A stretch of 64,000 nucleotides of DNA from an uncultured Alphaproteobacteria bacterium (lineage in GTDB: Bacteria; Pseudomonadota; Alphaproteobacteria; Rhizobiales; Xanthobacteraceae). The stretch is from NCBI GenBank assembly GCA_963843225.1, contig CAWJJT010000009.1, forward strand, positions 62,916 through 126,915, in the 5' to 3' direction. Of this stretch, positions 1 to 64,000 are shown in pieces. The notes under the pieces are model-generated. The model did no database searches, was not told the origin of the DNA, and saw nothing but the letters and a program-made list of their open reading frames with translations. Both the position numbers and the translations under genes were made by a program. Every line of letters starts with the position of its first letter. Within the stretch, counting starts at the first letter, position 1.

Positions 1-227
1 ATCACCTGCCGGAACGACAGGATGGTGCCGATGAACAGCACCGCGCCGATCAGCGCGTTGAGGCCGGGATTGGCGAAGAACGCCACCACGATCTGCTTGT
101 AGAGCACGACGGCGACCAGCGCGCACAGCACCAGGAAGACCAGCATCCGCACCAGGAAAATCCGCGGCGAGGACAGTTTGGCGATTTCGATCTCCATCGC
201 GGAGCGGGAACTGGGACCTGTTGCCAT
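1..227 (-). CDS. MotA/TolQ/ExbB-like membrane protein, N-terminal part (runs off window start)
   Basis: Manual translation from ATG at 227: MATGPSSRSAMEIEIAKLSSPRIFLVRMLVFLVLCALVAVVLYKQIVVAFFANPGLNALIGAVLFIGTILSFRQV; two TM segments and the NPGLNALI motif of the rhizobial MotA-like family. Confidence 0.65.
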   Translation of the reverse strand, partial: MATGPSSRSAMEIEIAKLSSPRIFLVRMLVFLVLCALVAVVLYKQIVVAFFANPGLNALIGAVLFIGTILSFRQV

Positions 228-407
228 TGCCGATCTATCCGTTGCGAGGAGCCGTTTCGGGACACCAATATGGCACAGCGCGCCCGGGATTAAAGCCAGT
301 TGCCGTCCGATTGAGGCGGAAAAGGGAACTTCGGTGTGAAACCGGGCTTGGTGCTTGTGCGTATTTCACAAATCTTCGGCGTCTGAGGCGGTTAGCGGAT
401 TCTTTGC

Positions 408-1221
408 ATGACGGTTGGGTATCTCGCGGCTTTGGCCGGGATCGCGGTGTCGCTGTCGATCCTGATGGCGATCGCCTGGATGGTGCAGCAGCGCAGCGGC
501 AATTCCGGCTGGGTCGATACCATCTGGACGTTTGCCGTCGGGCTCACGGGCGTCGGCAGCGCGCTGTGGCCGATCGCAGGCGCGGCGCCGAACCCGCGGC
601 AATGGCTGGTCGCGGGTCTGGTGGCGGTCTGGTCGCTGCGGCTCGGCGTGCACATCGCCCGGCGCACAGCCGGGATATCGGATGATCCGCGCTACGCCGC
701 GTTTGCCCGCGACTGGGGCCGCGATGCGCCGCGCAAGATGTTCATCTTTCTGCAAAATCAGGGTCTTGGGTCGATCCCGCTGGTGTTTGCGATTTTTCTG
801 GCGGCGCGGTTTCCGCGCCGACGCGTTACGGTTGCAGGATTATCTGGGCGCGCTGATCCTGTTGGCAGGCATCGCCGGCGAAGCGCTGGCCGACGCGCAA
901 CTGAAGAAGTTCCGTAACGATCCCGCCAACAAGGGCCGGGTCTGCGATGTCGGATTGTGGCGCTGGTCGCGCCATCCCAATTATTTCTTCGAATGGCTGG
1001 GCTGGCTGGCCTATCCGGTGATCGCGATCTCGCCGCATTACGCATGGGGCTGGGTGGCGCTGCTGGCGCCGGCCTTCATGTACTGGATCCTGGTGCACGT
1101 CACCGGCATCCCGCCGCTGGAAGCGCAGATGCTGCGTTCGCGCGGCGAGCGCTACCGCGACTACCAGGCGCGCACGTCGGCGTTCTTTCCGCTGCCGCCG
1201 CACAAGGGAGTGGTCACATGA
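408..1221 (+). CDS. DUF1295 / steroid 5-alpha-reductase-like membrane protein (frameshift near 815)
   Basis: ORF 408-917 (NSGWVDTIW, WSLRLG, DDPRY) joined to ORF ending 1221 (GLWRWSRHPNYFFEW, TGIPPLE, YRDYQARTSAFFP). Confidence 0.85.
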
Positions 1222-2243
1222 GCGTGGTCTCCAGAATGATCGGAACCGCCGAACGGGTGCCGCTGCCCGATCTCGTCATTCGCGCCGCCGTGGCGCGGCT
1301 GTGCTCGCGCACCGCGATGCGACTTGCGAACGGCAATGCCGAAAGCGACGCCTGTTTTGCCGACGAGATGGCGGCCCGCGCCATTGCCGAGCATACCGAG
1401 GCGGCCAACGCGCAGCATTACGAGGTGCCGGCGGCGTTCTTTGCCAAAGTGCTCGGCCCCAATCGCAAATACTCCTCGTGTTTTTACAAGGAGCAGCAAT
1501 CCACGCTGCAGGAAGCCGAGGAGGAAGCGCTGCGCCAGAGCGTCGATCACGCCGATCTCGCCGATGGCCAGTCGATCCTCGAACTCGGCTGCGGCTGGGG
1601 TTCGCTGTCGCTCTGGATGGCGCGGCAGTTTCCGCGCGCGCGGGTGACCGCGGTGTCGAATTCGCACAGCCAGCGGCAATATATCGAGGCCGAGGCCGCC
1701 GCGCGCGGCCTGAACAACCTGCTGGTGGTCACCGCCGACATGAACGGGTTCGATCCGCAAGCGCGGTTCGACCGCATCGTGTCGGTGGAGATGTTCGAGC
1801 ACATCATGAACTGGCGCGAATTGCTGAAGCGCGTGCGGTCATGGCTGGCGCCGGACGGCCGCTTCTTCATGCATGTCTTCACCCACCGCACTGGGGCCTA
1901 TCTGTTCGATCGCGCCGATCGCGACGACTGGATCGCGCAGCATTTCTTCACCGGCGGCGTGATGCCGAGCCATCATCTGATCCGGCAATACGGCGACTTG
2001 TTCGAGGTCGAAAAGGAATGGCGCTGGAGCGGGGCGCATTACCAGCGCACCGCGCTCGACTGGCTCGGCAATTTCGATTCCCGCCGCGACGAGATCGAGG
2101 CCGTGCTTCGCGACGTCTATGGCGCCGACACCGGCATCTGGATGCGGCGCTGGCGCTGGTTCTTCCTCGCAACCGCTGGCCTGTTCGGCCACGCCGGCGG
2201 CAGCGAATGGGGCGTCAGCCATTACCGGATGAAGACGGTCTAG
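1218..2243 (+). CDS. Cyclopropane-fatty-acyl-phospholipid synthase-like SAM-dependent methyltransferase
   Basis: ANAQHYE, KYSSC, ILELGCGWG SAM motif, SVEMFEH, FFTGGVMPS; ATG at 1218 overlaps upstream stop (ATGA). Confidence 0.9.
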   Translation: MSVVSRMIGTAERVPLPDLVIRAAVARLCSRTAMRLANGNAESDACFADEMAARAIAEHTEAANAQHYEVPAAFFAKVLGPNRKYSSCFYKEQQSTLQEAEEEALRQSVDHADLADGQSILELGCGWGSLSLWMARQFPRARVTAVSNSHSQRQYIEAEAAARGLNNLLVVTADMNGFDPQARFDRIVSVEMFEHIMNWRELLKRVRSWLAPDGRFFMHVFTHRTGAYLFDRADRDDWIAQHFFTGGVMPSHHLIRQYGDLFEVEKEWRWSGAHYQRTALDWLGNFDSRRDEIEAVLRDVYGADTGIWMRRWRWFFLATAGLFGHAGGSEWGVSHYRMKTV

Positions 2244-2301
2244 CGGCCGACGTGCGCAGCCTCCTTCGAGAGACTGCGGCTTGCGGAATGAGCATCAGCG
2301 G

Positions 2302-3264
2302 TCAAACTCCCCTAAGGAACTCGATCAACGATGCATTGACTTCATCGGGCCGCTCTTGCTGGGTCCAATGCCCACAACCCGGGAGCATGATGGTGTTTCG
2401 GAGTTGAGGCACGAATTGGCGCAAGTTCGGTATCAGCTTGTCCATTCCGGGAAAGCGAACCACGGGATCGCGGTCGCCGGCCATGTATAATGCGGGAACG
2501 TTCACCTTGGCTCCTGCCCATGGCGCGAGCAACGACCAGTTGCGATCGACGTTTCGGTACCAATTCAGGCCGCCACGAAAACCGGTTCGGCCGAGTTCGC
2601 TCGCATAGAATTCGATGTCGGCTTCCGTAATCCAGGACGGAAGATTTCCTGCCGGCGGGCTTTTCGATTGCAGCCAACCCCCCGTTCGCGAAGCCATCAT
2701 GGCTCCGACCGGGTCCGCGCTCATGCCGAGAAGGACGGTGCTGACCAGTCGCTTCGGATCTCGTTCGAATTCAGCTTCCGCGACGCCGGGTTGCTGAAAG
2801 TACAGTTGGTAGAAAATGGCCTCGTCGGTCTGCGGCATGACGCTGGTGGGCGGGACCTCGCCGCGTGGACGAAATGGAACGCTGAGCCCGGCGACCGCTC
2901 TGAACTTGTCGGGCCGAAACAGCGCCGAATGCCACGCGACCGGTGCGCCCCAATCGTGACCCACGATGGCTGCATCCTTGTAGCCAAGCGCATCGACAAG
3001 ACCGATCATGTCGCCGGCCAGATGAAAAAGCGTGTATTGGTCGATCGCATCCGGCTTGTCGGTTTGGCCATAGCCGCGCATATCCGGCGCAACGGCGCAG
3101 TAGCCCGCTTCTGCCAATGCCTTGAGCTGATGTCGCCACGAATACCAGGATTCGGGCAAGCCATGACACAGCAGCACTAGCGGGCCTTCGCCTGCCACCG
3201 CGACGTGCATCTTGATTCCATTGGTGGTCAGGAACTTGTGCGCGAATTCCAAAGCAGCCTCCAT
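2302..3264 (-). CDS. Epoxide hydrolase-like alpha/beta hydrolase
   Basis: HGLPESWYSWRHQ, APDMRGYG, GHDWGA nucleophile elbow, GGLNWYRN, GHWTQQERP. Confidence 0.9.
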   Translation of the reverse strand: MEAALEFAHKFLTTNGIKMHVAVAGEGPLVLLCHGLPESWYSWRHQLKALAEAGYCAVAPDMRGYGQTDKPDAIDQYTLFHLAGDMIGLVDALGYKDAAIVGHDWGAPVAWHSALFRPDKFRAVAGLSVPFRPRGEVPPTSVMPQTDEAIFYQLYFQQPGVAEAEFERDPKRLVSTVLLGMSADPVGAMMASRTGGWLQSKSPPAGNLPSWITEADIEFYASELGRTGFRGGLNWYRNVDRNWSLLAPWAGAKVNVPALYMAGDRDPVVRFPGMDKLIPNLRQFVPQLRNTIMLPGCGHWTQQERPDEVNASLIEFLRGV

Positions 3265-3310
3265 CAGATTTGCAATGAAGCTTCCAAATGTCTCGCTTGT
3301 CGAACGAAAT

Positions 3311-3341
3311 GGATCGGTTCAGATTCAATCAGAACCGATCC
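3311..3341. repeat. Perfect 10-bp inverted repeat (GGATCGGTTC-11 nt-GAACCGATCC); possible small repeat/MITE remnant or terminator
   Basis: Read directly from sequence; next to the CTAG that supplies the stop codon of 3346-3936. Confidence 0.5.
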
Positions 3342-3345
3342 TGTT

Positions 3346-3936
3346 CTAGCCTAGTGAAGCGCAGGCAAAACACCATTGCCACCGGCCGTCGCCGGAGGAT
3401 TGGCGTTCACCGACGTACAAATTGCCGCCGACGGCATCGTGCAGGCGTTCGATCCGGGCCTCGATCGAGAGCACGATCGGGCAGACCATGACGCCGAGAA
3501 GCACCTGGAGCGGGGCGAAGCGCGCCAGCAGCTTTGCCTTGTCGAGCTTGGCGCCGACCGACGGCAACGGCGCCACCTCGTCGAAAACCTTGAGCTCGAT
3601 GACTGCCGCCGGGCGATCGTCCCGGTAGATCGCGATGTCGGCGCGCTGTCCGCCGAACGCGGTGATCAACTCGGCCGTGATATCCACCCCGAGGTCGACC
3701 GCCATGGCGGCATAGAGTCGATCGACATGGACCCTGCAAGCCAACCGATCGTGAAGACGCGAGGCGATCTGGCCGCGCAGAAAGCTCTCGGGCACTTCGT
3801 TATCGTGTCTGGTCCCGGCCATCTCCCGATATCGAAGCGCTGCCTCGGTCGCGAACTCGACCACCGCTTTCTCGATCTCCAAGCGCTCATCCTCCCCTGA
3901 CGCAAGGCAGTATGATCGAGGTTTCGAGGCCGGCAA
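3346..3936 (-). CDS. Hypothetical protein with PD-(D/E)xK nuclease-like motif
   Basis: 196-aa ORF containing GGQRADIAIYRDDRPAAVIELK (D...ExK); start codon uncertain. Confidence 0.5.
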   Translation of the reverse strand: MPASKPRSYCLASGEDERLEIEKAVVEFATEAALRYREMAGTRHDNEVPESFLRGQIASRLHDRLACRVHVDRLYAAMAVDLGVDITAELITAFGGQRADIAIYRDDRPAAVIELKVFDEVAPLPSVGAKLDKAKLLARFAPLQVLLGVMVCPIVLSIEARIERLHDAVGGNLYVGERQSSGDGRWQWCFACASLG

Positions 3937-3978
3937 AGCTGGAATTTATGGGACGGCAACTGCCCCGCGGATGGAGTT

Positions 3979-4794
3979 TCAGCCTGTCTCGCTGATCCGC
4001 GCGATGTAGCGCGCGACCGACGCGGCGAGCACCTGCTTGCCGTTGGCGTCGATCTGCCCGCGGCCCGAAAACGCGCCGTAGATCGCGTCGAATGCGAAAG
4101 GCTCCAGGATCTCGGCGATCCGCTGCACCTTGGCGGCGGAAAGCGGGATCAGGTTCGGGTAGGACCACATGAAGCTGACATGCCCGCTCGGGACCACCTG
4201 AAGTATGTCGCCGGAGAGCACGACGCCGCGGCCTTCGCCCCAGTCCGCCCAGTGCAGCACGGTGCCGCCGTCGAAATGTCCTCCAAGGCGAACCAGCGTC
4301 AGGCCCGGTGCGATTGATTTGGTGACTCCCTCCCAGAACTGCACCGCGGGGTCCGCCCGCATCACCCACTGACGATCAGCCGCGTGGAGATGGATCGGCG
4401 CATCCCCGAGCGCGCGGCTCCACTCCACCATGGTCGTGTAGTAGTGCGGGTGGGAGATCGCGATCGCCGCGACGCCACCGAGAGCCTTCAGCAAATCGAT
4501 CGTGGCGTCGTCGATCAGGGCGATGCAGTCCCACAGCACGTTGCCGGCCGGCGTGCGCGCAAGGATCGCGCGTTGCCTGATGCCGAACGCAGGCGTGGTC
4601 TCGATGGTCATCAGCCCTGGCGCAAGGCGCCGGAAAACGTTGCTGTGCGCGCTCCGTAGCCCTTCCAGCGTGGTCCAGGATTGGCCCGACGCCGGCACGT
4701 ACTGCCGCTCGTCGATGCAGATCGGACACGCACCGGGCGGAGCCTCGGAGGGCGGATACTGCGTTCCGCAAGCGGTGCAGATGAAGGCTGGCAT
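3979..4794 (-). CDS. MBL-fold metallo-hydrolase
   Basis: MPAFICTACGTQY...CPICIDERQY, ISHPHYY, GGHFDG, LSGD, SFMWSYPNLIPL. Confidence 0.85.
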   Translation of the reverse strand: MPAFICTACGTQYPPSEAPPGACPICIDERQYVPASGQSWTTLEGLRSAHSNVFRRLAPGLMTIETTPAFGIRQRAILARTPAGNVLWDCIALIDDATIDLLKALGGVAAIAISHPHYYTTMVEWSRALGDAPIHLHAADRQWVMRADPAVQFWEGVTKSIAPGLTLVRLGGHFDGGTVLHWADWGEGRGVVLSGDILQVVPSGHVSFMWSYPNLIPLSAAKVQRIAEILEPFAFDAIYGAFSGRGQIDANGKQVLAASVARYIARISETG

Positions 4795-4958
4795 GCGGGC
4801 AGGATACACCGTGGTCGCCGTGACGACCACTCCAATCGCGCGGTTTCGAGCGTTCGCCGGGCATTTGCGCGCCCGTCCTTGCAGGCGGCTGACCGGGAGG
4901 CCCTTGTAACAAGGGCATCGGAGCGCAAAGATCACCTTCTTCTCTCCGAAGGCATTCC

Positions 4959-6189
4959 ATGTCGGTTGAGCGCGTAGAGACACTCATCGTGGGCGGCGGC
5001 CAGGCCGGGCTGGCGATGAGCCACATGCTGACCCGGCGCGGCTGCCCGCATCTCGTGCTCGAGCGTGACAGGATCGCCGAACGTTGGCGGACCGAACGCT
5101 GGGACGGCCTGCGGTTTCAGTTTCCCAACTGGTCTATTCAACTGCCGGATTTCCCGTTTACCCACGCCGATCCCGACGGCTTTGCGACCAGCGGCGAGAT
5201 CGTGGATTTCATAACGGCCTATGCCGCCTTCATCGCAGCCCCGGTTCGCTGCGGCGTCTCGGTCATCGCGTTGCGAGGCCGCGCTGGCGGGACCGGCTTC
5301 GCGGCGGAGACGTCGGACGGCCCGATCGAAGCCGACAATGTCATCGTCGCCACCGGGCCTTATCAGCGCCCGGTCGTTCCGGCGCTGTTGGGCGATGAGG
5401 CCGGCCTCTTTCAACTGCACGCCAGCCAATACAGAAACCCCGTGCAGCTTCCCTCAGGCAGTGTGCTGGTGGTCGGTTCGGGCGCTTCTGGCGCGCAAAT
5501 CGCCGAGGAACTGTTCCGTGCCGGCCGCCGTGTCTATCTCTGCGTCGGACGGCACACCCGGCTGCCGCGCCGATACCGCGGACGCGATCTGATCTGGTGG
5601 CTCAGCGTCATGGGTCTCGATCGAACCCCGGCGGAGCAGCGCGGACCGGATCGAGCAAACCCGCTGATAACAGGCGCGTTCGGAGGCAATACCATCGATT
5701 TCCGACGCTTTGCCGCGGAGGGCGTCACGTTGTTGGGCCGGATGCAGGCCGTGCATGACGGGGTCGTGGACCTCGCGCCGGACCTCGGAAAACGGCTCGC
5801 GTATGGAGACAATTACTACGCGACGTTTCTCGACATGGCCGACGCTCATGTCGAACGCCACGGCCTGGAGATGCCGGAAGACACTGCGGCCCGCGCCGTC
5901 CTGCCGGACCCGCCTTGCGTTGTCGAACCGCTCGCGCAGCTTGATTTGCACGCGGCGGATATCGGCACGGTGATCTGGGCCACGGGCTATGACCATGACT
6001 TCGGTTGGATCGATCTTCCGGTGCTCACCATGCTGCGGAGAGCCTGTTCACCGCCAAGGCATAACCGAGGTGCCGGGAATGTATTTTCTGGGCTTGCGAT
6101 GGCTATCCAATCTCAACTCGTCGTTGTTGTCCGGTGTCGGTGAAGACGCCGCCCGGATCGCCGATCACATCGCCGCGCGAACGCGCTGA
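4959..6189 (+). CDS. Flavin-containing monooxygenase / NAD(P)-FAD oxidoreductase (frameshift near 6030)
   Basis: IVGGGQAG FAD motif, RWDGL, LHASQYRNP, VVGSGASGAQIAEE, IWATGY; C-terminus GEPVHRQGITEVPGMYFLGL in ORF 5989-6189. Confidence 0.85.
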
Positions 6190-6318
6190 ACACGCGGGAT
6201 CAGCGGGCATTTGTCGAGATCATTGATCGCGCGATGGCACGGCCCGGTTCTGGAATTGCGCCGCAAACCGGATAGGAACCTCTTGAAGATCGAACTTATC
6301 CGGATCAGAGATTTGTCC

Positions 6319-6951
6319 ATGCTGACTTTCGACCACCTCACCGTTGCCGCGCTGACGCTCGAACAGGGTGTCGCCCATATCGAACGCGCATTGGGCGTGG
6401 TGATTCCGGCCGGCGGAGCCCATCCGCTGATGGGCACACACAACCATCTCATGCGGCTGGGTGAGGGGGCTTTTCTTGAGTTGATCGCGCCCGATCCGGC
6501 GGTCACGCCGCAGCGGGTGCGCTGGTTCGGGCTTGACGATCCGGCCATGCGCAAAAGTCTTCAGGACTCGCCGCGGCTCGTCAATTGGGTGGCCCGCGTT
6601 CCCGATATCAGGCACGCGCTGGGCGCGATCGATGGCGCACAGGGTGAAGCCGTGCGCGTGACGCGCGGTGAGTTGTCGTGGCTGATCTCGGTGCCGCCGG
6701 ATGGCTCGTTGCCGTTCGATGGCGCCTTTCCCACGCTGATCGAATGGCCGCCCGGTCCGCATCCGTCGTCGCGCATGACGGATCTCGGCTGCCGCCTCAG
6801 CCGGCTTTCCATCGGGCATCCGCAAGGCGCCCGCCTGCATCAGGCGCTTGCGCCGGTGTTCTCCGATGACCGCGTCGTCATTTCGACGGAAGCGGCAACC
6901 AGACTCCGTGCGACGATCGACACGCCGGCTGGTCCGCGCGAGCTAAGCTGA
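6319..6951 (+). CDS. VOC / glyoxalase-like family protein
   Basis: FDHLTVA, GGAHPLMGTHNHL, FLELIAPDP, FPTLIEW. Confidence 0.85.
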   Translation: MLTFDHLTVAALTLEQGVAHIERALGVVIPAGGAHPLMGTHNHLMRLGEGAFLELIAPDPAVTPQRVRWFGLDDPAMRKSLQDSPRLVNWVARVPDIRHALGAIDGAQGEAVRVTRGELSWLISVPPDGSLPFDGAFPTLIEWPPGPHPSSRMTDLGCRLSRLSIGHPQGARLHQALAPVFSDDRVVISTEAATRLRATIDTPAGPRELS

Positions 6952-6989
6952 CAACATCATCGTTGCAACGACAATGCGGGGGAGGACAC

Positions 6990-7879
6990 ATGCGCAAAGT
7001 CTGGATCGAGGCGGCGCTCAACGGCACCTGGAGCCGCGCGATGCAGCCGGGCATTCCCGATACCATCGAGGCGATTGTCGCGGAGGGCATCGCGTGCGCG
7101 CGCGCCGGCGCCACCATCATCCACACCCATGCCTATGACGGCGGCGGCCCGCAGACTTACGACTGGCAGGTCTATGCGCGCATCATCGAGGGCATCGGGC
7201 GAAGGTGGACGTGCCGGTCTACCCGTCCTACCCGGCGTTCATGACGACGGGGAGCGATACCAGCCCGCTCGCCGATGTTACAGCCCGCTTCGCCCATATC
7301 GAGGCGCTGGCCGCGCGCGGCCTGCTGGAGTTCGCCATTGTCGACCCCGGCAGCGCCAATTTCAGCCGAACGAAGACGACGCCGACCGCAGCGCCGGCGG
7401 GCACCTACATGAATCCCGAAACCCATATCCGCTATGCGCTCGAGCATGCGGCGCGCCATGGTCTTCACCCGGCCTTCGCGATTTACGAGCCTGGCTTCGC
7501 GCGCGCCGGCGCAGCATTGGCGCGGGCGGCCGGCGTCAAGGCGCCGATCTATCGCCTGATGTTCTGCGAGGGGCTTGCCGTCGGCTTTCCGGCAAAGCCG
7601 TACGCGCTGGCGGCCTATGTTTCGCTGCTGGAGGAGGCTGTGGGCGCGGCGCCGTGGATGATCGCCGCCGTGAACGCCGATCTCCGTCCGCTGTTCGCCG
7701 AAACCATCGCGCGCGGTGGTCATATTCGCGTCGGGCTAGAGGACGCGCCGCTCGGCACCTCGACCAGCAATCTCGCTCTCGTCGAAGAGGCGGTGCGGAT
7801 CGTGCGCGATCACGGCGCCGAACCCGCCACGCCTGCGGAGATGCGGCTGGCGCTCGGCGGAATCGCCGGCGGCGGCTGA
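6990..7879 (+). CDS. Beta-keto acid cleavage enzyme (3-keto-5-aminohexanoate cleavage / DUF849 family; frameshift near 7200)
   Basis: IEAALNG, GATIIHTHA (HxH), GGHIRVGLED, SNLALVE; GGAGG RBS before ATG 6990. Confidence 0.85.
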
Positions 7880-8140
7880 CAAAACCGCTTTTGCGAGCGT
7901 ATGCCTGCGATGTCGGGCAAATAGCGCCGCATCACGATCGGGTGAATCGGCCAAAATGCAAAATTGTTCAAGGGGTTGTCATCATGTGACATTGCGCCGC
8001 CTCGAAACGTGTTGCGTTGCAACGGAGCTGATTTAGCCTGTCCCCATCGAAAACGTTCGGATTCGTTCAGCAGACTGCGGCGCAAGTTCGCCGCGGTGAG
8101 CGCTGACGGCTGACTGCATCCATGACTGGGGTCTGACTTG

Positions 8141-9343
8141 ATGAATGGAATTTATGCGCGCGCGGCTCTCGCTGCATTGGTGATGGCTGGTCTCGCGCCT
8201 GTTCTCGCGGGCTGCGACGAGGCCACGCCGGCCCTGGCGACAACCAAGGTCGAGCCGGAAGTCGGAATCATCACGGTGAAGTCGCAGCCGCGCGCAATGG
8301 TGCGCGAATTGCCGGGCCGCATCGCGTCCACCCGCGCCGCCGATGTGAGAAGCCGGGTTTCCGGCATCGTGGTCGAGCGGCTGTTCGAGCAGGGCACCGA
8401 GGTCAAGGCCGGCGAGGTGCTCTATCGCATCGACCCGAAGCCGTTCGAGGTCGAACTGCAATCCAACGAGGCGGCGCTGGCCAAGGCGACCGCGGCGTTC
8501 GATCTGGCCGCGCAGCATGCGAACCGGATCGCGACGCTGTACGGCCAGAAGGCGGTGTCGGAAGCCGAGAACGAAAAGGCCGTCGGCTCGATGCGTCAGG
8601 CACAAGCCGAGGTCGGCTCCCGCCAGGCCGACGTCGCAAGGGCGCGGTTGAATCTCGATTACGCGACCGTCCGTGCGCCGATCAGCGGCATCGTCGGTGC
8701 GGCACTGGTCACCGAAGGTGCATTGGTGGTGCAGAACGAAGCGACGAATCTTGCGACCATCCAGCAGCTCGATCCGATCTACGCCGACTTCACCCAGTCG
8801 GTGGCTGAAATGAACAGGTTGCGGCGCGCCTTCGACAATGGCGATCTCGACCGGATCTCGCCTGACGCGGCCAAGGTCCGGCTCGTGCTGGACGACGGAA
8901 CGGCCTATCCGACGCCCGGCAAGCTGCTGTTTTCGGAATCCAAGGTCGACGCCTACACCGGGCAGGTGACGCTGCGCGCGCAGTTTTCCAATCCGAAGCG
9001 CGAATTGCTGCCGGGCATGTATGTCCGCGTCCTGATCGAGCAGGGCGTCGATTCCGATGCGATCGCGATCCCGCAGCAGGCGATCCAGCGCGACGCCGGT
9101 GGCGGCAGCGGCGTGTTCGTGGTCAAGGACGACGGCCATGTCGCATCGCGCAGCGTCCGCACCGGCGCCATGCAGGACGGTCTCTGGCTGGTGAGCGAGG
9201 GACTGAAGGACGGCGATCGCGTGATCGTCGAGGGTTTCCAGAAATTCGTGCCCGGCGACAAGGTCAGGTCGCAGGCCTGGGTCGACGCCGACGCCTCGGT
9301 CGGTTCGTTGCCCGACCAGCAGATCACGCAGGCCGGCAGGTAA
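8141..9343 (+). CDS. RND efflux periplasmic adaptor subunit (AcrA/MexA family lipoprotein)
   Basis: Lipobox LAGC, ELPGR, VRAPISG, DPIYADFTQS, TGQVTLRAQFSNP, LLPGMYVRV. Confidence 0.93.
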   Translation: MNGIYARAALAALVMAGLAPVLAGCDEATPALATTKVEPEVGIITVKSQPRAMVRELPGRIASTRAADVRSRVSGIVVERLFEQGTEVKAGEVLYRIDPKPFEVELQSNEAALAKATAAFDLAAQHANRIATLYGQKAVSEAENEKAVGSMRQAQAEVGSRQADVARARLNLDYATVRAPISGIVGAALVTEGALVVQNEATNLATIQQLDPIYADFTQSVAEMNRLRRAFDNGDLDRISPDAAKVRLVLDDGTAYPTPGKLLFSESKVDAYTGQVTLRAQFSNPKRELLPGMYVRVLIEQGVDSDAIAIPQQAIQRDAGGGSGVFVVKDDGHVASRSVRTGAMQDGLWLVSEGLKDGDRVIVEGFQKFVPGDKVRSQAWVDADASVGSLPDQQITQAGR

Positions 9344-9348
9344 GTCGG

Positions 9349-12300
9349 ATGTCCAGCTTCTTTATCGACCGGCCGATCTTCGCCTGGGTCGTCGCGCTCT
9401 TCATCTGTCTGGTCGGCGCGATCGCGATACCGCTGCTTGCGGTGGCGCAATATCCGATCATCGCGCCGCCCTCGATCTCGATTTCCACCAGCTATCCCGG
9501 CGCGTCGCCGGAAAACCTCTACAACAGCGTGACGCGGCTGATCGAGGAGGAGCTGAACGGCGCCAACGGCATCCTGAATTTCGAATCCACCAGCGACTCG
9601 CTCGGGCAGGTCGACATCACGGCCAATTTCGTCCCGGGCACCGACACCGGCATGGCCTCGGTCGAAGTCCAGAACCGCATCAAGCGCGTCGAGGCGCGGC
9701 TGCCCCGCGCCGTGATCCAGCAGGGCATCCTGGTGGAGGAGGCGTCCAGCGCGGTGCTGCAGATCATCACGCTGCGGTCCACCGACGGCAGCCTCGACGA
9801 GGTCGGGCTCGGCGATTTCATGATCCGCAACGTGCTCGGCGAAATCCGGCGCATCCCCGGCGTCGGCCGCGCCACGCTCTATTCCACCGAGCGCTCGCTG
9901 CGGATCTGGATCGATCCCGCCAAGCTGGTCGGCTATGGCTTGACCGCCGATGACGTCACCAAAGCCATCAACGCCCAGAACGCGCAGGTCGCCTCGGGCA
10001 GCATCGGCGCCGAGCCGAGCACGCCGACGCAGCGGATATCGGCGCTCGTGCTGGTCAAGGGACAGTTGAGTTCGCCAGACGAATTCGGCGCGATCATCCT
10101 GCGCGCCAATGCGGATGGTTCGACCGTGCGGCTGCGCGACGTCGCGCGGGTCGAGGTCGGCGGCATGGGCTATCAATTCACCACCCGCCTCAACGGCAAG
10201 CCGACCGCGGGCCTCTCGGTGCTGCTGTCGCCGACCGGCAATGCGCTCGCGACCGCCGGCGCCGTCGAAGCCAAGATGAAGGAACTCTCCCGGTTCTTTC
10301 CCGCCAATGTCGCCTACGACATCCCCTACAACATCACGCCGGTCGTGAAGGCCTCGATCGAGAAGGTGCTGTCGACGCTGGTCGAGGCGGTGGTGCTGGT
10401 CTTCATCGTGATGTTCCTGTTCCTGCAGAACATCCGCTACACCCTGATTCCGACCATCGTGGTGCCGGTGGCGCTGCTCGGCACCTGTGCGACGCTGCTG
10501 ATCGCCGGCTTCTCGGTCAACATGCTGACGATGTTCGCCATGGTGCTGGCGGTCGGCATTCTCGTCGACGACGCCATCGTCGTCGTGGAAAACGTCGAGC
10601 GCATCATGGCGGAGGAGGGACTGCCGCCGAAACAGGCCACGCGCAAGGCGATGTCCCAGATCACCGGCGCCATCGTCGGCATCACGCTGGTCCTGATGGC
10701 GGTGTTCGTGCCGATGGCGTTCTTTCCGGGCTCGGTCGGCATCATCTACCGGCAATTCTCGGTGACCATGGTGGCCGCGATCGGCTTCTCGTCCCTGCTC
10801 GCGCTGTCGCTGACGCCCGCTCTGTGCGCGACGCTGTTGAAGCCGGTGACGGCAGGCCATGGTCATGCCCGCAAGGGCGTGTTCGGCGTCTTCAACCGCG
10901 GCCTCGATGCCCTGCGCAGCCGCTATGCGCGCACCGTCGGGCTGTCGCTCAACCGCACCGGGCGGCTGATGCTGATCTATGCCGCGCTGCTGATCGGGCT
11001 CGGCTGGGCGTTCGTCCGCCTGCCCGGCGGCTTCCTGCCGGTCGACGACCAGGGTTTCATCACCACCGACGTCCAGACGCCCTCCGATTCCTCCTACGCG
11101 CGCACCGAGGCGGCCGTGGAAGCGGTCGAGAAATATCTCGCCCGGCGCGCCGGAATCGACAACGTGACGTTCCTTACCGGCTTCAGCTTTTCCGGTCAGG
11201 GCATCAACACCGCGCAGGCCTTCATCACGCTGAAGGACTGGTCGGAACGGTCGAAAAAGGATTCGGCCGCGGCGATCGTGGCCGACATCAACAGCGATCT
11301 CGCCTCGATCCGCGACGCCAAGATTTCGGCGCTGCAGCCGCCGCCGATCGACAATCTCGGCAACTCCTCGGGCTTCAGCTTCCGCCTGCAGGATCGCGGC
11401 CAAAAGGGCTATCCGGCGCTGGCGAGCGCCGCCGACCGGCTGGTCGCCGACGCCAATGCGAGCCCGGTCCTGCAAAAGGTGTACATCGAAGGGCTGCCGC
11501 CGGCGCCGCAGGTGAGCCTCGTGATCGACCGCGAAAAGGCGGGCGCCTTCGGCGTCACCTTCGAGGACATCAACAACACCATCTCGACCAATCTCGGGTC
11601 GAATTACGTCAACGACTTTCCCAATCGCGGCCGCATGCAGCGGGTGATCGTTCAGGCCGACAAGGGCGGTCGCATGAGCGCCGACGACATCATGAACTAC
11701 AACGTCAAGAACAGCCGCGGCGTGCTGGTGCCGTTCTCTTCCTTTGCCTCGGTCGAATGGTCGAAGGGGCCGACGCAGATCGCGGGTTTCAACTATTATC
11801 CCGCCGTGCGCATCTCCGGCGAGGCCAAGCCGGGCTATACCAGCGGCGACGCCATCGCCGAGATGGAGCGGCTGGCGAACGGCTTGCCGCGCGGCTTCGG
11901 CTATGAATGGAGCGGGCAGTCGCTGCAGGAAAAGCTCTCGGGCTCGCAGGCGCCGTTGCTGCTCGCTCTGTCGGCGCTGGTGGTGTTCCTCTGCCTCGCC
12001 GCGCTCTATGAGAGCTGGACCATCCCGCTGGCGGTGTTGCTGACGGTGCCGCTCGGCATCTGCGGCGCGGTGCTGGCGGCGACCCTCCGGGGGCTGCCGA
12101 ACGACGTCTATTTCACCGTCGGCCTGATCACCATCATCGGGCTCGCCGCCAAGGACGCCATTCTCATCATCGAATTCGCCAGAGAGTTGCGTGCGCAGGG
12201 TAAGCCGTTGATCGAGGCGACGGTGGAAGCCTGCTCCTTGCGCATGCGTCCGATCCTGATGACGGGGCTCGCCTTTGTCTGCGGCGTGCTGCCGATGGTG

Positions 12301-12501
12301 GTGGCGAGCGGCGCCGGCGGCGCGAGCCAGCAGGCGCTCGGCACCAGCGTGATGGGCGGCATGATCGCGGTGGTGATCCTGGCGCTTCTGATGGTGCCGG
12401 TGTTCTTCGTCGCCGTGCAGCGGTTTTTCGCAGGCGACCGCGAGGCGGTGGAGAAGCCGGAAGCAACGCAGCCGCAGGCGTCGCCGGCTCCGATCCGATG
12501 A
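9349..12501 (+). CDS. RND efflux permease (HAE1, AcrB/MexB family)
   Basis: 1050 aa; FFIDRPIFAWV, GILVDDAIVVVENVER, LYESW, RMRPILMT. Confidence 0.96.
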   Translation: MSSFFIDRPIFAWVVALFICLVGAIAIPLLAVAQYPIIAPPSISISTSYPGASPENLYNSVTRLIEEELNGANGILNFESTSDSLGQVDITANFVPGTDTGMASVEVQNRIKRVEARLPRAVIQQGILVEEASSAVLQIITLRSTDGSLDEVGLGDFMIRNVLGEIRRIPGVGRATLYSTERSLRIWIDPAKLVGYGLTADDVTKAINAQNAQVASGSIGAEPSTPTQRISALVLVKGQLSSPDEFGAIILRANADGSTVRLRDVARVEVGGMGYQFTTRLNGKPTAGLSVLLSPTGNALATAGAVEAKMKELSRFFPANVAYDIPYNITPVVKASIEKVLSTLVEAVVLVFIVMFLFLQNIRYTLIPTIVVPVALLGTCATLLIAGFSVNMLTMFAMVLAVGILVDDAIVVVENVERIMAEEGLPPKQATRKAMSQITGAIVGITLVLMAVFVPMAFFPGSVGIIYRQFSVTMVAAIGFSSLLALSLTPALCATLLKPVTAGHGHARKGVFGVFNRGLDALRSRYARTVGLSLNRTGRLMLIYAALLIGLGWAFVRLPGGFLPVDDQGFITTDVQTPSDSSYARTEAAVEAVEKYLARRAGIDNVTFLTGFSFSGQGINTAQAFITLKDWSERSKKDSAAAIVADINSDLASIRDAKISALQPPPIDNLGNSSGFSFRLQDRGQKGYPALASAADRLVADANASPVLQKVYIEGLPPAPQVSLVIDREKAGAFGVTFEDINNTISTNLGSNYVNDFPNRGRMQRVIVQADKGGRMSADDIMNYNVKNSRGVLVPFSSFASVEWSKGPTQIAGFNYYPAVRISGEAKPGYTSGDAIAEMERLANGLPRGFGYEWSGQSLQEKLSGSQAPLLLALSALVVFLCLAALYESWTIPLAVLLTVPLGICGAVLAATLRGLPNDVYFTVGLITIIGLAAKDAILIIEFARELRAQGKPLIEATVEACSLRMRPILMTGLAFVCGVLPMVVASGAGGASQQALGTSVMGGMIAVVILALLMVPVFFVAVQRFFAGDREAVEKPEATQPQASPAPIR

Positions 12502-12547
12502 CCCGCAATTGCCGGGTCAACGCAGGGCAGCCCAATCCACGCCTCGA

Positions 12548-13555
12548 CTATCTGGATTTTCGAGGCGTCGGGCCGGCCCATTCCCGTCTTGCGATCTCGC
12601 GGAGATCGGACGGTGTGGCGCCGACATGGCGGCGGAACGCCCGATTGAAATAGGAGATATCGCCGAAGCCGTTTTCGTGAGCGATCTGTGCGATGTTCAG
12701 ATGGGCGTAACGCGGGTCAATCAGCATGCGCTGGACCCTGAGCAGGCGTTCGGTGAGCAGGAACGAGGAAAACGACGACCCCGCTTCCTCGAACAGTTTT
12801 CGCAGATAGCGCGATGAAATGCCGTGACGCGCGGCGATGCCCTCGGCGGAGAGATCGTTGTGGCCGAGCCGGCCGAGGATGTCGGATTTGAGTGCCGCAT
12901 ACCGCGCGGCCTTCGCGCCGCGCTGTCTGGCGAGTTCGGCATCGTCGCCGCGTGCACCGAGCGCGAGCGCGGCAAGATCGAAAATATGGGTCGACACCGC
13001 GTGGCCAATCTCGCGGTACTCCGATTCATCGCCGGTCTGCACAATATCCAGATATGCGGTCAGCAGACGCAATGCCGCGTTACCGCTCGGAATCGGCCGG
13101 CCAAAGGCCGACGCGTAGTTCGGAACACATGCGGCAAGGGTTGGCCGCGACAAGGCAAGGGTGATGAAACTTCCGTCGGAATGCAACGTGCTGGCCGAGG
13201 GAGCATCGGACGCCAGCACGCTGGCACTGCCGATTCCGCCGAGCAACTGCTTGCCGAATTGCGTGGCGTTGGCAACGCCGCTTCGCAATATGCTGATCGC
13301 GACGATGTCCCGACCGCGTCCGGCCAGCTCCGGCGTGACGCTATAGCGCGCGGGGGATCGCGAGCCGGTCGCGATGCCGACATTCGGCAGAAGACGAAAC
13401 GTGACGTCGGCATGGAACGGCGTATCGCCGATGGGTTCGATGTCGACGTTGAAGATCCCCCGGCCGTACACCTCGCGCCAGGTGGCCAGACGTTTGTCTT
13501 CGGGAATATCCCGGGTCGAAATCCGGACACGTTGAAGCGGTCGAATATCCTGCAT
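12548..13555 (-). CDS. AraC family transcriptional regulator
   Basis: C-terminal double HTH: ISSRYLRKLF, IAQIAHENGFGDISYFNRAFRRHVGATPS. Confidence 0.9.
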   Translation of the reverse strand: MQDIRPLQRVRISTRDIPEDKRLATWREVYGRGIFNVDIEPIGDTPFHADVTFRLLPNVGIATGSRSPARYSVTPELAGRGRDIVAISILRSGVANATQFGKQLLGGIGSASVLASDAPSASTLHSDGSFITLALSRPTLAACVPNYASAFGRPIPSGNAALRLLTAYLDIVQTGDESEYREIGHAVSTHIFDLAALALGARGDDAELARQRGAKAARYAALKSDILGRLGHNDLSAEGIAARHGISSRYLRKLFEEAGSSFSSFLLTERLLRVQRMLIDPRYAHLNIAQIAHENGFGDISYFNRAFRRHVGATPSDLREIARREWAGPTPRKSR

Positions 13556-13860
13556 GGCCCTTTAGCCCTCGGGAGCGATGTTCATACCCGGCGGTAACCC
13601 CAGACCACTTAAATTCTTCCTTCTGGTTGCGCCATTGCACTTTGGAAGCCGTCCATCGGCGCCCTGGTGCCGAATAATCCAATCCTCTGTTCCGATGCGG
13701 ACAAGTTGCGCCCTTCGATCTGTGTCGATCGGGTCACAGGCTTGTCCGAACTGCCCAAAGGACCGAAATGGCCGATCGCCCGTTCCGGTCCGACCAAGAC
13801 AGATGCGCCGCCACGTCCGATACAGCCGCAGTCGAACCTGCAACTGACCGGAGACTCATC

Positions 13861-14721
13861 GTGCGGATTTCAAAATTGATCGTTGCCATCAGCGCGACGC
13901 TTGGCCTCAGTGCAGCATCTGCCGCAGACTTGCTCGAGCGCAGCTATACCAAGGCGCCGCCTCCGATTGCCGCAGTCTACGATTGGACCGGCTTCTACGT
14001 CGGCGGCAATGTCGGTTACGGTTGGGGTGGTAACACCGACCCCAGTTTGAGTTTCTTCAACCCGCTCAACCGGGCAAACATCGGCGTGTTCCTGACCGCC
14101 GGAGAGTTTCCGGGAACGACCAGCACTGGAAATCTGTTCCCGAACCTTAATCCGAGCGGTGCATTTGGCGGCGGCCAGATTGGCTACGACAAGCAATTCG
14201 GCGCCTGGCTGCTCGGCGTGGTGGCCGATATTCAAGCCTCCGACTTCAGGGCCAGCAGCCTTGTAACCACGCCGGCGGTGGCCACCGGAGCAAATCTCGA
14301 CGAAAGCCTGTCGGCGAAAATCGACTGGTTCGGCACCGTGCGCGGCAAGGTCGGCTTCGCGGCCGATGACTGGTTGTTCTATGGCACCGGCGGTCTCGCT
14401 TATGGCGGAACCAAGAGCGCCATGGGCTTCGCCTGTACGCCCGGCGGCACCGGTTGCAGCGGCATTGCGCTTGCCGGCACCGCGTCGGAAACCAGGGTCG
14501 GTTGGGCGGCGGGTGTCGGCGTCGCGAAAGCGTTTGGCAACTGGAATATCGGGGTCGAATATCTTCACATCGACCTCGGCCGCTCCTCCGTCACCGCGGT
14601 CGACACCACCGGAAATCTCCTGTCGACGACAACCGTCACCGAGAGCCAGCGATTTGCCGAGGACATGGCCCGGCTGACCGTGAACTACAAATGGGGTCCG
14701 TCGCTGGTCGCCAGGGACTGA
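13861..14721 (+). CDS. Outer-membrane beta-barrel protein (Omp25/RopB-like porin family)
   Basis: GTG start after GGAG; signal peptide ending ASAADL, YDWTGFYVGGNVGYGWG, WFGTVRGKVG, YGTGGLAYG, C-terminal VNYKW. Confidence 0.88.
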   Translation: MRISKLIVAISATLGLSAASAADLLERSYTKAPPPIAAVYDWTGFYVGGNVGYGWGGNTDPSLSFFNPLNRANIGVFLTAGEFPGTTSTGNLFPNLNPSGAFGGGQIGYDKQFGAWLLGVVADIQASDFRASSLVTTPAVATGANLDESLSAKIDWFGTVRGKVGFAADDWLFYGTGGLAYGGTKSAMGFACTPGGTGCSGIALAGTASETRVGWAAGVGVAKAFGNWNIGVEYLHIDLGRSSVTAVDTTGNLLSTTTVTESQRFAEDMARLTVNYKWGPSLVARD

Positions 14722-14728
14722 TCCCTGT

Positions 14729-15524
14729 TCACTTTCCCAGCGGCTTGAGGATCTTCACCAGTTCGGCATGGATCGCTTCATTGCCGCAGATCACGTTGCC
14801 GCGTCTTGAGCGCATCGTCATTGCCGTCGAAGCCGGACACGGTGCCGCCGGCTTCGCGCACCATGATCTGGCCCGCCGCCATGTCCCAGGCATGCAGGTT
14901 GCGTTCCCAATAGCCATCGAGGCGGCCGGCGGCGACAAAGGCCATGTCGAGCGAGGCGGCGCCGAAGCGGCGCAGGCCCGCCACCTTGGCCTGGATCTCG
15001 CTCATCTCGACGCGCGCCAGCTCGAGATCGCCGCGGCCGATATGCGGCAGGCCGCAGGCGATCACGCAGTCACTGAGCTGGCGGCGGCCGGCGACCCGCA
15101 GCCGCTGGTCGTTGAGGAAGGCGCCCTTGCCGCGCTCGGCGATATAGAGCTCGTCATTGGCGGGATTGTAGATCACGCCCGCGATGATGGTGCCCTCGCG
15201 CTGCAGGCCGATCGAAATCGCAAATTGCGGAATGCCGTGCAGGAAGTTGGTGGTGCCGTCGAGCGGATCGACGATCCAGGTGTGGGTCTTGTCCTGGCCT
15301 TCGCGCGCGCCGCCTTCCTCGCCGATGAAGCCGTAGCCCGGCCGGGCCTTGGTGAGGTCCTCCAGCAGCATCTGCTCGGCGCGCTTGTCGGCGAGGCTGA
15401 CGAAATTGGCCGGTCCCTTCAGCGACACCTGAAGGTTCTCGATCTCGCCGAGGTCGCGTTTGAGGCTGCGGCCGGCGCGGCGCGCGGCTTTGACCATGAC
15501 GTTGATAAGGGCTGAATGCAGCAT
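14729..15524 (-). CDS. suhB: Inositol monophosphatase family protein SuhB (frameshift near 14800)
   Basis: WIVDPLDGTTNFLHG, RRFGAASLD, WDMAAG; C-terminus GNVICGNEAIHAELVKILK in ORF ending 14729. Confidence 0.9.
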
Positions 15525-15600
15525 GATCTCGGCTCAAGGCGACCTGAGCGTCAGGTCTGGGATGGGAATGGCGGGATTGGCCCCAGTGGGTGCCCTGCGG

Positions 15601-16660
15601 TTACCGTGGCGTCAAGACCGGATTGCCGAACCATTTGCGCGCGCCGGCCTCCGCCTTGGCGCGGTCGTCCGCGCTCAGGTGGGCCAGTTCCTCGTCGAGC
15701 ATCGGGATCGCCTTTCCCGGCGGTTTTGGCGATCAGGTGCCATTTGAGGCCCTCGACCTTGTCCATCGGCGCGCCCTGGCCGGTGACCAGCACGCGGGCG
15801 AGACGGTTCTGCGCGATCGGGCTGTTCTGCCGGGCGGCCTTGCGCAACAGCGCCACCGCGGCGGCCTCGTTCTTCGGCGTGCCGGTGCCGTTGAAGAGCG
15901 CGATGGCGTATTCGACCTCGGCGTCGACATTGTCGGCGATCGAGGCCGCCTGCAGCAGCCGGACCGCCTTCTCGGTGTCCTTCGGCACGCCGGTGCCTTC
16001 CTTGTAGAAGGTCGCGAGCGCGTATTGCGCTTCCGGGTTGCCGGCATCGGCGGCTTGCCGGAGCAGTTCGGCGGCGCGCTTGACGTCCTGCGGCAGCGAC
16101 TGTCCGTCGAGATAGAGCAGCGCCAGATTATAGGCCGCCTTCGCGTTGCCGAGTTTCGCGGATGACGCCAGCAGCTTGACGGCCTCGTCGCGGTTGGCCG
16201 CGCCGCCGCGGCCCTCCAGCCGCATCATGGCCAGCGCGAACATGGCTTCGCGGTCGCCGGCGTCGGCGGCGCGCTTGTACCAGCCGGCGGCCTTGACATA
16301 GTCGCGTTTGGTGCCGAGCGCATTGGCGTAGAGTTCGCCGAGCATGGTCATCGCCTTGGGATCGCCGGTCGCCGCGCGCTGGTTCGCGAGATCGAACGAG
16401 GTCTTGTACATGCCGCGCTGATAGGCGCCGTAAACCAGATCGGCATTGGGATCGTCGGGTGCGGCGTGGCGGCCGGCGTCGGCCTCGACCTTCGGCGTCG
16501 CCGCCGGAGCCGGCGGCTTTTTGGCGGGCGGTTTGGGTTTCGGCGCCGCGGCCGGCTTGGCGGGCTCGGCGGCGGGAGGCGTCAGCGGGACCTGCGCCGC
16601 GGCGCTTGCCGCCCAGATCAGGCAGCACAGCAGGATCGATATGGGAGCGAGGCGCTGCAT
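15601..16660 (-). CDS. Sel1-repeat (SLR/TPR) exported protein (frameshift near 15700)
   Basis: Signal peptide, Pro-rich linker, repeated A...LG.LY..G.G...D...A..WY..AA..G units. Confidence 0.85.
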
Positions 16661-16669
16661 TTTTTCGCG

Positions 16670-17349
16670 CTAACCCTGCTCGGCCCGGGCTTTTCCGGCA
16701 GCTCCGATGTGCCTGCCGGATCGCCTGCTCGACGTCCTTCAATGCCGCCACCGCGCCGCGCGGATCGGCCCAGATGAAATCGCCGACCAGGACGAAATCC
16801 GCGCCGTTGGCGGCGAACGCGTAGGCTTCCTCGCGCGAGGCGGCAAAGCCGACGCAGGGCGGCTCGAACAATTCGGCCCACCATTCGAGCCGCTCGGCGA
16901 TTGCCTCGGCCGACGGCCGCTGGCCCTTCGCGTCGGGCTCGCCGAACAGGACGTAGTCGGCGCCGAGTTCGCCCGCGCTCATCGAATCGTGCCGCGTCGC
17001 GCAGGCCCCCGACGCCGGCGATGCGGTCGGGCTTCAGCGACGGCAGCGCGTCCTCGAGCGCCGCGATGCCGCTCAGATGCGCGCCGTCGGCGCCGCCGCG
17101 CGCGACCAGTTCGACATGACCGTCGAGCAGCAGCGCCGCGCCGGCATTCTGGATCACGGGCGCCAGCGCCTTGATCCGCGAGATCATGGTGCGCTGGTCG
17201 GTCGGCTTGAGCCGCACCAGCACCGCGGCGACATCGGCTGACGCGAGCAGGCCGGGCAGGCCCGCGATCAGCGGTGCGGGATCGTCCACCTCCGATGTCG
17301 CAAGATAAAGACGCGGCACGGGGCGCTGCGGAGCAGGTTGAGTGGCCAA
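16670..17349 (-). CDS. Thiamine-phosphate synthase (ThiE/TenI)-like protein, divergent (frameshifts near 17000 and 16710)
   Basis: RLYL, GADGAHL, AGELGADYVLFG, WWAELFEPPCV, GADFV. Confidence 0.75.
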
Positions 17350-17350
17350 T

Positions 17351-18377
17351 CTATGCCGCCTTCTTTTCCAGCTCGGCCTTCCATTCGCCCCTGGTCGCGA
17401 GCGAATTCATCCGCGCGCGGTGGATGAAGGCGCGCTGGCCGGCGGCGATATTCTCGGGCTTGCCCGACCACGCCTTTTGCGGCGCCGCCTGCAGCGCGCG
17501 GCCGTAGGAAAAGGTGAGGGGCCAGGGCAGGCCGCCGATGCGGTGCATGGCGTCGAGATGCGCGGTCGCCTCCTCGTCGGATTGTCCGCCGGAGAGGAAG
17601 GCGATGCCGGGCACCGCCGCCGGGACGCAGGCCTTCAAGAGCCGGATGGTCTTCTCCGCGACTTCCTCGACGGAAGCCTGCTTCGGGCTCTTCTTGCCGG
17701 AGATCGCCATGTTGGGTTTCAGGACCATGCCTTCCAGCGCGACGCGCTGCACCCGCAATTCCTGGAAGGTCTTGTTGAGCACGCGGCTCGTGACGTCGAA
17801 GCAGCGGTCGATATCGTGGTCGCCGTCCATCAGCACTTCCGGCTCGACGATCGGAACGATCTGCGCGGCCTGGCAAAGCGCGGCGTAGCGCGCCAGCGCG
17901 TGGGCGTTGACGTGGATCGCGGTCATGGTCGGAATGCCGCTGCCAGATATCGATCACCGCGCGCCATTTCGCGAACCGCGCGCCGCGCTCGTAATATTTC
18001 TTCAGCCGCTCGGCGAGCTTGTCGAGCCCGACGGTGACGAGTTCGCCGGGGCATTGCGGCAGGGCTTGCGTTCCCTCGTCGACCTTGATGCCGGGGATCG
18101 CGCCGGATTGCTCGATCAGCCTGACCAGCGGCGTGCCGTCCTTCGCGTTCTGCCAGATGGTCTCGTCGTAGAGGATGACGCCGGAAATGTACTTGCTCAT
18201 CGCCTCGGTGGAGCGGAACAGCATCTCGCGATAGTCGCGGCGCGTCTCCTCGGTCGACGCCACGCCGATGGCGTCGAAGCGCTTCTTGATGGTGCCGGTG
18301 GATTCGTCGGCGGCCAGGATGCCCTTGCCGGGGGTGACCATGGCGAGGGCGACCTTGTTGAGATCGGCGAGATTCAT
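17351..18377 (-). CDS. Class I fructose-bisphosphate aldolase (frameshift near 17945)
   Basis: KGILAADES, GVILYDET, GIKVD, FAKWRAV, VPIVEPEV, LKPNM, FLSGGQS, TFSYGRALQ. Confidence 0.93.
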
Positions 18378-18442
18378 CGATGCCTCCTCGAGAGCAGGGA
18401 CGCTTTGCAAGTCAAACTAGACCGTTCTCGGGCAAGACCCAA

Positions 18443-18502
18443 GAAAACGCCAGCAAAACAGCGAAGAAAACAGCCAATAAAACGGCCAACAAAGCCGTCA
18501 AA
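18443..18502. repeat. Five imperfect 12-bp tandem units with A-tracts
   Basis: GAAAACGCCAGC AAAACAGCGAAG AAAACAGCCAAT AAAACGGCCAAC AAAGCCGTCAAA. Confidence 0.6.
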
Positions 18503-18569
18503 AAGCCGGCCCGGAAACTCGCCGGGAAGGGAACAGCGAGACCGGCGGCCCGTTCAGGTCGGAGGTCGC

Positions 18570-19637
18570 TTATGCGACTTTCGGATCAAGCTCGCCCTTG
18601 ACGTAACGCTTGGCCATCTCGGCCGTGGTCAGGACCTTCTTGATCTTGCTGGCCTGGCCGGCGGTATTGAACTCCTGCAGCCGCTGCTTGCACAGCTTGG
18701 CCATCGCTTCCATCGCCGGCTTGAGATATTTGCGCGGGTCGAATTCTTCCGGATTGTCCTTCAGCACCTTGCGGATCTGCCCGGTCATCGCCATGCGGTT
18801 GTCGGTGTCGATGTTGATCTTGCGCACGCCGTTCTTGATGCCGCGCTGGATCTCGGAAACCGGCACGCCCCAGGTCGGCTTCATCTTGCCGCCATTGGCG
18901 TTGATGATGTCCTGCAGGTCCTGCGGCACCGAGGACGAGCCGTGCATCACCAGATGCATGTTGGGCAGCTTGCGGTGGATTTCCTCGATCACGTTCATGG
19001 CGAGGATGTCGCCGTCCGGCTTGCGGGTGAATTTGTAGGCGCCGTGCGAGGTGCCCATCGCGATCGCCAGCGCGTCGACCTTTGTCTCCTTGACGAACTT
19101 CACGGCCTCGTCGGGATTGGTGAGCAACTGGTCGTGGGAGAGCTTGCCTTCGGCGCCGTGGCCGTCTTCCTTGTCGCCCATGCCGGTCTCCAGCGAGCCG
19201 AGCACGCCGAGTTCGCCTTCCACCGAAATGCCGCCGAGATGGGCCATGTCGGTGACGGTCTTGGTGACGCCGACATTGTAGTCCCAGTCGCCGGGCGTCT
19301 TGCCGTCGGCCTTCAGCGAGCCGTCCATCATCACGGAGGTGAAGCCGGCCTGGATCGCGGTCATGCAGGTGGCGGGTTCGTTGCCGTGATCGAGATGCAC
19401 GCAGACCGGGATCTGCGGATAGATTTCGGTCACCGCGTCCATCATGTGCTTGAGCATGACGTCGTTGGCGTAGGAGCGCGCGCCGCGCGAGGCCTGGATG
19501 ATCACGGGCGCGTCGAGCGCGGAGGCGGCCTCCATGATCGCCAGCGCCTGCTCCATGTTGTTGATATTGAAGGCCGGCACGCCGTATTCGTGTTCCGCCG
19601 CGTGGTCGAGCAATTGACGCAACGTAATGCGAGCCAT
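18570..19637 (-). CDS. fba: Class II fructose-bisphosphate aldolase (CbbA-like subtype)
   Basis: [58 protein letters not shown]. Confidence 0.96.
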
Positions 19638-19686
19638 GAGTTCCGTTCTCCGCGTTGGGGCCGCTAGCCCGATATGAAATAAAAAT

Positions 19687-20883
19687 TCAGCCTATCTTTA
19701 AAACTTCGACGCCGGGCAAGGGTTTCCCCTCCATCCATTCAAGAAACGCGCCGCCCGCGGTCGAGACGTAGCTGAAATCCTGGGCCACCCCGGCCTGGTT
19801 CAGCGCCGCCACCGTGTCGCCGCCGCCGGCGACCGAAATCAGCTTGTGCGCCTTGGTCCGCGCCGCCGCGTGCTTCGCCGCCGCCACGGTGCCGCGGTCG
19901 AACGGCGTCATCTCGAAGGCGCCGAGCGGGCCGTTCCAGACCAGCGTCGCGGCGTCGTCGATCGCGGCATGGATCCGCGCGATCGAGCGCGGGCCGACGT
20001 CGAGGATCATGCCCTCGGGCGGGATCGCATCGAGGCCGTAGGCGTGCGACGGCGCGTTGGCCGCGAATTGAAAGGCGACCACGGCGTCGACCGGCAGGAT
20101 GATGGCGCAATTGGCGGCTTCCGCCTTCTCGACGATCCGCAACGCGGTCGCCGCCAGATCCTTCTCCGCCAGCGACTTGCCGATGCCGATGCCCTGCGCG
20201 TGCAGGAACGTGTTGGCCATGCCGCCGCCGATCACCAGCGCATCGACCTTGCGCACCAGATTTTCCAGAAGATCGATCTTGGTCGAAACCTTGGCGCCGC
20301 CGATGATCGCGATCACCGGCTTGGCCGGGTGCTCCAGCGCCTTGCCGAGCGCGTCGAGTTCGGCCTGCATGGTGCGGCCGGCATAGGCCGGCAGGCTGTG
20401 GCCGAGGCCTTCGGTCGAGGCATGCGCGCGATGCGCCGCCGAGAAGGCGTCGTTGACCCAGATGTCGCCGAGCTTGGCCAGCTCGGCGACGAAGGCGGGA
20501 TCGTTCTTTTCTTCCTCTTTGTGGAAGCGGGTGTTTTCGAGACACAGGATGTCGCCGTCCTTCATCGCGGCGACCGCCGTTTGCGCCGATGCGCCGATGC
20601 AGTCGTCGGCGAAGCCGACCGGCTTGCCGATCACCAGCGACAGTTCCGCGGCGACCGGTTTCAGCGACTCCTTGGGGTCGCGCCCCTTGGGCCGGCCGAA
20701 ATGCGCGAGCAGGATGACCTTGCCGCCCTTGGCCGAAATCTCGGTGATGGTGGGCGCGATGCGCTCCAGCCTTGTCGCGTCGGTGACGCGGCCATTTTCC
20801 ATCGGCACGTTGAGATCGACGCGCAGCAGCACGCGCTTGCCCTTCACGTCGACGTCATCGAGGGTGCGGAATGTTTTTGTCAT
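19687..20883 (-). CDS. pgk: Phosphoglycerate kinase
   Basis: [48 protein letters not shown]. Confidence 0.97.
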
Positions 20884-20897
20884 GCGACGTCTTTCCG

Positions 20898-20984
20898 CGT
20901 CATGGCCGGGCTTGCGCCGGCCATCCACGTGCTTTAGTGCAAAGGGGAAGACGTGGATGCCCGGCGCAAGCGCCGGGCATGACG
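20898..20984. repeat. REP/RIME-like intergenic palindromic element
   Basis: CGTCATGGCCGGGCTTGCGCCGGCCATCCACGT ... ACGTGGATGCCCGGCGCAAGCGCCGGGCATGACG; two inverted hairpin units; related copies at 25533 and 44389. Confidence 0.8.
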
Positions 20985-20996
20985 GTCGGATTATTC

Positions 20997-22004
20997 CTAG
21001 AGCAGCTTCCCCATCGCCACGGCGGTGTCCGCCATGCGGTTCGAAAAGCCCCATTCATTGTCGTACCAGGCCATCACCCGCACCAGCGTGCCGTTCTGCA
21101 CCTTGGTCTGGTCCATGTGGAAGGTGGCGGAATGCGGATCGTGGTTGAAGTCGATCGAGACGTTGGGAGCATTCGTGTAGCCCAGGACGCCCTTGAGCTG
21201 CTGCTCGGCGGCGCGCTTCATCGCCTCGTTGATTTCTTCCTTGGTGGTCTTGCGGTTGGCGACGATCTTGAGATCGATCACCGAGACGTTCGGCGTCGGC
21301 ACGCGGATCGAGACGCCGTCGAGCTTGCCCATCAGTTCCGGAAGCACCAGCCCGATCGCCTTGGCGGCGCCGGTGGAAGTCGGGATCATCGACATCGCCG
21401 CCGCGCGGCCGCGATAGAGATCCTTGTGCAGGGTGTCGAGCGTCGGCTGGTCGCCGGTATAGGCGTGGATCGTGGTCATGAAGCCGGTCTCGATGCCGAC
21501 CGTGTCGTTCAGAACTTTCGCGACCGGCGCGAGGCAGTTGGTCGTGCAGGATCCGTTCGAGACGACGAGATGATCTTTCGTGAGCTTGTCGTGGTTGACG
21601 CCGTAGACGATGGTCGCATCGGCGTTGTCGGCGGGCGCCGACACCAGCACGCGCTTGGCGCCGGCGGTCAGATGGGCGGAGGCCTTGTCCTTGGCGGTGA
21701 AGATGCCGGTGCATTCGAGCGCGATGTCGACGCCGAGCTCCTTCCACGGCAGCTTGGACGGATCGCGTTCGGCGGACACCTTGATCTTGCCGTTGCCGAG
21801 GCTGATCGAGTCGCCATCGACGGTCACGGTGCCGGGAAAGCGGCCATGGACGGAATCGAAGCGCAGCAGGTGAGCATTGGTTTCGACCGGTCCGAGGTCG
21901 TTGATGCCGACCACTTCGATGTCCTTGCGGCCGGACTCGGCGATGGCGCGGAGTACATTGCGGCCGATGCGGCCAAATCCGTTGATTGCGACCCGGACTG
22001 CCAT
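20997..22004 (-). CDS. gap: Type I glyceraldehyde-3-phosphate dehydrogenase
   Basis: [36 protein letters not shown]. Confidence 0.98.
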
Positions 22005-22139
22005 TCAACTTCTCCTTAAAGGTTCAAAAATCCGCCGTTTTGCAGGCGGTTTGCCTGTTTCTGTGCCGTTCCCGGGCTATTTCATGCCCTGAATGAATGA
22101 TCGTTGCAATGCATCATATTGCCGATCGTGCCGATAGGG

Positions 22140-24135
22140 TTACTTGCCGCCCAGGCGCTTTGACGCAGCCTCGACCACGGCCTCGGCCGTGATCCCGAAA
22201 TGCTTGTACAGCGCCTTCGCCGGCGCGCTGGCGCCGAACGAGTGCATGCCGATGAAGTCGCCGTCCGGGCCGATCACGGCGTCCCAGCCGAAGCGGACCG
22301 CGGCCTCGATCGCGATCTTGACCGGGGCCTGGCCGATGATCGCCTTGCGGCGGTCCGCCGGCTGCGCCAGCAACAGTTCGAGCGAGGGCACCGACACCAC
22401 CCGCGTCGCGATGCCGCGGCCGGCCAATTCCTTCTGGGCGGCGACGGCGATTTCGACCTCCGAGCCCGACGCGTACAGCGAAACCTTGGCCTCGCCCTGC
22501 GCCGCGATCAGTTCATAGCCGCCCTGGCTGCACAGATTGCTCGCGCTGGCTTTGGTGCGCGCCGGCGTGAGGTTCTGCCGCGACAGCGCCAGCACCGTCG
22601 GACCGGTGGTGTTTTCCAGCGCCAGTTGCCAGCATTCGGCGGTCTCGACCGCGTCGGCCGGGCGGAACACCCGCATGTTCGGCATCGCGCGCAGCGCTGC
22701 CAGATGCTCGACCGGCTGATGGGTCGGGCCGTCTTCGCCGAGCCCGATCGAATCATGGGTCATGATGTAGACCACCGGCGTATGCGACAGCGCCGCGATC
22801 CGCATCGCGGCCGCGCGCATAGTCGGTGAAGCACAGGAAGGTGCCGCCGGCCGGCGCGAAGCCGCCATGGGTCGACAGCCCGTTCATGGCCGCCGCCATG
22901 CCCATCTCGCGGATGCCGTAATGGATGTAGCGGCCGCTGTAGTCGCCCGGCTGACTGTCCTTGAGGCCCTTGGTGCGGGTGTTGTTGGACGGCGTCAGGT
23001 CGGCCGAGCCGAGCAGCAGTTCCGGCATCGATCGGCACCAGCACCTCGAGCACCATTTCGCTGGCCTTGCGGGTGGCGACCGTCGGCGGCTCGGCGACGA
23101 GTTTTTCCTTGAGCTTGCGGATCGCCTCGTCGAGCGCTGTCGGGCGCTTGCGCTCGATCACCCGGCGCATGAATTCGCTGCGCACGGCTTCCGGCTTGGC
23201 CTCGAAGCGGCTGAGCCAGTCGGCGTGGGCGCTGGCGCCCTGCTTGCCGACATTGCGCCAGGCCGCCAGCACGTCGTCGGGAATCTCGAACGGACCGTAG
23301 TTCCAGCCCAGCGCCTTCTTGGCGCCGGCGAGTTCTTCGGCGCCGAGCGGCTCGCCATGGGCCTTCGAGGTGCCGGCCTTGTGCGGCGCGCCGAAGCCGA
23401 TCGTGGTCTTGCAGGCGATCAGCGAGGGACGATCGGAGGACTGCGCCGCCGTGATCGCCGCGGCGATCGCCTTCTGGTCCTGGCCGTCGATCCGCACCGC
23501 GTTCCAGCCATGCGCCTTGAAGCGCGCCACCTGGTCGACATTGTCGGTCAGCGTTGATCGGGCCGTCGATGGTGATGCCGTTGTCGTCGTAGAGGAAGAT
23601 CAGCTTGTTGAGCTTGAGGTGGCCGGCGAGCGCCAGCGCCTCATGGCTGACGCCTTCCATCAGATCGCCGTCGGAGCACAGCACATAGGTGTAGTGGTCG
23701 ACGATATCCTCGCCGAATTCCGCCGCCAGCAGCCGCTCGGCCAGCGCCGAGCCGACCGAGAAGGCGACGCCCTGGCCGAGCGGGCCGGTGGTGGTCTCGA
23801 CGCCGGAGGTGATGAAATTCTCCGGATGTCCCGGGGTCTTGGAACCGAGCTGCCGGAAATTCTCGATCTGCTCGATCGTCATGTCCTGCGTTGCCGGTGA
23901 GGTACAGCAGCGCATACAGCAGCATCGAGCCGTGGCCGGCCGAGAGGATGAAGCGGTCGCGGTCGGGCCAGCGCGGATCGGCGGCGTCGAACTTCAGGAA
24001 TTGCGTGAACAGCACGGTGGCGACGTCGGCCGCGCCCATCGGCAGGCCGGGATGGCCGGATTTGGCCTTTTCGACAGCATCCATCGCCAGTGCGCGGATC
24101 GCATTGGCCATACGGGATTGATCGACGCGCGTCAT
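22140..24135 (-). CDS. tkt: Transketolase (about 4 apparent frameshifts)
   Basis: [74 protein letters not shown] spread over consecutive ORFs. Confidence 0.95.
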
Positions 24136-24420
24136 GATGGAAATCCGCCTGAAATGAGCCGCTTGGTGGCGATTCGCCCGCTGGTGAGCGGCCTCGGCAC
24201 GAGCGTTGTGGGCAACGGGAGTGAAGGGCTGGATAGCACCTCGGTTCCGGGAGTCCAAGGCAATGAAACGCGGCTCGGGCCGGAAAAGTTGCTTAGCGGT
24301 GCATAGCTTGCGAGCGGCGTTGCGCTCTCCTTGCTTGTCACGTAAATTTCGTCCTCTAAACGCTTGCCGAACCGGTAATTTTCCGGGTCCCGAGCTTCAA
24401 TCAAAGGTGCGTGTTGACGC

Positions 24421-24742
24421 ATGAGTGATCGCCCCGCGAACGGTTCGGGCAACATCGAGCCTTCATTGGCCGATATCGACGTTGCCACACGGCGGCTGAT
24501 GGCGGCGCTCGAAGCGCTTGAAAGCGCGGTCGAACGGCGGCGCGAGGCCGACCGCGACGAGAACGAACTGGCGAGCCGGATCCAGGCGCTGGGCGCGGAC
24601 CGCTCGCGGCTCGCCGATGAACTCGACGGATCGCTGGTGAAATCGCGCCGGCTGGAACGCGTCAATCGGGAGATCGCCGACCGGCTGGATGCCGCAATCG
24701 GCACCATCCGTTCGGTACTTCATGCCGGAGAGGAACTCATGA
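24421..24742 (+). CDS. DUF4164 family coiled-coil protein
   Basis: ALEALESAVERR...DRSRLADELD...NREIADRLDAAIGTIRSVL; typical position upstream of zapA; stop inferred from ATGA overlap. Confidence 0.75.
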
Positions 24743-25124
24743 GCCACATCAACGTCACCATCAATGGCCGGCAATACCGGATGGCCTGCGAGGAAGGCGA
24801 GGAGGTGCGGCTGTTGAAGCTCGCCGAGAGCCTCGAATCGCGCATCCAGAGCCTGCGCGGCAAGTTCGGCGAGATCGGCGACGCCCGGCTGACCGTGATG
24901 GCGGCGCTGACGGTGTGCGACGAGTTGCTCGACACCGGTGCGCGCGTGCGCAAGCTCGAGGAGGAACTCGAAGTCGCTGCGCGGCGTGCGCGCGGCGGCG
25001 ACCGACCGCACCCGCGCCACCCAGGTCGCGGTGGCCAATGCGCTCAATGCCGCCGCCGAGCGCATCGAACGCACCACGCAGGTGCTCAACCGCACCATCG
25101 GCGGCGGCGTCGCGATCGGGTTGA
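24739..25124 (+). CDS. zapA: Cell division protein ZapA (frameshift near 24975)
   Basis: MSHINVTINGRQYRMACEEGEE...FGEIGDARLTVMAALTVCDEL; C-terminus ANALNAAAERIE in another frame. Confidence 0.88.
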
Positions 25125-25169
25125 CGCACGGCTGGAGCAGGTGCCCGGGCCGAATGGCGATCATCCCGG

Positions 25170-25290
25170 CCTCGCGGTCCGAGACGCGCGACGAGGCGCT
25201 GTTCACCATGAAGGTCTGATACCTCACGTGAGCAGTCAGGGGTATGGGACATCGTCCTGAGGAGGCCTCAAAGCGGCGGTCTCGAAGGGG
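25170..25290. repeat. Degenerate intergenic palindromic repeat (CATCCTGAGGAG...GTCTCGAAGG type)
   Basis: GTCCTGAGGAGGCCTCAAAGCGGCGGTCTCGAAGG with a degenerate inverted partner CGAGACGCGCG...CACCATGAAGG; possible remnant also near 2260. Confidence 0.45.
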
Positions 25291-25364
25291 GCAGCCGCCG
25301 CATCGGAACAATGCACCACCTGTTAACGCTGGCGGTTTCGGGCAACCGTGGTTACATTGGCCGG

Positions 25365-25524
25365 GCGAAGCTGTGTCGCGCGTCAGGAGCCATATATCCC
25401 CGGGGCCTTATCGATCCTTCAGGGAACTGTCCCTGGCCAGGTCCGTGGACTTGGTCACATGGTGCCCACCTACTTTCGTAGGGAACTCCGGGATCGAGCG
25501 CTCCAACGGCCATCGCGGCTTCGC
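25365..25524 (+). ncRNA. ssrS: 6S RNA
   Basis: ~160 nt with complementary ends (GCGAAGC...GCTTCGC), internal CCCCGGGG / CTCCGGG pairing and GGTGCCCACC motif; canonical position between zapA and 5-FTHF cyclo-ligase; T-run follows. Confidence 0.85.
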
Positions 25525-25532
25525 ACTTTTTT

Positions 25533-25691
25533 CGTCATGCCCGGGCGTGGCCGTCTGAAGGACGGCGTCGCTTCCGCCGGCCTCCCGAGCATCGAAGTCT
25601 TTGGTCTGGGAATGATTTGAAGTCGTGGATGGCCGGGACAAAGGCGAGCGGAAGCGACGCCGTCCTTTAGACGGCTATGCCGGTCACGACG
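25533..25691. repeat. REP/RIME-like element with extended 28-bp inverted repeat
   Basis: CGTCATGCCCGG...GTGGATGGCCGGGACAA...CACGACG; 25550-25577 pairs with 25648-25675 (27/28 Watson-Crick, one G-U). Confidence 0.75.
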
Positions 25692-25698
25692 GTGATAG

Positions 25699-26277
25699 AT
25701 GTTGGACCCTCCATCGAAGGCTGAACTCCGCGCCGCTGCGCTCGCCGCGCGCGACGCGTTGAGCGAGAAGCAGCGCGCGGCGGCGGCGCAGGCGATTGCA
25801 AAACGCGGCTTGCCGGTTGCAATGGCGACCGGCGCGGTCGTCGCAGGCTACTCTCCGATCCGCAACGAACTCGACCCGGCCCCGCTGATGCAGGCGCTCG
25901 CCGCGCGCGGCGCCCGGCTGGCGCTGCCGGTCATCACCCAGCGCGGCCAGTCGCTCCGTTTCCGGGTCTGGCATGCCGGCGACAGGTTGATGCCGGGATC
26001 GCTCGGGATCCTCGAACCGTCGCCGGCCGCGGCCGAGATCGTGCCCGACATCGTGCTGGTGCCGCTGGCGGCCTTCGACCAGGCCGGCCACCGCATCGGC
26101 TACGGCGCCGGCCATTACGACCGCACGCTGGCAGCCTTGCACAAATCGAGGGGGTTTGCGGCGATCGGGCTGGCCTTCGCGGCGCAGGAAGTCGCAAGCG
26201 TACCGGCACTACAGCACGACGTGCCGCTCGATTATGTGCTAACGGAAAAGAAAGTGTTCGATTTCCGGAGTACATGA
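25699..26277 (+). CDS. 5-formyltetrahydrofolate cyclo-ligase
   Basis: SKAELR, GYSPIRNE, ILEP, PDIVLVPLAAFDQAGHRIGYGAGHYDRTL, HDVPLDYVLTE. Confidence 0.95.
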   Translation: MLDPPSKAELRAAALAARDALSEKQRAAAAQAIAKRGLPVAMATGAVVAGYSPIRNELDPAPLMQALAARGARLALPVITQRGQSLRFRVWHAGDRLMPGSLGILEPSPAAAEIVPDIVLVPLAAFDQAGHRIGYGAGHYDRTLAALHKSRGFAAIGLAFAAQEVASVPALQHDVPLDYVLTEKKVFDFRST

Positions 26278-26278
26278 G

Positions 26279-27103
26279 TTGCGCATTCTTTTCGTAGGCG
26301 ACGTCGTCGGCAAGGCCGGACGCACGGCTATCTCCGACTACCTTCCCGGCATGATCCGCGACTGGGCGCTCGATCTCGTCGTCGTCAACGGCGAGAACTC
26401 GGCCGGCGGCTTCGGCATCACCGAGGCGATCTACCAGGAACTGATCGATGCCGGCGCCGACGCCGTCACGCTCGGCAACCATGCCTGGGACCAGCGCGAG
26501 GCGCTGGTGTTCATCGAGCGCGCGCCAAAACTGGTTCGCCCGGCGAATTTTCCGAAGGGCGCGCCGGGCCGCGGCGCGGCGCTGGTCGACACCAAGAACG
26601 GCAAGCGCGCGCTGGTCGTCAACGGCATCGGGCGCGTCTTCATGACGCCGTTCGACGATCCCTTCGCCGTCATCAACCGCGAACTCGAAGCCTGCCCGTT
26701 GCGTGCCGCGGCCGACGCCATCGTGGTCGATTTCCATTGCGAGGCTTCGAGCGAGAAGCAGGGCATCGGGTTCTTCTGCGACGGCCGCGCCTCCCTCGTC
26801 GTCGGCACCCACACCCATGTGCCGACCGCCGATCACCAGATCCTGCCCGGCGGCACCGCCTACATGACCGACGCCGGCATGACCGGCGATTACGATTCGA
26901 TCATCGGCATGCTGAAGGAAGAGCCGCTGCGGCGGTTCACCACGGGCATTCCATCGGGAAGGTTCGAGCCGGCGCTGGGCGTTGCGACGCTCTCCGGCGT
27001 CGCGGTCGAGACCGACGATGCGACCGGCCTCGCGCGCAAGGTCGCGCCGGTGCGGATCGGCGGAAGGCTGGAACCCACGCAGCCGACGTTCTGGACGAAG
27101 TAG
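26279..27103 (+). CDS. TIGR00282 / YmdB-like metallophosphoesterase
   Basis: RILFVGDVVG, NGENSAGG, TLGNH, DFHCEASSEK, GTHTHVPTAD, TDAGMTG. Confidence 0.95.
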   Translation: MRILFVGDVVGKAGRTAISDYLPGMIRDWALDLVVVNGENSAGGFGITEAIYQELIDAGADAVTLGNHAWDQREALVFIERAPKLVRPANFPKGAPGRGAALVDTKNGKRALVVNGIGRVFMTPFDDPFAVINRELEACPLRAAADAIVVDFHCEASSEKQGIGFFCDGRASLVVGTHTHVPTADHQILPGGTAYMTDAGMTGDYDSIIGMLKEEPLRRFTTGIPSGRFEPALGVATLSGVAVETDDATGLARKVAPVRIGGRLEPTQPTFWTK

Positions 27104-27134
27104 CCGGGCGTCCTCGCCCGGTCGAACGTTTCGA

Positions 27135-27252
27135 TCGATCTGTGCTGCAGACCAATCCGCTCGCGCTTCATTTCATCCAAAGATCGCGTGATGCACTCGG
27201 GCTTGCCGTGAAGCCGACGCGGATCGCTCGCGCCGATGAGGTGATCGAGTAG
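27135..27252 (+). pseudogene. Decayed C-terminal remnant of an ABC substrate-binding protein
   Basis: Reads ...DRSVLQTNPLALHFIQRSRDALGLAVKPTRIARADEVIE*, aligning with the C-terminus of 27814-28806 (SLPVEQPTKFQLVINLQTAKALGLEIPSNLLSLADELIE*). Confidence 0.65.
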
Positions 27253-27387
27253 AAGGCAATGCGCGACGACGCGGATGTCGTCTCGGCAAGCGGTAACGGA
27301 GACGATGTATCTCGGCGTTAACCCATTCGCCGAGCGATCGCGTGCGACGACTAGCGTGTCGTTCGCAGTCGGTGTATACTGTTTACC

Positions 27388-27717
27388 ATGAGTTGGGATG
27401 CGGAAGACGTAACGCTGCTCAAGAAACTCTGGACCGCAGGACAGAGCGCCGCTCAGATCGCGCGCCGTCTCGGCTATAGCCGCAACGCGGTCTGCGCCAA
27501 GCTTACTCGTCTTGAGCTGAAGCGTGGTCACAAGCCGCCAACGGCAAAGCCAAGGATCGTGCCGGTGCCGAAGCGAACGCTGACGTCGCTGGCCGCCTGC
27601 TCGCGCCCGGTCGCAAAGATCGTGTCGCGGAAGCCGATGGTGACGCGGCAGCGCACGGAATTCACCCAGCGCCAGCTTTACGCCATGTTGGCGGAAGCGG
27701 TCAGGAATACGAAATGA
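27388..27717 (+). CDS. GcrA-like protein, N-terminal DNA-binding domain only
   Basis: MSWDAEDVTLLKKLWTAGQSAAQIARRLGYSRNAVCAKLTRL matches the GcrA N-terminus; no Cys-containing C-terminal GcrA domain. Confidence 0.75.
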   Translation: MSWDAEDVTLLKKLWTAGQSAAQIARRLGYSRNAVCAKLTRLELKRGHKPPTAKPRIVPVPKRTLTSLAACSRPVAKIVSRKPMVTRQRTEFTQRQLYAMLAEAVRNTK

Positions 27718-27813
27718 CGGGCTGACGGCGGCGTCGTTGCGCGCTGCCTTCGTCGACCCCTTCTGAAAAGCCGGTTTGCAAGCTAGGATGACCGATCCTC
27801 GGCGGGAGCGGTC

Positions 27814-28806
27814 ATGAGACGGCGGCAATTTATCGGACTTGTCGGCGGCGCAGCCGCTGTGCCGCTCTTGCGGCCGCCGGTGGTTTTCGCGCAGCAGGCG
27901 GGGAAGCCATGCCGGATCGCTTACCTCGCCCTGCTTTCCGGTGAGGACGCCACTTTCGCCAAGCCGCTGTTGCAGCGATTGGAGGAACTCGGCTACCGCG
28001 AAGGCAAGAATATGATCTGGGATTACCGGTCGGCGGAAGGGCACGTCGAACGGCTGCCGCAACTTGCCACGGATATCGTCGGCACCGGTCCGGACGTGCT
28101 GATTACGGGATTTGGAACGTTGGCGCCCAAGGCTGCGATCGCTGCGACCCGCAGCATACCGATCGTTTTCACGTCGGTCGGTGACCCCGTGGGCGCGGGC
28201 CTCGTTGCGAGCCTGGGCCAGCCCGGCGGAAACGCCACCGGCATGAGCGGGCAGGCGAGCGACATCGCCGCCAAGAAATTGCAATTGCTTGACGACCTCA
28301 TCCCCGGGAAAAAGCCCGTGGCGGTGCTCGGAAATCCCGACACGCCCTACACCGCGCTGGCGCTGCGGCAGGCCAAGACAGCCGCCACCACGTTGGGGCT
28401 GCCGCTCGTGATCCTCGAAGCAAGAACGGCCGATCAGATTTCGCCGGCAATCGACCAGGCGATCGGTGCCAAGGCGGCCAGCATGCTGTTGCTCGAAGAT
28501 CCCGTGCTGTTGAGCGCCATCCCGCAAACCGTCGAACTCGCGGCCAAAAGCCACCTGCCTGCGATGTACGGACCGAGGGAATATGCCCAGGCCGGCGGAT
28601 TGATTTCGTACGGAACGGACCAGGGTCAGATGAGCCGCAGGGCTGCGGACTATGTCGACAGGATTCTCAAGGGCGCGTCCCCTGCCAGCCTTCCGGTCGA
28701 GCAGCCGACCAAATTCCAGCTCGTCATCAACCTGCAGACCGCGAAGGCGCTGGGTCTGGAGATTCCGTCCAATCTGTTGTCGCTTGCCGATGAACTGATC
28801 GAATAG
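27814..28806 (+). CDS. ABC transporter substrate-binding protein (ABC_sub_bind family), orphan
   Basis: MRRRQFIGLVGG Tat-like leader, TRSIPIVF, DPVGAGLVASLGQPGGNATG, GGLISYG, YVDRILKGA, ADELIE. Confidence 0.9.
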   Translation: MRRRQFIGLVGGAAAVPLLRPPVVFAQQAGKPCRIAYLALLSGEDATFAKPLLQRLEELGYREGKNMIWDYRSAEGHVERLPQLATDIVGTGPDVLITGFGTLAPKAAIAATRSIPIVFTSVGDPVGAGLVASLGQPGGNATGMSGQASDIAAKKLQLLDDLIPGKKPVAVLGNPDTPYTALALRQAKTAATTLGLPLVILEARTADQISPAIDQAIGAKAASMLLLEDPVLLSAIPQTVELAAKSHLPAMYGPREYAQAGGLISYGTDQGQMSRRAADYVDRILKGASPASLPVEQPTKFQLVINLQTAKALGLEIPSNLLSLADELIE

Positions 28807-28899
28807 GGCGCTCTTCCAACGCGGCATCAACGCGAGCCAAGGCCTTGACGATGCAAGCCCCGCCGCCGCAATCCGTTCGCCGCGCGCTGGCCGCTGGTC

Positions 28900-29895
28900 C
28901 TACGGTTTCAGGCTTCGCTGAAGAAACTGCACCGTGTCGGTGATCGATTGGGTGCGCACCGCCGCATCAAATCCCATCCAATAGCCCGGCGCCGCGGCGA
29001 TGCACGCATTGAGGGCGGCCGGGTCGAAGGGTTTTGCCTCGCCGTCGATGAAAAACGCCACTCGCTTCTGCCCCAGCAGGATGAGCGGACATTTTTTCGT
29101 GCTGAGGAAGTCCGGGTAGAAACGCGCGGCGGCGTCGGGAACCGTCCATGCATGGTAGGCGCCCGGATAGATCACGGTTTGGATCGGGGCCGGCGTCCCG
29201 GCAGCGCGCGCATAGGCCAGATAATTTTCGATCCGTGTCACCGGCAGATTGTCGTCTTTCCCGCCCAGCAGCATCAGCACCGGCGCGCCGGTATAGGCGC
29301 CGGGTTCGGCGAACACGCCGAAATTTCCGGCCGGATAGAACGCGACGTGTGCGGCAAACCGGCCCGGTCCGGGATTGAGCGCCGATCGCAGCGCCTCGAA
29401 TGCCGTCAGATGCGCTATCTCGGCGCCGTACGAAAAGCCGATGATGGCAATGCGGTCGGCGTCGATCCGGGGCTCGGCCGCAAGCAGCCGCAGCGCGGCA
29501 TAGGCGTCCGCTACGCCAACCGGCAGATAGGCGGATGATTTCTGCAGCGCTGCGCCCGTGGTGCCGCGCGATGCAAAACTGTCATAGGTCAGCGTGGCAA
29601 AACCTGCCTTGCGCAACTCGGCCGCGACATAACCTTCGTTGACGTCACGATAGCCGGCGATGGTGTGAACGACGATCACGGCGGGATAGCGATCCATGGC
29701 CTGTTCGGGAAAGCCGAGATCGGCCTTGACCGTCACCGCCCCGCCCGTCGCCTCTCGCGCCAGAAGCTGACGCATGTCGCTATAGCCAGAAGATTGAAAC
29801 GTGAGCGCGGTCATGCCGGCTTGAGAGCCCTGGCAGTGCCCGGCCGCTGTACCCCAGACCATCGTCGCCATCAGGGCGCATAACATCTGGTACAT
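28900..29895 (-). CDS. Dienelactone hydrolase-like alpha/beta hydrolase, probably exported
   Basis: Signal-like N-terminus, RIAIIGFSYGA nucleophile, GGKDD, YPGAYHAW. Confidence 0.8.
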   Translation of the reverse strand: MYQMLCALMATMVWGTAAGHCQGSQAGMTALTFQSSGYSDMRQLLAREATGGAVTVKADLGFPEQAMDRYPAVIVVHTIAGYRDVNEGYVAAELRKAGFATLTYDSFASRGTTGAALQKSSAYLPVGVADAYAALRLLAAEPRIDADRIAIIGFSYGAEIAHLTAFEALRSALNPGPGRFAAHVAFYPAGNFGVFAEPGAYTGAPVLMLLGGKDDNLPVTRIENYLAYARAAGTPAPIQTVIYPGAYHAWTVPDAAARFYPDFLSTKKCPLILLGQKRVAFFIDGEAKPFDPAALNACIAAAPGYWMGFDAAVRTQSITDTVQFLQRSLKP

Positions 29896-30102
29896 GGGAA
29901 TCCCCTCCTGACGCGCCCGGCCGCGCCGGCGGCTTCTTGTAGCACCCGAACGCGAGCCAGGGAGCGTGCAATTCTATGCCCCGGCCTCCAGCGGACAGCT
30001 GCGGTTTCACCGAGCCGTATTGATGGTATTGTGAACCGGACAGTCGGCTGACTGCGGGGGCAAAGGGAGATCGAATTTCCACGTAAACAGAGAGGCAGTA
30101 CG

Positions 30103-31503
30103 ATGAGCATAAGGCCAGACCCGACGTTTCATGCATCGCCGAAGCTCGCCATGGAAGCTCCGGTCGAGAATTTTGCCTACACCTTGCTGCTTAGCCCCGA
30201 CTTCTCGAAACCCGACGCGCTCGCGGTGATCGATGTAAGGCCCGGCTCACCGACGTTCAGCCAGATCGTCCACACGGTGACGATGCCCAACAAGGGTGAC
30301 GAGTTTCATCACTTCGGCTGGAACGCCTGCTCGTCCGCGCTGTGGCCGCTCGCCGGCCACGCTTTCGTCGAGCGGCGTTACCTCATCATTCCCGGAATCC
30401 GCTCATCCCGGATTTATGTCGTGGATACCAGGCCTGACCCGACCAAGGCCACGATTCACAAGATCATCGAACCGCAGGAGATCTTCGCGAAGACCGGCTA
30501 CTCGCGGCCGCATACCGTGCATTGCGGGCCGGAAGGCATCTACGTCAGCACGCTCGGTGGCGGCGGCAAGGACGGCACTGACGGACCGCCCGGCGTCTTC
30601 ATCATGGACTGCGAGACCTTCGAGGTCATGGGGCGGTGGGAGATCGATCGGGGTCCCCAGACCCTTCACTATGACTTCTGGTGGAATCTGCCGCGCGACT
30701 ACATGGTGTCGAGCGAGTGGGCGTTGCCGCCGCAATTCGAGAACGGGATCGTGCCGGAGGACCTGCTCTCGAACAAATATGGCCACCGGATTCACTTCTG
30801 GGATCTCCGTGCCCGGCGAAATGTTCAGACCATCGATCTCGGCGCCAACCACCAGATGGCGCTGGAAGTGCGGCCGGCTCACGATCCCGTTCGCGAGTAC
30901 GGCTTCCTCGGCGTCGTGGTTGACACCACCAACCTCGAAGGCTCGATCTGGACCTGGTGGCGCGAGGGCGGCAAGTTTCACATCGAGAAGACGGCGACGA
31001 TCCCGCCCGAGCCCGCGCCCAAGGATCAGTTGCCGCCGCTGCTGCAGGGCTTTGGAGCGGTGCCGCCGCTGGTGACCGACATCGACCTGTCGATGGATGA
31101 CAGGTTTCTATATGTGGCCTGCTGGGGCACCGGCGAGATGCGCCAGTACGACGTCACCGAGCCCCGGAAGCCGAAGCTTGCCGGATCGGTCCGCATCGGC
31201 GGCATTGTCAACCGCGCGCCTCACCCGAACGGCAAGCCCTATGCGGGCGGACCGCAGATGGTGGAGATCAGCCGTGACGGCAAGCGCGTGTACTGGACCA
31301 ACTCGCTCTACTCGACATGGGATGATCAGTTTTACCCGCAGGGAATCCCGGGCGCCGAGGTGATGGCCAATGCCAGCCCGGGCGGTGGTCTCGAACTGGC
31401 GAGGGACTACTGGGTGAACTTCCCCGATGGATACCGCGCGCACCAGATCCGGCTCGACGGCGGCGACTGTTCGACGGATTCGTTCTGCTATCCGTCGGTC
31501 TGA
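30103..31503 (+). CDS. Selenium-binding protein SBP56 family (methanethiol oxidase-like)
   Basis: GDEFHHFGWNACSS, RYLIIPG, PHTVHC, YDFWW, GGPQMVEISRDGKRVYWTNSLYSTWDDQFYP, GGDCSTD. Confidence 0.93.
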   Translation: MSIRPDPTFHASPKLAMEAPVENFAYTLLLSPDFSKPDALAVIDVRPGSPTFSQIVHTVTMPNKGDEFHHFGWNACSSALWPLAGHAFVERRYLIIPGIRSSRIYVVDTRPDPTKATIHKIIEPQEIFAKTGYSRPHTVHCGPEGIYVSTLGGGGKDGTDGPPGVFIMDCETFEVMGRWEIDRGPQTLHYDFWWNLPRDYMVSSEWALPPQFENGIVPEDLLSNKYGHRIHFWDLRARRNVQTIDLGANHQMALEVRPAHDPVREYGFLGVVVDTTNLEGSIWTWWREGGKFHIEKTATIPPEPAPKDQLPPLLQGFGAVPPLVTDIDLSMDDRFLYVACWGTGEMRQYDVTEPRKPKLAGSVRIGGIVNRAPHPNGKPYAGGPQMVEISRDGKRVYWTNSLYSTWDDQFYPQGIPGAEVMANASPGGGLELARDYWVNFPDGYRAHQIRLDGGDCSTDSFCYPSV

Positions 31504-31505
31504 AT

Positions 31506-32175
31506 TTGAGCGTGGCGGATTGGACACCTGCCTGGCTCTGGCTGGCTGTCATCGCGAGCGGCCTCTATCACGGACTGAACCCGGGGATGGGGTGGCCGCT
31601 CGCCGTTTCGGCCGGCTTGATGGAAAAGAGTCCGCGGGCCCTGGTGGCCGCGCTTGGGCCGCTGGCGGCAGGCCATCTGCTCGCGATGTTGCTGGTGATG
31701 CTTCCGTTCGCGCTGCTGGTCGCTGTCGTCGGATGGCAGCGTCAGATCCAGATTGCCGCTGGTCTCCTTGTCATCGGGTTCGGTATCTTTCGGCTGGTCG
31801 ACCGGCGCCATCCGCGGGCGCTGGTGCGGATACGTCCGACGCAACTGGCGCTTTGGTCCTTCGCGGTCGCCATCGCGCATGGCGCGGGATTGATGCTGGT
31901 GCCGATCTACCTCGGGCTCTGCCGGCAGGCCAATTCCGATAGAGGTCATGAGGCCGCCGGCGCCCTCATGCACGCCAATCTCGGCATGGCCGTGCTGGTC
32001 TCCTTCGTCCATGCCGCCGCCATGATCGCGGCCGGCGGATGTTCGGCGTGGCTGGTGTATCGCTATCTCGGTCTCAAATTCATATCGCGGAGCTGGTTCA
32101 ATCTGGAAACGATCGTGGGCCGTCAGCCTCATTCTGGTCGGCGCCATTGCACTGGTGTTCGGCCTTGCGAACTAG
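31506..32175 (+). CDS. Integral membrane protein with conserved His motifs (frameshift near 32115)
   Basis: YHGLNPGMGWPLAV, AGH, AHGAGLMLVP, VH; about 6 TM segments; 2 nt after SBP56 stop. Confidence 0.75.
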
Positions 32176-32290
32176 CGCGGAAGCGGTTGCCTGCCTATTG
32201 CGGAAGGCATGTGGCGCTGGAGATTTCGTGTGCTAGCGTGACGTTGGAGCGGATGTTGGTCTGCCCGCCGCGGCTACGGAGCTGACTTGA

Positions 32291-33280
32291 ATGGCCTTGC
32301 ATACCCGACTGACGGAACTTCTCGACATCGAGCATCCGATCATCTCGGCCCCCATGGCATTTGCCGCCGGTGGCAAGCTGGCCGCCGCGGTGACGTCGGC
32401 CGGCGGCCTCGGCCTGATCGGCGGCGGATATGGCGATGCCGATTGGCTCAAGCGCGAGTTCGCCGAAGCGGGGAACGCGAAGGTCGGCTGCGGCTTCATC
32501 ACCTGGTCGCTCGCAAAGCGCCCCGAACTGCTTGATCTCGTTCTGGCGCGGGCGCCCGCCGCCGTGATGCTGTCATTCGGTTCGCCGCTTCCCTTCGGTA
32601 AACAGATCAAGGCCGCAGGCACGAAGTTGATCTGTCAGGTACAAAGTGCCGAGCATGCCCGCGCGGCCGTCGACGCCGGCGCCGACATCATCGTGGCCCA
32701 GGGAGCGGAAGCCGGCGGGCACGGCATGGTGCGTGCGACCTTCACCCTGGTGCCGGAGATCGCCGACTATCTGGCAAAATCTGCGCCTGCGACCGTGCTG
32801 GTCGCCGCCGGTGGTGTCGCGGACGGGCGAGGGCTGGCGGCAGCGCTGATGCTCGGAGCCGAAGGCGTGCTGATCGGTTCGCGATTCTGGGCGAGTTCGG
32901 AGGCGCTTGTTCATGGCGCCATGCAGGACGCCGCCGTTCGTGCCGGTGGTGATGCAACCATTCGGACGACCGTCGTCGACATCGTTCGCAAGATCGACTG
33001 GCCCAAACCGTTCACGGCGCGCGTCATGAACACGGATTTCGTCAGCGATTGGCATGGGCGCGAAATCGAGCTGGATGAACCCCGATTGCTTGAGCGGGAG
33101 ATGACCCGATATGTGTCCGCCATGCAGAGTGGCGACCCCGCCAATACCGGCGTCTGGGTTGGCGAAGCCGCAGGGCTGATCCACGATGTGCGCCCCGCGG
33201 CCGACTTGTTACGCAGCATCGCAGGCGAGGCCGAGCGCTTGCTGGGCACGGCCGCGCCGAGCTTTGTCGGTGTACCCTGA
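32291..33280 (+). CDS. Nitronate monooxygenase (2-nitropropane dioxygenase) family flavoprotein
   Basis: HPIISAPM, AGGLGLIG, VAQGAEAGGHG, AAGGVADGRGLAAALMLGAEGVLIGSRF. Confidence 0.92.
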   Translation: MALHTRLTELLDIEHPIISAPMAFAAGGKLAAAVTSAGGLGLIGGGYGDADWLKREFAEAGNAKVGCGFITWSLAKRPELLDLVLARAPAAVMLSFGSPLPFGKQIKAAGTKLICQVQSAEHARAAVDAGADIIVAQGAEAGGHGMVRATFTLVPEIADYLAKSAPATVLVAAGGVADGRGLAAALMLGAEGVLIGSRFWASSEALVHGAMQDAAVRAGGDATIRTTVVDIVRKIDWPKPFTARVMNTDFVSDWHGREIELDEPRLLEREMTRYVSAMQSGDPANTGVWVGEAAGLIHDVRPAADLLRSIAGEAERLLGTAAPSFVGVP

Positions 33281-33318
33281 AATTGCTTCGGGCGGTGCGG
33301 CCCAGCGCGTGCCCCGCG

Positions 33319-33591
33319 TCACCGGGATTGGTGGCGGTGACCATGGTGCCGCGGCGGCAACGCCGGCGCAACGCCTTCCGGTCCCGCGTAGGGACCGCTT
33401 GCCGGACGGCCACCGGCAGCGCCGAAGGGCTGTATCAGGCCCTGTCTGGCCGCGGGAGTGAGCGCGCCGCCGTTCAAGATATCCCGGTCCGGATATTGCG
33501 CCTGAAACGCGTCCGGGTCGTCGGCAAAGGCAGCCGTGGCCGAGATCGCAGATAGCAGCGCCGCCGCGGCGATTATCTTGAGTCCGGTCAT
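33319..33591 (-). CDS. Small secreted hypothetical protein
   Basis: GGAGGA RBS; signal peptide MTGLKIIAAAALLSAISATAAFA; QAQYPDRDILNGG; 3' end uncertain. Confidence 0.6.
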   Translation of the reverse strand: MTGLKIIAAAALLSAISATAAFADDPDAFQAQYPDRDILNGGALTPAARQGLIQPFGAAGGRPASGPYAGPEGVAPALPPRHHGHRHQSR

Positions 33592-33876
33592 AATGATCCT
33601 CCATCACCATTTTTCGTGAAAAGAATGTGCGCTGGCGAGTGCTGTCCCCGGGCCGCGCGCCCCCGGACTCTTACAAACCCCGATGTAGGCGCTGCCTGCG
33701 AAAAAAACGCGCGACAATCGGATCACGATTCCGAGAAGGCACGAAATGATTTCCGGAAGGCGTGCCTCGCACAACATCTCCTTGCGCGAGGCTGGCGAAA
33801 GTGAGACGCTCTACAACCTTAAATATTATTTCGAAATGAAGGCTTTAGACGTTTTCCGGCAATCGGGAGATCGGCG

Positions 33877-34773
33877 ATGGACCAGGACAATTTCGTACAG
33901 GAAGAAGCCCGGAATAAAATCGATCAGGATATCAACGAGCGCATTCGGGTTCACCAGGCCAACATCGCAAGGTTGGCCTCGGCGCGACAAAGCGCCCGAA
34001 CGCTCGGGGCCGCGATCAAGAATCGGCCCCTGGTGATGCTGGCGCAAGGCGATTCCTGGTTCGATTATCCCTTGACCGGAAACGGATTGCCACTTGTGGA
34101 CACCGATGTGATTGCGCAACTGCGCCGCATCGGCGCCATGCCGCCCACGATCCTCAATCTCGCCCATCATGGCGAGGCGGCCGTCGACGAGATGTCCTTG
34201 CCCAAGCAGGAGCGCATGATCAGCGTTCTGCGCGATCCCTCGAACTGGATCGACGGCAAGCCCGATGCCATCCTGTTCTCGGCCGGCGGAAACGATATTG
34301 CCGGTGACCAGTTTTGTATTTTCCTGGACTTCAACGACGGACATTCGCCGGGGCTCAATCAGGACCGCTTCAGCAAGGCGCTTGGCTCGATCGAGGCCTG
34401 CTATCTGGAATTGTTCACCTTGCGCGACCGTATCGCTCCGGACGTCCCGATCTTCGGCCATTGCTATGATTTTCCGATTCCCAACGGCGCGCATCCCGCC
34501 TGCGCCGGACCGTGGCTGAAGCCGTCGCTCGACTTCTGCAACTGGCCGGTCACCAACGGCCGGCAGATCGTTCATGACGCGCTGGCGGCCTTTCGCGCGA
34601 TGCTGGTGCGTCTCGCCGGTGATGCCGGCAACAAATTTCACTTGGTGGATACCCAGGGCGTTCTGGCGGATGCCGAGTGGGCCAATGAGCTCCATCCTCA
34701 GCCCGGGGGCTTTACGAAAATCGCCCAGAAGTTCGCGGACGCGCTCTCGGCCAATTTCGCCGCGCAGGGTTAG
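33877..34773 (+). CDS. SGNH/GDSL hydrolase-like protein
   Basis: Block I GDSW, block III GGND, block V ELHP; GGGAG RBS. Confidence 0.75.
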   Translation: MDQDNFVQEEARNKIDQDINERIRVHQANIARLASARQSARTLGAAIKNRPLVMLAQGDSWFDYPLTGNGLPLVDTDVIAQLRRIGAMPPTILNLAHHGEAAVDEMSLPKQERMISVLRDPSNWIDGKPDAILFSAGGNDIAGDQFCIFLDFNDGHSPGLNQDRFSKALGSIEACYLELFTLRDRIAPDVPIFGHCYDFPIPNGAHPACAGPWLKPSLDFCNWPVTNGRQIVHDALAAFRAMLVRLAGDAGNKFHLVDTQGVLADAEWANELHPQPGGFTKIAQKFADALSANFAAQG

Positions 34774-34914
34774 CCCTCGATCGTTCCGCCGACCGGATTT
34801 CACGCCTCGCCCCGGATCTGCCCGAACCCGACGGGCAAATCAGTCGAATCCCTGTCCAGCCCCTTTCGAAAAAATATTTTCGTTCACATCCGATGCAAAT
34901 CACCTTCATGTCCC

Positions 34915-35345
34915 CGCCCGTCCGGTCCCGAAAGAGGGGCGTTGGCCATCGTCACGAACGTTGGGATCGGATGCGGTGGACGCGGTTGCATCAGGCGCGC
35001 GAGAGCGTGCGGACGAATGATGCGGGCGCGGACGGCGAAGTCGTGTGGTCCTGACGCCCCGGTGCTGGCGTCAAGTTCGCGGGAAGCGATTCCCGCAGGC
35101 GACGGTGGCAAGAAAGCCGGTCACCGGGGAGAGCACGAAGGAAACCGTTAAAACCATTGCGCAGGGAAGGCCGGACTGCTTCCGCTGAACCTGTATGCTC
35201 GTGTGCGGACTTCCTTGTGCCTATTGCACACGAGACCGCGGGTGCAGCGCGCACCCGGCTTTCCCTGCGCCCTCTTGTTTTGGAGGGACAATGTTCATGC
35301 ATAGCCCGGGCGCATCGCGCCGCGAGAACGCGGACGCTTGTCTTG
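34915..35345 (+). repeat. Large structured non-coding element (candidate ncRNA or multicopy intergenic repeat); boundaries approximate
   Basis: Nested stems including 35159-35174 with 35255-35270 (16 bp, one G-U), GNRA-capped hairpins at 34995-35010 and 35079-35096; no credible ORF; lies between convergent genes. Confidence 0.65.
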
Positions 35346-35366
35346 TCGCGCCTGCACGTCAGCCCG

Positions 35367-36713
35367 CTACTGCGCCGTCTGCTTGCGCAGCTCCGCCACA
35401 TCCTGAGGCGTGAGCCGCGATCCCCTGGTTCCGAAACGCGCGGTGACGTAGTTGGCGACGGCGGCGATCTCGACATCGGAATAGGCGTTGCCGAAGGCGG
35501 GCATCGAGAGCGCGCCGTCGGTATGGCGGCTGGTGCCCGAGATCACGATCTGGGCGACGTTGGTGCCGGCGGGATCGTTGACCGCCCACGCGCCGGTCAG
35601 CGTAGCGAAGGGCGAGATCGAACTTTCGCCGGTCCAGCCGTGGCAACTGACGCAGGCGCCTTCGAACACCAGCTTGCCGCGCGGATCCAGCACGCCGTGT
35701 CCCGCCTTGGGCGATGCCGGCGCCGGCGGCGCCAGCGTCGCCGGCAGATCGGCCGACGCAATAGCAGGCACGCTGCGCAGATAGGCCACCATGGCGCGGA
35801 TGTCCTCGGGCGCGAACTGGCTGAAGCTGCGATCCACGGCCTCGCCCATCGGCCCCGACGCGGAGCCGTGACCGGTGGCGTGTCCGGTCGAGAGGTAGGC
35901 GATCAGATCCTCATCTTTCCAGCCGCCGATGCCGGTGGTCTTGTCCGAGGTGATGTTGAAGGCGCGCCAGCCTGCCGTCAGCGCGCCGGCAAATTTCTTT
36001 CGATTGTCCAGCCCGAGCGCCAGGCTGCGCGGCGTGTGGCATTCGCCGCAATGCGCCAGCGCCTCCGCAAGATAAGCGCCGCGGTTCCACTCCGGCGTCT
36101 TCGAGGTATCCGGCTGAAAGCGCGTGTCCGGATTGAACAGCGCCGACCAGAAGCCCATCGCCCAGCGCTGGTTGAACGGAAACGCCAGCGTATTGGTGGG
36201 CGCCACCGCGTGCACCGGCGGCAGGCTGAACAGATAGGCCTTGATCGCCAGCGCGTCCGCATCGGTGATGTAGGTGTAGGAGGTGTAGGGCATGGCCGGA
36301 TAGAGCCGCGCGCCGTCACGGCGCACGCCGCGATGCATCGCGTTGAGGAAATCCTGGTCGCTGTAATTGCCGATGCCGGTTTCCCTGTCGGGCGTGATGT
36401 TGGTCGAGTACAGCATGCCGAACGGCAGGCTGAAGCCGAGGCCGCCGGCATACTCCTTGCCGCCCTGCGAGGTGTGGCAGACCATGCAGTCCGCCGCCTT
36501 CGCCAGATAGGCGCCGCGCTCGATCGGGCTCGCCTTGGCGAGCGCCGCCGGGACGCCGGTCGGATCGCCGGCCTTGTAATCCGCCAGCGCGACCTTCGGA
36601 CCGTCGGCGAACGCCATCGGGCCCGGGCCGCGGATGAACCAGACCCCGACCACGAGCGCCACCACCGCGATCGCGATGGCGCTGAGGAAAATGCGGCGCG
36701 CGGCCGGGCTCAT
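35367..36713 (-). CDS. Tri-heme cytochrome c subunit (gluconate/aldehyde dehydrogenase type)
   Basis: Three CxxCH motifs (CMVCH, CGECH, CVSCH), NITPD, LYPAMPY, N-terminal TM anchor; ATG overlaps upstream stop. Confidence 0.92.
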   Translation of the reverse strand: MSPAARRIFLSAIAIAVVALVVGVWFIRGPGPMAFADGPKVALADYKAGDPTGVPAALAKASPIERGAYLAKAADCMVCHTSQGGKEYAGGLGFSLPFGMLYSTNITPDRETGIGNYSDQDFLNAMHRGVRRDGARLYPAMPYTSYTYITDADALAIKAYLFSLPPVHAVAPTNTLAFPFNQRWAMGFWSALFNPDTRFQPDTSKTPEWNRGAYLAEALAHCGECHTPRSLALGLDNRKKFAGALTAGWRAFNITSDKTTGIGGWKDEDLIAYLSTGHATGHGSASGPMGEAVDRSFSQFAPEDIRAMVAYLRSVPAIASADLPATLAPPAPASPKAGHGVLDPRGKLVFEGACVSCHGWTGESSISPFATLTGAWAVNDPAGTNVAQIVISGTSRHTDGALSMPAFGNAYSDVEIAAVANYVTARFGTRGSRLTPQDVAELRKQTAQ

Positions 36714-38887
36714 GACTTTTTCCCCGCTATCAGGGACCGGTCGATCGGAAGCCGCCGCAGCGCGACGCCGGTCGCGGCGATAGATCGCGTTGCGCAGCGC
36801 CGGCGGTCCGGCCGTCGAGCCGGCTTCGCCGATGCCGCCGGGCGCCTCGCCGCTCTTGATGACGTGAACCTCGATGTTCGGTACCTGATCCATGCGCAGC
36901 ATGCGGTAATCATGGAAGTTGGACTGCTGAACCCGGCCCTTGTCGATGGTGATCTCGCCATAGAGCGCTGCGGTCAGGCTGAAGACCAATCCGCCCTGAA
37001 TCTGGGCCATGACGGTATCGGGATTGACCGCGATGCCGGTATCGACCGCCGAGGTGACGCGCCGCAGATGGACTTCACCGTGTTCGTCGACCTCCGCTTC
37101 CACCACGGTTGCGATGAAGCTGGCAAACGACGGCTGCACGCAGACGCCACGCCCGGTGCGCGGCGGCAGCGGCTTGCCCCAGTCGGATTTTTCCGCCACC
37201 AGATCGAGCGCCGCCAGAAACCGCGGCTGCTTGCCGAGCATCGCGCGGCGGAACTCGATCGGATCCTTGCCGGCCTTGCGCGCCAGTTCGTCCATGAAGC
37301 ATTCGATCGCAAACACGTTGTTGTTGGGACCGACCCCGCGCCAGAATCCGGTCGTCACCGCCGGCGGTTCGGCCTGGACATATTCGACCTGGATATTGGG
37401 AATGTCGTAGGGGATGTCGATCGCGCTATCGACGGCGTCGATGTCGACGCCCTTCTGGAAGCCCGGCGGAAACCAGCGCGCCATGATCGACGAGCCGCTG
37501 ACCTTGTATTTCCAGCCGACGATCTTGCCGTCGGACAGGGTCGCGGCAATGGTGTCGCGATAGACCGGGCGGACGATGTCGTGCTGGATGTCTTCCTCGC
37601 GGGTCCATACCACCTTCACCGGACCGTCGACCTGCTTGGCGATGCGAACGGCCGCGACCACCATGTCGGCTTCGAGCTTGCGTCCGAAACCGCCGCCGAG
37701 CAGATGGTTGTTGACGATCACCTTCTCGACCGGCAGCCCGGCCGCCTTCGCCGCCTCCGACTGCACCCGGGTCATGACCTGCGTGCCGATCCAGATTTCG
37801 CAGGAGTCGGGCTGTGCAATGAACCGTGGCGTTGATCGGCTCCATGGTCGCGTGCGCCAGAAACGGCAGCTTCGTAGGCCGCGTCCATCCGCTCGCCGGT
37901 GGCAAGGCCCTTGGCGATGTCGCCCTCGGATCGCGCAATCGCGCCGTCCTTTTCGCTGGCGGCGCGCAGTTCCCGCCAGATGTCGTTCGAACTGACGCGC
38001 GCGTTGGGGCCTTCGTTCCATTCGATCACAAGCGCATCGAGGCCCTTCTTGGCCGCCCACATGTGATCGCCGACCACCGCGACCAGATCGTCGAGCACGA
38101 CGATCTTCTGCACGCCCGGCACTTTCCTGGCGGCGCTGTCGTCGACCTTGGCGACCTTGCCGCCCAACACCGGACACTGCTTGAGGGTGGCAAATTTCAT
38201 GTTGGGCAGCATGGCGTCGATGCCGTAGACGGCCTTGCCGTTGACCTTGTCAGGGGTGTCGAGCCGCTTCAGCGGCTTGCCGATCAGGATGAAATCCTTC
38301 GGGTCCTTGAGCGGGACGTCCTTTGGCGGCGTCTGGCTGATGGCCGAAAGCGCCAGCGCACCATAGGAAAGCTGGCGCCCACTCGCTTTGTGCGTGACCT
38401 CGCCATTCGCCGTCGTGCAGCTCGCGGGCTCGACCTGCCATTGCGCTGCCGCGGCCTGCACCAGCATGGCGCGCGCGCTGGCGCCGGCGGTACGCAACGG
38501 CTTCCACCACGCCCGAATCGAATTGGAGTTGCCGGTGGCCTGAATGCCGAAAAGCGGATTGCCGTAAAGCTTGTCGCTCGGCGGCGCATGCTCGAGCGTC
38601 ACCCGCGCGAGATCGGCGTCGAGCTCTTCCGCCAGCATCATCGGCAACGCGGTGTAGACGCCCTGGCCCATCTCGACTTGCGGCATCACCAGGGTGATGC
38701 CGCCGGACTCGTCGATGCGGATGAAGGCGTTTGGTGCGAACTTTCCGTCGGTCGAATCCGGCGGCTGCACCGGTTCGTTGACCGCGCGAACCGGCATATG
38801 GAACGCCAGCAGAAATCCGCCGGCCAAACCGCCGGTCAACAATGCGCGACGCGAAACGCCGCTGGCGATCTTTTCTGCAATTGCCAT
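36710..38887 (-). CDS. Xanthine dehydrogenase-family molybdopterin subunit (IorB-like; frameshifts near 37870, 37820, 36780)
   Basis: Tat-like SRRALL, EMGQG, AEELD, TGNSNS, HATMEP, LGGGFGRK, WTREED, GGIGE. Confidence 0.9.
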
Positions 38888-38896
38888 GACAAGCTC

Positions 38897-39362
38897 CTAC
38901 GACTGGCGTCCGGACGCGGCCTGCTTGATGGCCGCGCGAATGCGCACGTAAGTGCCGCAGCGGCAGATATTTCCGGCCATCGCGGCGTCGATGTCGGCAT
39001 CATCGGGATTGGGCGTATTCGCGAGCAGGGCTGCCGCCGACATGATCTGTCCCGACTGGCAATATCCGCACTGGATCACCTCGAGATCGAGCCAGGCCTT
39101 CTGGATCTTGGCGCCGGCCGGCGAAGCGCCGATGCCTTCGATGGTGGTGACGGCGCGACCCCGCGCGGTGCTCACCGGCAGCAGGCAGGAACGCACCGGC
39201 TTGCCGTCGAGGTGCACCGTGCAGGCGCCGCATTGCGCGATGCCGCAACCGAATTTCGTTCCGGTCATGCCGAGCACGTCGCGCAGCACCCAGAGCAGCG
39301 GCATGTCGTCCGGAGCGTCGAACGATTTCGTGTTCGCCGTTGATCGTCAGCGTGGTCGCCAT
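38897..39362 (-). CDS. (2Fe-2S)-binding subunit (IorA-like; frameshift near 39325)
   Basis: [36 protein letters not shown]. Confidence 0.93.
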
Positions 39363-39503
39363 CGAAGCCTCCCGTCCGGCAGTCGCCCCACAGCGCCGAT
39401 CGCGCACGCTCGCACGATCAGTCGTCGCTATTGTGGACGGTTATCAGCGTGGCATTCGGCGAGTTTGGGCGTCTTTCCACATCGCACGATGCGCGGAAGC
39501 CGG

Positions 39504-40077
39504 TCAGGACGGCGCAGCAACCATCTGGGCGCGGCGGCGGCGCACGCCGATGGTGCGCATGGTGGCATAGCCGATCAGGAACAGGACGGCCTTGCTGACG
39601 ATCGCGTAGATCGACATGAACGCCGACCATGTCACCACGCTGAAGTTGAGGGCCACGATCAGGTTCAAGGCCGCGGAGAAGAACATCAGGCCCGCCCAGA
39701 CGTAGCCGAAGATGACGGCGATATCCGGCACTATCTCGATGGCGACCGGCGGCAGATAGCGGTTCATCCAGCCCGGCTTCAGCATCACGATGCCGACGAT
39801 GAGGTAGATCACGCTCGGTTTGATCATCACGAAGCGCGGATCGTTGGTGAGCAGCGTGGCGGTGCCGGAGCCCAGCACCAGGAAAAGGCTCATCCACTGC
39901 ATGGTGTCGATCGGCTGCTTGCGCGCGAATTGCCAGCCGATCTGGGCGACGCCCAGCGCCATGCCGAGCACCACCGACAGGGTGATGTTGTGCGTCGAGC
40001 AGAAAAAGCACCAGAAAGAAGAACGTCGACGCCATGTCGAGCAGCAGCAGCTTTCCGGCTTCGAACAGGTTCTTCAT
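39504..40077 (-). CDS. YciB/IspZ-like inner-membrane protein (frameshift near 39995)
   Basis: TLLTNDPRFVMIKPSVIY, WAGLMFFSAALN; several TM segments. Confidence 0.75.
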
Positions 40078-40168
40078 GGGGCCCCGATCTCCTCGCGAGT
40101 TCGCCTCTGTTACACCAGCGACCGCGCTTTCGGCGAGGCGCTTCTGCCGGCGCGCGGCGTCCGCCGGC

Positions 40169-41598
40169 TCAGGACGGCCGAAAGCCCATGCGGAACGCGC
40201 CCCAATGGCGGCCGTGGACGTGGATCGGCGAGGAGAGGTCCTTCATCAGCACGAAATTGCCGCCGCCCATGTCGCGCCGGTAGGTCTGCAGCAGAAACGG
40301 CTTGGTGTTGGCCGCGACCTTCTTCACCGCGCGATCGTTGAACAGCCGCCGGTTGCGGCAATTGGCGTTGTTCCAGACCGGGTCCTTGCCCTGCGGCAGC
40401 CGATAGTTCGGATTGTGGGTCGGAAGATATCCGCCTTTGGCCCAGGCGACGCAGAACACGATGCGCGGATCGATCTTCTGGATCGGATCCTGGATCGGCG
40501 GGCAGGATGCGGTCGGTGAACTCGACATAGTCGGTGAGATATTGCTTGGGGTCGGTGCCCGGGATCTCGCGGTAGTTCTCGTCCATCAACTGGTCGAGGC
40601 GGATGTCGCCGCGCACGATCGCGCTCTCGAACGCCGCCGAAATCTGTTTGGCGGTATCGACCACGACGCGGATCAGCGGCGCATCCGACGTCTCCACGCC
40701 GCTGTCGGCGATCAGTTCGATCAGCCCCTCGGAAAGGTCGAGCAGCTTGGCGACCCTGTCGTCGGCGCTGCTTCAGGTCGGTCGAGGACAGATCGACGCC
40801 CTTGGCGAGGTCGTCGAGTTCGTCGATCACCATGTCGCAATGCGCGAGGTTGGAGGTGGCCGCCTTCGCCACCCCGTCGATCTCGCGGCCGACCGCGGTA
40901 AAGCCGTCCTGCACGCGGACGATGATGCCCTGGATCTGCTGGGCGCCTTCGCCGGCGTTCTTGGCCCGCAACGAGGCGTCGCCGCTCTCGCCGATCAGGC
41001 TGCCGACCTGGCCGTCGAGATCGCGAACGGTATCGCCGATCAGATGCGTGGCCTGGCGCGTCGCTTCGGCAAGGCTCTTCACCTCGCTGGCGACCACCGC
41101 GAAACCACTGCCGGCGGCGCCGGCGCGGGCGGCCTCGATGGTCGCGTTCAGCGCCAGCAGGTTGGTCTGCTTGGCGATCGCCTCGATCGAGCCGGACACC
41201 TTGGCGACCTGCGCGAGCGCGGTGCCGACCGCGCCGAGGCGTTGCTCGATGCGTCCGACCGCCTCGATCAGTTCGGCGATGTGCTGGACCGCGGTTTCGA
41301 CCGCGGTGCGCGATTGGGTGATCTCATCGACCGCGGAGGTCGTGGCCGACTGCACCGCCTGCGAAGCGCTGGCGATGTCGTGATTGGCGGAAACCATGGT
41401 CTCGGCGGTTCTTTGCAGATGTCCGAACCGATCGGACTGGTTGGAGACGCGGCCCGCGACCTCCTGCAGGTTTCCGGCCACGTCGGCCAGCTCGACGCCG
41501 AGGCCGCCGATCCGGTTCGCCAATTGATCGACCAGGCGCTCGCTGTCCGAGGGGACGGCCGCAGCGCGTTCCGGTTTGATGGGCTGCACGACCGACAT
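40169..41598 (-). CDS. Soluble methyl-accepting chemotaxis protein with C-terminal putative sensor domain (frameshifts near 40770, 40500)
   Basis: [20 protein letters not shown]...[12 protein letters not shown]; no TM; C-terminal [12 protein letters not shown]...NRRLFND...YRRDMG...HWGAFR. Confidence 0.88.
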
Positions 41599-41659
41599 CA
41601 CTGCATTCCCTTTGCTGCGTGAACTCGAAAGCGGTCCAAATCTGTTGACCTTTTATAGC

Positions 41660-43424
41660 TCAAAGCTTGTACGCGGTGCGGAAGCCGCCCCAGTGCCGGC
41701 CGTTGACGCGGATCGGCACGTCGATCTCGCGCATCATGACGGTTTTGCCGTTGCCCATGTCGCGGGCGTAGCTCTGGATCAGGTAGGAGCGCTGATTGCG
41801 GCCGGCGGCGAGGCCGGCGGGATCGTTGAAGATGCGGCGGTTGCGGCTGTTGGCGGTGTTCCAGGCCACATCGCCGGGGCGTTGCGGATGCGAGTAGATC
41901 TTGTTGTGCACCGGCAGGTAGCCGTTGCGGTCGATCATCGACGCAGAACACCATGCGCGGATCCTTGACGAGGAACGTTTCCTGGAACGGCGGCAAGCGC
42001 GCGATCGGCCCAGTCGAGAATCCTGGTGCGATGCTGCACCGGATCGGTGCCGGGGATCTCGACGTAGTTCTCGTCGAACATGTCGTCGATCGAGATGGCG
42101 CGGCTGTTGACCGCGTCCTCGAATATCTTGGTCAGCGCCGTGCCGGCTTCCATGGCGCGGGTGACGAATTCGGTATTCTCATCGCGGATCGTCCACAATC
42201 TGTCTTCGATCTTCTCGCTCAAGACGGCATCCGGCGCCTCGAACCGCGCCTGCGCGCCGGCCTTCGCGTGCTCGGTGATGCGGATCCGGCAGTCGCCGAT
42301 GCCGTCGAGTGTCGGCGTCCAGGCTTTGGTTCAGCGGCAGCCGCCCGGCGTCCGCTCCGGAGATCAGGATGCCTTCCATGGAAAGTTCGTAGACCGCGGC
42401 GATGACCGGGCCGTGGGCCGTCGGGATTTCGATTTTGAGGTTGCAGGGCAGCCGTTCGCGCTTGCGGCGGTCCTCGCGTCCGTCCTGGCCCAGCAGCACC
42501 GCGCAGCGGGTTTTGAGTTTCTGCGCGAAACTGGTGACGGCCTTGCCGGCGGAGGCGACCTGCTCGCCGTGGGCCTCGGCCTCCCTCGCCGCGCTGTCGA
42601 TCTCGGCGGCGCTGTCGCCGACCGATGCGATGAAGTGCGAGGTGGAAGCGACGTTTTCACCCATCGCGTGGGTGGTTGCGTTCTGCTCGGCCACCGCGCC
42701 GTTGACGTTTTCGAACACCGGGCGGATCGCCTCGATCGCCAGCGCGATCCGGTGCACCGCGTCGACCGAGCCCGCGGCATCATTCTGCAGCGCGTCGATC
42801 TTCTTGGTGATCTCTTCGGTGGCGTGCTGGGTCTGCACCGCGAGCGCCTTGACCTCGGTGGCGACGACGGCAAAGCCGCGTCCCGGCGGCGCCGGCGCGC
42901 GCCGCCTCGATGGTGGAGTTGAGCGCCAGCAGCGTGGTCTGCCGGGCGATCTGCGCGATCAGGTTGACGACGTTGCCGATGGCGGCCGAGGATTCGCGCA
43001 GCCGGTCCACATTGGCGCTGGCCTCGCGCGCGGCGGCGCTGGCCTGATCGGCAAGCTGGCTCGCGTCGCGGACCTGGGAGCCGATGCCTTCGGCCGAATG
43101 GGTGAATTTGTCGGCGGCCTGCGAAAAGCTGGTCGCGGTCGACTGCGCGGCGCTGGTGCGCCCGGTGAGGGCATCGGTGCGCTGGCGAATGATGGAGAGC
43201 GTCGCGGCCGTCGCCTCGGCGCCGCCGGCGACCGAATGGGCAGCGCGTTCGAGCTGGCGGATCATGGCGCCCAGTTCGAGTTCGAGCAGTTCGAGGATTT
43301 CCCTGGCCGAATCGCGTTCCGAGGCGCTTGCCGCGTCCTCCACAGCCGGGGGCTGTAGAGGTTGTGGCGTGGCGACCGCCGCAGCCGCTTCCTGCGGACG
43401 CTTTCGAGACAAACCGAACGCCAT
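41660..43424 (-). CDS. Soluble methyl-accepting chemotaxis protein with PilZ and C-terminal putative sensor domain (about 4 frameshifts)
   Basis: [20 protein letters not shown]; PilZ-like RKRER...ELSMEG; C-terminal YVEIPGTDPVQH...NRRIFND...YARDMG...HWGGFR. Confidence 0.85.
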
Positions 43425-43481
43425 GGACCTCTCTTGCGAGCTTGCAATGGGGCGGTCATCTTGGCATTTGGGCGTGAAATC

Positions 43482-43489
43482 ATGGTTAA
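43482..43489 (-). promoter_or_regulatory. CtrA half-site (TTAACCAT) upstream of the MCP pair
   Basis: ATGGTTAA on the + strand, about 58 nt upstream of the MCP start. Confidence 0.45.
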
Positions 43490-43627
43490 GAATTGCCTCA
43501 TATCGAGGCAACGGACCCTACCAAAATACCGAAAATGCCCGTAAATCTTTGATTTTGGCCGATTCCCGGCCTATAACGCCGCGCCTTCCATCCCAGACAT
43601 CCCGGACGAATCCCCGAAAGAAACCGC

Positions 43628-44375
43628 ATGGCCGGACATTCCCAATTCAAGAACATCATGCATCGCAAGGGGCGGCAGGACGCCCAGAAGTCGAAGCTGT
43701 TCGGCAAGCTGGCGCGCGAAATCACGGTCGCGGCCAAGATGGGCCAGCCCGACCCCGCCATGAATGCGCGTCTGCGCGCGGCGATCATCTCCGCCCGCCA
43801 GGAGAACATGTCCAAGGACTCGATCGAGCGCGCGATCAAGAAGGCAAGCGGCGGCGACGGCGAGAACTACGACGAGATCCGTTACGAGGGCTACGGCCCC
43901 GGCGGCGTCGCGGTCATCGTCGAGGCGCTGACCGACAACCGCAATCGCGCCGCCTCCGACATCCGCTCCTTCTTCACCAAGTCCGGCGGCAATCTCGGCG
44001 AAACCAATTCGGTCGCCTTCATGTTCGACCGCACCGGCATCATCGAATACGACGCCAAGGTCGGCGTCCGACGACGCCATGCTGGATGCCGCGATCGAGG
44101 CCGGCGCCGACGACGTGACGTCGAGCGAAAGCGGCCACGAGATCTACGCCTCGCAGGAGACGTTTCGCGAGGTGGCGAAGGCGCTGGAAGCCAAATTCGG
44201 CGAACCACGCAAGGCGGCGCTGACCTGGAAGCCGCACAACACGGTGCCGGTCGACGACGAGACCGGCGAGAAGCTGTTGAAGCTGATCGATCTGTTGAAC
44301 GAGCATGACGACGTCCAGAATGTCTACGCCAATTTCGAGGTGTCGGACGCGCTGATGGCGAAGATGGGCGGGTAG
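43628..44375 (+). CDS. yebC: YebC/PmpR family protein (frameshift near 44065)
   Basis: [42 protein letters not shown]. Confidence 0.95.
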
Positions 44376-44388
44376 GGTCCCACACCCC

Positions 44389-44478
44389 CGTCATTGCCGG
44401 GCCTGACCCGGCAATCCAGCTTACTTCGCAGAGACTCTTCCGAAGATGATGGATGCGCGGGTCAAGCCCGCGCATGAC
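44389..44478. repeat. REP/RIME-like intergenic palindromic element
   Basis: CGTCATTGCCGGGCCTGACCCGGCAATCCA ... TGGATGCGCGGGTCAAGCCCGCGCATGAC. Confidence 0.8.
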
Positions 44479-44554
44479 AAATTCGGGCGGCTTTGGCGGG
44501 GTATGACGTTCTGTTTCTGTTTCGCTCGGACTGGTCCGGCGTTATCACTACCCC

Positions 44555-45082
44555 ATGACACCTCCGCCGATTCGCCATCCCGTCCGTATCCTCGGCATCG
44601 ATCCGGGCCTGCGCCGCACCGGCTGGGGCGTGATCGAGATCGACGGCAACCGGCTCACGTTCATCGGCTGCGGTTCGGTGGAACCGTCGGACAGCCTGCC
44701 GCTGGCGAGCCGGCTGCTCGCGATTCATGAGGGGCTTGCCGCCGTGCTCGGCGATTTCAAGCCCGCGGAAGCCGCGGTCGAACAGACCTTCGTCAACAAG
44801 GACGGCGTCGCCACGCTGAAACTCGGCCAGGCCCGCGGGGTCGCCATGCTGGCGCCGGCGATGTTCGGCATCTCGGTCGCGGAATATGCGCCGAACCAGG
44901 TGAAGAAGACCGTGGTCGGCGCCGGCCATGCCGACAAGAACCAGATCATGGTGATGCTCAAGATCCTGCTGCCGAAGGCCGAGCCGAAATCTCCCGATGC
45001 CGCCGACGCGCTGGCGATCGCCATCACGCACGCGCATCATCGCGACAGCGCCGCCCTGCGGCTGAGGGTGGTCGAGGTATGA
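44555..45082 (+). CDS. ruvC: Holliday junction resolvase RuvC
   Basis: [39 protein letters not shown]. Confidence 0.97.
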
Positions 45083-45693
45083 TCGGCAAGCTCAAGGGCC
45101 TGATCGATTCCTACGGCGAGGATTTCGTCATCCTCGACGTCGGCGGCGTCGGCTATCAGGTGCATTGTTCGACGCGCACGCTGCAGGCGCTGCCGTCGCC
45201 CGGCGAGGCCGCGGTGCTGTCGATCGAAACTTACGTGCGCGAAGACCAGATCAAACTGTTCGGCTTCCGCAGCGACATCGAGCGCGAATGGTTTCGCCTG
45301 CTGCAGACCGTGCAGGGCGTCGGCGCCAAGGTGGCGCTCGCGGTGCTCAGCACCCTGCCGCCGGCCGATCTCGCCAATGCGATCGCGCTGCGCGACAAGG
45401 CCGCGGTGCGCGCACGCCGGGCGTCGGCCCGAAGGTCGCCGAGCGCATCGTCACCGAATTGAAGGACAAGGCGCCGGCCTTCGCCAATGTCGATCCGGCG
45501 GTGGTGCATCTCTCCGGTGCGATCGACGACCACCGCGCGCCGCGCCCGGTGACGGATGCGATCTCGGCGCTGGTCAATCTCGGCTACGGCCAGCCGCAGG
45601 CGGCCGCCGCGATCGCCTCGGCGTCGCGCAGCCGGTGAGAACGCCGAGACCGCGCAACTGATCAGGTTGGGCCTGAAGGAACTGGCGAAGTGA
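45079..45693 (+). CDS. ruvA: Holliday junction branch migration protein RuvA (frameshifts near 45410, 45632)
   Basis: [45 protein letters not shown]. Confidence 0.95.
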
Positions 45694-46742
45694 CCACGCC
45701 CTCCCGCATCGTCACGCCCGAGCGCCGCGGCGACGATGTCGGCGACACCGCGCTGCGTCCGCAGTTGCTGAGCGAATTCGTCGGCCAGGCGCAGGCGCGC
45801 ACGAATCTCTCGATCTTCATCGAGGCCGCGCGCAAGCGCGGCGAGGCGCTCGATCACGTGCTGTTCGTCGGCCCCCCCGGCCTCGGCAAGACCACGCTGG
45901 CGCAGATCGTGGCGCGCGAACTCGGCGTCGGCTTCCGCGCCACGTCCGGCCCGGTGATCGCCAAGGCCGGCGATCTCGCCGCGCTGCTCACCAATCTCGA
46001 AGAGCGCGACGTGCTGTTCATCGACGAAATCCATCGCCTCAGCCCGGCGGTCGAGGAAGTGCTCTATCCCGCGATGGAGGATTTCCAGCTCGACCTCATC
46101 ATCGGCGAGGGGCCGGCGGCGCGCTCGGTGAAGATCGAGCTGGCAAAGTTCACGCTGGTCGGCGCGACCACGCGCGCGGGCCTGCTGACCAATCCGCTGC
46201 GCGACCGCTTCGGCATTCCGGTGCGGCTGAATTTCTACACCGAGGAAGAGCTGGAAAAGATCGTCACCCGCGGCGCCCGCGTGCTCAAGATCGGCATGAC
46301 GCCGGACGGCGCCAACGAGATCGCGCGCCGCGCCCGCGGCACGCCGCGCATCGCCGGACGGCTGTTGCGGCGGGTGCGCGATTTTGCTTCCGCCGCGGAT
46401 GCCAGCTCGATCGACCGCGGGATCGCCGACCATGCGCTGAGCGCGCTGGAGGTCGATGCCGCCGGCCTCGATGCCATGGACCGCCGCTATCTCACGACCA
46501 TCGCGATGAACTACGGCGGCGGCCCGGTCGGCGTGGAAACCATGGCGGCGGCGCTGTCGGAGCCGCGCGACGCCATCGAGGACATCATCGAGCCGTTTCT
46601 GATCCAGTGCGGCTATCTGCAGCGCACCCCGCGCGGACGGCTGCTGACCTCGCATGCCTTCCGCCATCTCGGCCTCGCCGAGCCCGCGCGCGATCCGGCG
46701 CAGTTCGGTCTGTTCGGGCAAAGCGACGAGGACGAGCCGTGA
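45690..46742 (+). CDS. ruvB: Holliday junction DNA helicase RuvB
   Basis: [38 protein letters not shown]. Confidence 0.98.
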
Positions 46743-46759
46743 TCGATGCCGGTCCGCCG

Positions 46760-47203
46760 ATGACGGCTCATCTCGACGGCGAGATCCGCGATGGCCGCCA
46801 TCACATGCAGATCCGCGTCTTCTATGAGGACACGGATTTTTCCGGCATCGTCTATCACGCCAATTATCTGCGCTTCATGGAACGCGGCCGCACCAATCAT
46901 CTGCGGCTGATGGGCGCCGAGCAGCATGCGCTGTTTGCGGAAGCGCAGGCGGAAACGCCGGGTTTTGCGTTCGTGGTGCGGTCGATGCAGATCGATTATC
47001 TGAAGCCCGCGCGCATGGACGATGTGCTCGACGTGGTGACCTGGCCGGTCGCGGTGAAGGGCGCTTCGATCACGCTGGCGCAGGAAGTCCGGCGCGGCCA
47101 CGATCTCCTGGTCAAGGCCGAGGTGCGCGTCGCCTTCATCAGCGAGGGCCGGGCGCAACCGATCCCGAAAGCGCTGCGCACGCTGTTGAAGGCCGATCTA
47201 TAG
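46760..47203 (+). CDS. ybgC: Tol-Pal-associated acyl-CoA thioesterase
   Basis: RVFYEDTDFSGIVYHANYLRFMERGR hotdog motif; follows ruvB. Confidence 0.92.
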   Translation: MTAHLDGEIRDGRHHMQIRVFYEDTDFSGIVYHANYLRFMERGRTNHLRLMGAEQHALFAEAQAETPGFAFVVRSMQIDYLKPARMDDVLDVVTWPVAVKGASITLAQEVRRGHDLLVKAEVRVAFISEGRAQPIPKALRTLLKADL

Positions 47204-47317
47204 CGTCGATCGGGTTTTCAAATCGCCCGATCGGATTCAAGCCTCCGACGATCGGCTGATCGACTTATCCGGTCGAGGCAATAAAGTTGCAATGTTTCCC
47301 AACCCACCGAGGCCATC

Positions 47318-47786
47318 ATGTCGCGTCCCCCGCTGCCACCGTTCACCAGAGAAACCGCCGCGCAGAAGGCGCGCATGGCCGAAGACGCCTGGAATTCCAG
47401 GGATCCGGAGAAAGTTTCGCTGGCCTATACCGAGGACAGCCGCTGGCGTAACCGTTCGGAGTTTCTCGAAGGCCGCGCGGCGATCGTCAAATTCCTCACC
47501 CGCAAATGGGAGAAGGAACTCGACTATCGCCTGATCAAGGATCTCTGGGCATTCGACCGGCAATTTCATCGCGGTGCGATTTCAGTACGAGTGGCATGAT
47601 GCCGCCGGGCAATGGCATCGCTCCTACGGCAACGAGCAGTGGGAGTTCGACGAGAACGGCCTGATGCGCCGCCGCGAAGCCAGCATCAACGACATCGACA
47701 TCGCCGAAAAGGACCGCCGCTTTCGCTGGCCGGCGCCGGGACCGCGGCCGGCGGATGTTCCGGGATTGGGCACAAGCCCGCTTTGA
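47318..47786 (+). CDS. DUF1348 / NTF2-like protein (frameshift near 47560)
   Basis: [50 protein letters not shown]. Confidence 0.9.
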
Positions 47787-47850
47787 AATTGTCGATCGAC
47801 CCCGGCATCGCCGCCGCGCAAGCAGTGACGATGCCGTTGAGAGGTGATGC

Positions 47851-48495
47851 TTACGCCGCCGCCTTACGGCGCGCGAGTTCGGCCTGGTACAGTTTGAATT
47901 CCTCGGCCAATGCCCTCGCGATGCTCGGCCGCGCGCGATGGCGTTCGTAGTAGGCCTTCACGGCCGGCCATTTGGCGAGTTCGATCGGCGGCGTTGCCAT
48001 GGTCCAGTTGATGACGGTGACGAGATAGGCGTCGGCGACGCTGAAATGGTCGAGCAGGAATTCGCGGCCTTGCAGATAGGTTTCGAGATAGTCGAGCCGG
48101 GAGAGGCCCCTGCCGAGCACATAGGTCTTCATTTCCGGCGGCGCGTTTCTGTCGAGCACCGGCACGAACAATCCCTTGTGCAGTTCGGTGCCGATGAAGC
48201 AGAGCCATTGATGCAGGCGGCTGCGTTCGATGCCCGGTCCCGTGGCGATGCCGGCCTGCGGAAAATGATCGGCGACATATTGCAGGATCGCGGCGTTCTC
48301 GGTCAGCACCAGCCCGTCGTCGGTGCGCAGCGTCGGCACCAGCCCGAGCGGGTTCACCTCGCGAAAATTCGAGCCGTCGTTCTGCACCACCTTGGTCCTG
48401 GAATCGACTTCGAGATAATTGGCCTCGGCGCCGGCCTCGTAGAGCGCGATGCGGGTCGCCATCGAACAGGCGAGCGGAGAGAAATAAAGGTCCAT
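47851..48495 (-). CDS. Glutathione S-transferase (beta-class-like)
   Basis: LYFSPLACS, NPLGLVP, LTENAAI, TELHK, FSVADAYL. Confidence 0.92.
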   Translation of the reverse strand: MDLYFSPLACSMATRIALYEAGAEANYLEVDSRTKVVQNDGSNFREVNPLGLVPTLRTDDGLVLTENAAILQYVADHFPQAGIATGPGIERSRLHQWLCFIGTELHKGLFVPVLDRNAPPEMKTYVLGRGLSRLDYLETYLQGREFLLDHFSVADAYLVTVINWTMATPPIELAKWPAVKAYYERHRARPSIARALAEEFKLYQAELARRKAAA

Positions 48496-48513
48496 CGTTG
48501 CCTCCCTGGTTGA

Positions 48514-48576
48514 TTTTTATACTGTTCCGCATAATATAACTCGCGTCAAGGAATAAATTGCGAGATGGTACAAAAA
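48514..48576. promoter_or_regulatory. Divergent GST/TetR promoter region with two weakly related inverted operator-like sites
   Basis: Reverse complement of 48514-48534 (TTATGCGGAACAGTATAAAAA) resembles 48556-48576 (AATTGCGAGATGGTACAAAAA), 13/21. Confidence 0.3.
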
Positions 48577-49215
48577 AGTAAGAAGCCGGCGGGAAAACCT
48601 GATGCGCCCTCTCCCAGAGGCCGCGGCCGGCCGCGCGCCTACGAGCCCGAGATCGCGCTCGGCAAGGCGCTCGATCTTTTTCGCAAGGATGGATTTGCCG
48701 CGACGTCGCTCGACGATCTCAGCGCCGCCACCGGCATGAACCGGCCAAGCCTCTATGGCGCCTTCGGCGACAAGCGCGAGCTCTACATCAAGAGCTATGC
48801 GCGCTACCGCACCGATGCGCGCGCGGCGATGCAGGAAATTTTCCGGGAGGAGATGCCGATCCGCAAACGGCTGGCGCGCATCTACGCGGTGGCGCTCGAT
48901 ATCTATCTCTCCGGCGAGGCCGGTCCGCGCGGCTGCTTCACGGTGATGACCGCGGGCTCGGAAGCGGTGGCCGATCCGGAAATCCGCGCCATGGTGCTGG
49001 AAGGCTTGTCCGAACTCGACAAGGCGTTCGCCGCCTGCTTCCGGCTCGCAAAGGAGAAGGGCGAGCTGCCTGCGTCAGCCGATCCCGTGGTGCTGGCGCA
49101 ACTGGCGTCGGCCACCATCCACACCATCGCCATTCGCGCCCGCGCCCAGGTGCCGCGCAAGGAGCTGGAAGCCATCGTCAAGGGCGCCATTGATGTGATG
49201 GTCGGGCCGGCTTAG
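48565..49215 (+). CDS. TetR/AcrR family transcriptional regulator
   Basis: RGRPR, GFAATSLDDLSAATGMNRPSLYGAFGDK, RGCF. Confidence 0.93.
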   Translation: MVQKSKKPAGKPDAPSPRGRGRPRAYEPEIALGKALDLFRKDGFAATSLDDLSAATGMNRPSLYGAFGDKRELYIKSYARYRTDARAAMQEIFREEMPIRKRLARIYAVALDIYLSGEAGPRGCFTVMTAGSEAVADPEIRAMVLEGLSELDKAFAACFRLAKEKGELPASADPVVLAQLASATIHTIAIRARAQVPRKELEAIVKGAIDVMVGPA

Positions 49216-49238
49216 CAGGGAATGACGGCGAAGGACCG

Positions 49239-50203
49239 TTAATACCCTCGCGCGGGATCGACGACGTTTTCGAGCACGCCACCCGCTTCAAAGCGCGCGA
49301 TCTGGCTGGCGACGTATTTCGAGATCTCGTCCGGATCGGTATCGGCGGCGTTGTGCGGCGTCAGCACGACCTTCGGATGGCTCCAGAACGGGCTTTCGGC
49401 CGGCAGCGGCTCCTGCGCGAAAACGTCCAGTGACGCCGCGCCCAGCGTGCCGTCATCGAGACAGCCGAGAATGTCCGGCTCGTTCTGCAATCCGCCGCGC
49501 CCGGCATTGATCAGGACCGGCGCGCCCATCGGGCTGTTGCGGTTGAGCTTTGCGAATAATCCGCGGTTGAGGATGTGTCGGGTGTCGGCCGTGAGCGGCA
49601 GCAGGCAGACCAGGATATCGGTCTGCCCGAGAAACGCATCGAGCTGCCCGCCGCCGTGAAAGCACGTGATGCCGCCGATCGCCTTCGGGCTGCGGCTCCA
49701 TCCGGAGACGCGAAAGCCGAGATGCCGCAGCGCCAGCGCGGCGTTCGCGCCCAGCGTGCCCAAGCCCATGATCCCGACCGAAACCGCGTTTGCGGGCCAT
49801 TGGAATTTCGGCGCCCAGCGCCTCTCGCGCTGGCTGGCGCGCAAATAAAGCTCCTGCCGGTGATGCATCAGCACATGCAGGACGACGTATTCGGTCATTC
49901 GGCCGGTGAGGTCGCCGACCGCGACGCGAACCAGCGGCACTTTCGGCAGGCCGGGTCCGCCATCAGCGCATCGACGCCGGCGCCCAGATTGAAGATCACC
50001 CGAAGCTTCGGGAACCCCGCCAGTTCGCCCGGGCCGGGCTTCCAGACCGCGGCGTATTGAATATCGGCGGGATCGAATCCAGTGGCCGGCCACTGGATGA
50101 CGCGCCGATCCCCGCACACCTCGTCGAAGCGCTGCTTCCACCGCTGCGGCGACCAGTTTTCGGTGCCGCCGTGAATCAGCAGAGCGAGCGCGCCTTTATT
50201 CAT
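49239..50203 (-). CDS. ghrA: Glyoxylate/hydroxypyruvate reductase A (frameshift near 49950)
   Basis: GAGVD, MTEY, GIMGLGTLG, LLPLT, INAGRG, LDVF, TPH. Confidence 0.88.
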
Positions 50204-50285
50204 CGGATTTCTTGACCTCGGCGATTTGGAATCGGGAGGGAACACTACCGGCTAGCGTTTGCCGTGCAAAATACTTCCGCTATCC

Positions 50286-50312
50286 TGTCGGAAACCCGGC
50301 CGCTCATTCGTC
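50286..50312 (+). promoter_or_regulatory. ECF42-type promoter 1 (TGTCG-N16-TTCGTC) for the yciI-ECF operon
   Basis: TGTCG GAAACCCGGCCGCTCA TTCGTC. Confidence 0.8.
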
Positions 50313-50337
50313 CTCGATCAAAAGGGAACCCCTTCGC

Positions 50338-50706
50338 ATGCTCTACGCCATCCTTTGCTATCACGACGAGGACCTCGTCGGCTCCTGGACCAAGGAGCAG
50401 GATACCGCGGTGATCAAGAAGCTTGCCGTCGTGCAGGACAGACTGGCCAAGCAGGGCCGGCTCGGGCCCGTGGCGCGGCTGTTGCCGACGACATCGGCGA
50501 CCACGCTGCGCAAGGACGATCCGCCGGTCGTGCTCGACGGTCCCTATGCCGAGACCAAGGAGCAGTTGCTCGGGTTCTACCTTGTCGACTGCAACAATCT
50601 CGACGAGGCGGTCGACGTCGCGCGCGATCTCGGCGCGGCCAATCCCGGTGGCGCCTACGAGATCCGGCCCGTCGGGCTGTATCAGCCCGGAGAGGTGACG
50701 AGATGA
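50338..50706 (+). CDS. YciI/DGPF family protein
   Basis: DGPYAETKEQLLGFY, YEIRP. Confidence 0.92.
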   Translation: MLYAILCYHDEDLVGSWTKEQDTAVIKKLAVVQDRLAKQGRLGPVARLLPTTSATTLRKDDPPVVLDGPYAETKEQLLGFYLVDCNNLDEAVDVARDLGAANPGGAYEIRPVGLYQPGEVTR

Positions 50707-51974
50707 CCGACACCGCCTGGATCGACGCCGCGCTGACCTCGGCGCGTCCCCAGGCGGTCGGCGCGCTGCTGCGCTATTTCCGCAATCTCGACACCGCCGA
50801 GGAAGCGTTCCAGAACGCGTGCCTGCGGGCGCTGAAGAGCTGGCCGCAGAACGGTCCGCCGCGCGACCCCGCGGCGTGGCTGATCATGGTCGGGCGCAAC
50901 GTCGCGATCGACGAGGTGCGGCGCAACCGCAAGCAGGAGCCGCTGCCCGAGGACGAGGCGATCTCCGACCTCGACGACGCCGAGGAGCAGCTCGCCGAAC
51001 GGCTCGACGGCTCGCACTACCGCGACGACATCCTGCGGCTGTTGTTCATCTGCTGCCATCCCGAACTGCCGGCAACCCAGCAGATCGCGCTCGCGCTGCG
51101 CATCGTCTCCGGCCTGACGGTGAAGCAGATCGCGCGCGCCTTCCTCGTCAGCGAGGCGGCGATGGAGCAGCGCATCACCCGCGCCAAAGCCCGCGTCGCG
51201 GGGGCCGACGTGCCGTTCGAGACCCCGGGCGCGGTGGAGCGCGCCGAGCGGCTCTCGGCGGTTGCCGCGATGATCTACCTGATCTTCAACGAGGGCTATT
51301 CAGCCGGCGGCGACACCGCCGAGATCCGTGGGCCCCTGTGCGAGGAAGCCATTCGGCTGGCGCGGCTGTTGCTGCGGTTGTTCCAGGGCGAGCCCGAGAT
51401 CATGGGGCTGACCGCGCTGCTGTTGTTGCAGCACGCCCGCGCGGCGGCGCGCTTCGACGCCGACGGTGCCCTGGTGCTGCTCGACGATCAGGACCGCAGC
51501 CTGTGGAATCAGCAGTTGATCGCCGAAGGCCTGGCGCTGATCGACAAGGCGATGCGGCACCGCCGCAGCGGGCCATATCAGGTCCAGGCGGCGATCGCCG
51601 CGCTGCATGCCCGCGCCGCCAGACCCGAAGAGACCGACTGGACCCAGATCGATCTGCTCTACGGCGCGCTCGAGATCATGCAGCCGTCGCCGGTGGTGAC
51701 GCTCAATCGCGCGGTCGCGGTGTCCAAGGTGCGGGGGCCGCAGGCCGCGCTCGACATGATCGAGCCGCTTTCGTCGCGGCTGTCGAACTATTTCCATTAT
51801 TTCGGCGTGCGGGGCGCCTTCCTGATGCAGCTCGGCCGCAACGACGAGGCCCGGATCGCGTTCGACCGCGCCATCGCGCTCGCCAACACCTCGGCCGAGG
51901 CCGCTCACATCCGCATGCATCTCGACCGGCTGATGCGCGACAGCGCGCCGCGCAACACGAAGGCGGCGAAATAG
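50703..51974 (+). CDS. ECF RNA polymerase sigma factor with long TPR-containing C-terminal extension (ECF42-type)
   Basis: AEEAFQ, WPQNGPP, LFICCHP, GLTVKQIARAF, QRITRAK, YLIFNEGY, GPYQVQAAIAALH, TDW, LNRAVA; coupled to a DGPF gene. Confidence 0.9.
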   Translation: MTDTAWIDAALTSARPQAVGALLRYFRNLDTAEEAFQNACLRALKSWPQNGPPRDPAAWLIMVGRNVAIDEVRRNRKQEPLPEDEAISDLDDAEEQLAERLDGSHYRDDILRLLFICCHPELPATQQIALALRIVSGLTVKQIARAFLVSEAAMEQRITRAKARVAGADVPFETPGAVERAERLSAVAAMIYLIFNEGYSAGGDTAEIRGPLCEEAIRLARLLLRLFQGEPEIMGLTALLLLQHARAAARFDADGALVLLDDQDRSLWNQQLIAEGLALIDKAMRHRRSGPYQVQAAIAALHARAARPEETDWTQIDLLYGALEIMQPSPVVTLNRAVAVSKVRGPQAALDMIEPLSSRLSNYFHYFGVRGAFLMQLGRNDEARIAFDRAIALANTSAEAAHIRMHLDRLMRDSAPRNTKAAK

Positions 51975-51992
51975 CGGCGCAACGCCTGTCGA

Positions 51993-52018
51993 GCCGCGCA
52001 GGATCGCTGCGCGGTTTC
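51993..52018 (+). terminator. Possible terminator hairpin after the ECF gene
   Basis: GCCGCGCAG-GATCG-CTGCGCGGT followed by a short T run; between convergent genes. Confidence 0.4.
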
Positions 52019-52054
52019 ACGACATTTGCGGGAGCGGCTGTCAGCGACGCGGCG

Positions 52055-52261
52055 TCAGCCGCGTTCGGCGACGCTTTTGAGCACGAGACCGGTCAGCCGG
52101 ACCACCAGCGCTCGCAATCGCGCGTTTTCCTCGAGCAGCGACGTCACGCCGTCCGAATGGTCATCGTCTGCATAGTCTTCGTCGTGGAGCGGTGATTCGT
52201 TTAAATATTCCAGTTCGTCGCGAAATTCTTGTTTGCGATCCGGCGGATATGCGGGTCCCAT
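52055..52261 (-). CDS. Small hypothetical protein
   Basis: MGPAYPP...SLLEENARLRALVVRLTGLVLKSV; coiled-coil-like C-terminus. Confidence 0.5.
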   Translation of the reverse strand: MGPAYPPDRKQEFRDELEYLNESPLHDEDYADDDHSDGVTSLLEENARLRALVVRLTGLVLKSVAERG

Positions 52262-52439
52262 GATTACTAATCCCCTAATTAACGTCGCCGAACGTACCCC
52301 TCGTTCTGTCGCGCAAGGTGGATTGAGTTGGGGGCGAATTTGCGACCGAATTTGGGACGCGCGACGACATGATTTTTTTCCGCGCCGACGAGCACCGCAC
52401 ACCCCCAGCGTGAAATGCGGAAGAAATCATCATCGCGGT

Positions 52440-52466
52440 TGTCGAATGACGCGCCCCTCGTTCGTC
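52440..52466 (+). promoter_or_regulatory. ECF42-type promoter 2, upstream of DoxX
   Basis: TGTCG AATGACGCGCCCCTCG TTCGTC. Confidence 0.8.
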
Positions 52467-52501
52467 TTGTGATCATGTCATGCGAACGATGGAGAGGCGC
52501 G

Positions 52502-52951
52502 ATGAATGTACAGGACGGTAATCTGGTCGGCGAGGCCACGCCGGCAATCCCGGAGCTGCCGCCGGCATCGGGCCCGGCGCGGTGGCTCGGCCGCGGCCTC
52601 AGCGGTCTTGTCATCGTGTTTTTGCTGTTCGACGGGGCCATCAAGCTGGTGCCGTGGCCGGTTGTCACGGAAACGATGGACCGCATCGGCTATGGTTCGA
52701 GCGAAGCGCTGGCGCGGACCCTGGGCGTCATCACGGTTGCCTGCACCGTTCTCTACGCGATCCCGCCGACGTCGATCCTGGGCGCGATCCTGTTGACCGG
52801 ATATCTCGGCGGCGCGATGGCCTCGCATCTGCGGATCGACAGCCCGCTGTTCACCCACACGCTGTTCGGATTTTATCTCGGGCTGATGGTGTGGGGCGGG
52901 CTGTGGTTGCGCGACCGGAAATTGCGGGCCTTGATGCCCTGGCGGCGCTGA
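52502..52951 (+). CDS. DoxX family membrane protein
   Basis: FDGAIKL, PPTSILGAILLTGYLGGAMASHLR, WGGLWLRD. Confidence 0.88.
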   Translation: MNVQDGNLVGEATPAIPELPPASGPARWLGRGLSGLVIVFLLFDGAIKLVPWPVVTETMDRIGYGSSEALARTLGVITVACTVLYAIPPTSILGAILLTGYLGGAMASHLRIDSPLFTHTLFGFYLGLMVWGGLWLRDRKLRALMPWRR

Positions 52952-52972
52952 TCGAGATATTTTCGGAGGCCG

Positions 52973-52999
52973 TGTCGGATCGCGCCAGCGCCGTTCGTC
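52973..52999 (+). promoter_or_regulatory. ECF42-type promoter 3, upstream of SRPBCC-VOC
   Basis: TGTCG GATCGCGCCAGCGCCG TTCGTC. Confidence 0.8.
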
Positions 53000-53051
53000 C
53001 TCGGGCCGAGTTATTGGGCTGAACGATTGAAATGTGACAACGGAGTATTCC

Positions 53052-53588
53052 ATGTTTGAAACCATTGCCGTCATCGCCGCCGTGCTCGGGCTCGCGATCG
53101 TGGCCATACTGATCCTCGCCGCGACCAGGCCGAACACCTTCAGCGTGCAGCGCGCCACGACCGTAAGGGCGCCGGCGGAAAAGATATTTCCGCTGATCAA
53201 CGATTTCCGTCAGTGGGGAAGCTGGTCGCCCTACGAGCACAAGGACCCCGCGATGAAGCGCACCTTTGGCGGCGCGGCGAGCGGCAAGGGTGCGGTCTAT
53301 GCGTGGGACGGCAACAAGAATGTCGGATCCGGCCGCATGGAAATCCTCGACACGTCGGCGCCGGCGAAGATCGTCATCAAGCTCGATTTCTTTACGCCGT
53401 TCGAAGGCCACAACACCGCCGAATTCACAATGCTGCCGCAGGGCGATGCTACCAACCTGACGTGGCTGATGCACGGCCCGGCGCCGTTCATGGCGAAGAT
53501 CATGCATGTGTTCATGAACATCGACCGCATGGTCGGCAAGGATTTTGAGATCGGTCTCGCCAATCTGAAACGGCTCACCGAGAAATAA
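53052..53588 (+). CDS. SRPBCC / polyketide cyclase family protein with N-terminal TM
   Basis: WGSWSPY, GKGAVYAWDGNKNVGSGRM, VGKDFEIGLANLK. Confidence 0.9.
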   Translation: MFETIAVIAAVLGLAIVAILILAATRPNTFSVQRATTVRAPAEKIFPLINDFRQWGSWSPYEHKDPAMKRTFGGAASGKGAVYAWDGNKNVGSGRMEILDTSAPAKIVIKLDFFTPFEGHNTAEFTMLPQGDATNLTWLMHGPAPFMAKIMHVFMNIDRMVGKDFEIGLANLKRLTEK

Positions 53589-53622
53589 TCCGACATCGAC
53601 AGCGACCACCAAGGAGAAGGCG

Positions 53623-54033
53623 ATGCAGGTCAATCCCTATCTGTTCTACGACGGCAATTGCGAAGCGGCGTTCAAGTTCTACGAAAAGGCGCTCGGCGCG
53701 AAGATCGAGCTGATGTTGAGAAACGAGGAGGCACCGGAGTCGATGCCGGCGCCGCCGGAACGGAAAAAGAAGATCATGCACGCCAGGATGACGATCGACG
53801 GCACGGTGCTGATGGCGTCCGACGCGCCTCCCGAACACTTTCACAAGCCGCAGGGCTTTTCGGTCTCGCTCACGGTCGGCGAACCCGCCGAGGCCGAGCG
53901 CAAGTTCAAGGCGCTGTCGGAAGGCGGCAGCGTCAACATGCCCTTCAGCAAGACCTTCTTCTCCAGGGGGTTTGGCATGTGCGTCGACCAGTTCGGCATT
54001 CCCTGGATGGTCAACTGTCCGCCGGAACAGTGA
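53623..54033 (+). CDS. PhnB-like VOC family protein
   Basis: NPYLFYDGNCEAAFKFY, IMHA, LMASD, DQFGIPWMVN. Confidence 0.92.
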   Translation: MQVNPYLFYDGNCEAAFKFYEKALGAKIELMLRNEEAPESMPAPPERKKKIMHARMTIDGTVLMASDAPPEHFHKPQGFSVSLTVGEPAEAERKFKALSEGGSVNMPFSKTFFSRGFGMCVDQFGIPWMVNCPPEQ

Positions 54034-54040
54034 TCGCGTT

Positions 54041-54481
54041 CTACCGGCACCTCGGATAGATCGCGGCGAGTTCGCGCCCGCGCAGCAGCAGCATGCGCGA
54101 ACTCAATCCGCCGCGGCGCATGATCCAGCCGCGCACCGCTTCGGGATAGGCCTGCAGGACTACCTTTGATGCCTCCGGCTCGGAATACATCCGCCCCCGC
54201 CGGTCGACCGAGCGCGCGGCGTGGAAGCCGAGGACCGCGCGGCGGGTGACGCAGATGCGGTCGCCCGGCACCACGTCGAGCACCAGCGTGCAGGCCGACA
54301 GGCAGGGCCCGTCGATCACCACGCGCTCGCCCGACTCGCGCACCCGTTCGAACAGATCGAGGAACGATCCGACTTCGCCGCCGGGGCTGGCAAGGATGCG
54401 GATCTCGGCGCGCGCGACACCCGGAACGGCCGCGCAGAGCAAGCTTGCGAGAAGGACTGCCTTCAAGGCCGCCTTTGCCAT
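54041..54481 (-). CDS. Exported hypothetical protein (SPGG...IDGPCLSACT motif)
   Basis: Signal peptide; SPGG, VVIDGPCLSACTL, LGFHAA resemble ClpP/crotonase-like small rhizobial proteins. Confidence 0.7.
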   Translation of the reverse strand: MAKAALKAVLLASLLCAAVPGVARAEIRILASPGGEVGSFLDLFERVRESGERVVIDGPCLSACTLVLDVVPGDRICVTRRAVLGFHAARSVDRRGRMYSEPEASKVVLQAYPEAVRGWIMRRGGLSSRMLLLRGRELAAIYPRCR

Positions 54482-54629
54482 GAGCGCGCTCCCGGTTGCG
54501 GTGAACAACCGAGATAATCAACGGCGCGTCGTGCGCAAGGTCAACCGGCGCGGCTGGCGGCGCGCGTCCTGCAGCGCGTTCACGATCGTGAGCGCGCTCC
54601 GGTGGAGTAGTCCATCGAATCTGGGACGG

Positions 54630-54920
54630 TCACGCCGTCCTGTTCTTGAGGGCGCCGACGATCGCCGTAAGAACGGCACCGGCAACGCCGCCACCGGCCA
54701 CCTGACCGATGATGCTGCCGATATCCGGCGTCGAGGCGCTGTTGGCAAGCAGGGGAATCAGCATGCCGAGGATCTGTCCCCCGGCGCCTCCCCCGATTGC
54801 ACCTGCGATCGTGTTTCCGACTGTACCCAGATCGATATTCTTGGCGGCACCGGCGGCAACATTTCCGCCGACGGCCCCGCTGATGATCTGGATGATCAGA
54901 TTGATGAGTAATCCCGACAT
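54630..54920 (-). CDS. Small Gly-rich membrane protein
   Basis: IIQIISGAVGGN...GNTIAGAIGG...GGVAGAVLTAIVG. Confidence 0.75.
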   Translation of the reverse strand: MSGLLINLIIQIISGAVGGNVAAGAAKNIDLGTVGNTIAGAIGGGAGGQILGMLIPLLANSASTPDIGSIIGQVAGGGVAGAVLTAIVGALKNRTA

Positions 54921-55083
54921 GGCGCGATACTCCCCGATCCGGTGTTCGGTTTCAGTGCTGGATGCGACGCCGGACCACCGCCGCGCGGCGCGCAACTTAA
55001 GCGTTTGCAGCGCGAAGGTCACGCTGCGCCGGCGAACGACCCGGATGAAAACTGTGGAGATCGCCGGCGAGGAGGGAGAGGCG

Positions 55084-55872
55084 CTAGCCGTTGCGGCGCT
55101 GGCCGCGCAGCGTCGGCAGGCCAATGCCGGCGGCATCGAAGCCGCCGTCAACCGCGAGCACCTGTCCGGTGATGTAGCTGGCGCGGTCGCTGCACAGGAA
55201 GAACACGGCTTCCGCCAGTTCTTCCTCCAGTCCGTAGCGGTTGAGCGGAATGGCGTCGTGATAGTCGGCGCGGATCTCCGGCGTGTGGACGGCTTTCGCC
55301 ATTGCGGTCTCGACCGGGCCGGGCGCGACGCCGTTGACGCGGATGCCGAGCGAGGCCAGTTCGACCGCGAGTTGCTTGGTCAGATGCGCAAGGCCCGCCT
55401 TGCTGGTGCCATAGGCCGAACGCAGCGTGGAGGCGCGCACCGCCGAGATCGAGGTGATGTTCACGATCGCGCCGCCGCCTTGCTCACGCATCAGCGGCAC
55501 CGCCGCCTTGGTGCAGAGGAACGGCCCCGTGAGGTTGACCTCCAGCACCCGGCGCCAGTCCTCGTTGGAAGTCTCGAGCAGCGGCGCGAACACCGCGATC
55601 CCGGCATTGTTGACCAGCGCATCGAGCCGGCCGAAGCGCCGCTCGATTTCGGCAAACGCGCTTCCCACCGCGCTCGCATCGGACACGTCGCAATGCAGCC
55701 CCAGCGTTTGGCCCGCGGCGTTCAGCGCCTCCACGCTCTGCCACAGCAGTTCGCCCTCGATGTCGAGCAGCGCCACCCGCCAGCCCTCGGCGAGAAACTT
55801 TTTGGCGACGGCGAGCCCGATGCCGCGCGCGGCGCCGGTCACCAGCGCGACTTTTTGGGGGGCAGGGGTCAT
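55084..55872 (-). CDS. SDR family oxidoreductase
   Basis: TGAARGIG, NNAG, YGTSK, NGVAPG, ITGQVLAVDGG. Confidence 0.93.
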   Translation of the reverse strand: MTPAPQKVALVTGAARGIGLAVAKKFLAEGWRVALLDIEGELLWQSVEALNAAGQTLGLHCDVSDASAVGSAFAEIERRFGRLDALVNNAGIAVFAPLLETSNEDWRRVLEVNLTGPFLCTKAAVPLMREQGGGAIVNITSISAVRASTLRSAYGTSKAGLAHLTKQLAVELASLGIRVNGVAPGPVETAMAKAVHTPEIRADYHDAIPLNRYGLEEELAEAVFFLCSDRASYITGQVLAVDGGFDAAGIGLPTLRGQRRNG

Positions 55873-55981
55873 GGATCGATCCATCGTTGGCAGGGTCGTT
55901 GGTCTGTGCCGTCCCTAGCACGAAAGCGACGGGTCTGCTTTCCTATCCGGGCCGCATCGGCTGTGCAAAGGGTCGGATATC

Positions 55982-56365
55982 ATGAAGATCAGCGACATCA
56001 GGGATGCCTCGCCCGAATCCTGGCGGCCGGGGGTCGAGACGCGCATGCTGGTCTCGGCGCGCAATGGCGCGACGCAATTGTGCATCTTCGAGCAATGGGT
56101 CGCCCCGGGAACCGGCGCGCCGACGCACTCCCATCCCGTCGAAGAGGTGCTGACGGTGCGCGAAGGCGAGGCCGAGATGTGGATCGGCGAGCAGCGCCTC
56201 ACGGTGACCGCGGGCCAGTCCCTGATCGTGCCGGCGGGACGCAAGCATGGTTTCCGCAATTCCGGCGCCGCCACGTTGCATCTGCACGCGGTGCTGGCGT
56301 CGCCAATTTTCGAGATGACACCGGAAGGCGCGGTGGAACCGGTGCGAAGATGGGAAGCCCAGTGA
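55982..56365 (+). CDS. Cupin domain protein
   Basis: PTHSHPVEEVLTV...G, IVPAGRKHGFRN. Confidence 0.88.
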   Translation: MKISDIRDASPESWRPGVETRMLVSARNGATQLCIFEQWVAPGTGAPTHSHPVEEVLTVREGEAEMWIGEQRLTVTAGQSLIVPAGRKHGFRNSGAATLHLHAVLASPIFEMTPEGAVEPVRRWEAQ

Positions 56366-56397
56366 AAAACTCGAGGCGAAATAAATTTTAACCGGAA

Positions 56398-56424
56398 TGT
56401 CGGTCTGCCTCGGTTTCGTTCGTC
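56398..56424 (+). promoter_or_regulatory. ECF42-type promoter 4, upstream of NTF2-GST
   Basis: TGTCG GTCTGCCTCGGTTTCG TTCGTC. Confidence 0.8.
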
Positions 56425-56481
56425 GTCCCCGTGTTCGCTATACCGCTCCCTCGCGACAATCGCCGGCATGAGGAGCCTGAC

Positions 56482-56855
56482 GTGACAGCCCAAAGCAAGG
56501 CGGAAATCGTCCGCGCGCTCTTTGCCGCCTATCTCGTCGAATGACCGCAAGGCCGTCGAGGATTTTTTCGCCGACGATTTCCGCTTTACCAGTCCCTATG
56601 ACAACGGGATCGACAAGGCGACCTATTTCGAGCGCTGCTGGCGCAACAGCGACTGGATCGAACGGCATGAATTGGAGCAAATCCTTGTTCGATGGCGACG
56701 AGGCGTTTGTGACTTACGAATGCGTCGCCAAAGGCGGCAAGAGCTTTCGCAACACCGAGTTCTTCGCTTTCGCGGGCGACAAGATCAAACGTATCGACGT
56801 CTATTTCGGCGCCAGCTATCAGGATGGCGTTTTCGTCAAACAAGCCGAAGCTTGA
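56482..56855 (+). CDS. NTF2/SnoaL-like protein (frameshifts near 56535, 56685)
   Basis: GAGGAG RBS and GTG start; DDFRFTSPYDNGIDKATYFERCW, FRNTEFF, IDVYFG. Confidence 0.8.
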
Positions 56856-56867
56856 ATTGGAGTCCGC

Positions 56868-57514
56868 ATGTCGCTGAAGCTGCATTTCCACCCGCTGGCC
56901 TCATACTGCCACAAGGTCCTGATCGCGCTGTATGAGAACGATACGCCGTTCACGCCCAACATGGTCGATCTCTCCAGCGAGCGCGAACGGGCGGCGCTGT
57001 TGGCGATGTGGCCGATCGGCAAATTCCCGGTGCTGCGCGACGCCGCGCGCGAACAGACCGTCCCCGAATCGACTGTCATCATCGAATATCTCGATCGCCA
57101 TTATCCGGGCGCGACGCGGTTCATCCCGGTCGACACCGACCTTGCTGGCAGACGCGGCTGCGCGACCGGTTCTACGACCACTACGTGCATGAGCCGATGC
57201 AGAAGATCGTCGGCGACCGGCTGCGCCCCGAGGGCAAGAAGGATCCGCACGGCGTGGAGGAGGCGCGGGCGCGGCTGCGCGTCAGCTACGGCATGGTCGA
57301 ACAGGAGATGGCGACGCGGCGCTGGGCGATGGGCGAGGAATTCAGTCTCGCCGATTGCGCCGCCGCGCCTGCATTGTTCTATGCCAATGAGGTGATGCCG
57401 TTCGGCGACGAGCATGCCAACGTCGCCGCCTATCTCGATCGGTTGAAGGCGCGGCCATCCTACGCCCGCGTGCTGAAGGAAGCGGAGCCGTATTTCGCCA
57501 TGTTCCCGAGATAG
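56868..57514 (+). CDS. Glutathione S-transferase family protein (frameshift near 57147)
   Basis: HPLASYCHKVLIALYE, WPIGKFPVL, ESTVIIEYL, FSLADCAAAPAL, RPSYARV. Confidence 0.88.
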
Positions 57515-57559
57515 CTGCGATCCGGCCCGCAATTACTTCCGAAATAATTCCAGATCTCG

Positions 57560-57586
57560 TGTCGGTGGCGCAAAACCCTGTTCGTC
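57560..57586 (+). promoter_or_regulatory. ECF42-type promoter 5, upstream of the second YciI gene
   Basis: TGTCG GTGGCGCAAAACCCTG TTCGTC. Confidence 0.8.
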
Positions 57587-57641
57587 TTGTTGATGAGCGC
57601 CGGTCGGCAACCGGCCTGCGAAATCGAAACGGAGCGTGACC

Positions 57642-58058
57642 ATGCGATTCATGATGCTGATGATCCCCAAGGGCTACGAGACCGCGGCGCCGGGCACCAT
57701 GCCGCCCGTCGACGCGGTGGCCGCGATGATGAAATACAACGAAGCGCTGAAGGAGGCCGGGGTGTTGATCACGCTCGACGGGTTGCATCCGCCGTCGATG
57801 GGCGCGCGGGTCTCCTTCGCCGGCGGCAAGCCGATGGTGACCGACGGCCCCTTCGCCGAATCCAAGGAAGTGCTCGGCGGCTACTGGATGATCGAGGTAA
57901 AGTCGAAGGAGGAGGCGATCGCCTGGGCGAAGCGCTGCCCGGCTTCCAATAACGAGATCATCGAAATCCGCCAGGTCCAGGAATTCGAGGATTTCTCCCC
58001 CGAGGTGAAGCAGGCCGCGGCGGGATTTGCCGAGTTGCAGGCCGGAACCGGGGGCTGA
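57642..58058 (+). CDS. YciI/DGPF family protein
   Basis: GLHP, VTDGPFAESKEVLGGYW, EAIAWAKRCP, IEIRQ. Confidence 0.93.
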   Translation: MRFMMLMIPKGYETAAPGTMPPVDAVAAMMKYNEALKEAGVLITLDGLHPPSMGARVSFAGGKPMVTDGPFAESKEVLGGYWMIEVKSKEEAIAWAKRCPASNNEIIEIRQVQEFEDFSPEVKQAAAGFAELQAGTGG

Positions 58059-58123
58059 CGAGGGTCGCGGGAGGTTAACAAACGTTAAGCCCCCGAGGCG
58101 CTAGTGACCTTTGCGGCCGGCTC

Positions 58124-58142
58124 ATGTAAAAGCCTTTCACAT
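58124..58142. promoter_or_regulatory. Putative TetR operator overlapping the tetR start codon
   Basis: ATGTAAAAGCCTTTCACAT, an imperfect version of the perfect palindrome at 58926. Confidence 0.65.
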
Positions 58143-58872
58143 GAGCTGGCGCAAGGAAGAACGCCGCGCCGAGCGCGGCTATCATCACGGGAACCTGAAA
58201 GAAGCGCTGCTGCAGGCGGCGCTTGGGTTGATCGCGGAGAAGGGTGCGGCCGGCTTTACCTTCGCCGATGCCGCGCGGATGGCGGGCGTCAGTCCGGCGG
58301 CGCCATACCGGCATTTCCGCGACCGCGACGAATTGCTGTCGAGCATCGCGCAGCGCGGATTCGAACAGTTCGAAGCGGCGTTGACGCAAGCCTGGGATGA
58401 CGGGCGTCCCGACACCGTCACGGCGTTCGAGCGGGTCGGCAAGGCCTATCTCGCTTTCGCCCGCAACGAACCGGCGTTCTATTCGGCGATGTTCGAATCG
58501 GGACTTCCCGTCGACCTTAATCCTGCGCTGCAGGCCGCCAGCGAGCGCGCCTTCGGCATTATCAGGGCGGCAGCCGAGCGGCTCGCAGCACTTGCGCCGC
58601 CCGGCACGCCACGCCCGCCGGCGCTGATGATGGCACTGCACATCTGGTCGATGTCGCACGGCGTCGCCTCACTGTTCGCACGCGGCGATGCGGCGCGCCG
58701 CAAGCTGCCGATGTCGGCGGAGGATCTCCTGGAAGCGGAAGTGCTGATCTATCTGCGCGGTCTCGGCTTCCCGACCGAGCGACGGCCTTCCGCGCCGAAT
58801 GGGCCGACCGATCAAAAACCGCCTGGACCACCCCCGGTCCCTCCATCGGGCCCCTGGGGCACCCCAAAATAA
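58141..58872 (+). CDS. TetR/AcrR family regulator (WHG-like C-terminal domain)
   Basis: YHHGNLKEALL, AGVSPAAPYRHFRDRDELL, WSMSHG. Confidence 0.92.
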   Translation: MSWRKEERRAERGYHHGNLKEALLQAALGLIAEKGAAGFTFADAARMAGVSPAAPYRHFRDRDELLSSIAQRGFEQFEAALTQAWDDGRPDTVTAFERVGKAYLAFARNEPAFYSAMFESGLPVDLNPALQAASERAFGIIRAAAERLAALAPPGTPRPPALMMALHIWSMSHGVASLFARGDAARRKLPMSAEDLLEAEVLIYLRGLGFPTERRPSAPNGPTDQKPPGPPPVPPSGPWGTPK

Positions 58873-58898
58873 ATTCGCGAGCGCCGCTTCCGCCCGGC

Positions 58899-58944
58899 TT
58901 GACAAAAACCGGGGATGGTTTACGTATGTAAATGTTATTTACAT
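58899..58944 (+). promoter_or_regulatory. Sigma70-like promoter with palindromic operator upstream of DUF2852
   Basis: TTGACA at 58899-58904; perfect palindrome ATGTAAAT-GTT-ATTTACAT at 58926-58944. Confidence 0.7.
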
Positions 58945-58977
58945 TCACAACGGCGTGACGCCGTCATGGAGAGGGAA

Positions 58978-59460
58978 ATGGCCTACACCGCAGATGTCAA
59001 TCGTTGGCGCGGTCCCGCTGAAGAACCCTACGACCGTCCCCCACGCATGCTGGAATCCCCCTGGCACCCCGGCTGGATCGCCGTGACCGTGCTCGGCTTC
59101 ATCATCTGGTGGCCGATCGGCCTCGCCCTTCTCTTTTTCACACTCGGGAGCAGAAAAATGGGTTGCTGGAGTCATCAGGACCGCTGGTCGAACAAGATGG
59201 AGCGGATGCAGTACAAGATGGAGCGGATGAAGAACCGGATGGAGCGCCGCGGCTTCCCGTTCGGCTCGCCCTCGAGCGGCAACCGCGCCTTCGACGAATA
59301 CCGCATGGAAACGCTACGGCGTCTGGAGGAAGAGCAGACCGAATTCAGGGATTTCCTCGATCGCCTGCGCCACGCCAAGGACAAGGAAGAGTTCGACCAG
59401 TTCATGGCCCAGCACCGGCCGCGTCCGACCCCGCCCCAGGACGGCCAGCCCCAAGCCTGA
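58978..59460 (+). CDS. DUF2852 family protein
   Basis: TM ending WPIGLA, SSGNRAFDEYR, LRRLEEEQ, LRHAKDKEEFDQFM. Confidence 0.9.
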   Translation: MAYTADVNRWRGPAEEPYDRPPRMLESPWHPGWIAVTVLGFIIWWPIGLALLFFTLGSRKMGCWSHQDRWSNKMERMQYKMERMKNRMERRGFPFGSPSSGNRAFDEYRMETLRRLEEEQTEFRDFLDRLRHAKDKEEFDQFMAQHRPRPTPPQDGQPQA

Positions 59461-59515
59461 GCCTCATAGGCTAAAGCCGGAAGGCCGAGTGCCCCCCATA
59501 ACGCCTGATGGCAAG

Positions 59516-59557
59516 AAGACCGCCCGTTTGCGAAAGCAGACGGGCGGTTTTGTTTGT
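59516..59557 (+). terminator. Rho-independent terminator
   Basis: ACCGCCCGTTTGC-GAAA-GCAGACGGGCGGT followed by TTTGTTTGT. Confidence 0.85.
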
Positions 59558-59634
59558 GCCCCGGAAGGGGTAGGTTTCGAACCGGTTCCTCCGGATCCCG
59601 GCGGCCGCATTTCGGGGTGGCAAAATCCCCTTTG

Positions 59635-59653
59635 GTAACCGGGTATTAACCAT
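59635..59653 (+). promoter_or_regulatory. CtrA-binding site upstream of tolQ
   Basis: GTAA-CCGGGTA-TTAACCAT; one mismatch to TTAA-N7-TTAAC. Confidence 0.55.
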
Positions 59654-59868
59654 GATTGGCGTCTGGTTGGAGGCGTTATGACGCGCCGGTAGCCCTCGTT
59701 TTGACATGTTGGCACGGGAAGCAGGCCCCGGCTTTGGACGGGCCTCCCATGTGACAGAGATCAGGGCTCACGCGCTGGCGTTTACGCCGCGCCCGCCGCG
59801 CGGCTGTCGAACCGGCAGCCATTTGCTCCCGGAGGATTTGGGACACTTGCGTTGAGAGGATACTGCTT

Positions 59869-60582
<714 letters not shown>

Positions 60583-60621
60583 CTGGCGGTATAATGCGAA
60601 GCCCAACATGAGCACCCGATC

Positions 60622-61065
60622 ATGGCGATGAACATGGCAGGTTCGTCCGGCGGCGGCCGCCGCAGCCGGCGCAAGCCCGTGATGGCCGAGATCAACGTCA
60701 CGCCGATGGTGGACGTGATGCTGGTGTTGCTCATCATCTTCATGGTGTCGGCGCCGCTTCTGACGGTCGGCGTGCCGCTCGATCTGCCGCAGACCCAGGC
60801 CAAGAGCCTCGACCAGGACAAGAACCCGCTGACGCTGTCGGTCAATCTGAAGGGACAGGTCTTCCTCAACGACACCGAGATCGGGATCGAGGAACTGGTG
60901 CCGAAGCTGAAGGCGATCACGGATGCACGCGGCGGGCTGGACGAGCGTATTTTCGTCCGGGGTGACAAGAAAGTCGACTACGGTACCGTGATGAAGGTGA
61001 TGGGACGGCTGTCGCAAGCCGGCTTCAGGCGCGTCGCGCTGGTGACGGAAGTGGATCAGGGGTAG
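60622..61065 (+). CDS. tolR: Tol-Pal protein TolR
   Basis: EINVTPMVDVMLVLLIIFMV, RGDKKVDYG. Confidence 0.97.
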   Translation: MAMNMAGSSGGGRRSRRKPVMAEINVTPMVDVMLVLLIIFMVSAPLLTVGVPLDLPQTQAKSLDQDKNPLTLSVNLKGQVFLNDTEIGIEELVPKLKAITDARGGLDERIFVRGDKKVDYGTVMKVMGRLSQAGFRRVALVTEVDQG

Positions 61066-61073
61066 CTTCGAAG

Positions 61074-62018
61074 GTGAAGGTCGACAAGACAATCATTGCG
61101 TCGGTCGCACTCCACGTCCTCGTGCTCGGATGGGGGCTGGTTTCCTTTTCCGCGCGCTCGCTCGAAGCGCCGCCGCCGGAATCGATGCCCGTCGATATCA
61201 TTTCGGCCGATCAACTCTCCAAGATCACCGCCGGCATCAAGACCGGCGAAAAGGACAAGCCGAAGCCGATGGTCGAAAAGGTCGCCGACGCGACCCCGGT
61301 CGAGGACGCCGTCGGCAAGATCACCGAGAAGAAGGAAATCGTGACGGCGTCTGCCCCGGAGCCGCCGCCGCAGCCGGTGGAAAAGCCGGTGGAGAAGAAG
61401 CCCGACCCGCCGAAGCCGGTGGCCGAGGCCAAGCCGAAGGAAGAACCGAAGCAGGTCGAGAAGAAGCCCGATCCGCCCAAGGTCGATCCGATCGCGGAGG
61501 CGCTGAAATCGGAAGACGCCAAGAAGCCGCCGCCGAAGCCGCAAGCCAAGGCGGCGCCGCCGCAACCGCCGAAGCCGAAGCAGGAACGCACGTTCGATCA
61601 GTCCAAGATCGCGGCTCTGCTCGACAAGCGCGATCCGACCCGCCAGGCGATCACCGGCGCGGCGCTGAACTCCTCGGCCTCGCTCGGCACCACGCGCGGC
61701 ACCGCGGCCACCTTGTCGCAGTCCGAGCTTGACGCCATGCGCGCGCGGCTCGCGAGCCTGTGGAATGTCCAGCCCGGCGTCGAACATCCCGAAGAGCTCT
61801 ACGTCACGGTGCGGATCCGCCTGACCCCGGATCGCCGCCTCGCTGCGCCTCCGCAAGTGGTCTCGACCGGAAGCTCGCCGCGCTACCAGGCCGCGGCGGA
61901 TGCCGCCATTCGCGCGGTGCTGCAAGGCCAGCCCTACACGATGCTGCGCGACGAGACCTACGATCAGTGGAAATACATGGACATCGATTTCGACCCGAAG
62001 CAGATGTTCCACAGTTGA
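61074..62018 (+). CDS. tolA: Tol-Pal protein TolA
   Basis: SVALH TM motif, Pro/Lys/Glu-rich linker, TonB-like C-terminus ending FDP. Confidence 0.9.
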   Translation: MKVDKTIIASVALHVLVLGWGLVSFSARSLEAPPPESMPVDIISADQLSKITAGIKTGEKDKPKPMVEKVADATPVEDAVGKITEKKEIVTASAPEPPPQPVEKPVEKKPDPPKPVAEAKPKEEPKQVEKKPDPPKVDPIAEALKSEDAKKPPPKPQAKAAPPQPPKPKQERTFDQSKIAALLDKRDPTRQAITGAALNSSASLGTTRGTAATLSQSELDAMRARLASLWNVQPGVEHPEELYVTVRIRLTPDRRLAAPPQVVSTGSSPRYQAAADAAIRAVLQGQPYTMLRDETYDQWKYMDIDFDPKQMFHS

Positions 62019-62047
62019 TGATGTGATTTTTGGAAAATGAGCCCGCA

Positions 62048-63413
62048 ATGTCCGTGACGTCGTTTTCGCTGCCTCCGTTGCCGCTCTCCCGCCGTCACGT
62101 CCTGATCGGCGGCGCCGGTGCTGGCCGCGGGTTTGCTCTTGCCTTCGCTCGCGCGCGCCCAGACCAAATTGCAGATCACCGAAGGCAACGTCGCGCCGCT
62201 GCCGATCGCGATCCCCGATTTCGCGGCGGGCACGCCGTCGGACGGCGAGGTCGGCAACGGCGTCGCCCAGGTCATCACCAACAACCTCAAGCGCAGCGGA
62301 CTGTTCGCGCCGATCGATCAGGCGGCCTTCATCGAGAAGACGATCAACATCGACGCGGCGCCGCAATTCCAGAACTGGAAAACCATCAACGCCCAGGCCC
62401 TGGTCGTGGGCCGCATGACCCGCCAGGGCGACGGGCGTCTCAAGGCCGAATTCCGCCTGTGGGACGTCACCACCGGCCAGCCGCTCGATGGCCAGCAATA
62501 TTTCACTTCGCCGGAGTACTGGCGGCGGATCGCGCACATCATTTCCGACCGCATCTATGAGAAGCTGACCGGAGAGAAGGGCTATTTCGACAGCCGCGTG
62601 GTGTTCGTCGACGAAAGCGGCCCCTCGGAACGGCGCATCAAGCGGCTGGCGCTGATGGACCAGGACGGCGCCAACGTGCGCTATCTGACCCGCGGCAGCG
62701 ACCTCGTGCTGACGCCGCGCTTCTCGCCCTCGACCCAGGAAATCACCTATATGGAGTTCGGGCAGGGCGACCCGAAGGTCTATCTGCGCAACATCGAAAC
62801 CGGGCAGACCGAGATCGTCGGCAATTTCCCGGGCATGTCGTTCGCGCCGCGCTTTTCGCCGGACGGCCAGCGCGTGATCATGAGCCTGCAGCAGGGCGGC
62901 AATTCGAATCTGTTCGTGATGGATCTGCGCTCGAAGTCGACCACGCGCCTCACCGATACGCCGGCGATCGATACCTCGCCGTCCTATTCGCCCGACGGCA
63001 GCCGCATCTGTTTCGAGTCCGACCGCGGCGGCAAGCCGCAGATCTACGTGATGGCGGCGACCGGTGGTCCCGCGCAACGCATCTCCTTCAGCAAGGACGA
63101 CACCAACGGCAGCTACTCGACCCCGGTCTGGTCGCCGCGCGGCGACTACATCGCCTTCACCAAGCAGGGCGGCGGAGCGTTTTCGATCGGCATCATGAAG
63201 CCCGATGGCTCGGGCGAGCGGATTCTCACCTCGGGATTCCACAATGAAGGGCCGACGTTCGCGCCCAACGGCCGGGTGCTGATGTTCTTCCGCGATCCCG
63301 GCGGCAACAGCGGACCTTCGCTGTTCACGGTCGACATCACCGGACGCAACGAACTGAGGGTGCCGACCCCCGGCTTCGCGTCCGATCCGGCGTGGTCGCC
63401 GCTGCTGTCGTAA
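62048..63413 (+). CDS. tolB: Tol-Pal beta-propeller protein TolB (frameshift near 62115 in the signal region)
   Basis: [22 protein letters not shown]40 repeats ([25 protein letters not shown]). Confidence 0.96.
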
Positions 63414-63419
63414 ATCAGT

Positions 63420-64000
63420 CTAGGCCGCGATCTCGATATCGGCGTGTCGCGCCGACGCACAGTCGCGCAGCAGGCCGCTGAAATAGCCGTGTGTGACATG
63501 CGCGAGCCGCGGGTAGGGATCCCGCGTCATCAACAGCCGATGGAGTTCGCCGAGCCGGAAGCAGGGCACGCCGGGAAACAGGTGATGCTCGAGATGATAG
63601 TTCAATCCCCATGGAGCGATCAGCCACAGCTCCCAGAACGGAGCCATGACGGTACGGCTTTCGTTCAGCACGTTCTCGTGCTCCACCGCGTAGTGCTCGG
63701 CAACGCTGCGGATATACCGAATAGCCAGGAAGACCGTCATGAGCGGGACGATCCAGTAAAGCAGAAGCAGTTTCCAGAAGCCCAGCACGATCGATGAAAC
63801 CAGAAGCGCGGCAAAGAAGAACAAGCGCGCGCGGGCCACCGAGGCGGCGATGTCGCGCGTTTCCTTGTTCTTGTGGAATCCGGTTACGGCGCTGAGGGTC
63901 TTCAGGCCGAGCAGATACTGCATGGTGCGCATCAGGACGCTGCCGCGCGTCGCCGGAAATTCGTATTCCTTCAGTCCGAGGTTTCGCTGCCAGTCGGGAT
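63420..64000 (-). CDS. Fatty acid desaturase family protein, C-terminal part (runs off window end)
   Basis: RSVAEH, NYHLEHHLFPGVP His box, TM segments. Confidence 0.85.
   Translation of the reverse strand, partial: PDWQRNLGLKEYEFPATRGSVLMRTMQYLLGLKTLSAVTGFHKNKETRDIAASVARARLFFFAALLVSSIVLGFWKLLLLYWIVPLMTVFLAIRYIRSVAEHYAVEHENVLNESRTVMAPFWELWLIAPWGLNYHLEHHLFPGVPCFRLGELHRLLMTRDPYPRLAHVTHGYFSGLLRDCASARHADIEIAA

Follow-up and report, generated by a model that had tools for sequence, protein, structure and literature searches.

A gap between two convergent genes of an alphaproteobacterial genome of Bradyrhizobium type contains one copy of a dispersed repeat, and we consider it probable (about 0.6) that the copies form a new RNA gene family, whose highly structured products are transcribed independently and whose members multiply as DNA cassettes. 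We infer a function for the RNA itself. A preliminary description, made from the letters of the sequence, had proposed an uncharacterized large structured RNA recurring as a dispersed repeat, and this proposal is now supported by covariation, by G-U asymmetry, by copy number and taxonomic range, and by RNA contigs limited to the core of the repeat.

Genomic location and distribution of the cassette

The window (the whole stretch of DNA that was analyzed, 64,000 nucleotides) belongs to a source assembly (G000) of 6.58 Mb in 18 contigs, which is 80% complete. The repeat unit extends from about 34824 to 35345, with a conserved, transcribed core at 34911-35287, and the stretch under study fills the 593-bp gap between the two convergent genes. 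The upstream ORF (298 aa, + strand, 33877-34773) showed a weak GDSL-lipase-like match below the Pfam cutoff and, at E <= 1e-40, matched nothing in 60 other genomes of the genus, thereby placing the cassette at the edge of an accessory gene. The downstream gene encodes a 936-aa molybdopterin-oxidoreductase/cytochrome c fusion and ends at 35367 from the opposite direction.

Searches with BLAST and an nhmmer profile identified 55 cassette copies in the source genome, every one with a full-length core, and the profile search found no truncated or decayed copies among them. Fifty-four copies spanned positions 1-372 of the core profile. In the 55th copy (G000 C3:533430-534049), about 210 nt are inserted between profile positions 133 and 170, within the variable arm. 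The window copy was 70-81% identical to the other copies of the source genome, and the closest paralogue pairs reached 96.6% identity. Conservation along the cassette was patchy, with near-invariant blocks alternating with variable stems. In most copies the core is accompanied by a 5' leader (34850-34910) and by a 3' module (35288-35345), and a small palindromic unit lies farther to the left.

Each of five relatives contained at least 39 copies, and the family was present in 23 of 24 sampled genomes of the genus, a tally that counts the unpublished genome G015 (22 of 23 without it; no other claim rests on this genome). The recurrence in Bradyrhizobium intergenic regions, which the preliminary description had mentioned, is real by the copy search. 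Diverged copies occurred in 13 of 62 genera of the same GTDB family. Those fetched from other genera matched the whole core, and their extra length came only from the expansion of two arms. For an order-wide search we used a covariance model of the central domain (R1), which matched two of three other sampled genomes of the same GTDB family. No match to R1 appeared in 147 genomes representing about 60 further families of the order, which were searched with the stricter filters of Infernal. Plasmid records yielded one partial match to the cassette and phage records yielded none.

Secondary structure and covariation

The fold was examined in an alignment of 47 sequences: 30 paralogues, 4 sequences that occupy the same site in other species, and 13 copies belonging to other genera. 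RNAalifold predicted the same architecture from the 30 paralogues and from all 47 sequences. The architecture comprises 75 base pairs in 12 helices, and 97.7% of the 3,521 cells in the 47-sequence alignment were paired. Compensatory changes were found at 32 pairs, with 193 cells changed on both sides, and several pairs showed three to five pair types; pair 508/617 in the long 3' stem showed five (U-A, C-G, G-C, A-U, and G-U). None of 500 shuffled controls reached any of the five measures, and pairing fell to 33-51% when the partner columns were slid by 1 to 3 positions. Covariation, which had been named as a check on the RNA reading, is supported by the 32 compensatory pairs that no shuffle equaled.

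The fold also distinguished the two strands, with 97.7% of cells paired on the + strand and 86.7% on the opposite strand. The alignment held 412 G-U or U-G cells but 26 A-C or C-A cells, indicating that the fold works on the + strand. The earlier argument for selection at the RNA level, which had rested in part on mismatches that are G-U on one strand, is supported by the same counts.

The 5' domain (34919-34973, + strand) is formed by helix P1, in which 34919-34928 pair with 34964-34973 and 6 of 10 pairs showed compensatory change. P1 encloses the invariant blocks GAGGGGCG (34934-34941) and CGUCACG (34950-34956). The central domain (34975-35158, + strand) consists of helices 3 to 9 and is the part covered by model R1. 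Its closing helices pair GGUGG at 34975-34979 with CCAUU at 35154-35158 and CGC at 34981-34983 with GCG at 35028-35030. The segments which had been described as purine-rich linkers are not linkers, since GCACGA, CCG, and CCAUU in these places are the 3' strands of the long-range helices closing the central domain. Within it lie a variable arm (34987-35024) and a four-way junction, in which UCGUGU (35041-35046) pairs with GCACGA (35133-35138) and UCCU (35049-35052) pairs with GGGA (35127-35130). Three hairpins extend from the junction, at 35053-35072, at 35079-35096 (variable, and larger in other genera), and at 35103-35126, all on the + strand.

The 3' domain (35159-35270, + strand) comprises helices 10 to 12, with a long stem joining 35159-35172 to 35257-35270. 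It carries the hairpin CUCGUGU/ACACGAG (35198-35234), whose loop of 15 to 17 nt is almost free of G and rich in C, U, and A, and the hairpin GGGUGC/GCACCC (35240-35256). The loop at 35205-35225 varies between copies around a CACUACC-like motif. The tail (35268-35287, + strand) combines the invariant GCGCCCUC with a local CCCUC/GAGGG hairpin. As judged from complementarity, CCCUCU of the tail could instead pair with AGAGGG at 34933-34938, and both segments are invariant.

All stems named in the preliminary description were located at their positions, and most are kept with compensatory changes in the 47 related copies, above chance. TGACGCC/GGCGTCA (35052-35073) and GCGGGAA-GCGA-TTCCCGC (35079-35096) were found in place, as were CTCGTGTGC/GCACACGAG, GGTGC/GCACC, and CCCTC/GAGGG. 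An inverted-repeat search recovered the 16-bp long-range stem between 35159-35174 and 35255-35270 with 94% complementarity. The hairpin GCGCGC-GAGA-GCGTGC (34995-35010), nested in GCATCA (34988-34993)/TGATGC (35018-35023), is present, but it is an extension of the variable arm with an occupancy of 3 of 54 copies, that is, a private GNRA hairpin of the window copy and not a general part of the fold.

Long unpaired blocks were invariant as well, among them GAGGGGCG, CGUCACG, GACGA, GUGUGG, and GGGGAGAGCACGAAG. Such blocks may represent tertiary or protein contacts.

Comparison with Rfam, tRNA, and protein-coding sequences

We then compared the stretch with known families. At gathering thresholds, Rfam 15 gave no family in the stretch, and in E-value mode over 34700-35450 the best matches had E values of 1.9 and 3.3 (15-16 bits against thresholds of 76-100), which is the level of chance. 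This absence of an Infernal match in Rfam 15 agrees with the uncharacterized status claimed previously. The further suggestion of a ribozyme-like RNA is not borne out, since no self-cleaving or intron family was matched. Elsewhere in the window, the 6S (SsrS) RNA gene at 25365-25525 (+ strand, 76.5 bits) was the sole Rfam match above threshold.

A tRNA-like gene was rejected, as ARAGORN made no tRNA or tmRNA call. Protein coding was also rejected: 74 of 88 distinct indels were not multiples of three, and the shadow ORFs had no Pfam match. Neither Rfam 15 nor the searchable literature, whose coverage is incomplete, yielded a description of the family.

RNA contigs of the family in public libraries

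Public sequencing runs were searched for the stretch, and 24 runs from 16 studies contained 15-24% of its sampled words; 14 of them are recorded as RNA, the majority being metatranscriptomes of soil. One metatranscriptome from each of four studies (soil 2018, wood decay 2020, soil 2021, and plant 2025) was examined by assembled contigs, which show neither strand nor ends; runs with small word shares outside this set (X5-X18) do not serve here to indicate habitat. Each run contained 158-429 matching contigs. In all four runs the contigs covered 34911-35287, and the summed depth over the leader and the 3' module was 0-3.7. The depth over the leader was zero in three runs and 0-2.3 in the fourth (X2). 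Conservation in the leader and the 3' module is comparable to that of the 5' helix, yet RNA contigs left both nearly uncovered.

Summed depth pools many paralogues and species and is inflated at conserved blocks, which recruit more contigs; read in this way, it peaked at 35027-35084 and 35114-35171, in the central four-way junction. Across the four runs it was 1,268-83,186 at 35027-35055 and 184-7,202 at 35114-35171, and it was 41-1,264 over most of the 5' domain (34940-34997). The depth of the 3' domain was 2,400-20,000 in one run versus 10-440 in two others. One contig of exactly 140 nt covered 35029-35168. Depth thus varied 100- to 1,000-fold among domains in a ratio that depended on the sample, which argues for RNA rather than contaminating DNA. 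The unequal depth of the domains suggests processing into fragments of unequal stability.

In the source genome, the abundant segments occur within family copies alone. A comparison of the copies with the LSU loci of four genomes gave no match except to an unrelated flanking REP. A 23S rRNA fragment or intervening sequence was rejected as the source of the depth, as the segments are confined to the family and show no similarity to the four LSU loci.

Leader, 3' module, and left-hand repeat

The leader (34850-34910, + strand) has a column conservation of 0.73-0.92 in the alignments and resembles a promoter. It contains a conserved TGTCCAGCCCC, an AT-rich UP-like tract at 34864-34882, and a conserved GCAAATCACC at 34894-34903. 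A -10-like hexamer lies 8 to 10 nt before the first helix and reads TATNNT in other genera and, more weakly, TTCATG in the window copy. RNA contig coverage begins exactly at the start of the first helix, with the hexamer immediately upstream. In a subset of copies, a 16-nt insertion creates a CTTGAC box 17 nt from the hexamer. A strict sigma-70 scan of the window copy gave no consensus promoter, and for this reason we speak of a putative promoter.

The 3' module (35288-35345, + strand) is present in most copies and consists of an AU-rich linker and a conserved hairpin at 35305-35326. The hairpin showed compensatory G-C to C-G changes (alignment pairs 595-602 with 611-619). The module may be a terminator that is removed from the transcript, or it may form an end structure at the DNA level.

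The left-hand small repeat unit AACCCGACGGGCAAATCAG (34824-34849, neither strand assigned) is an accessory module of most copies. According to the family alignment and the boundaries of duplicates, it occurs in either orientation or as a hairpin pair, and its CCCGACGGGCA has 39 matches genome-wide. In tables S7 and S10 of the supplements on strain USDA 110 (PMC4842269), as far as these are accessible, the unit's CCGTCGGGCAAATCAC lies in the predicted promoters of the mapped transcription start sites 6728642 and 6722241 (minus). In the same accessible part of the supplements, the short leader motif matched other repeats only. The left-hand repeat may itself carry promoter activity.

Placement, duplication, and turnover of copies

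All 54 copies placed by BLAST were intergenic. Genes were called on both sides of 49 of them; 18 of these lay in convergent gaps, which were enriched, and 5 in divergent gaps, which were depleted. The copies had no fixed orientation relative to neighboring genes, and in the relative G223 a rough hand count, with the origin assumed near position 1, gave no obvious co-orientation with replication. When ORFs within 3.5 kb of the 54 copies were clustered, no shared family appeared beyond common paralogues. A linked nuclease, reverse transcriptase, or transposase gene, for which a search had been suggested, was not found beside the copies.

In recent duplicate pairs (90-96.6% identity), the shared sequence begins 56-109 nt ahead of the core and ends 41-60 nt beyond it. 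This unit of about 470-540 bp includes the promoter-like leader together with the core, which argues for copying at the DNA level. The ends of eight recent duplicate pairs were inspected and showed no consistent inverted ends, flanking direct repeats, or target duplications. The flanks of duplicates are mosaics of other repeats. Directly 3' of about half the copies, for example at G000 C3:382700-382900, lies a palindromic REP of about 80-100 bp (CGTCATTGCGAGC...GCTCGCAATGACG), whose GTCATTGCGAG has 116 matches genome-wide; its pairing with the cassette may reflect an insertion preference.

Among 20 species, 4 have a copy in the same orientation downstream of the conserved 936-aa gene, and the closest relative lacks one. 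The gap beyond this gene could not be aligned between species, and the sites compared yielded no clean pair of filled and empty states. In cassette-free species (loci L045 to L048 and L051), the gap contains other long palindromic repeats (GTCGTCCCCGCG...GGGACCCATA...GTCCGGGACGAC), and several unrelated repeat families share it as a hotspot. A second shared locus has conserved flanks, and three relatives also have a copy there. The flanks of locus L002 were not conserved in five relatives. At both shared loci the copies fell into different clades of the family tree, and the nearest relative of a source-genome copy in another genome was at a different locus.

Private substitutions were rare, with 65 across 54 copies and 336 columns. 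Those in paired positions kept 7 pairs and broke 10, and these events are few. Variants of the 5' and 3' domains combined in many ways across copies. The family therefore evolves as a recombining, turning-over set of cassettes, as judged from these sequence comparisons. Such turnover would leave every copy intact and is compatible with a host gene family and a selfish element alike.

Proposed explanation and alternatives

We propose that the AT-rich, promoter-like leader at 34850-34910 drives + strand transcription from about 34911. The transcript of about 375 nt would form three folded domains: on the 5' side, a helix containing an invariant internal loop; in the middle, a four-way junction that long-range helices close; and on the 3' side, a stem of 14 to 16 bp with two hairpins, one of which exposes the loop that lacks G and is rich in C, U, and A. 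Cleavage probably occurs in the AU-rich linker, ahead of the 3' hairpin, and is probably followed by further processing, with the central junction domain as the most stable product. Many invariant unpaired nucleotides amid freely covarying stems and length-variable arms suggest that the RNA acts in trans as a folded particle. Most likely it would scaffold or bind a conserved protein within a ribonucleoprotein and would not act by simple base pairing. The gene would spread and be replaced as a DNA cassette of about 470-540 bp comprising leader, core, and 3' hairpin, and exchange of segments between copies by recombination would keep all copies intact and mosaic. The features expected of a structured non-coding RNA gene, namely covarying helices, wobble asymmetry, and RNA contigs limited to the core, were all observed, the last in assembled contigs. 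We know of no precedent for a host needing 55 paralogues, and this counts against the host-gene reading.

The cassette is also short (about 0.5 kb), gene-less (non-coding), and multicopy (55 copies), as MITEs are. We regard it as rather unlikely, though deserving of weight, that the cassette is a selfish, non-autonomous DNA element (MITE-like or a REP mosaic) mobilized by a transposase encoded elsewhere, with a fold that serves transposition, for example, through single-stranded DNA hairpins, and RNA as a by-product. Such an element would account for dozens of copies that are all intergenic, enriched in convergent gaps (18) and depleted in divergent ones (5), and for the sharp boundaries of recent duplicates. 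The uneven presence of a copy at the orthologous site (4 of 20 species), the occupation of one locus by different subfamilies in different species, flanks crowded with other small repeats, and a conserved, covarying 3' hairpin outside the RNA-covered part point in the same direction. The source genome also has a Y1 transposase gene. However, transposition constrains the ends of an element, whereas here 12 internal helices and long invariant unpaired blocks are maintained across genera over 375 nt; the inspected duplicates showed neither terminal inverted repeats nor target duplications in any consistent form; no truncated or decayed copies were found in the source genome; plasmids gave one partial match and phages none; and RNA abundance was domain-specific and sample-dependent. 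The sole Y1 transposase is moreover flanked by its own, different GTAG-type REPs. This REPtron (G000 C2:152300-152900) consists of a RAYT-type ORF of about 180 aa (152300-152830), the single Y1_Tnp gene of the genome, with inverted GTAGCCCGGATG...CCGGG hairpins on both sides which are not part of the cassette. A RAYT-mobilized REP or BIME was consequently rejected, as these GTAGCCCGGATG-type REPs are unrelated to the cassette.

Mobility that depends on the RNA, through a SINE-like retroelement or a stand-alone guide or scaffold RNA (omega- or bridge-like) for a nuclease or recombinase elsewhere, appears improbable. The strongly conserved RNA scaffold, the many copies, and the abundant RNA would suit it, as would the analogy with HEARO and IscB-IsrB omega RNAs and with Alu, and the source genome has one TnpB-like zinc-ribbon match, located elsewhere. 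The duplicates, however, include 56-109 nt upstream of the transcribed part, which a transcript-derived copy would lack, and the 80%-complete source genome gave no RVT_1 match. The RNA-mediated mobility suggested in the preliminary description is disfavored on these two grounds. Neighboring genes are not recurrent, the Rfam models for HEARO and group II introns had no match, and neither RNA end has a hypervariable guide-like segment; the variable loop is constrained in composition. A HEARO or IscB-IsrB omega RNA was accordingly rejected (no RF02033 match, no recurrent adjacent ORF), as was a group II intron or retroelement such as a retron or SINE-like element (no RVT_1, no intron model match, and an upstream leader in the duplicates). 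It seems similarly doubtful that the family consists of base-pairing regulatory RNAs in which the 3'-domain loop would pair as a seed with purine-rich stretches of mRNA. Many seeds in alphaproteobacterial sRNAs are C/U-rich loops, and the loop at 35205-35225 is exposed on a covarying stem, almost free of G, and variable between copies around its CACUACC-like motif. Against a seed, the loops have no CCUCC-type anti-Shine-Dalgarno core, a scaffold of about 375 nt with invariant junctions far exceeds what a seed needs, and the central junction, not the 3' domain, was the most abundant part in three of the four runs. An RNA gene family spreading as a DNA cassette is the reading that we prefer.

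A stronger form of the preferred reading is offered tentatively, at somewhat less than even odds: the RNA would be among the most abundant non-ribosomal transcripts of Bradyrhizobium-type soil bacteria, made from at least 40 to 55 recombining copies per genome, and would form the core of a ribonucleoprotein or an RNA-only assembly like those of ROOL and GOLLD.

Significance and comparison with known systems

Bradyrhizobium and its relatives rank among the most common bacteria of soil, and the principal symbionts of soybean belong to this group. In these genomes the unannotated RNA family occupies about 25-30 kb each, and hundreds of family contigs, with summed depths reaching tens of thousands, were present in the four metatranscriptomes. 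Because the family is missing from Rfam, its copies are left blank or miscalled as hypothetical proteins. If the RNA serves the host, it would add a new class of large RNA, with abundant natural covariation on which structural studies could draw; if the cassette is selfish, it would be an unusual mobile element carrying an RNA under strong constraint. Should the proposal of an abundant ribonucleoprotein or RNA-only assembly be true, the family would be a multicopy RNA gene system without bacterial precedent and not a decaying transposon. Cultured, genetically tractable carriers exist, so the question of host versus selfish function is directly testable.

Br-REP1 and Br-REP2 of Bradyrhizobium are palindromes of 20-40 nt (Hahn et al. 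2016, PMC5082802). Like the cassette, they occur in the same genomes, in intergenic regions, and often between convergent genes (PMC5082802). They differ from it in sequence, and Br-REP-type hairpins adjoin several copies outside the core. HEARO (RF02033), which is related to IS200/IS605, resembles the cassette RNA in its length of about 300 nt, its multi-helix fold with conserved junctions, and its often many dispersed copies, and it was likewise discovered by comparative genomics before its function was known. In contrast to the cassette RNA, HEARO lies directly beside a nuclease ORF and has a guide at one end; the cassette RNA has no free guide segment, and its copies have their own promoter-like leader.

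The analogy with SINEs such as Alu lies in many dispersed, structured small-RNA-like genes whose fold is selected and whose copies turn over. SINEs move through RNA by means of a LINE reverse transcriptase and have an internal promoter, whereas no reverse transcriptase was found in the source genome and the upstream leader of the cassette is copied as well. The bcr1 element of the Bacillus cereus group, the enterobacterial ERIC, and the Correia element of Neisseria are 100-160 bp long and mostly form one long hairpin; they end in inverted repeats flanked by target duplications, and their transcription usually starts in neighboring genes. The cassette shares with them a gene-less intergenic nature, dozens to hundreds of copies, stable RNA folds, transcripts, and proximity to other repeats. 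It differs from them in that no consistent inverted ends were found among the inspected duplicates and in its core of about 375 nt, its 12 covarying helices, its invariant junctions, and its own leader.

The RNAs GOLLD, ROOL, OLE, and raiA resemble the cassette RNA in being several hundred nucleotides long, ornate, and multi-domain, with strong covariation and high expression, and they too had no known function when discovered. They occur in one or a few copies per genome or prophage and in other phyla. In contrast, the cassette RNA, which did not match their Rfam models, is present in at least 40 to 55 chromosomal copies per genome and is restricted, among the genomes sampled, to one alphaproteobacterial family.

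Follow-up and report, generated by a model that had tools for sequence, protein, structure and literature searches.

Five copies of a bipartite motif, TGTCG-N16-TTCGTC, in the window (the entire 64-kb stretch of DNA analysed here, from a soil Bradyrhizobium) are very probably promoters of an adjacent ECF42-type sigma factor, which would drive both the surrounding gene cluster and a set of dispersed units with a ligand- or electrophile-handling output. A pattern search of the window returned exactly five matches, starting at positions 50286, 52440, 52973, 56398 and 57560. All lie on the + strand in intergenic DNA, 25, 35, 52, 57 and 55 nt from the start codon for P1 to P5, respectively, which confirms the positions, orientation and 25–57 nt spacing of the original prediction. 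The layout of the cluster, in window coordinates, is as follows:

50286..50312, + strand: promoter P1, TGTCGG-N14-ATTCGTC, before yciI1-sigma; exact match
50338..50706, + strand: yciI1, YCII/DGPF-type, 122 aa; ATG at 50338; Pfam YCII, E 1.3e-18
50703..51974, + strand: ECF42-type sigma factor, RpoE10 orthologue, 423 aa; Pfam Sigma70_r2, Sigma70_r4_2, DUF6596, TPR_2
52440..52466, + strand: promoter P2, TGTCGA-N14-GTTCGTC, before doxX; exact match
52502..52951, + strand: doxX, DoxX_2 membrane protein, 149 aa; ATG at 52502; Pfam DoxX_2, E 1.2e-17
52973..52999, + strand: promoter P3, TGTCGG-N14-GTTCGTC, before SRPBCC-VOC; exact match
53052..53588, + strand: SRPBCC, 178 aa; ATG at 53052; Pfam Polyketide_cyc2, E 1.6e-11, and AHSA1
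53623..54033, + strand: PhnB/YjdN-like VOC, 136 aa; Pfam 3-dmu-9_3-mt and Glyoxalase
56398..56424, + strand: promoter P4, TGTCGG-N14-GTTCGTC, before NTF2-GST; exact match
56482..56855, + strand: SnoaL_2/NTF2-like gene; GTG at 56482; three-frame translation
56868..57514, + strand: glutathione S-transferase (GST); Pfam GST_N and GST_C on two pieces
57560..57586, + strand: promoter P5, TGTCGG-N14-GTTCGTC, before yciI2; exact match
57642..58058, + strand: yciI2, YCII, 138 aa; ATG at 57642; Pfam YCII, E 3.7e-23
58141-58872: TetR gene, directly downstream of the cluster

The predicted gene identities hold up in Pfam searches, that of the NTF2-like gene by way of an intact orthologue (SnoaL_2/DUF4440). 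The yciI1 stop codon overlaps the sigma start codon (ATGA), and the yciI2 translation contains the DGPF motif. The SRPBCC protein carries a hydrophobic segment at its N-terminus, while the VOC protein matches NCBIfam YjdN below the cutoff and has 1u6l and 3oms (PhnB) as PDB relatives; among the target proteins, the nearest solved structures all belong to uncharacterised proteins. The NTF2-like gene is disrupted by two 1-nt insertions (about 56533-36 and 56689-91), the extra bases being absent from metagenome contigs, and the GST gene by one 1-nt deletion (about 57145), where a metagenome contig retains the missing G and the gene is in frame in relatives. These frameshifts are probably assembly errors.

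The genome-wide scan proposed alongside the original prediction yielded 14 exact matches in 6.58 Mb. Out-of-phase spacers gave 11–26 matches owing to codon usage, making raw counts by themselves unimpressive, and four of the 14 N16 matches are intragenic and look like chance, as would be expected were the sites fortuitous or left over from a repeated or mobile element. However, codon-phase-matched control spacers (N = 10, 13, 19 and 22) returned 2–5 matches each, and dinucleotide-preserving shuffles gave on average 0.04 matches per 64 kb and never more than 1, against five sites packed into 7.3 kb. Moreover, the sites have their boxes and an A/T tract in common, but not their flanks, and orthologous positions are kept in dozens of species, by which an origin by chance or repetition is effectively refuted and its probability close to nil. 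The A/T-rich patch, at –20 to –9, accompanies 7 of the 14 N16 matches as opposed to 0–2 matches with each other spacer and 3.3% of positions drawn at random; this enrichment argues that the patch, likewise predicted originally, is real. In a search allowing two mismatches, no site was found upstream of the SDR, cupin, Gly-rich, secreted or 68-aa hypothetical genes, and no sigma70-type promoter was detectable within the cluster.

Footprinting of about 100 Bradyrhizobium loci revealed the motif within 220 nt upstream of yciI1 in 64 of 79 loci (13 of 17 in another locus set), before doxX in 25 of 30 and before yciI2 in 21 of 27, and the Ensifer orthologue of yciI1-sigma has the same site as P1. 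In relatives, the motif precedes NTF2 or GST, whichever gene comes first, and in loci lacking doxX it lies directly before SRPBCC; a P3 separate from P2 was seen only in the closest relatives. In line with the claim that the interleaved SDR, cupin and hypothetical genes lack the motif, it was absent in the Bradyrhizobium loci before 44 SDR, 30 cupin, 44 secreted-hypothetical and 17 Gly-rich genes, as well as before 21 tetR, 71 phnB and 80 sigma genes. Spacers diverge between loci with the boxes kept. Among 132 distinct sites, positions left unconstrained by the search were also conserved (G6 ~90%, TT before CGTC 70–90%, A/T tract 80–100%), and 31 genomes contained 158 motif sites versus 13 for a reversed control.

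The sigma factor consists of Sigma70_r2 (residues 15-77), Sigma70_r4_2 (residues 114-164) and a C-terminal extension (residues 165-423) with DUF6596 at 183-284 (E 5.5e-34) and a weak TPR_2 match at 370-395 (E 0.0012, below gathering score); NCBIfam places the protein in the sigma70-ECF superfamily. Its assignment to ECF42 is by proxy: over 410 aa it is 75% identical to the Ensifer orthologue of S. meliloti RpoE10, and RpoE10 itself was classed as ECF42 with ECFfinder (Lang et al., PMC6180224). The YCII protein upstream is 59% identical to its Ensifer counterpart, and a YCII gene directly precedes the sigma gene in every Bradyrhizobium locus examined. No anti-sigma gene was found among the neighbours, all but one of which have other family assignments; the exception, an acidic 68-aa ORF encoded on the other strand, is present in just 7 of 80 loci and therefore cannot be a conserved sigma partner. 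Domain searches and neighbour assignments thus bear out a TPR-bearing tail, a DGPF neighbour and no anti-sigma, and the locus fits the ECF42 traits of regions 2 and 4, C-terminal extension, no anti-sigma, adjacent YCII and a TGTCG(A/G)...CGTC/CGAC promoter.

In S. meliloti, SMc01149-SMc01148 and SMb20475-SMb20474 are induced when RpoE10 is overexpressed (Lang et al. 2018, mSphere, PMC6180224), with mapped TSSs downstream of TGTCGG-N15-TTCGTC and TGTCGG-N15-TGCGTC; these are the two responsive operons, four genes being raised at least 2-fold and six in total. The system described here resembles RpoE10 in its orthologous sigma factor with YCII directly upstream and no anti-sigma, in the TGTCGG-N15-TTCGTC form of its promoters with an upstream A/T tract, and in adjacent targets with AHSA1/SRPBCC, SnoaL-type NTF2 and VOC domains. 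Whereas the present cluster has SnoaL and VOC as separate genes, Ensifer has AHSA1 and then a SnoaL_3::Glyoxalase fusion behind an RpoE10-type promoter. Owing to this orthology, the identity of the motif to TSS-mapped promoters and the genus-wide conservation of the sites, assignment of the promoters to an ECF42-type sigma factor, with an adjacent regulon as originally predicted, is well supported.

As the TetR gene directly downstream illustrates, the motif could instead be the operator of a DNA-binding regulator. We regard this as highly improbable, given that the motif is non-palindromic, always points towards a gene at a promoter-like 25–57 nt from the start, keeps a 16-nt spacer fixed in length and free in sequence, coincides with S. 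meliloti promoters of known TSS and sigma-dependence, and recurs at distant loci with no TetR gene nearby. A more serious contender lies within the ECF42 group itself. The genome encodes three DUF6596 sigma factors, each behind a YCII gene, the two further ECF42 paralogues (on contigs C1 and C18) being 42% and about 50% identical to the one in the window. The YCII gene of the C1 paralogue has an exact TGTCG-N16-TTCGTC upstream and that of the C18 paralogue TGTCG-N16-TTCGAC, and the core of the region-4 recognition helix is common to all three. A sigma-to-promoter assignment is consequently not unique, and a paralogue might serve these promoters mainly or redundantly, in which case the cluster would not be the regulon of its own sigma factor. 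Against this, the sigma gene in the window (contig C9) has four of the cluster's five promoters right beside it throughout the genus, the S. meliloti orthologue suffices by itself to induce the equivalent adjacent operon, and overall identity to the paralogues is just 42–50%; we thus hold a principal role of the paralogues to be improbable and retain the adjacent sigma factor as the likely regulator.

Five more promoter-like sites were identified on other contigs, preceding an MFS transporter, a Ku paralogue, AHSA1 (accompanied by a small, possibly YciI-like gene), SnoaL_3 and a second YCII-ECF42 operon. The MFS site is kept in 18 of 21 orthologues, the SnoaL_3 site in 3 of 3 and the AHSA1 site in 2 of 2, and an independent pattern scan found the Ku site in at least 13 of 30 other genomes. 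Hence, of the clustered regulon originally proposed, the five units in the cluster stand, while the predicted regulon as a whole is only half clustered. Compared to the two operons of S. meliloti, five promoters in an 8-kb cluster and at least five elsewhere add DoxX, GST, an MFS transporter, a Ku paralogue and extra YCII genes, and two further ECF42 paralogues are present. The earlier claim that targets extend beyond DGPF genes is true but not new, since RpoE10 targets in S. meliloti already included a hydrophobic-ligand/SRPBCC protein and glyoxalase-like proteins outside DGPF/YCII (PMC6180224).

More distant systems share parts of this arrangement. ECF41 (SigJ; S. meliloti RpoE9) likewise has a fused C-terminal regulatory domain, no anti-sigma and a TGTC...CGTC promoter skeleton (RpoE9 site, PMC6180224), but combines a SnoaL_2 extension with a TGTCACA –35, as opposed to DUF6596/TPR and TGTCGG here. 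Pseudomonas putida ECF-10 belongs to the same ECF group, with a similar genomic context per Lang et al. (PMC6180224), and is known to us from a knockout phenotype only (stress/antibiotic resistance and biofilm, reported by Tettmann et al. 2014), which offers no promoter-level regulon for comparison.

Similarities extend to Streptomyces venezuelae, whose ECF42 factors have a C-terminal TPR extension (there essential for activity), no anti-sigma, DGPF/YCII neighbours and targets, and a TGTCG-type –35 with CGTC/CGAC –10, and differ in being actinobacterial with several paralogues. Those factors, Sven_0747, Sven_4377 and Sven_7131, were reportedly studied by Liu et al. in 2018 (J Bacteriol), and their main targets are reported to be the DGPF genes themselves; to our knowledge, no SRPBCC, VOC, GST, Ku or MFS target set has been reported for them.

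In the proposed mechanism, RNA polymerase carrying the sigma factor (50703-51974) would read the –35 TGTCGG through region 4 and the –10 (G/A)TTCGTC, 14 nt beyond, through region 2, with an AAAWWWTTT tract 9–18 nt upstream of the –35 as a probable UP-like element. If the mapped S. meliloti sites are a guide, the TSS is predicted to lie about 8–9 nt past CGTC. The regulatory part of the sigma factor, with no anti-sigma partner, would be its C-terminal DUF6596/TPR extension. YCII is the leading candidate partner for this extension, as the two proteins share an mRNA in which the stop codon of yciI1 overlaps the sigma start codon; in other ECF42 members the TPR extension is essential for activity and a role of YCII is suspected (PMC8999054). 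Once active, the sigma factor would switch on yciI1-sigma, doxX, SRPBCC-VOC, NTF2-GST and yciI2, together with at least five further units (MFS, the possibly YciI-like gene with AHSA1, SnoaL_3, the Ku paralogue and the second YCII-ECF42 operon). The sole pointer to autoregulation of yciI1-sigma is the P1 site; overexpression of RpoE10 failed to induce the S. meliloti YCII-rpoE10 operon (PMC6180224), which argues against simple autoregulation, and 42 of 61 Bradyrhizobium yciI1 promoters contain an additional CATAAT-like element in the spacer.

The inducing signal and the biochemical function of the regulon are what we infer from its contents. Small proteins that bind ligands or handle thiols/electrophiles make up most of the products, so that the most likely output would be the binding, conversion and export of a small hydrophobic or electrophilic compound, most likely along with double-strand-break repair; family names make detoxification plausible. 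A more specific proposition, to which we attach a small though not trivial chance, casts the regulon as a defence dedicated to a natural product that damages DNA or is strongly electrophilic. SRPBCC/AHSA1, SnoaL, VOC, GST, DoxX, YCII and the MFS exporter would then be co-induced with the Ku paralogue, and YCII would sense the ligand and activate the sigma factor through its TPR extension. If true, this would be the first physiological role and signal for the very widespread ECF42 group.

The system is a larger version of the S. meliloti RpoE10 regulon, an advance of extent and not of kind, because the motif, the YCII neighbour and SRPBCC/NTF2/VOC targets were already published for that species. 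As far as the literature covered shows, neither a Ku paralogue nor an MFS transporter had been placed in such a regulon before, and their predicted inclusion points to testable stresses. For ECF42, one of the most widespread groups of ECF sigma factors, the Bradyrhizobium locus offers an unusually clean, genus-conserved read-out, with ~10 promoters of sharp consensus, five of them within 8 kb, that are usable as reporters when screening for inducers and as test cases for an interaction between YCII and the sigma factor.

A pattern search of the 64-kb window for TGTCG-N16-TTCGTC returned exactly five matches, compared with a mean of 0.04 in dinucleotide-preserving shuffles of the same sequence. 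Gene coordinates of the cluster were set by translation and, in agreement with the original prediction, place all five sites in intergenic positions on the + strand, 25–57 nt ahead of a start codon:

50286, + strand: P1, intergenic, 25 nt before the start codon of yciI1
50338–50706: yciI1, YCII by Pfam
50703–51974: sigma factor of 423 aa, with Pfam Sigma70_r2, Sigma70_r4_2, DUF6596 and a weak TPR match
52440, + strand: P2, intergenic, 35 nt before the start codon of doxX
52973, + strand: P3, intergenic, 52 nt before the start codon of the SRPBCC gene
56398, + strand: P4, intergenic, 57 nt before the start codon of the NTF2-like gene
57560, + strand: P5, intergenic, 55 nt before the start codon of yciI2

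The yciI1 stop and the sigma factor start overlap (ATGA). Pfam matched the gene names proposed from sequence for the further targets, i.e. DoxX_2, Polyketide_cyc2/SRPBCC, PhnB-type VOC, GST (in two pieces) and, for yciI2, a second YCII with a DGPF motif; the NTF2-like gene (SnoaL_2/DUF4440) was identified on its intact orthologue. Of the interleaved genes, four lie on the − strand and code for an acidic 68-aa product, a secreted hypothetical protein, a Gly-rich membrane protein and an SDR; the fifth is a cupin gene. The motif had not been seen before the SDR, cupin or hypothetical genes, and none of the five has a site even when two mismatches are allowed. The strongly acidic 68-aa ORF (52055–52261, − strand), located between the sigma gene and doxX, recurs in 7 of 80 related loci, has no family match and carries no motif in front. 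Across the cluster, a terminator scan gave matches no more numerous than in shuffles, and a sigma70 promoter scan gave none.

The genome-wide scan proposed with the original prediction was run on the source assembly, a Bradyrhizobium genome (G000; 6.58 Mb, 18 contigs, 64% G+C; window on contig C9), and yielded 14 strict matches. Four of these lie within coding sequence and look like chance occurrences, while ten are promoter-like, being intergenic, facing a start codon at a distance of 25–70 nt and having an A/T patch upstream. The chance background of the motif varies with codon phase: phase-matched control spacers (N=10, 13, 19, 22) gave 2–5 matches each, and out-of-phase spacers 11–26. The upstream A/T patch was present at 7 of the 14 N16 matches vs. 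0–2 at other spacers and 3.3% of random positions, an enrichment confined to N16 among the spacers compared. A weight-matrix scan, its matrix overfitted to the ten training sites, found nothing between these sites (score ≥29) and background (≤15). The predicted clustering thus holds for five sites, but as many promoter-like sites lie elsewhere, and the layout is half-clustered, half-dispersed. The dispersed sites are:

C1: before a YCII gene, with genes for a second ECF42-type sigma factor and a GST behind it
C3: before the gene of a 121-aa protein without Pfam family and, after it, that of an AHSA1-type SRPBCC protein
C3, 2.3 kb beyond the preceding site: before an MFS_1 transporter
C4: before a SnoaL_3 protein
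C4:811886–811912: before Ku, followed by a RidA-like gene

In total, the genome encodes three DUF6596 sigma factors, each with a YCII gene in front; the YCII gene of the third, on C18, is preceded by TGTCG-N16-TTCGAC, and a lone YCII gene on C2 by TGTCGG...ACGTC. Just upstream of the MFS promoter lies a ~90-nt element (C3:207250–207344, about L043:4251–4345 in the corresponding locus) with dozens of matches per genome at ~90% identity across Bradyrhizobium; it resembles dispersed short repeats of REP/MITE kind.

All 24 congeners searched have the cluster in syntenic form. Across 17 full-length orthologous regions, the pattern TGTCG-N18-CG[TA]C recurred before yciI1, doxX, yciI2 and GST and/or NTF2 (two genes found in either order), and before SRPBCC instead in regions lacking doxX; distinct sites before both doxX and SRPBCC occurred only in G000 and its closest relatives. 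Among 80 further loci, where the motif was scored within 220 nt upstream of a gene, it preceded yciI1 in 64/79 cases, doxX in 25/30, yciI2 in 21/27, SRPBCC in 13/50, GST in 7/16 and NTF2 in 5/10. By the same measure it was found before none of the SDR (0/44), cupin (0/30), secreted hypothetical (0/44), Gly-rich (0/17), tetR (0/21), phnB (0/71) or sigma (0/80) genes. Dispersed sites were likewise kept before 18 of 21 MFS, 3 of 3 SnoaL_3 and 2 of 2 AHSA1 orthologues. Alignment of 132 distinct sites revealed conservation at positions that the search had left unconstrained, including the G after TGTCG (~90%), the TT before CGTC (70–90%) and a G/A ahead of TT-CGTC, as well as an AAAWWWTTT tract at −18 to −9 from the −35 element (80–100% A/T). 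Over 31 genomes, TGTCGG-N15-TTCGTC occurred at 158 sites vs. 13 for the reversed control; this tally includes four sites of one unpublished genome (G015) that is excluded from the counts on fetched loci (the 17 regions, the 80 loci and the MFS, SnoaL_3 and AHSA1 orthologues). In several relatives, the yciI2 promoter lies 500–630 nt from yciI2 (L022:11152–11796, L023:11323–11852, L024:1266–1832, L025:1916–2574), leaving space for an additional gene. In a genome from another family of the order (G031, L039:2474–3965), the sigma gene is followed by an ECF42-type site, behind which lie genes for an alpha/beta-hydrolase and for a protein of the GFA (glutathione-dependent formaldehyde-activating) family; targets therefore differ by lineage yet remain within small-molecule chemistry.

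The adjacent sigma factor is an orthologue of Sinorhizobium meliloti RpoE10, which is classed as ECF42 and whose overexpression induces SMc01149–SMc01148 and SMb20475–SMb20474 (Lang et al. 2018, PMC6180224). Of the promoters listed there upstream of mapped TSSs, those of SMc01149 and SMc01151 (YCII) fit TGTCG-N16-TTCGTC exactly, and that of SMb20475 departs from it solely in TGCGTC. For promoters of exactly this form, RpoE10 is enough for activation, and the TSSs lie ~9 nt after CGTC. The study describes SMc01149 as a protein that binds hydrophobic ligands, and both SMc01148 and SMb20475 as glyoxalase-like (PMC6180224). A pattern search with the published SMc01149 promoter retrieved a locus of Ensifer sp. 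USDA 6670 in which genes for an AHSA1 SRPBCC protein and for a SnoaL_3::Glyoxalase fusion stand behind the promoter. The sigma factor of this locus and that of the C9 cluster share 75% identity over 410 residues, and the YCII proteins are 59% identical. Given these data, experiments in an alphaproteobacterium had already linked this sigma orthologue to the motif and to target families other than YCII/DGPF. The predicted target breadth, borne out here by SRPBCC, VOC, NTF2, GST and DoxX genes behind sites, was therefore known from S. meliloti (PMC6180224). For B. japonicum USDA 110, the published dRNA-seq study names only RpoD- and RpoN-like motifs (PMC4842269).

Together, orthology to RpoE10, motif anatomy and the fact that sites are conserved in front of certain genes and not others support the reading of the clustered and dispersed sites as an ECF42-type regulon of the adjacent sigma factor. 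This factor, rather than a paralogue, would read all ten promoters; the two paralogues are 42% and ~50% identical to it and share the same region-4 helix core. The A/T tract may act as an UP-like element. The TPR extension of ECF42 factors is essential for activity, its interaction partner is unknown, and the conserved YCII neighbor is suspected to be involved (review PMC8999054); YCII, whose translation is coupled to that of the sigma factor, might be the partner of this extension.

Autoregulation of the yciI1-sigma operon is uncertain, since the yciI1 site is conserved, yet the YCII-rpoE10 operon of S. meliloti is not induced by RpoE10 (PMC6180224), and many yciI1 promoters contain a further element. 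This element, conserved as CATAAT/CATACT (GGCATAAT/GGCATACT), lies in the ECF42 spacer of 42 out of 61 distinct yciI1 promoters from Bradyrhizobium (L047–L126; e.g. L023:732–758); it is found in none of 71 target-gene promoters and is absent from P1 of G000 and from its subclade. This distribution suggests an overlapping housekeeping −10 element that would provide basal expression, and may explain the lack of autoinduction in S. meliloti.

By an independent pattern scan cross-referenced with Ku matches, at least 13 of the 30 other genomes have an exact TGTCGGAAC-type site immediately in front of a Ku homologue; the best DNA match per genome was a paralogue without a site. These promoters are strikingly uniform, all Ku sites reading TGTCGGAAC, and the form at C4:811886–811912, TGTCGGAACC...GTTCGTC TTGAATCC, is deeply conserved. 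The second Ku copy of G000 (C3:620025) has no ECF42-type promoter. A dual EcfG/general-stress promoter was considered and rejected, as no Ku locus contained a GGAAC-N16-17-CGTT match. The papers cited here do not mention a link between ECF42 and non-homologous end joining.

The regulon products are predicted to handle a hydrophobic or electrophilic small molecule. A relationship of the targets to enediyne/bleomycin-type resistance proteins found no support: in sequence searches of the PDB, all matches were structural-genomics proteins of uncharacterised function (1z94, 1u6l, 3oms (PhnB), 3f7s), and the SRPBCC protein had none. The 121-aa protein (C3:208959–209321, equivalent to L043:5960–6322, − strand; relatives e.g. 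at L209:355–711 and L208:460–810) belongs to a conserved family without Pfam match even at E≤1 or NCBIfam match. The main cluster of most relatives carries its gene directly after yciI2. G000 has no copy between yciI2 (end at 58058) and tetR (start at 58141); the gene stands behind an ECF42-type promoter of its own, before AHSA1. Atlas clusters name it 'putative YciI family', but hhalign against YCII gave only 2–23% probability and its AlphaFold model a pLDDT of 51; the protein may represent a divergent YciI-like fold.

Several conserved genes are broken in G000 (estimated completeness only 80%): NTF2 by two +1 shifts (56533–56536, 56689–56691), GST by one −1 shift (57145), Ku by three shifts in 0.9 kb (C4:811948–812900), and also MFS (C3:205800–207100) and the C18 sigma gene (C18:405180–406430). 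That NTF2 and GST are true pseudogenes was judged unlikely: independent soil-metagenome contigs of close relatives have one base fewer at 56533–36 and at 56689–91 and an extra G after 57145, coinciding exactly with the three inferred indels, and both genes are in frame in relatives. The shifts in these two genes are thus most likely long-read assembly errors, and with such frequent single-base indels, gene calls in G000 need frameshift-tolerant reading.

The regulon is an enlarged ECF42/RpoE10 system whose basic type was already known; what is added here is its size, its mixed clustered and dispersed layout, and its predicted DoxX, GST, MFS and Ku members.
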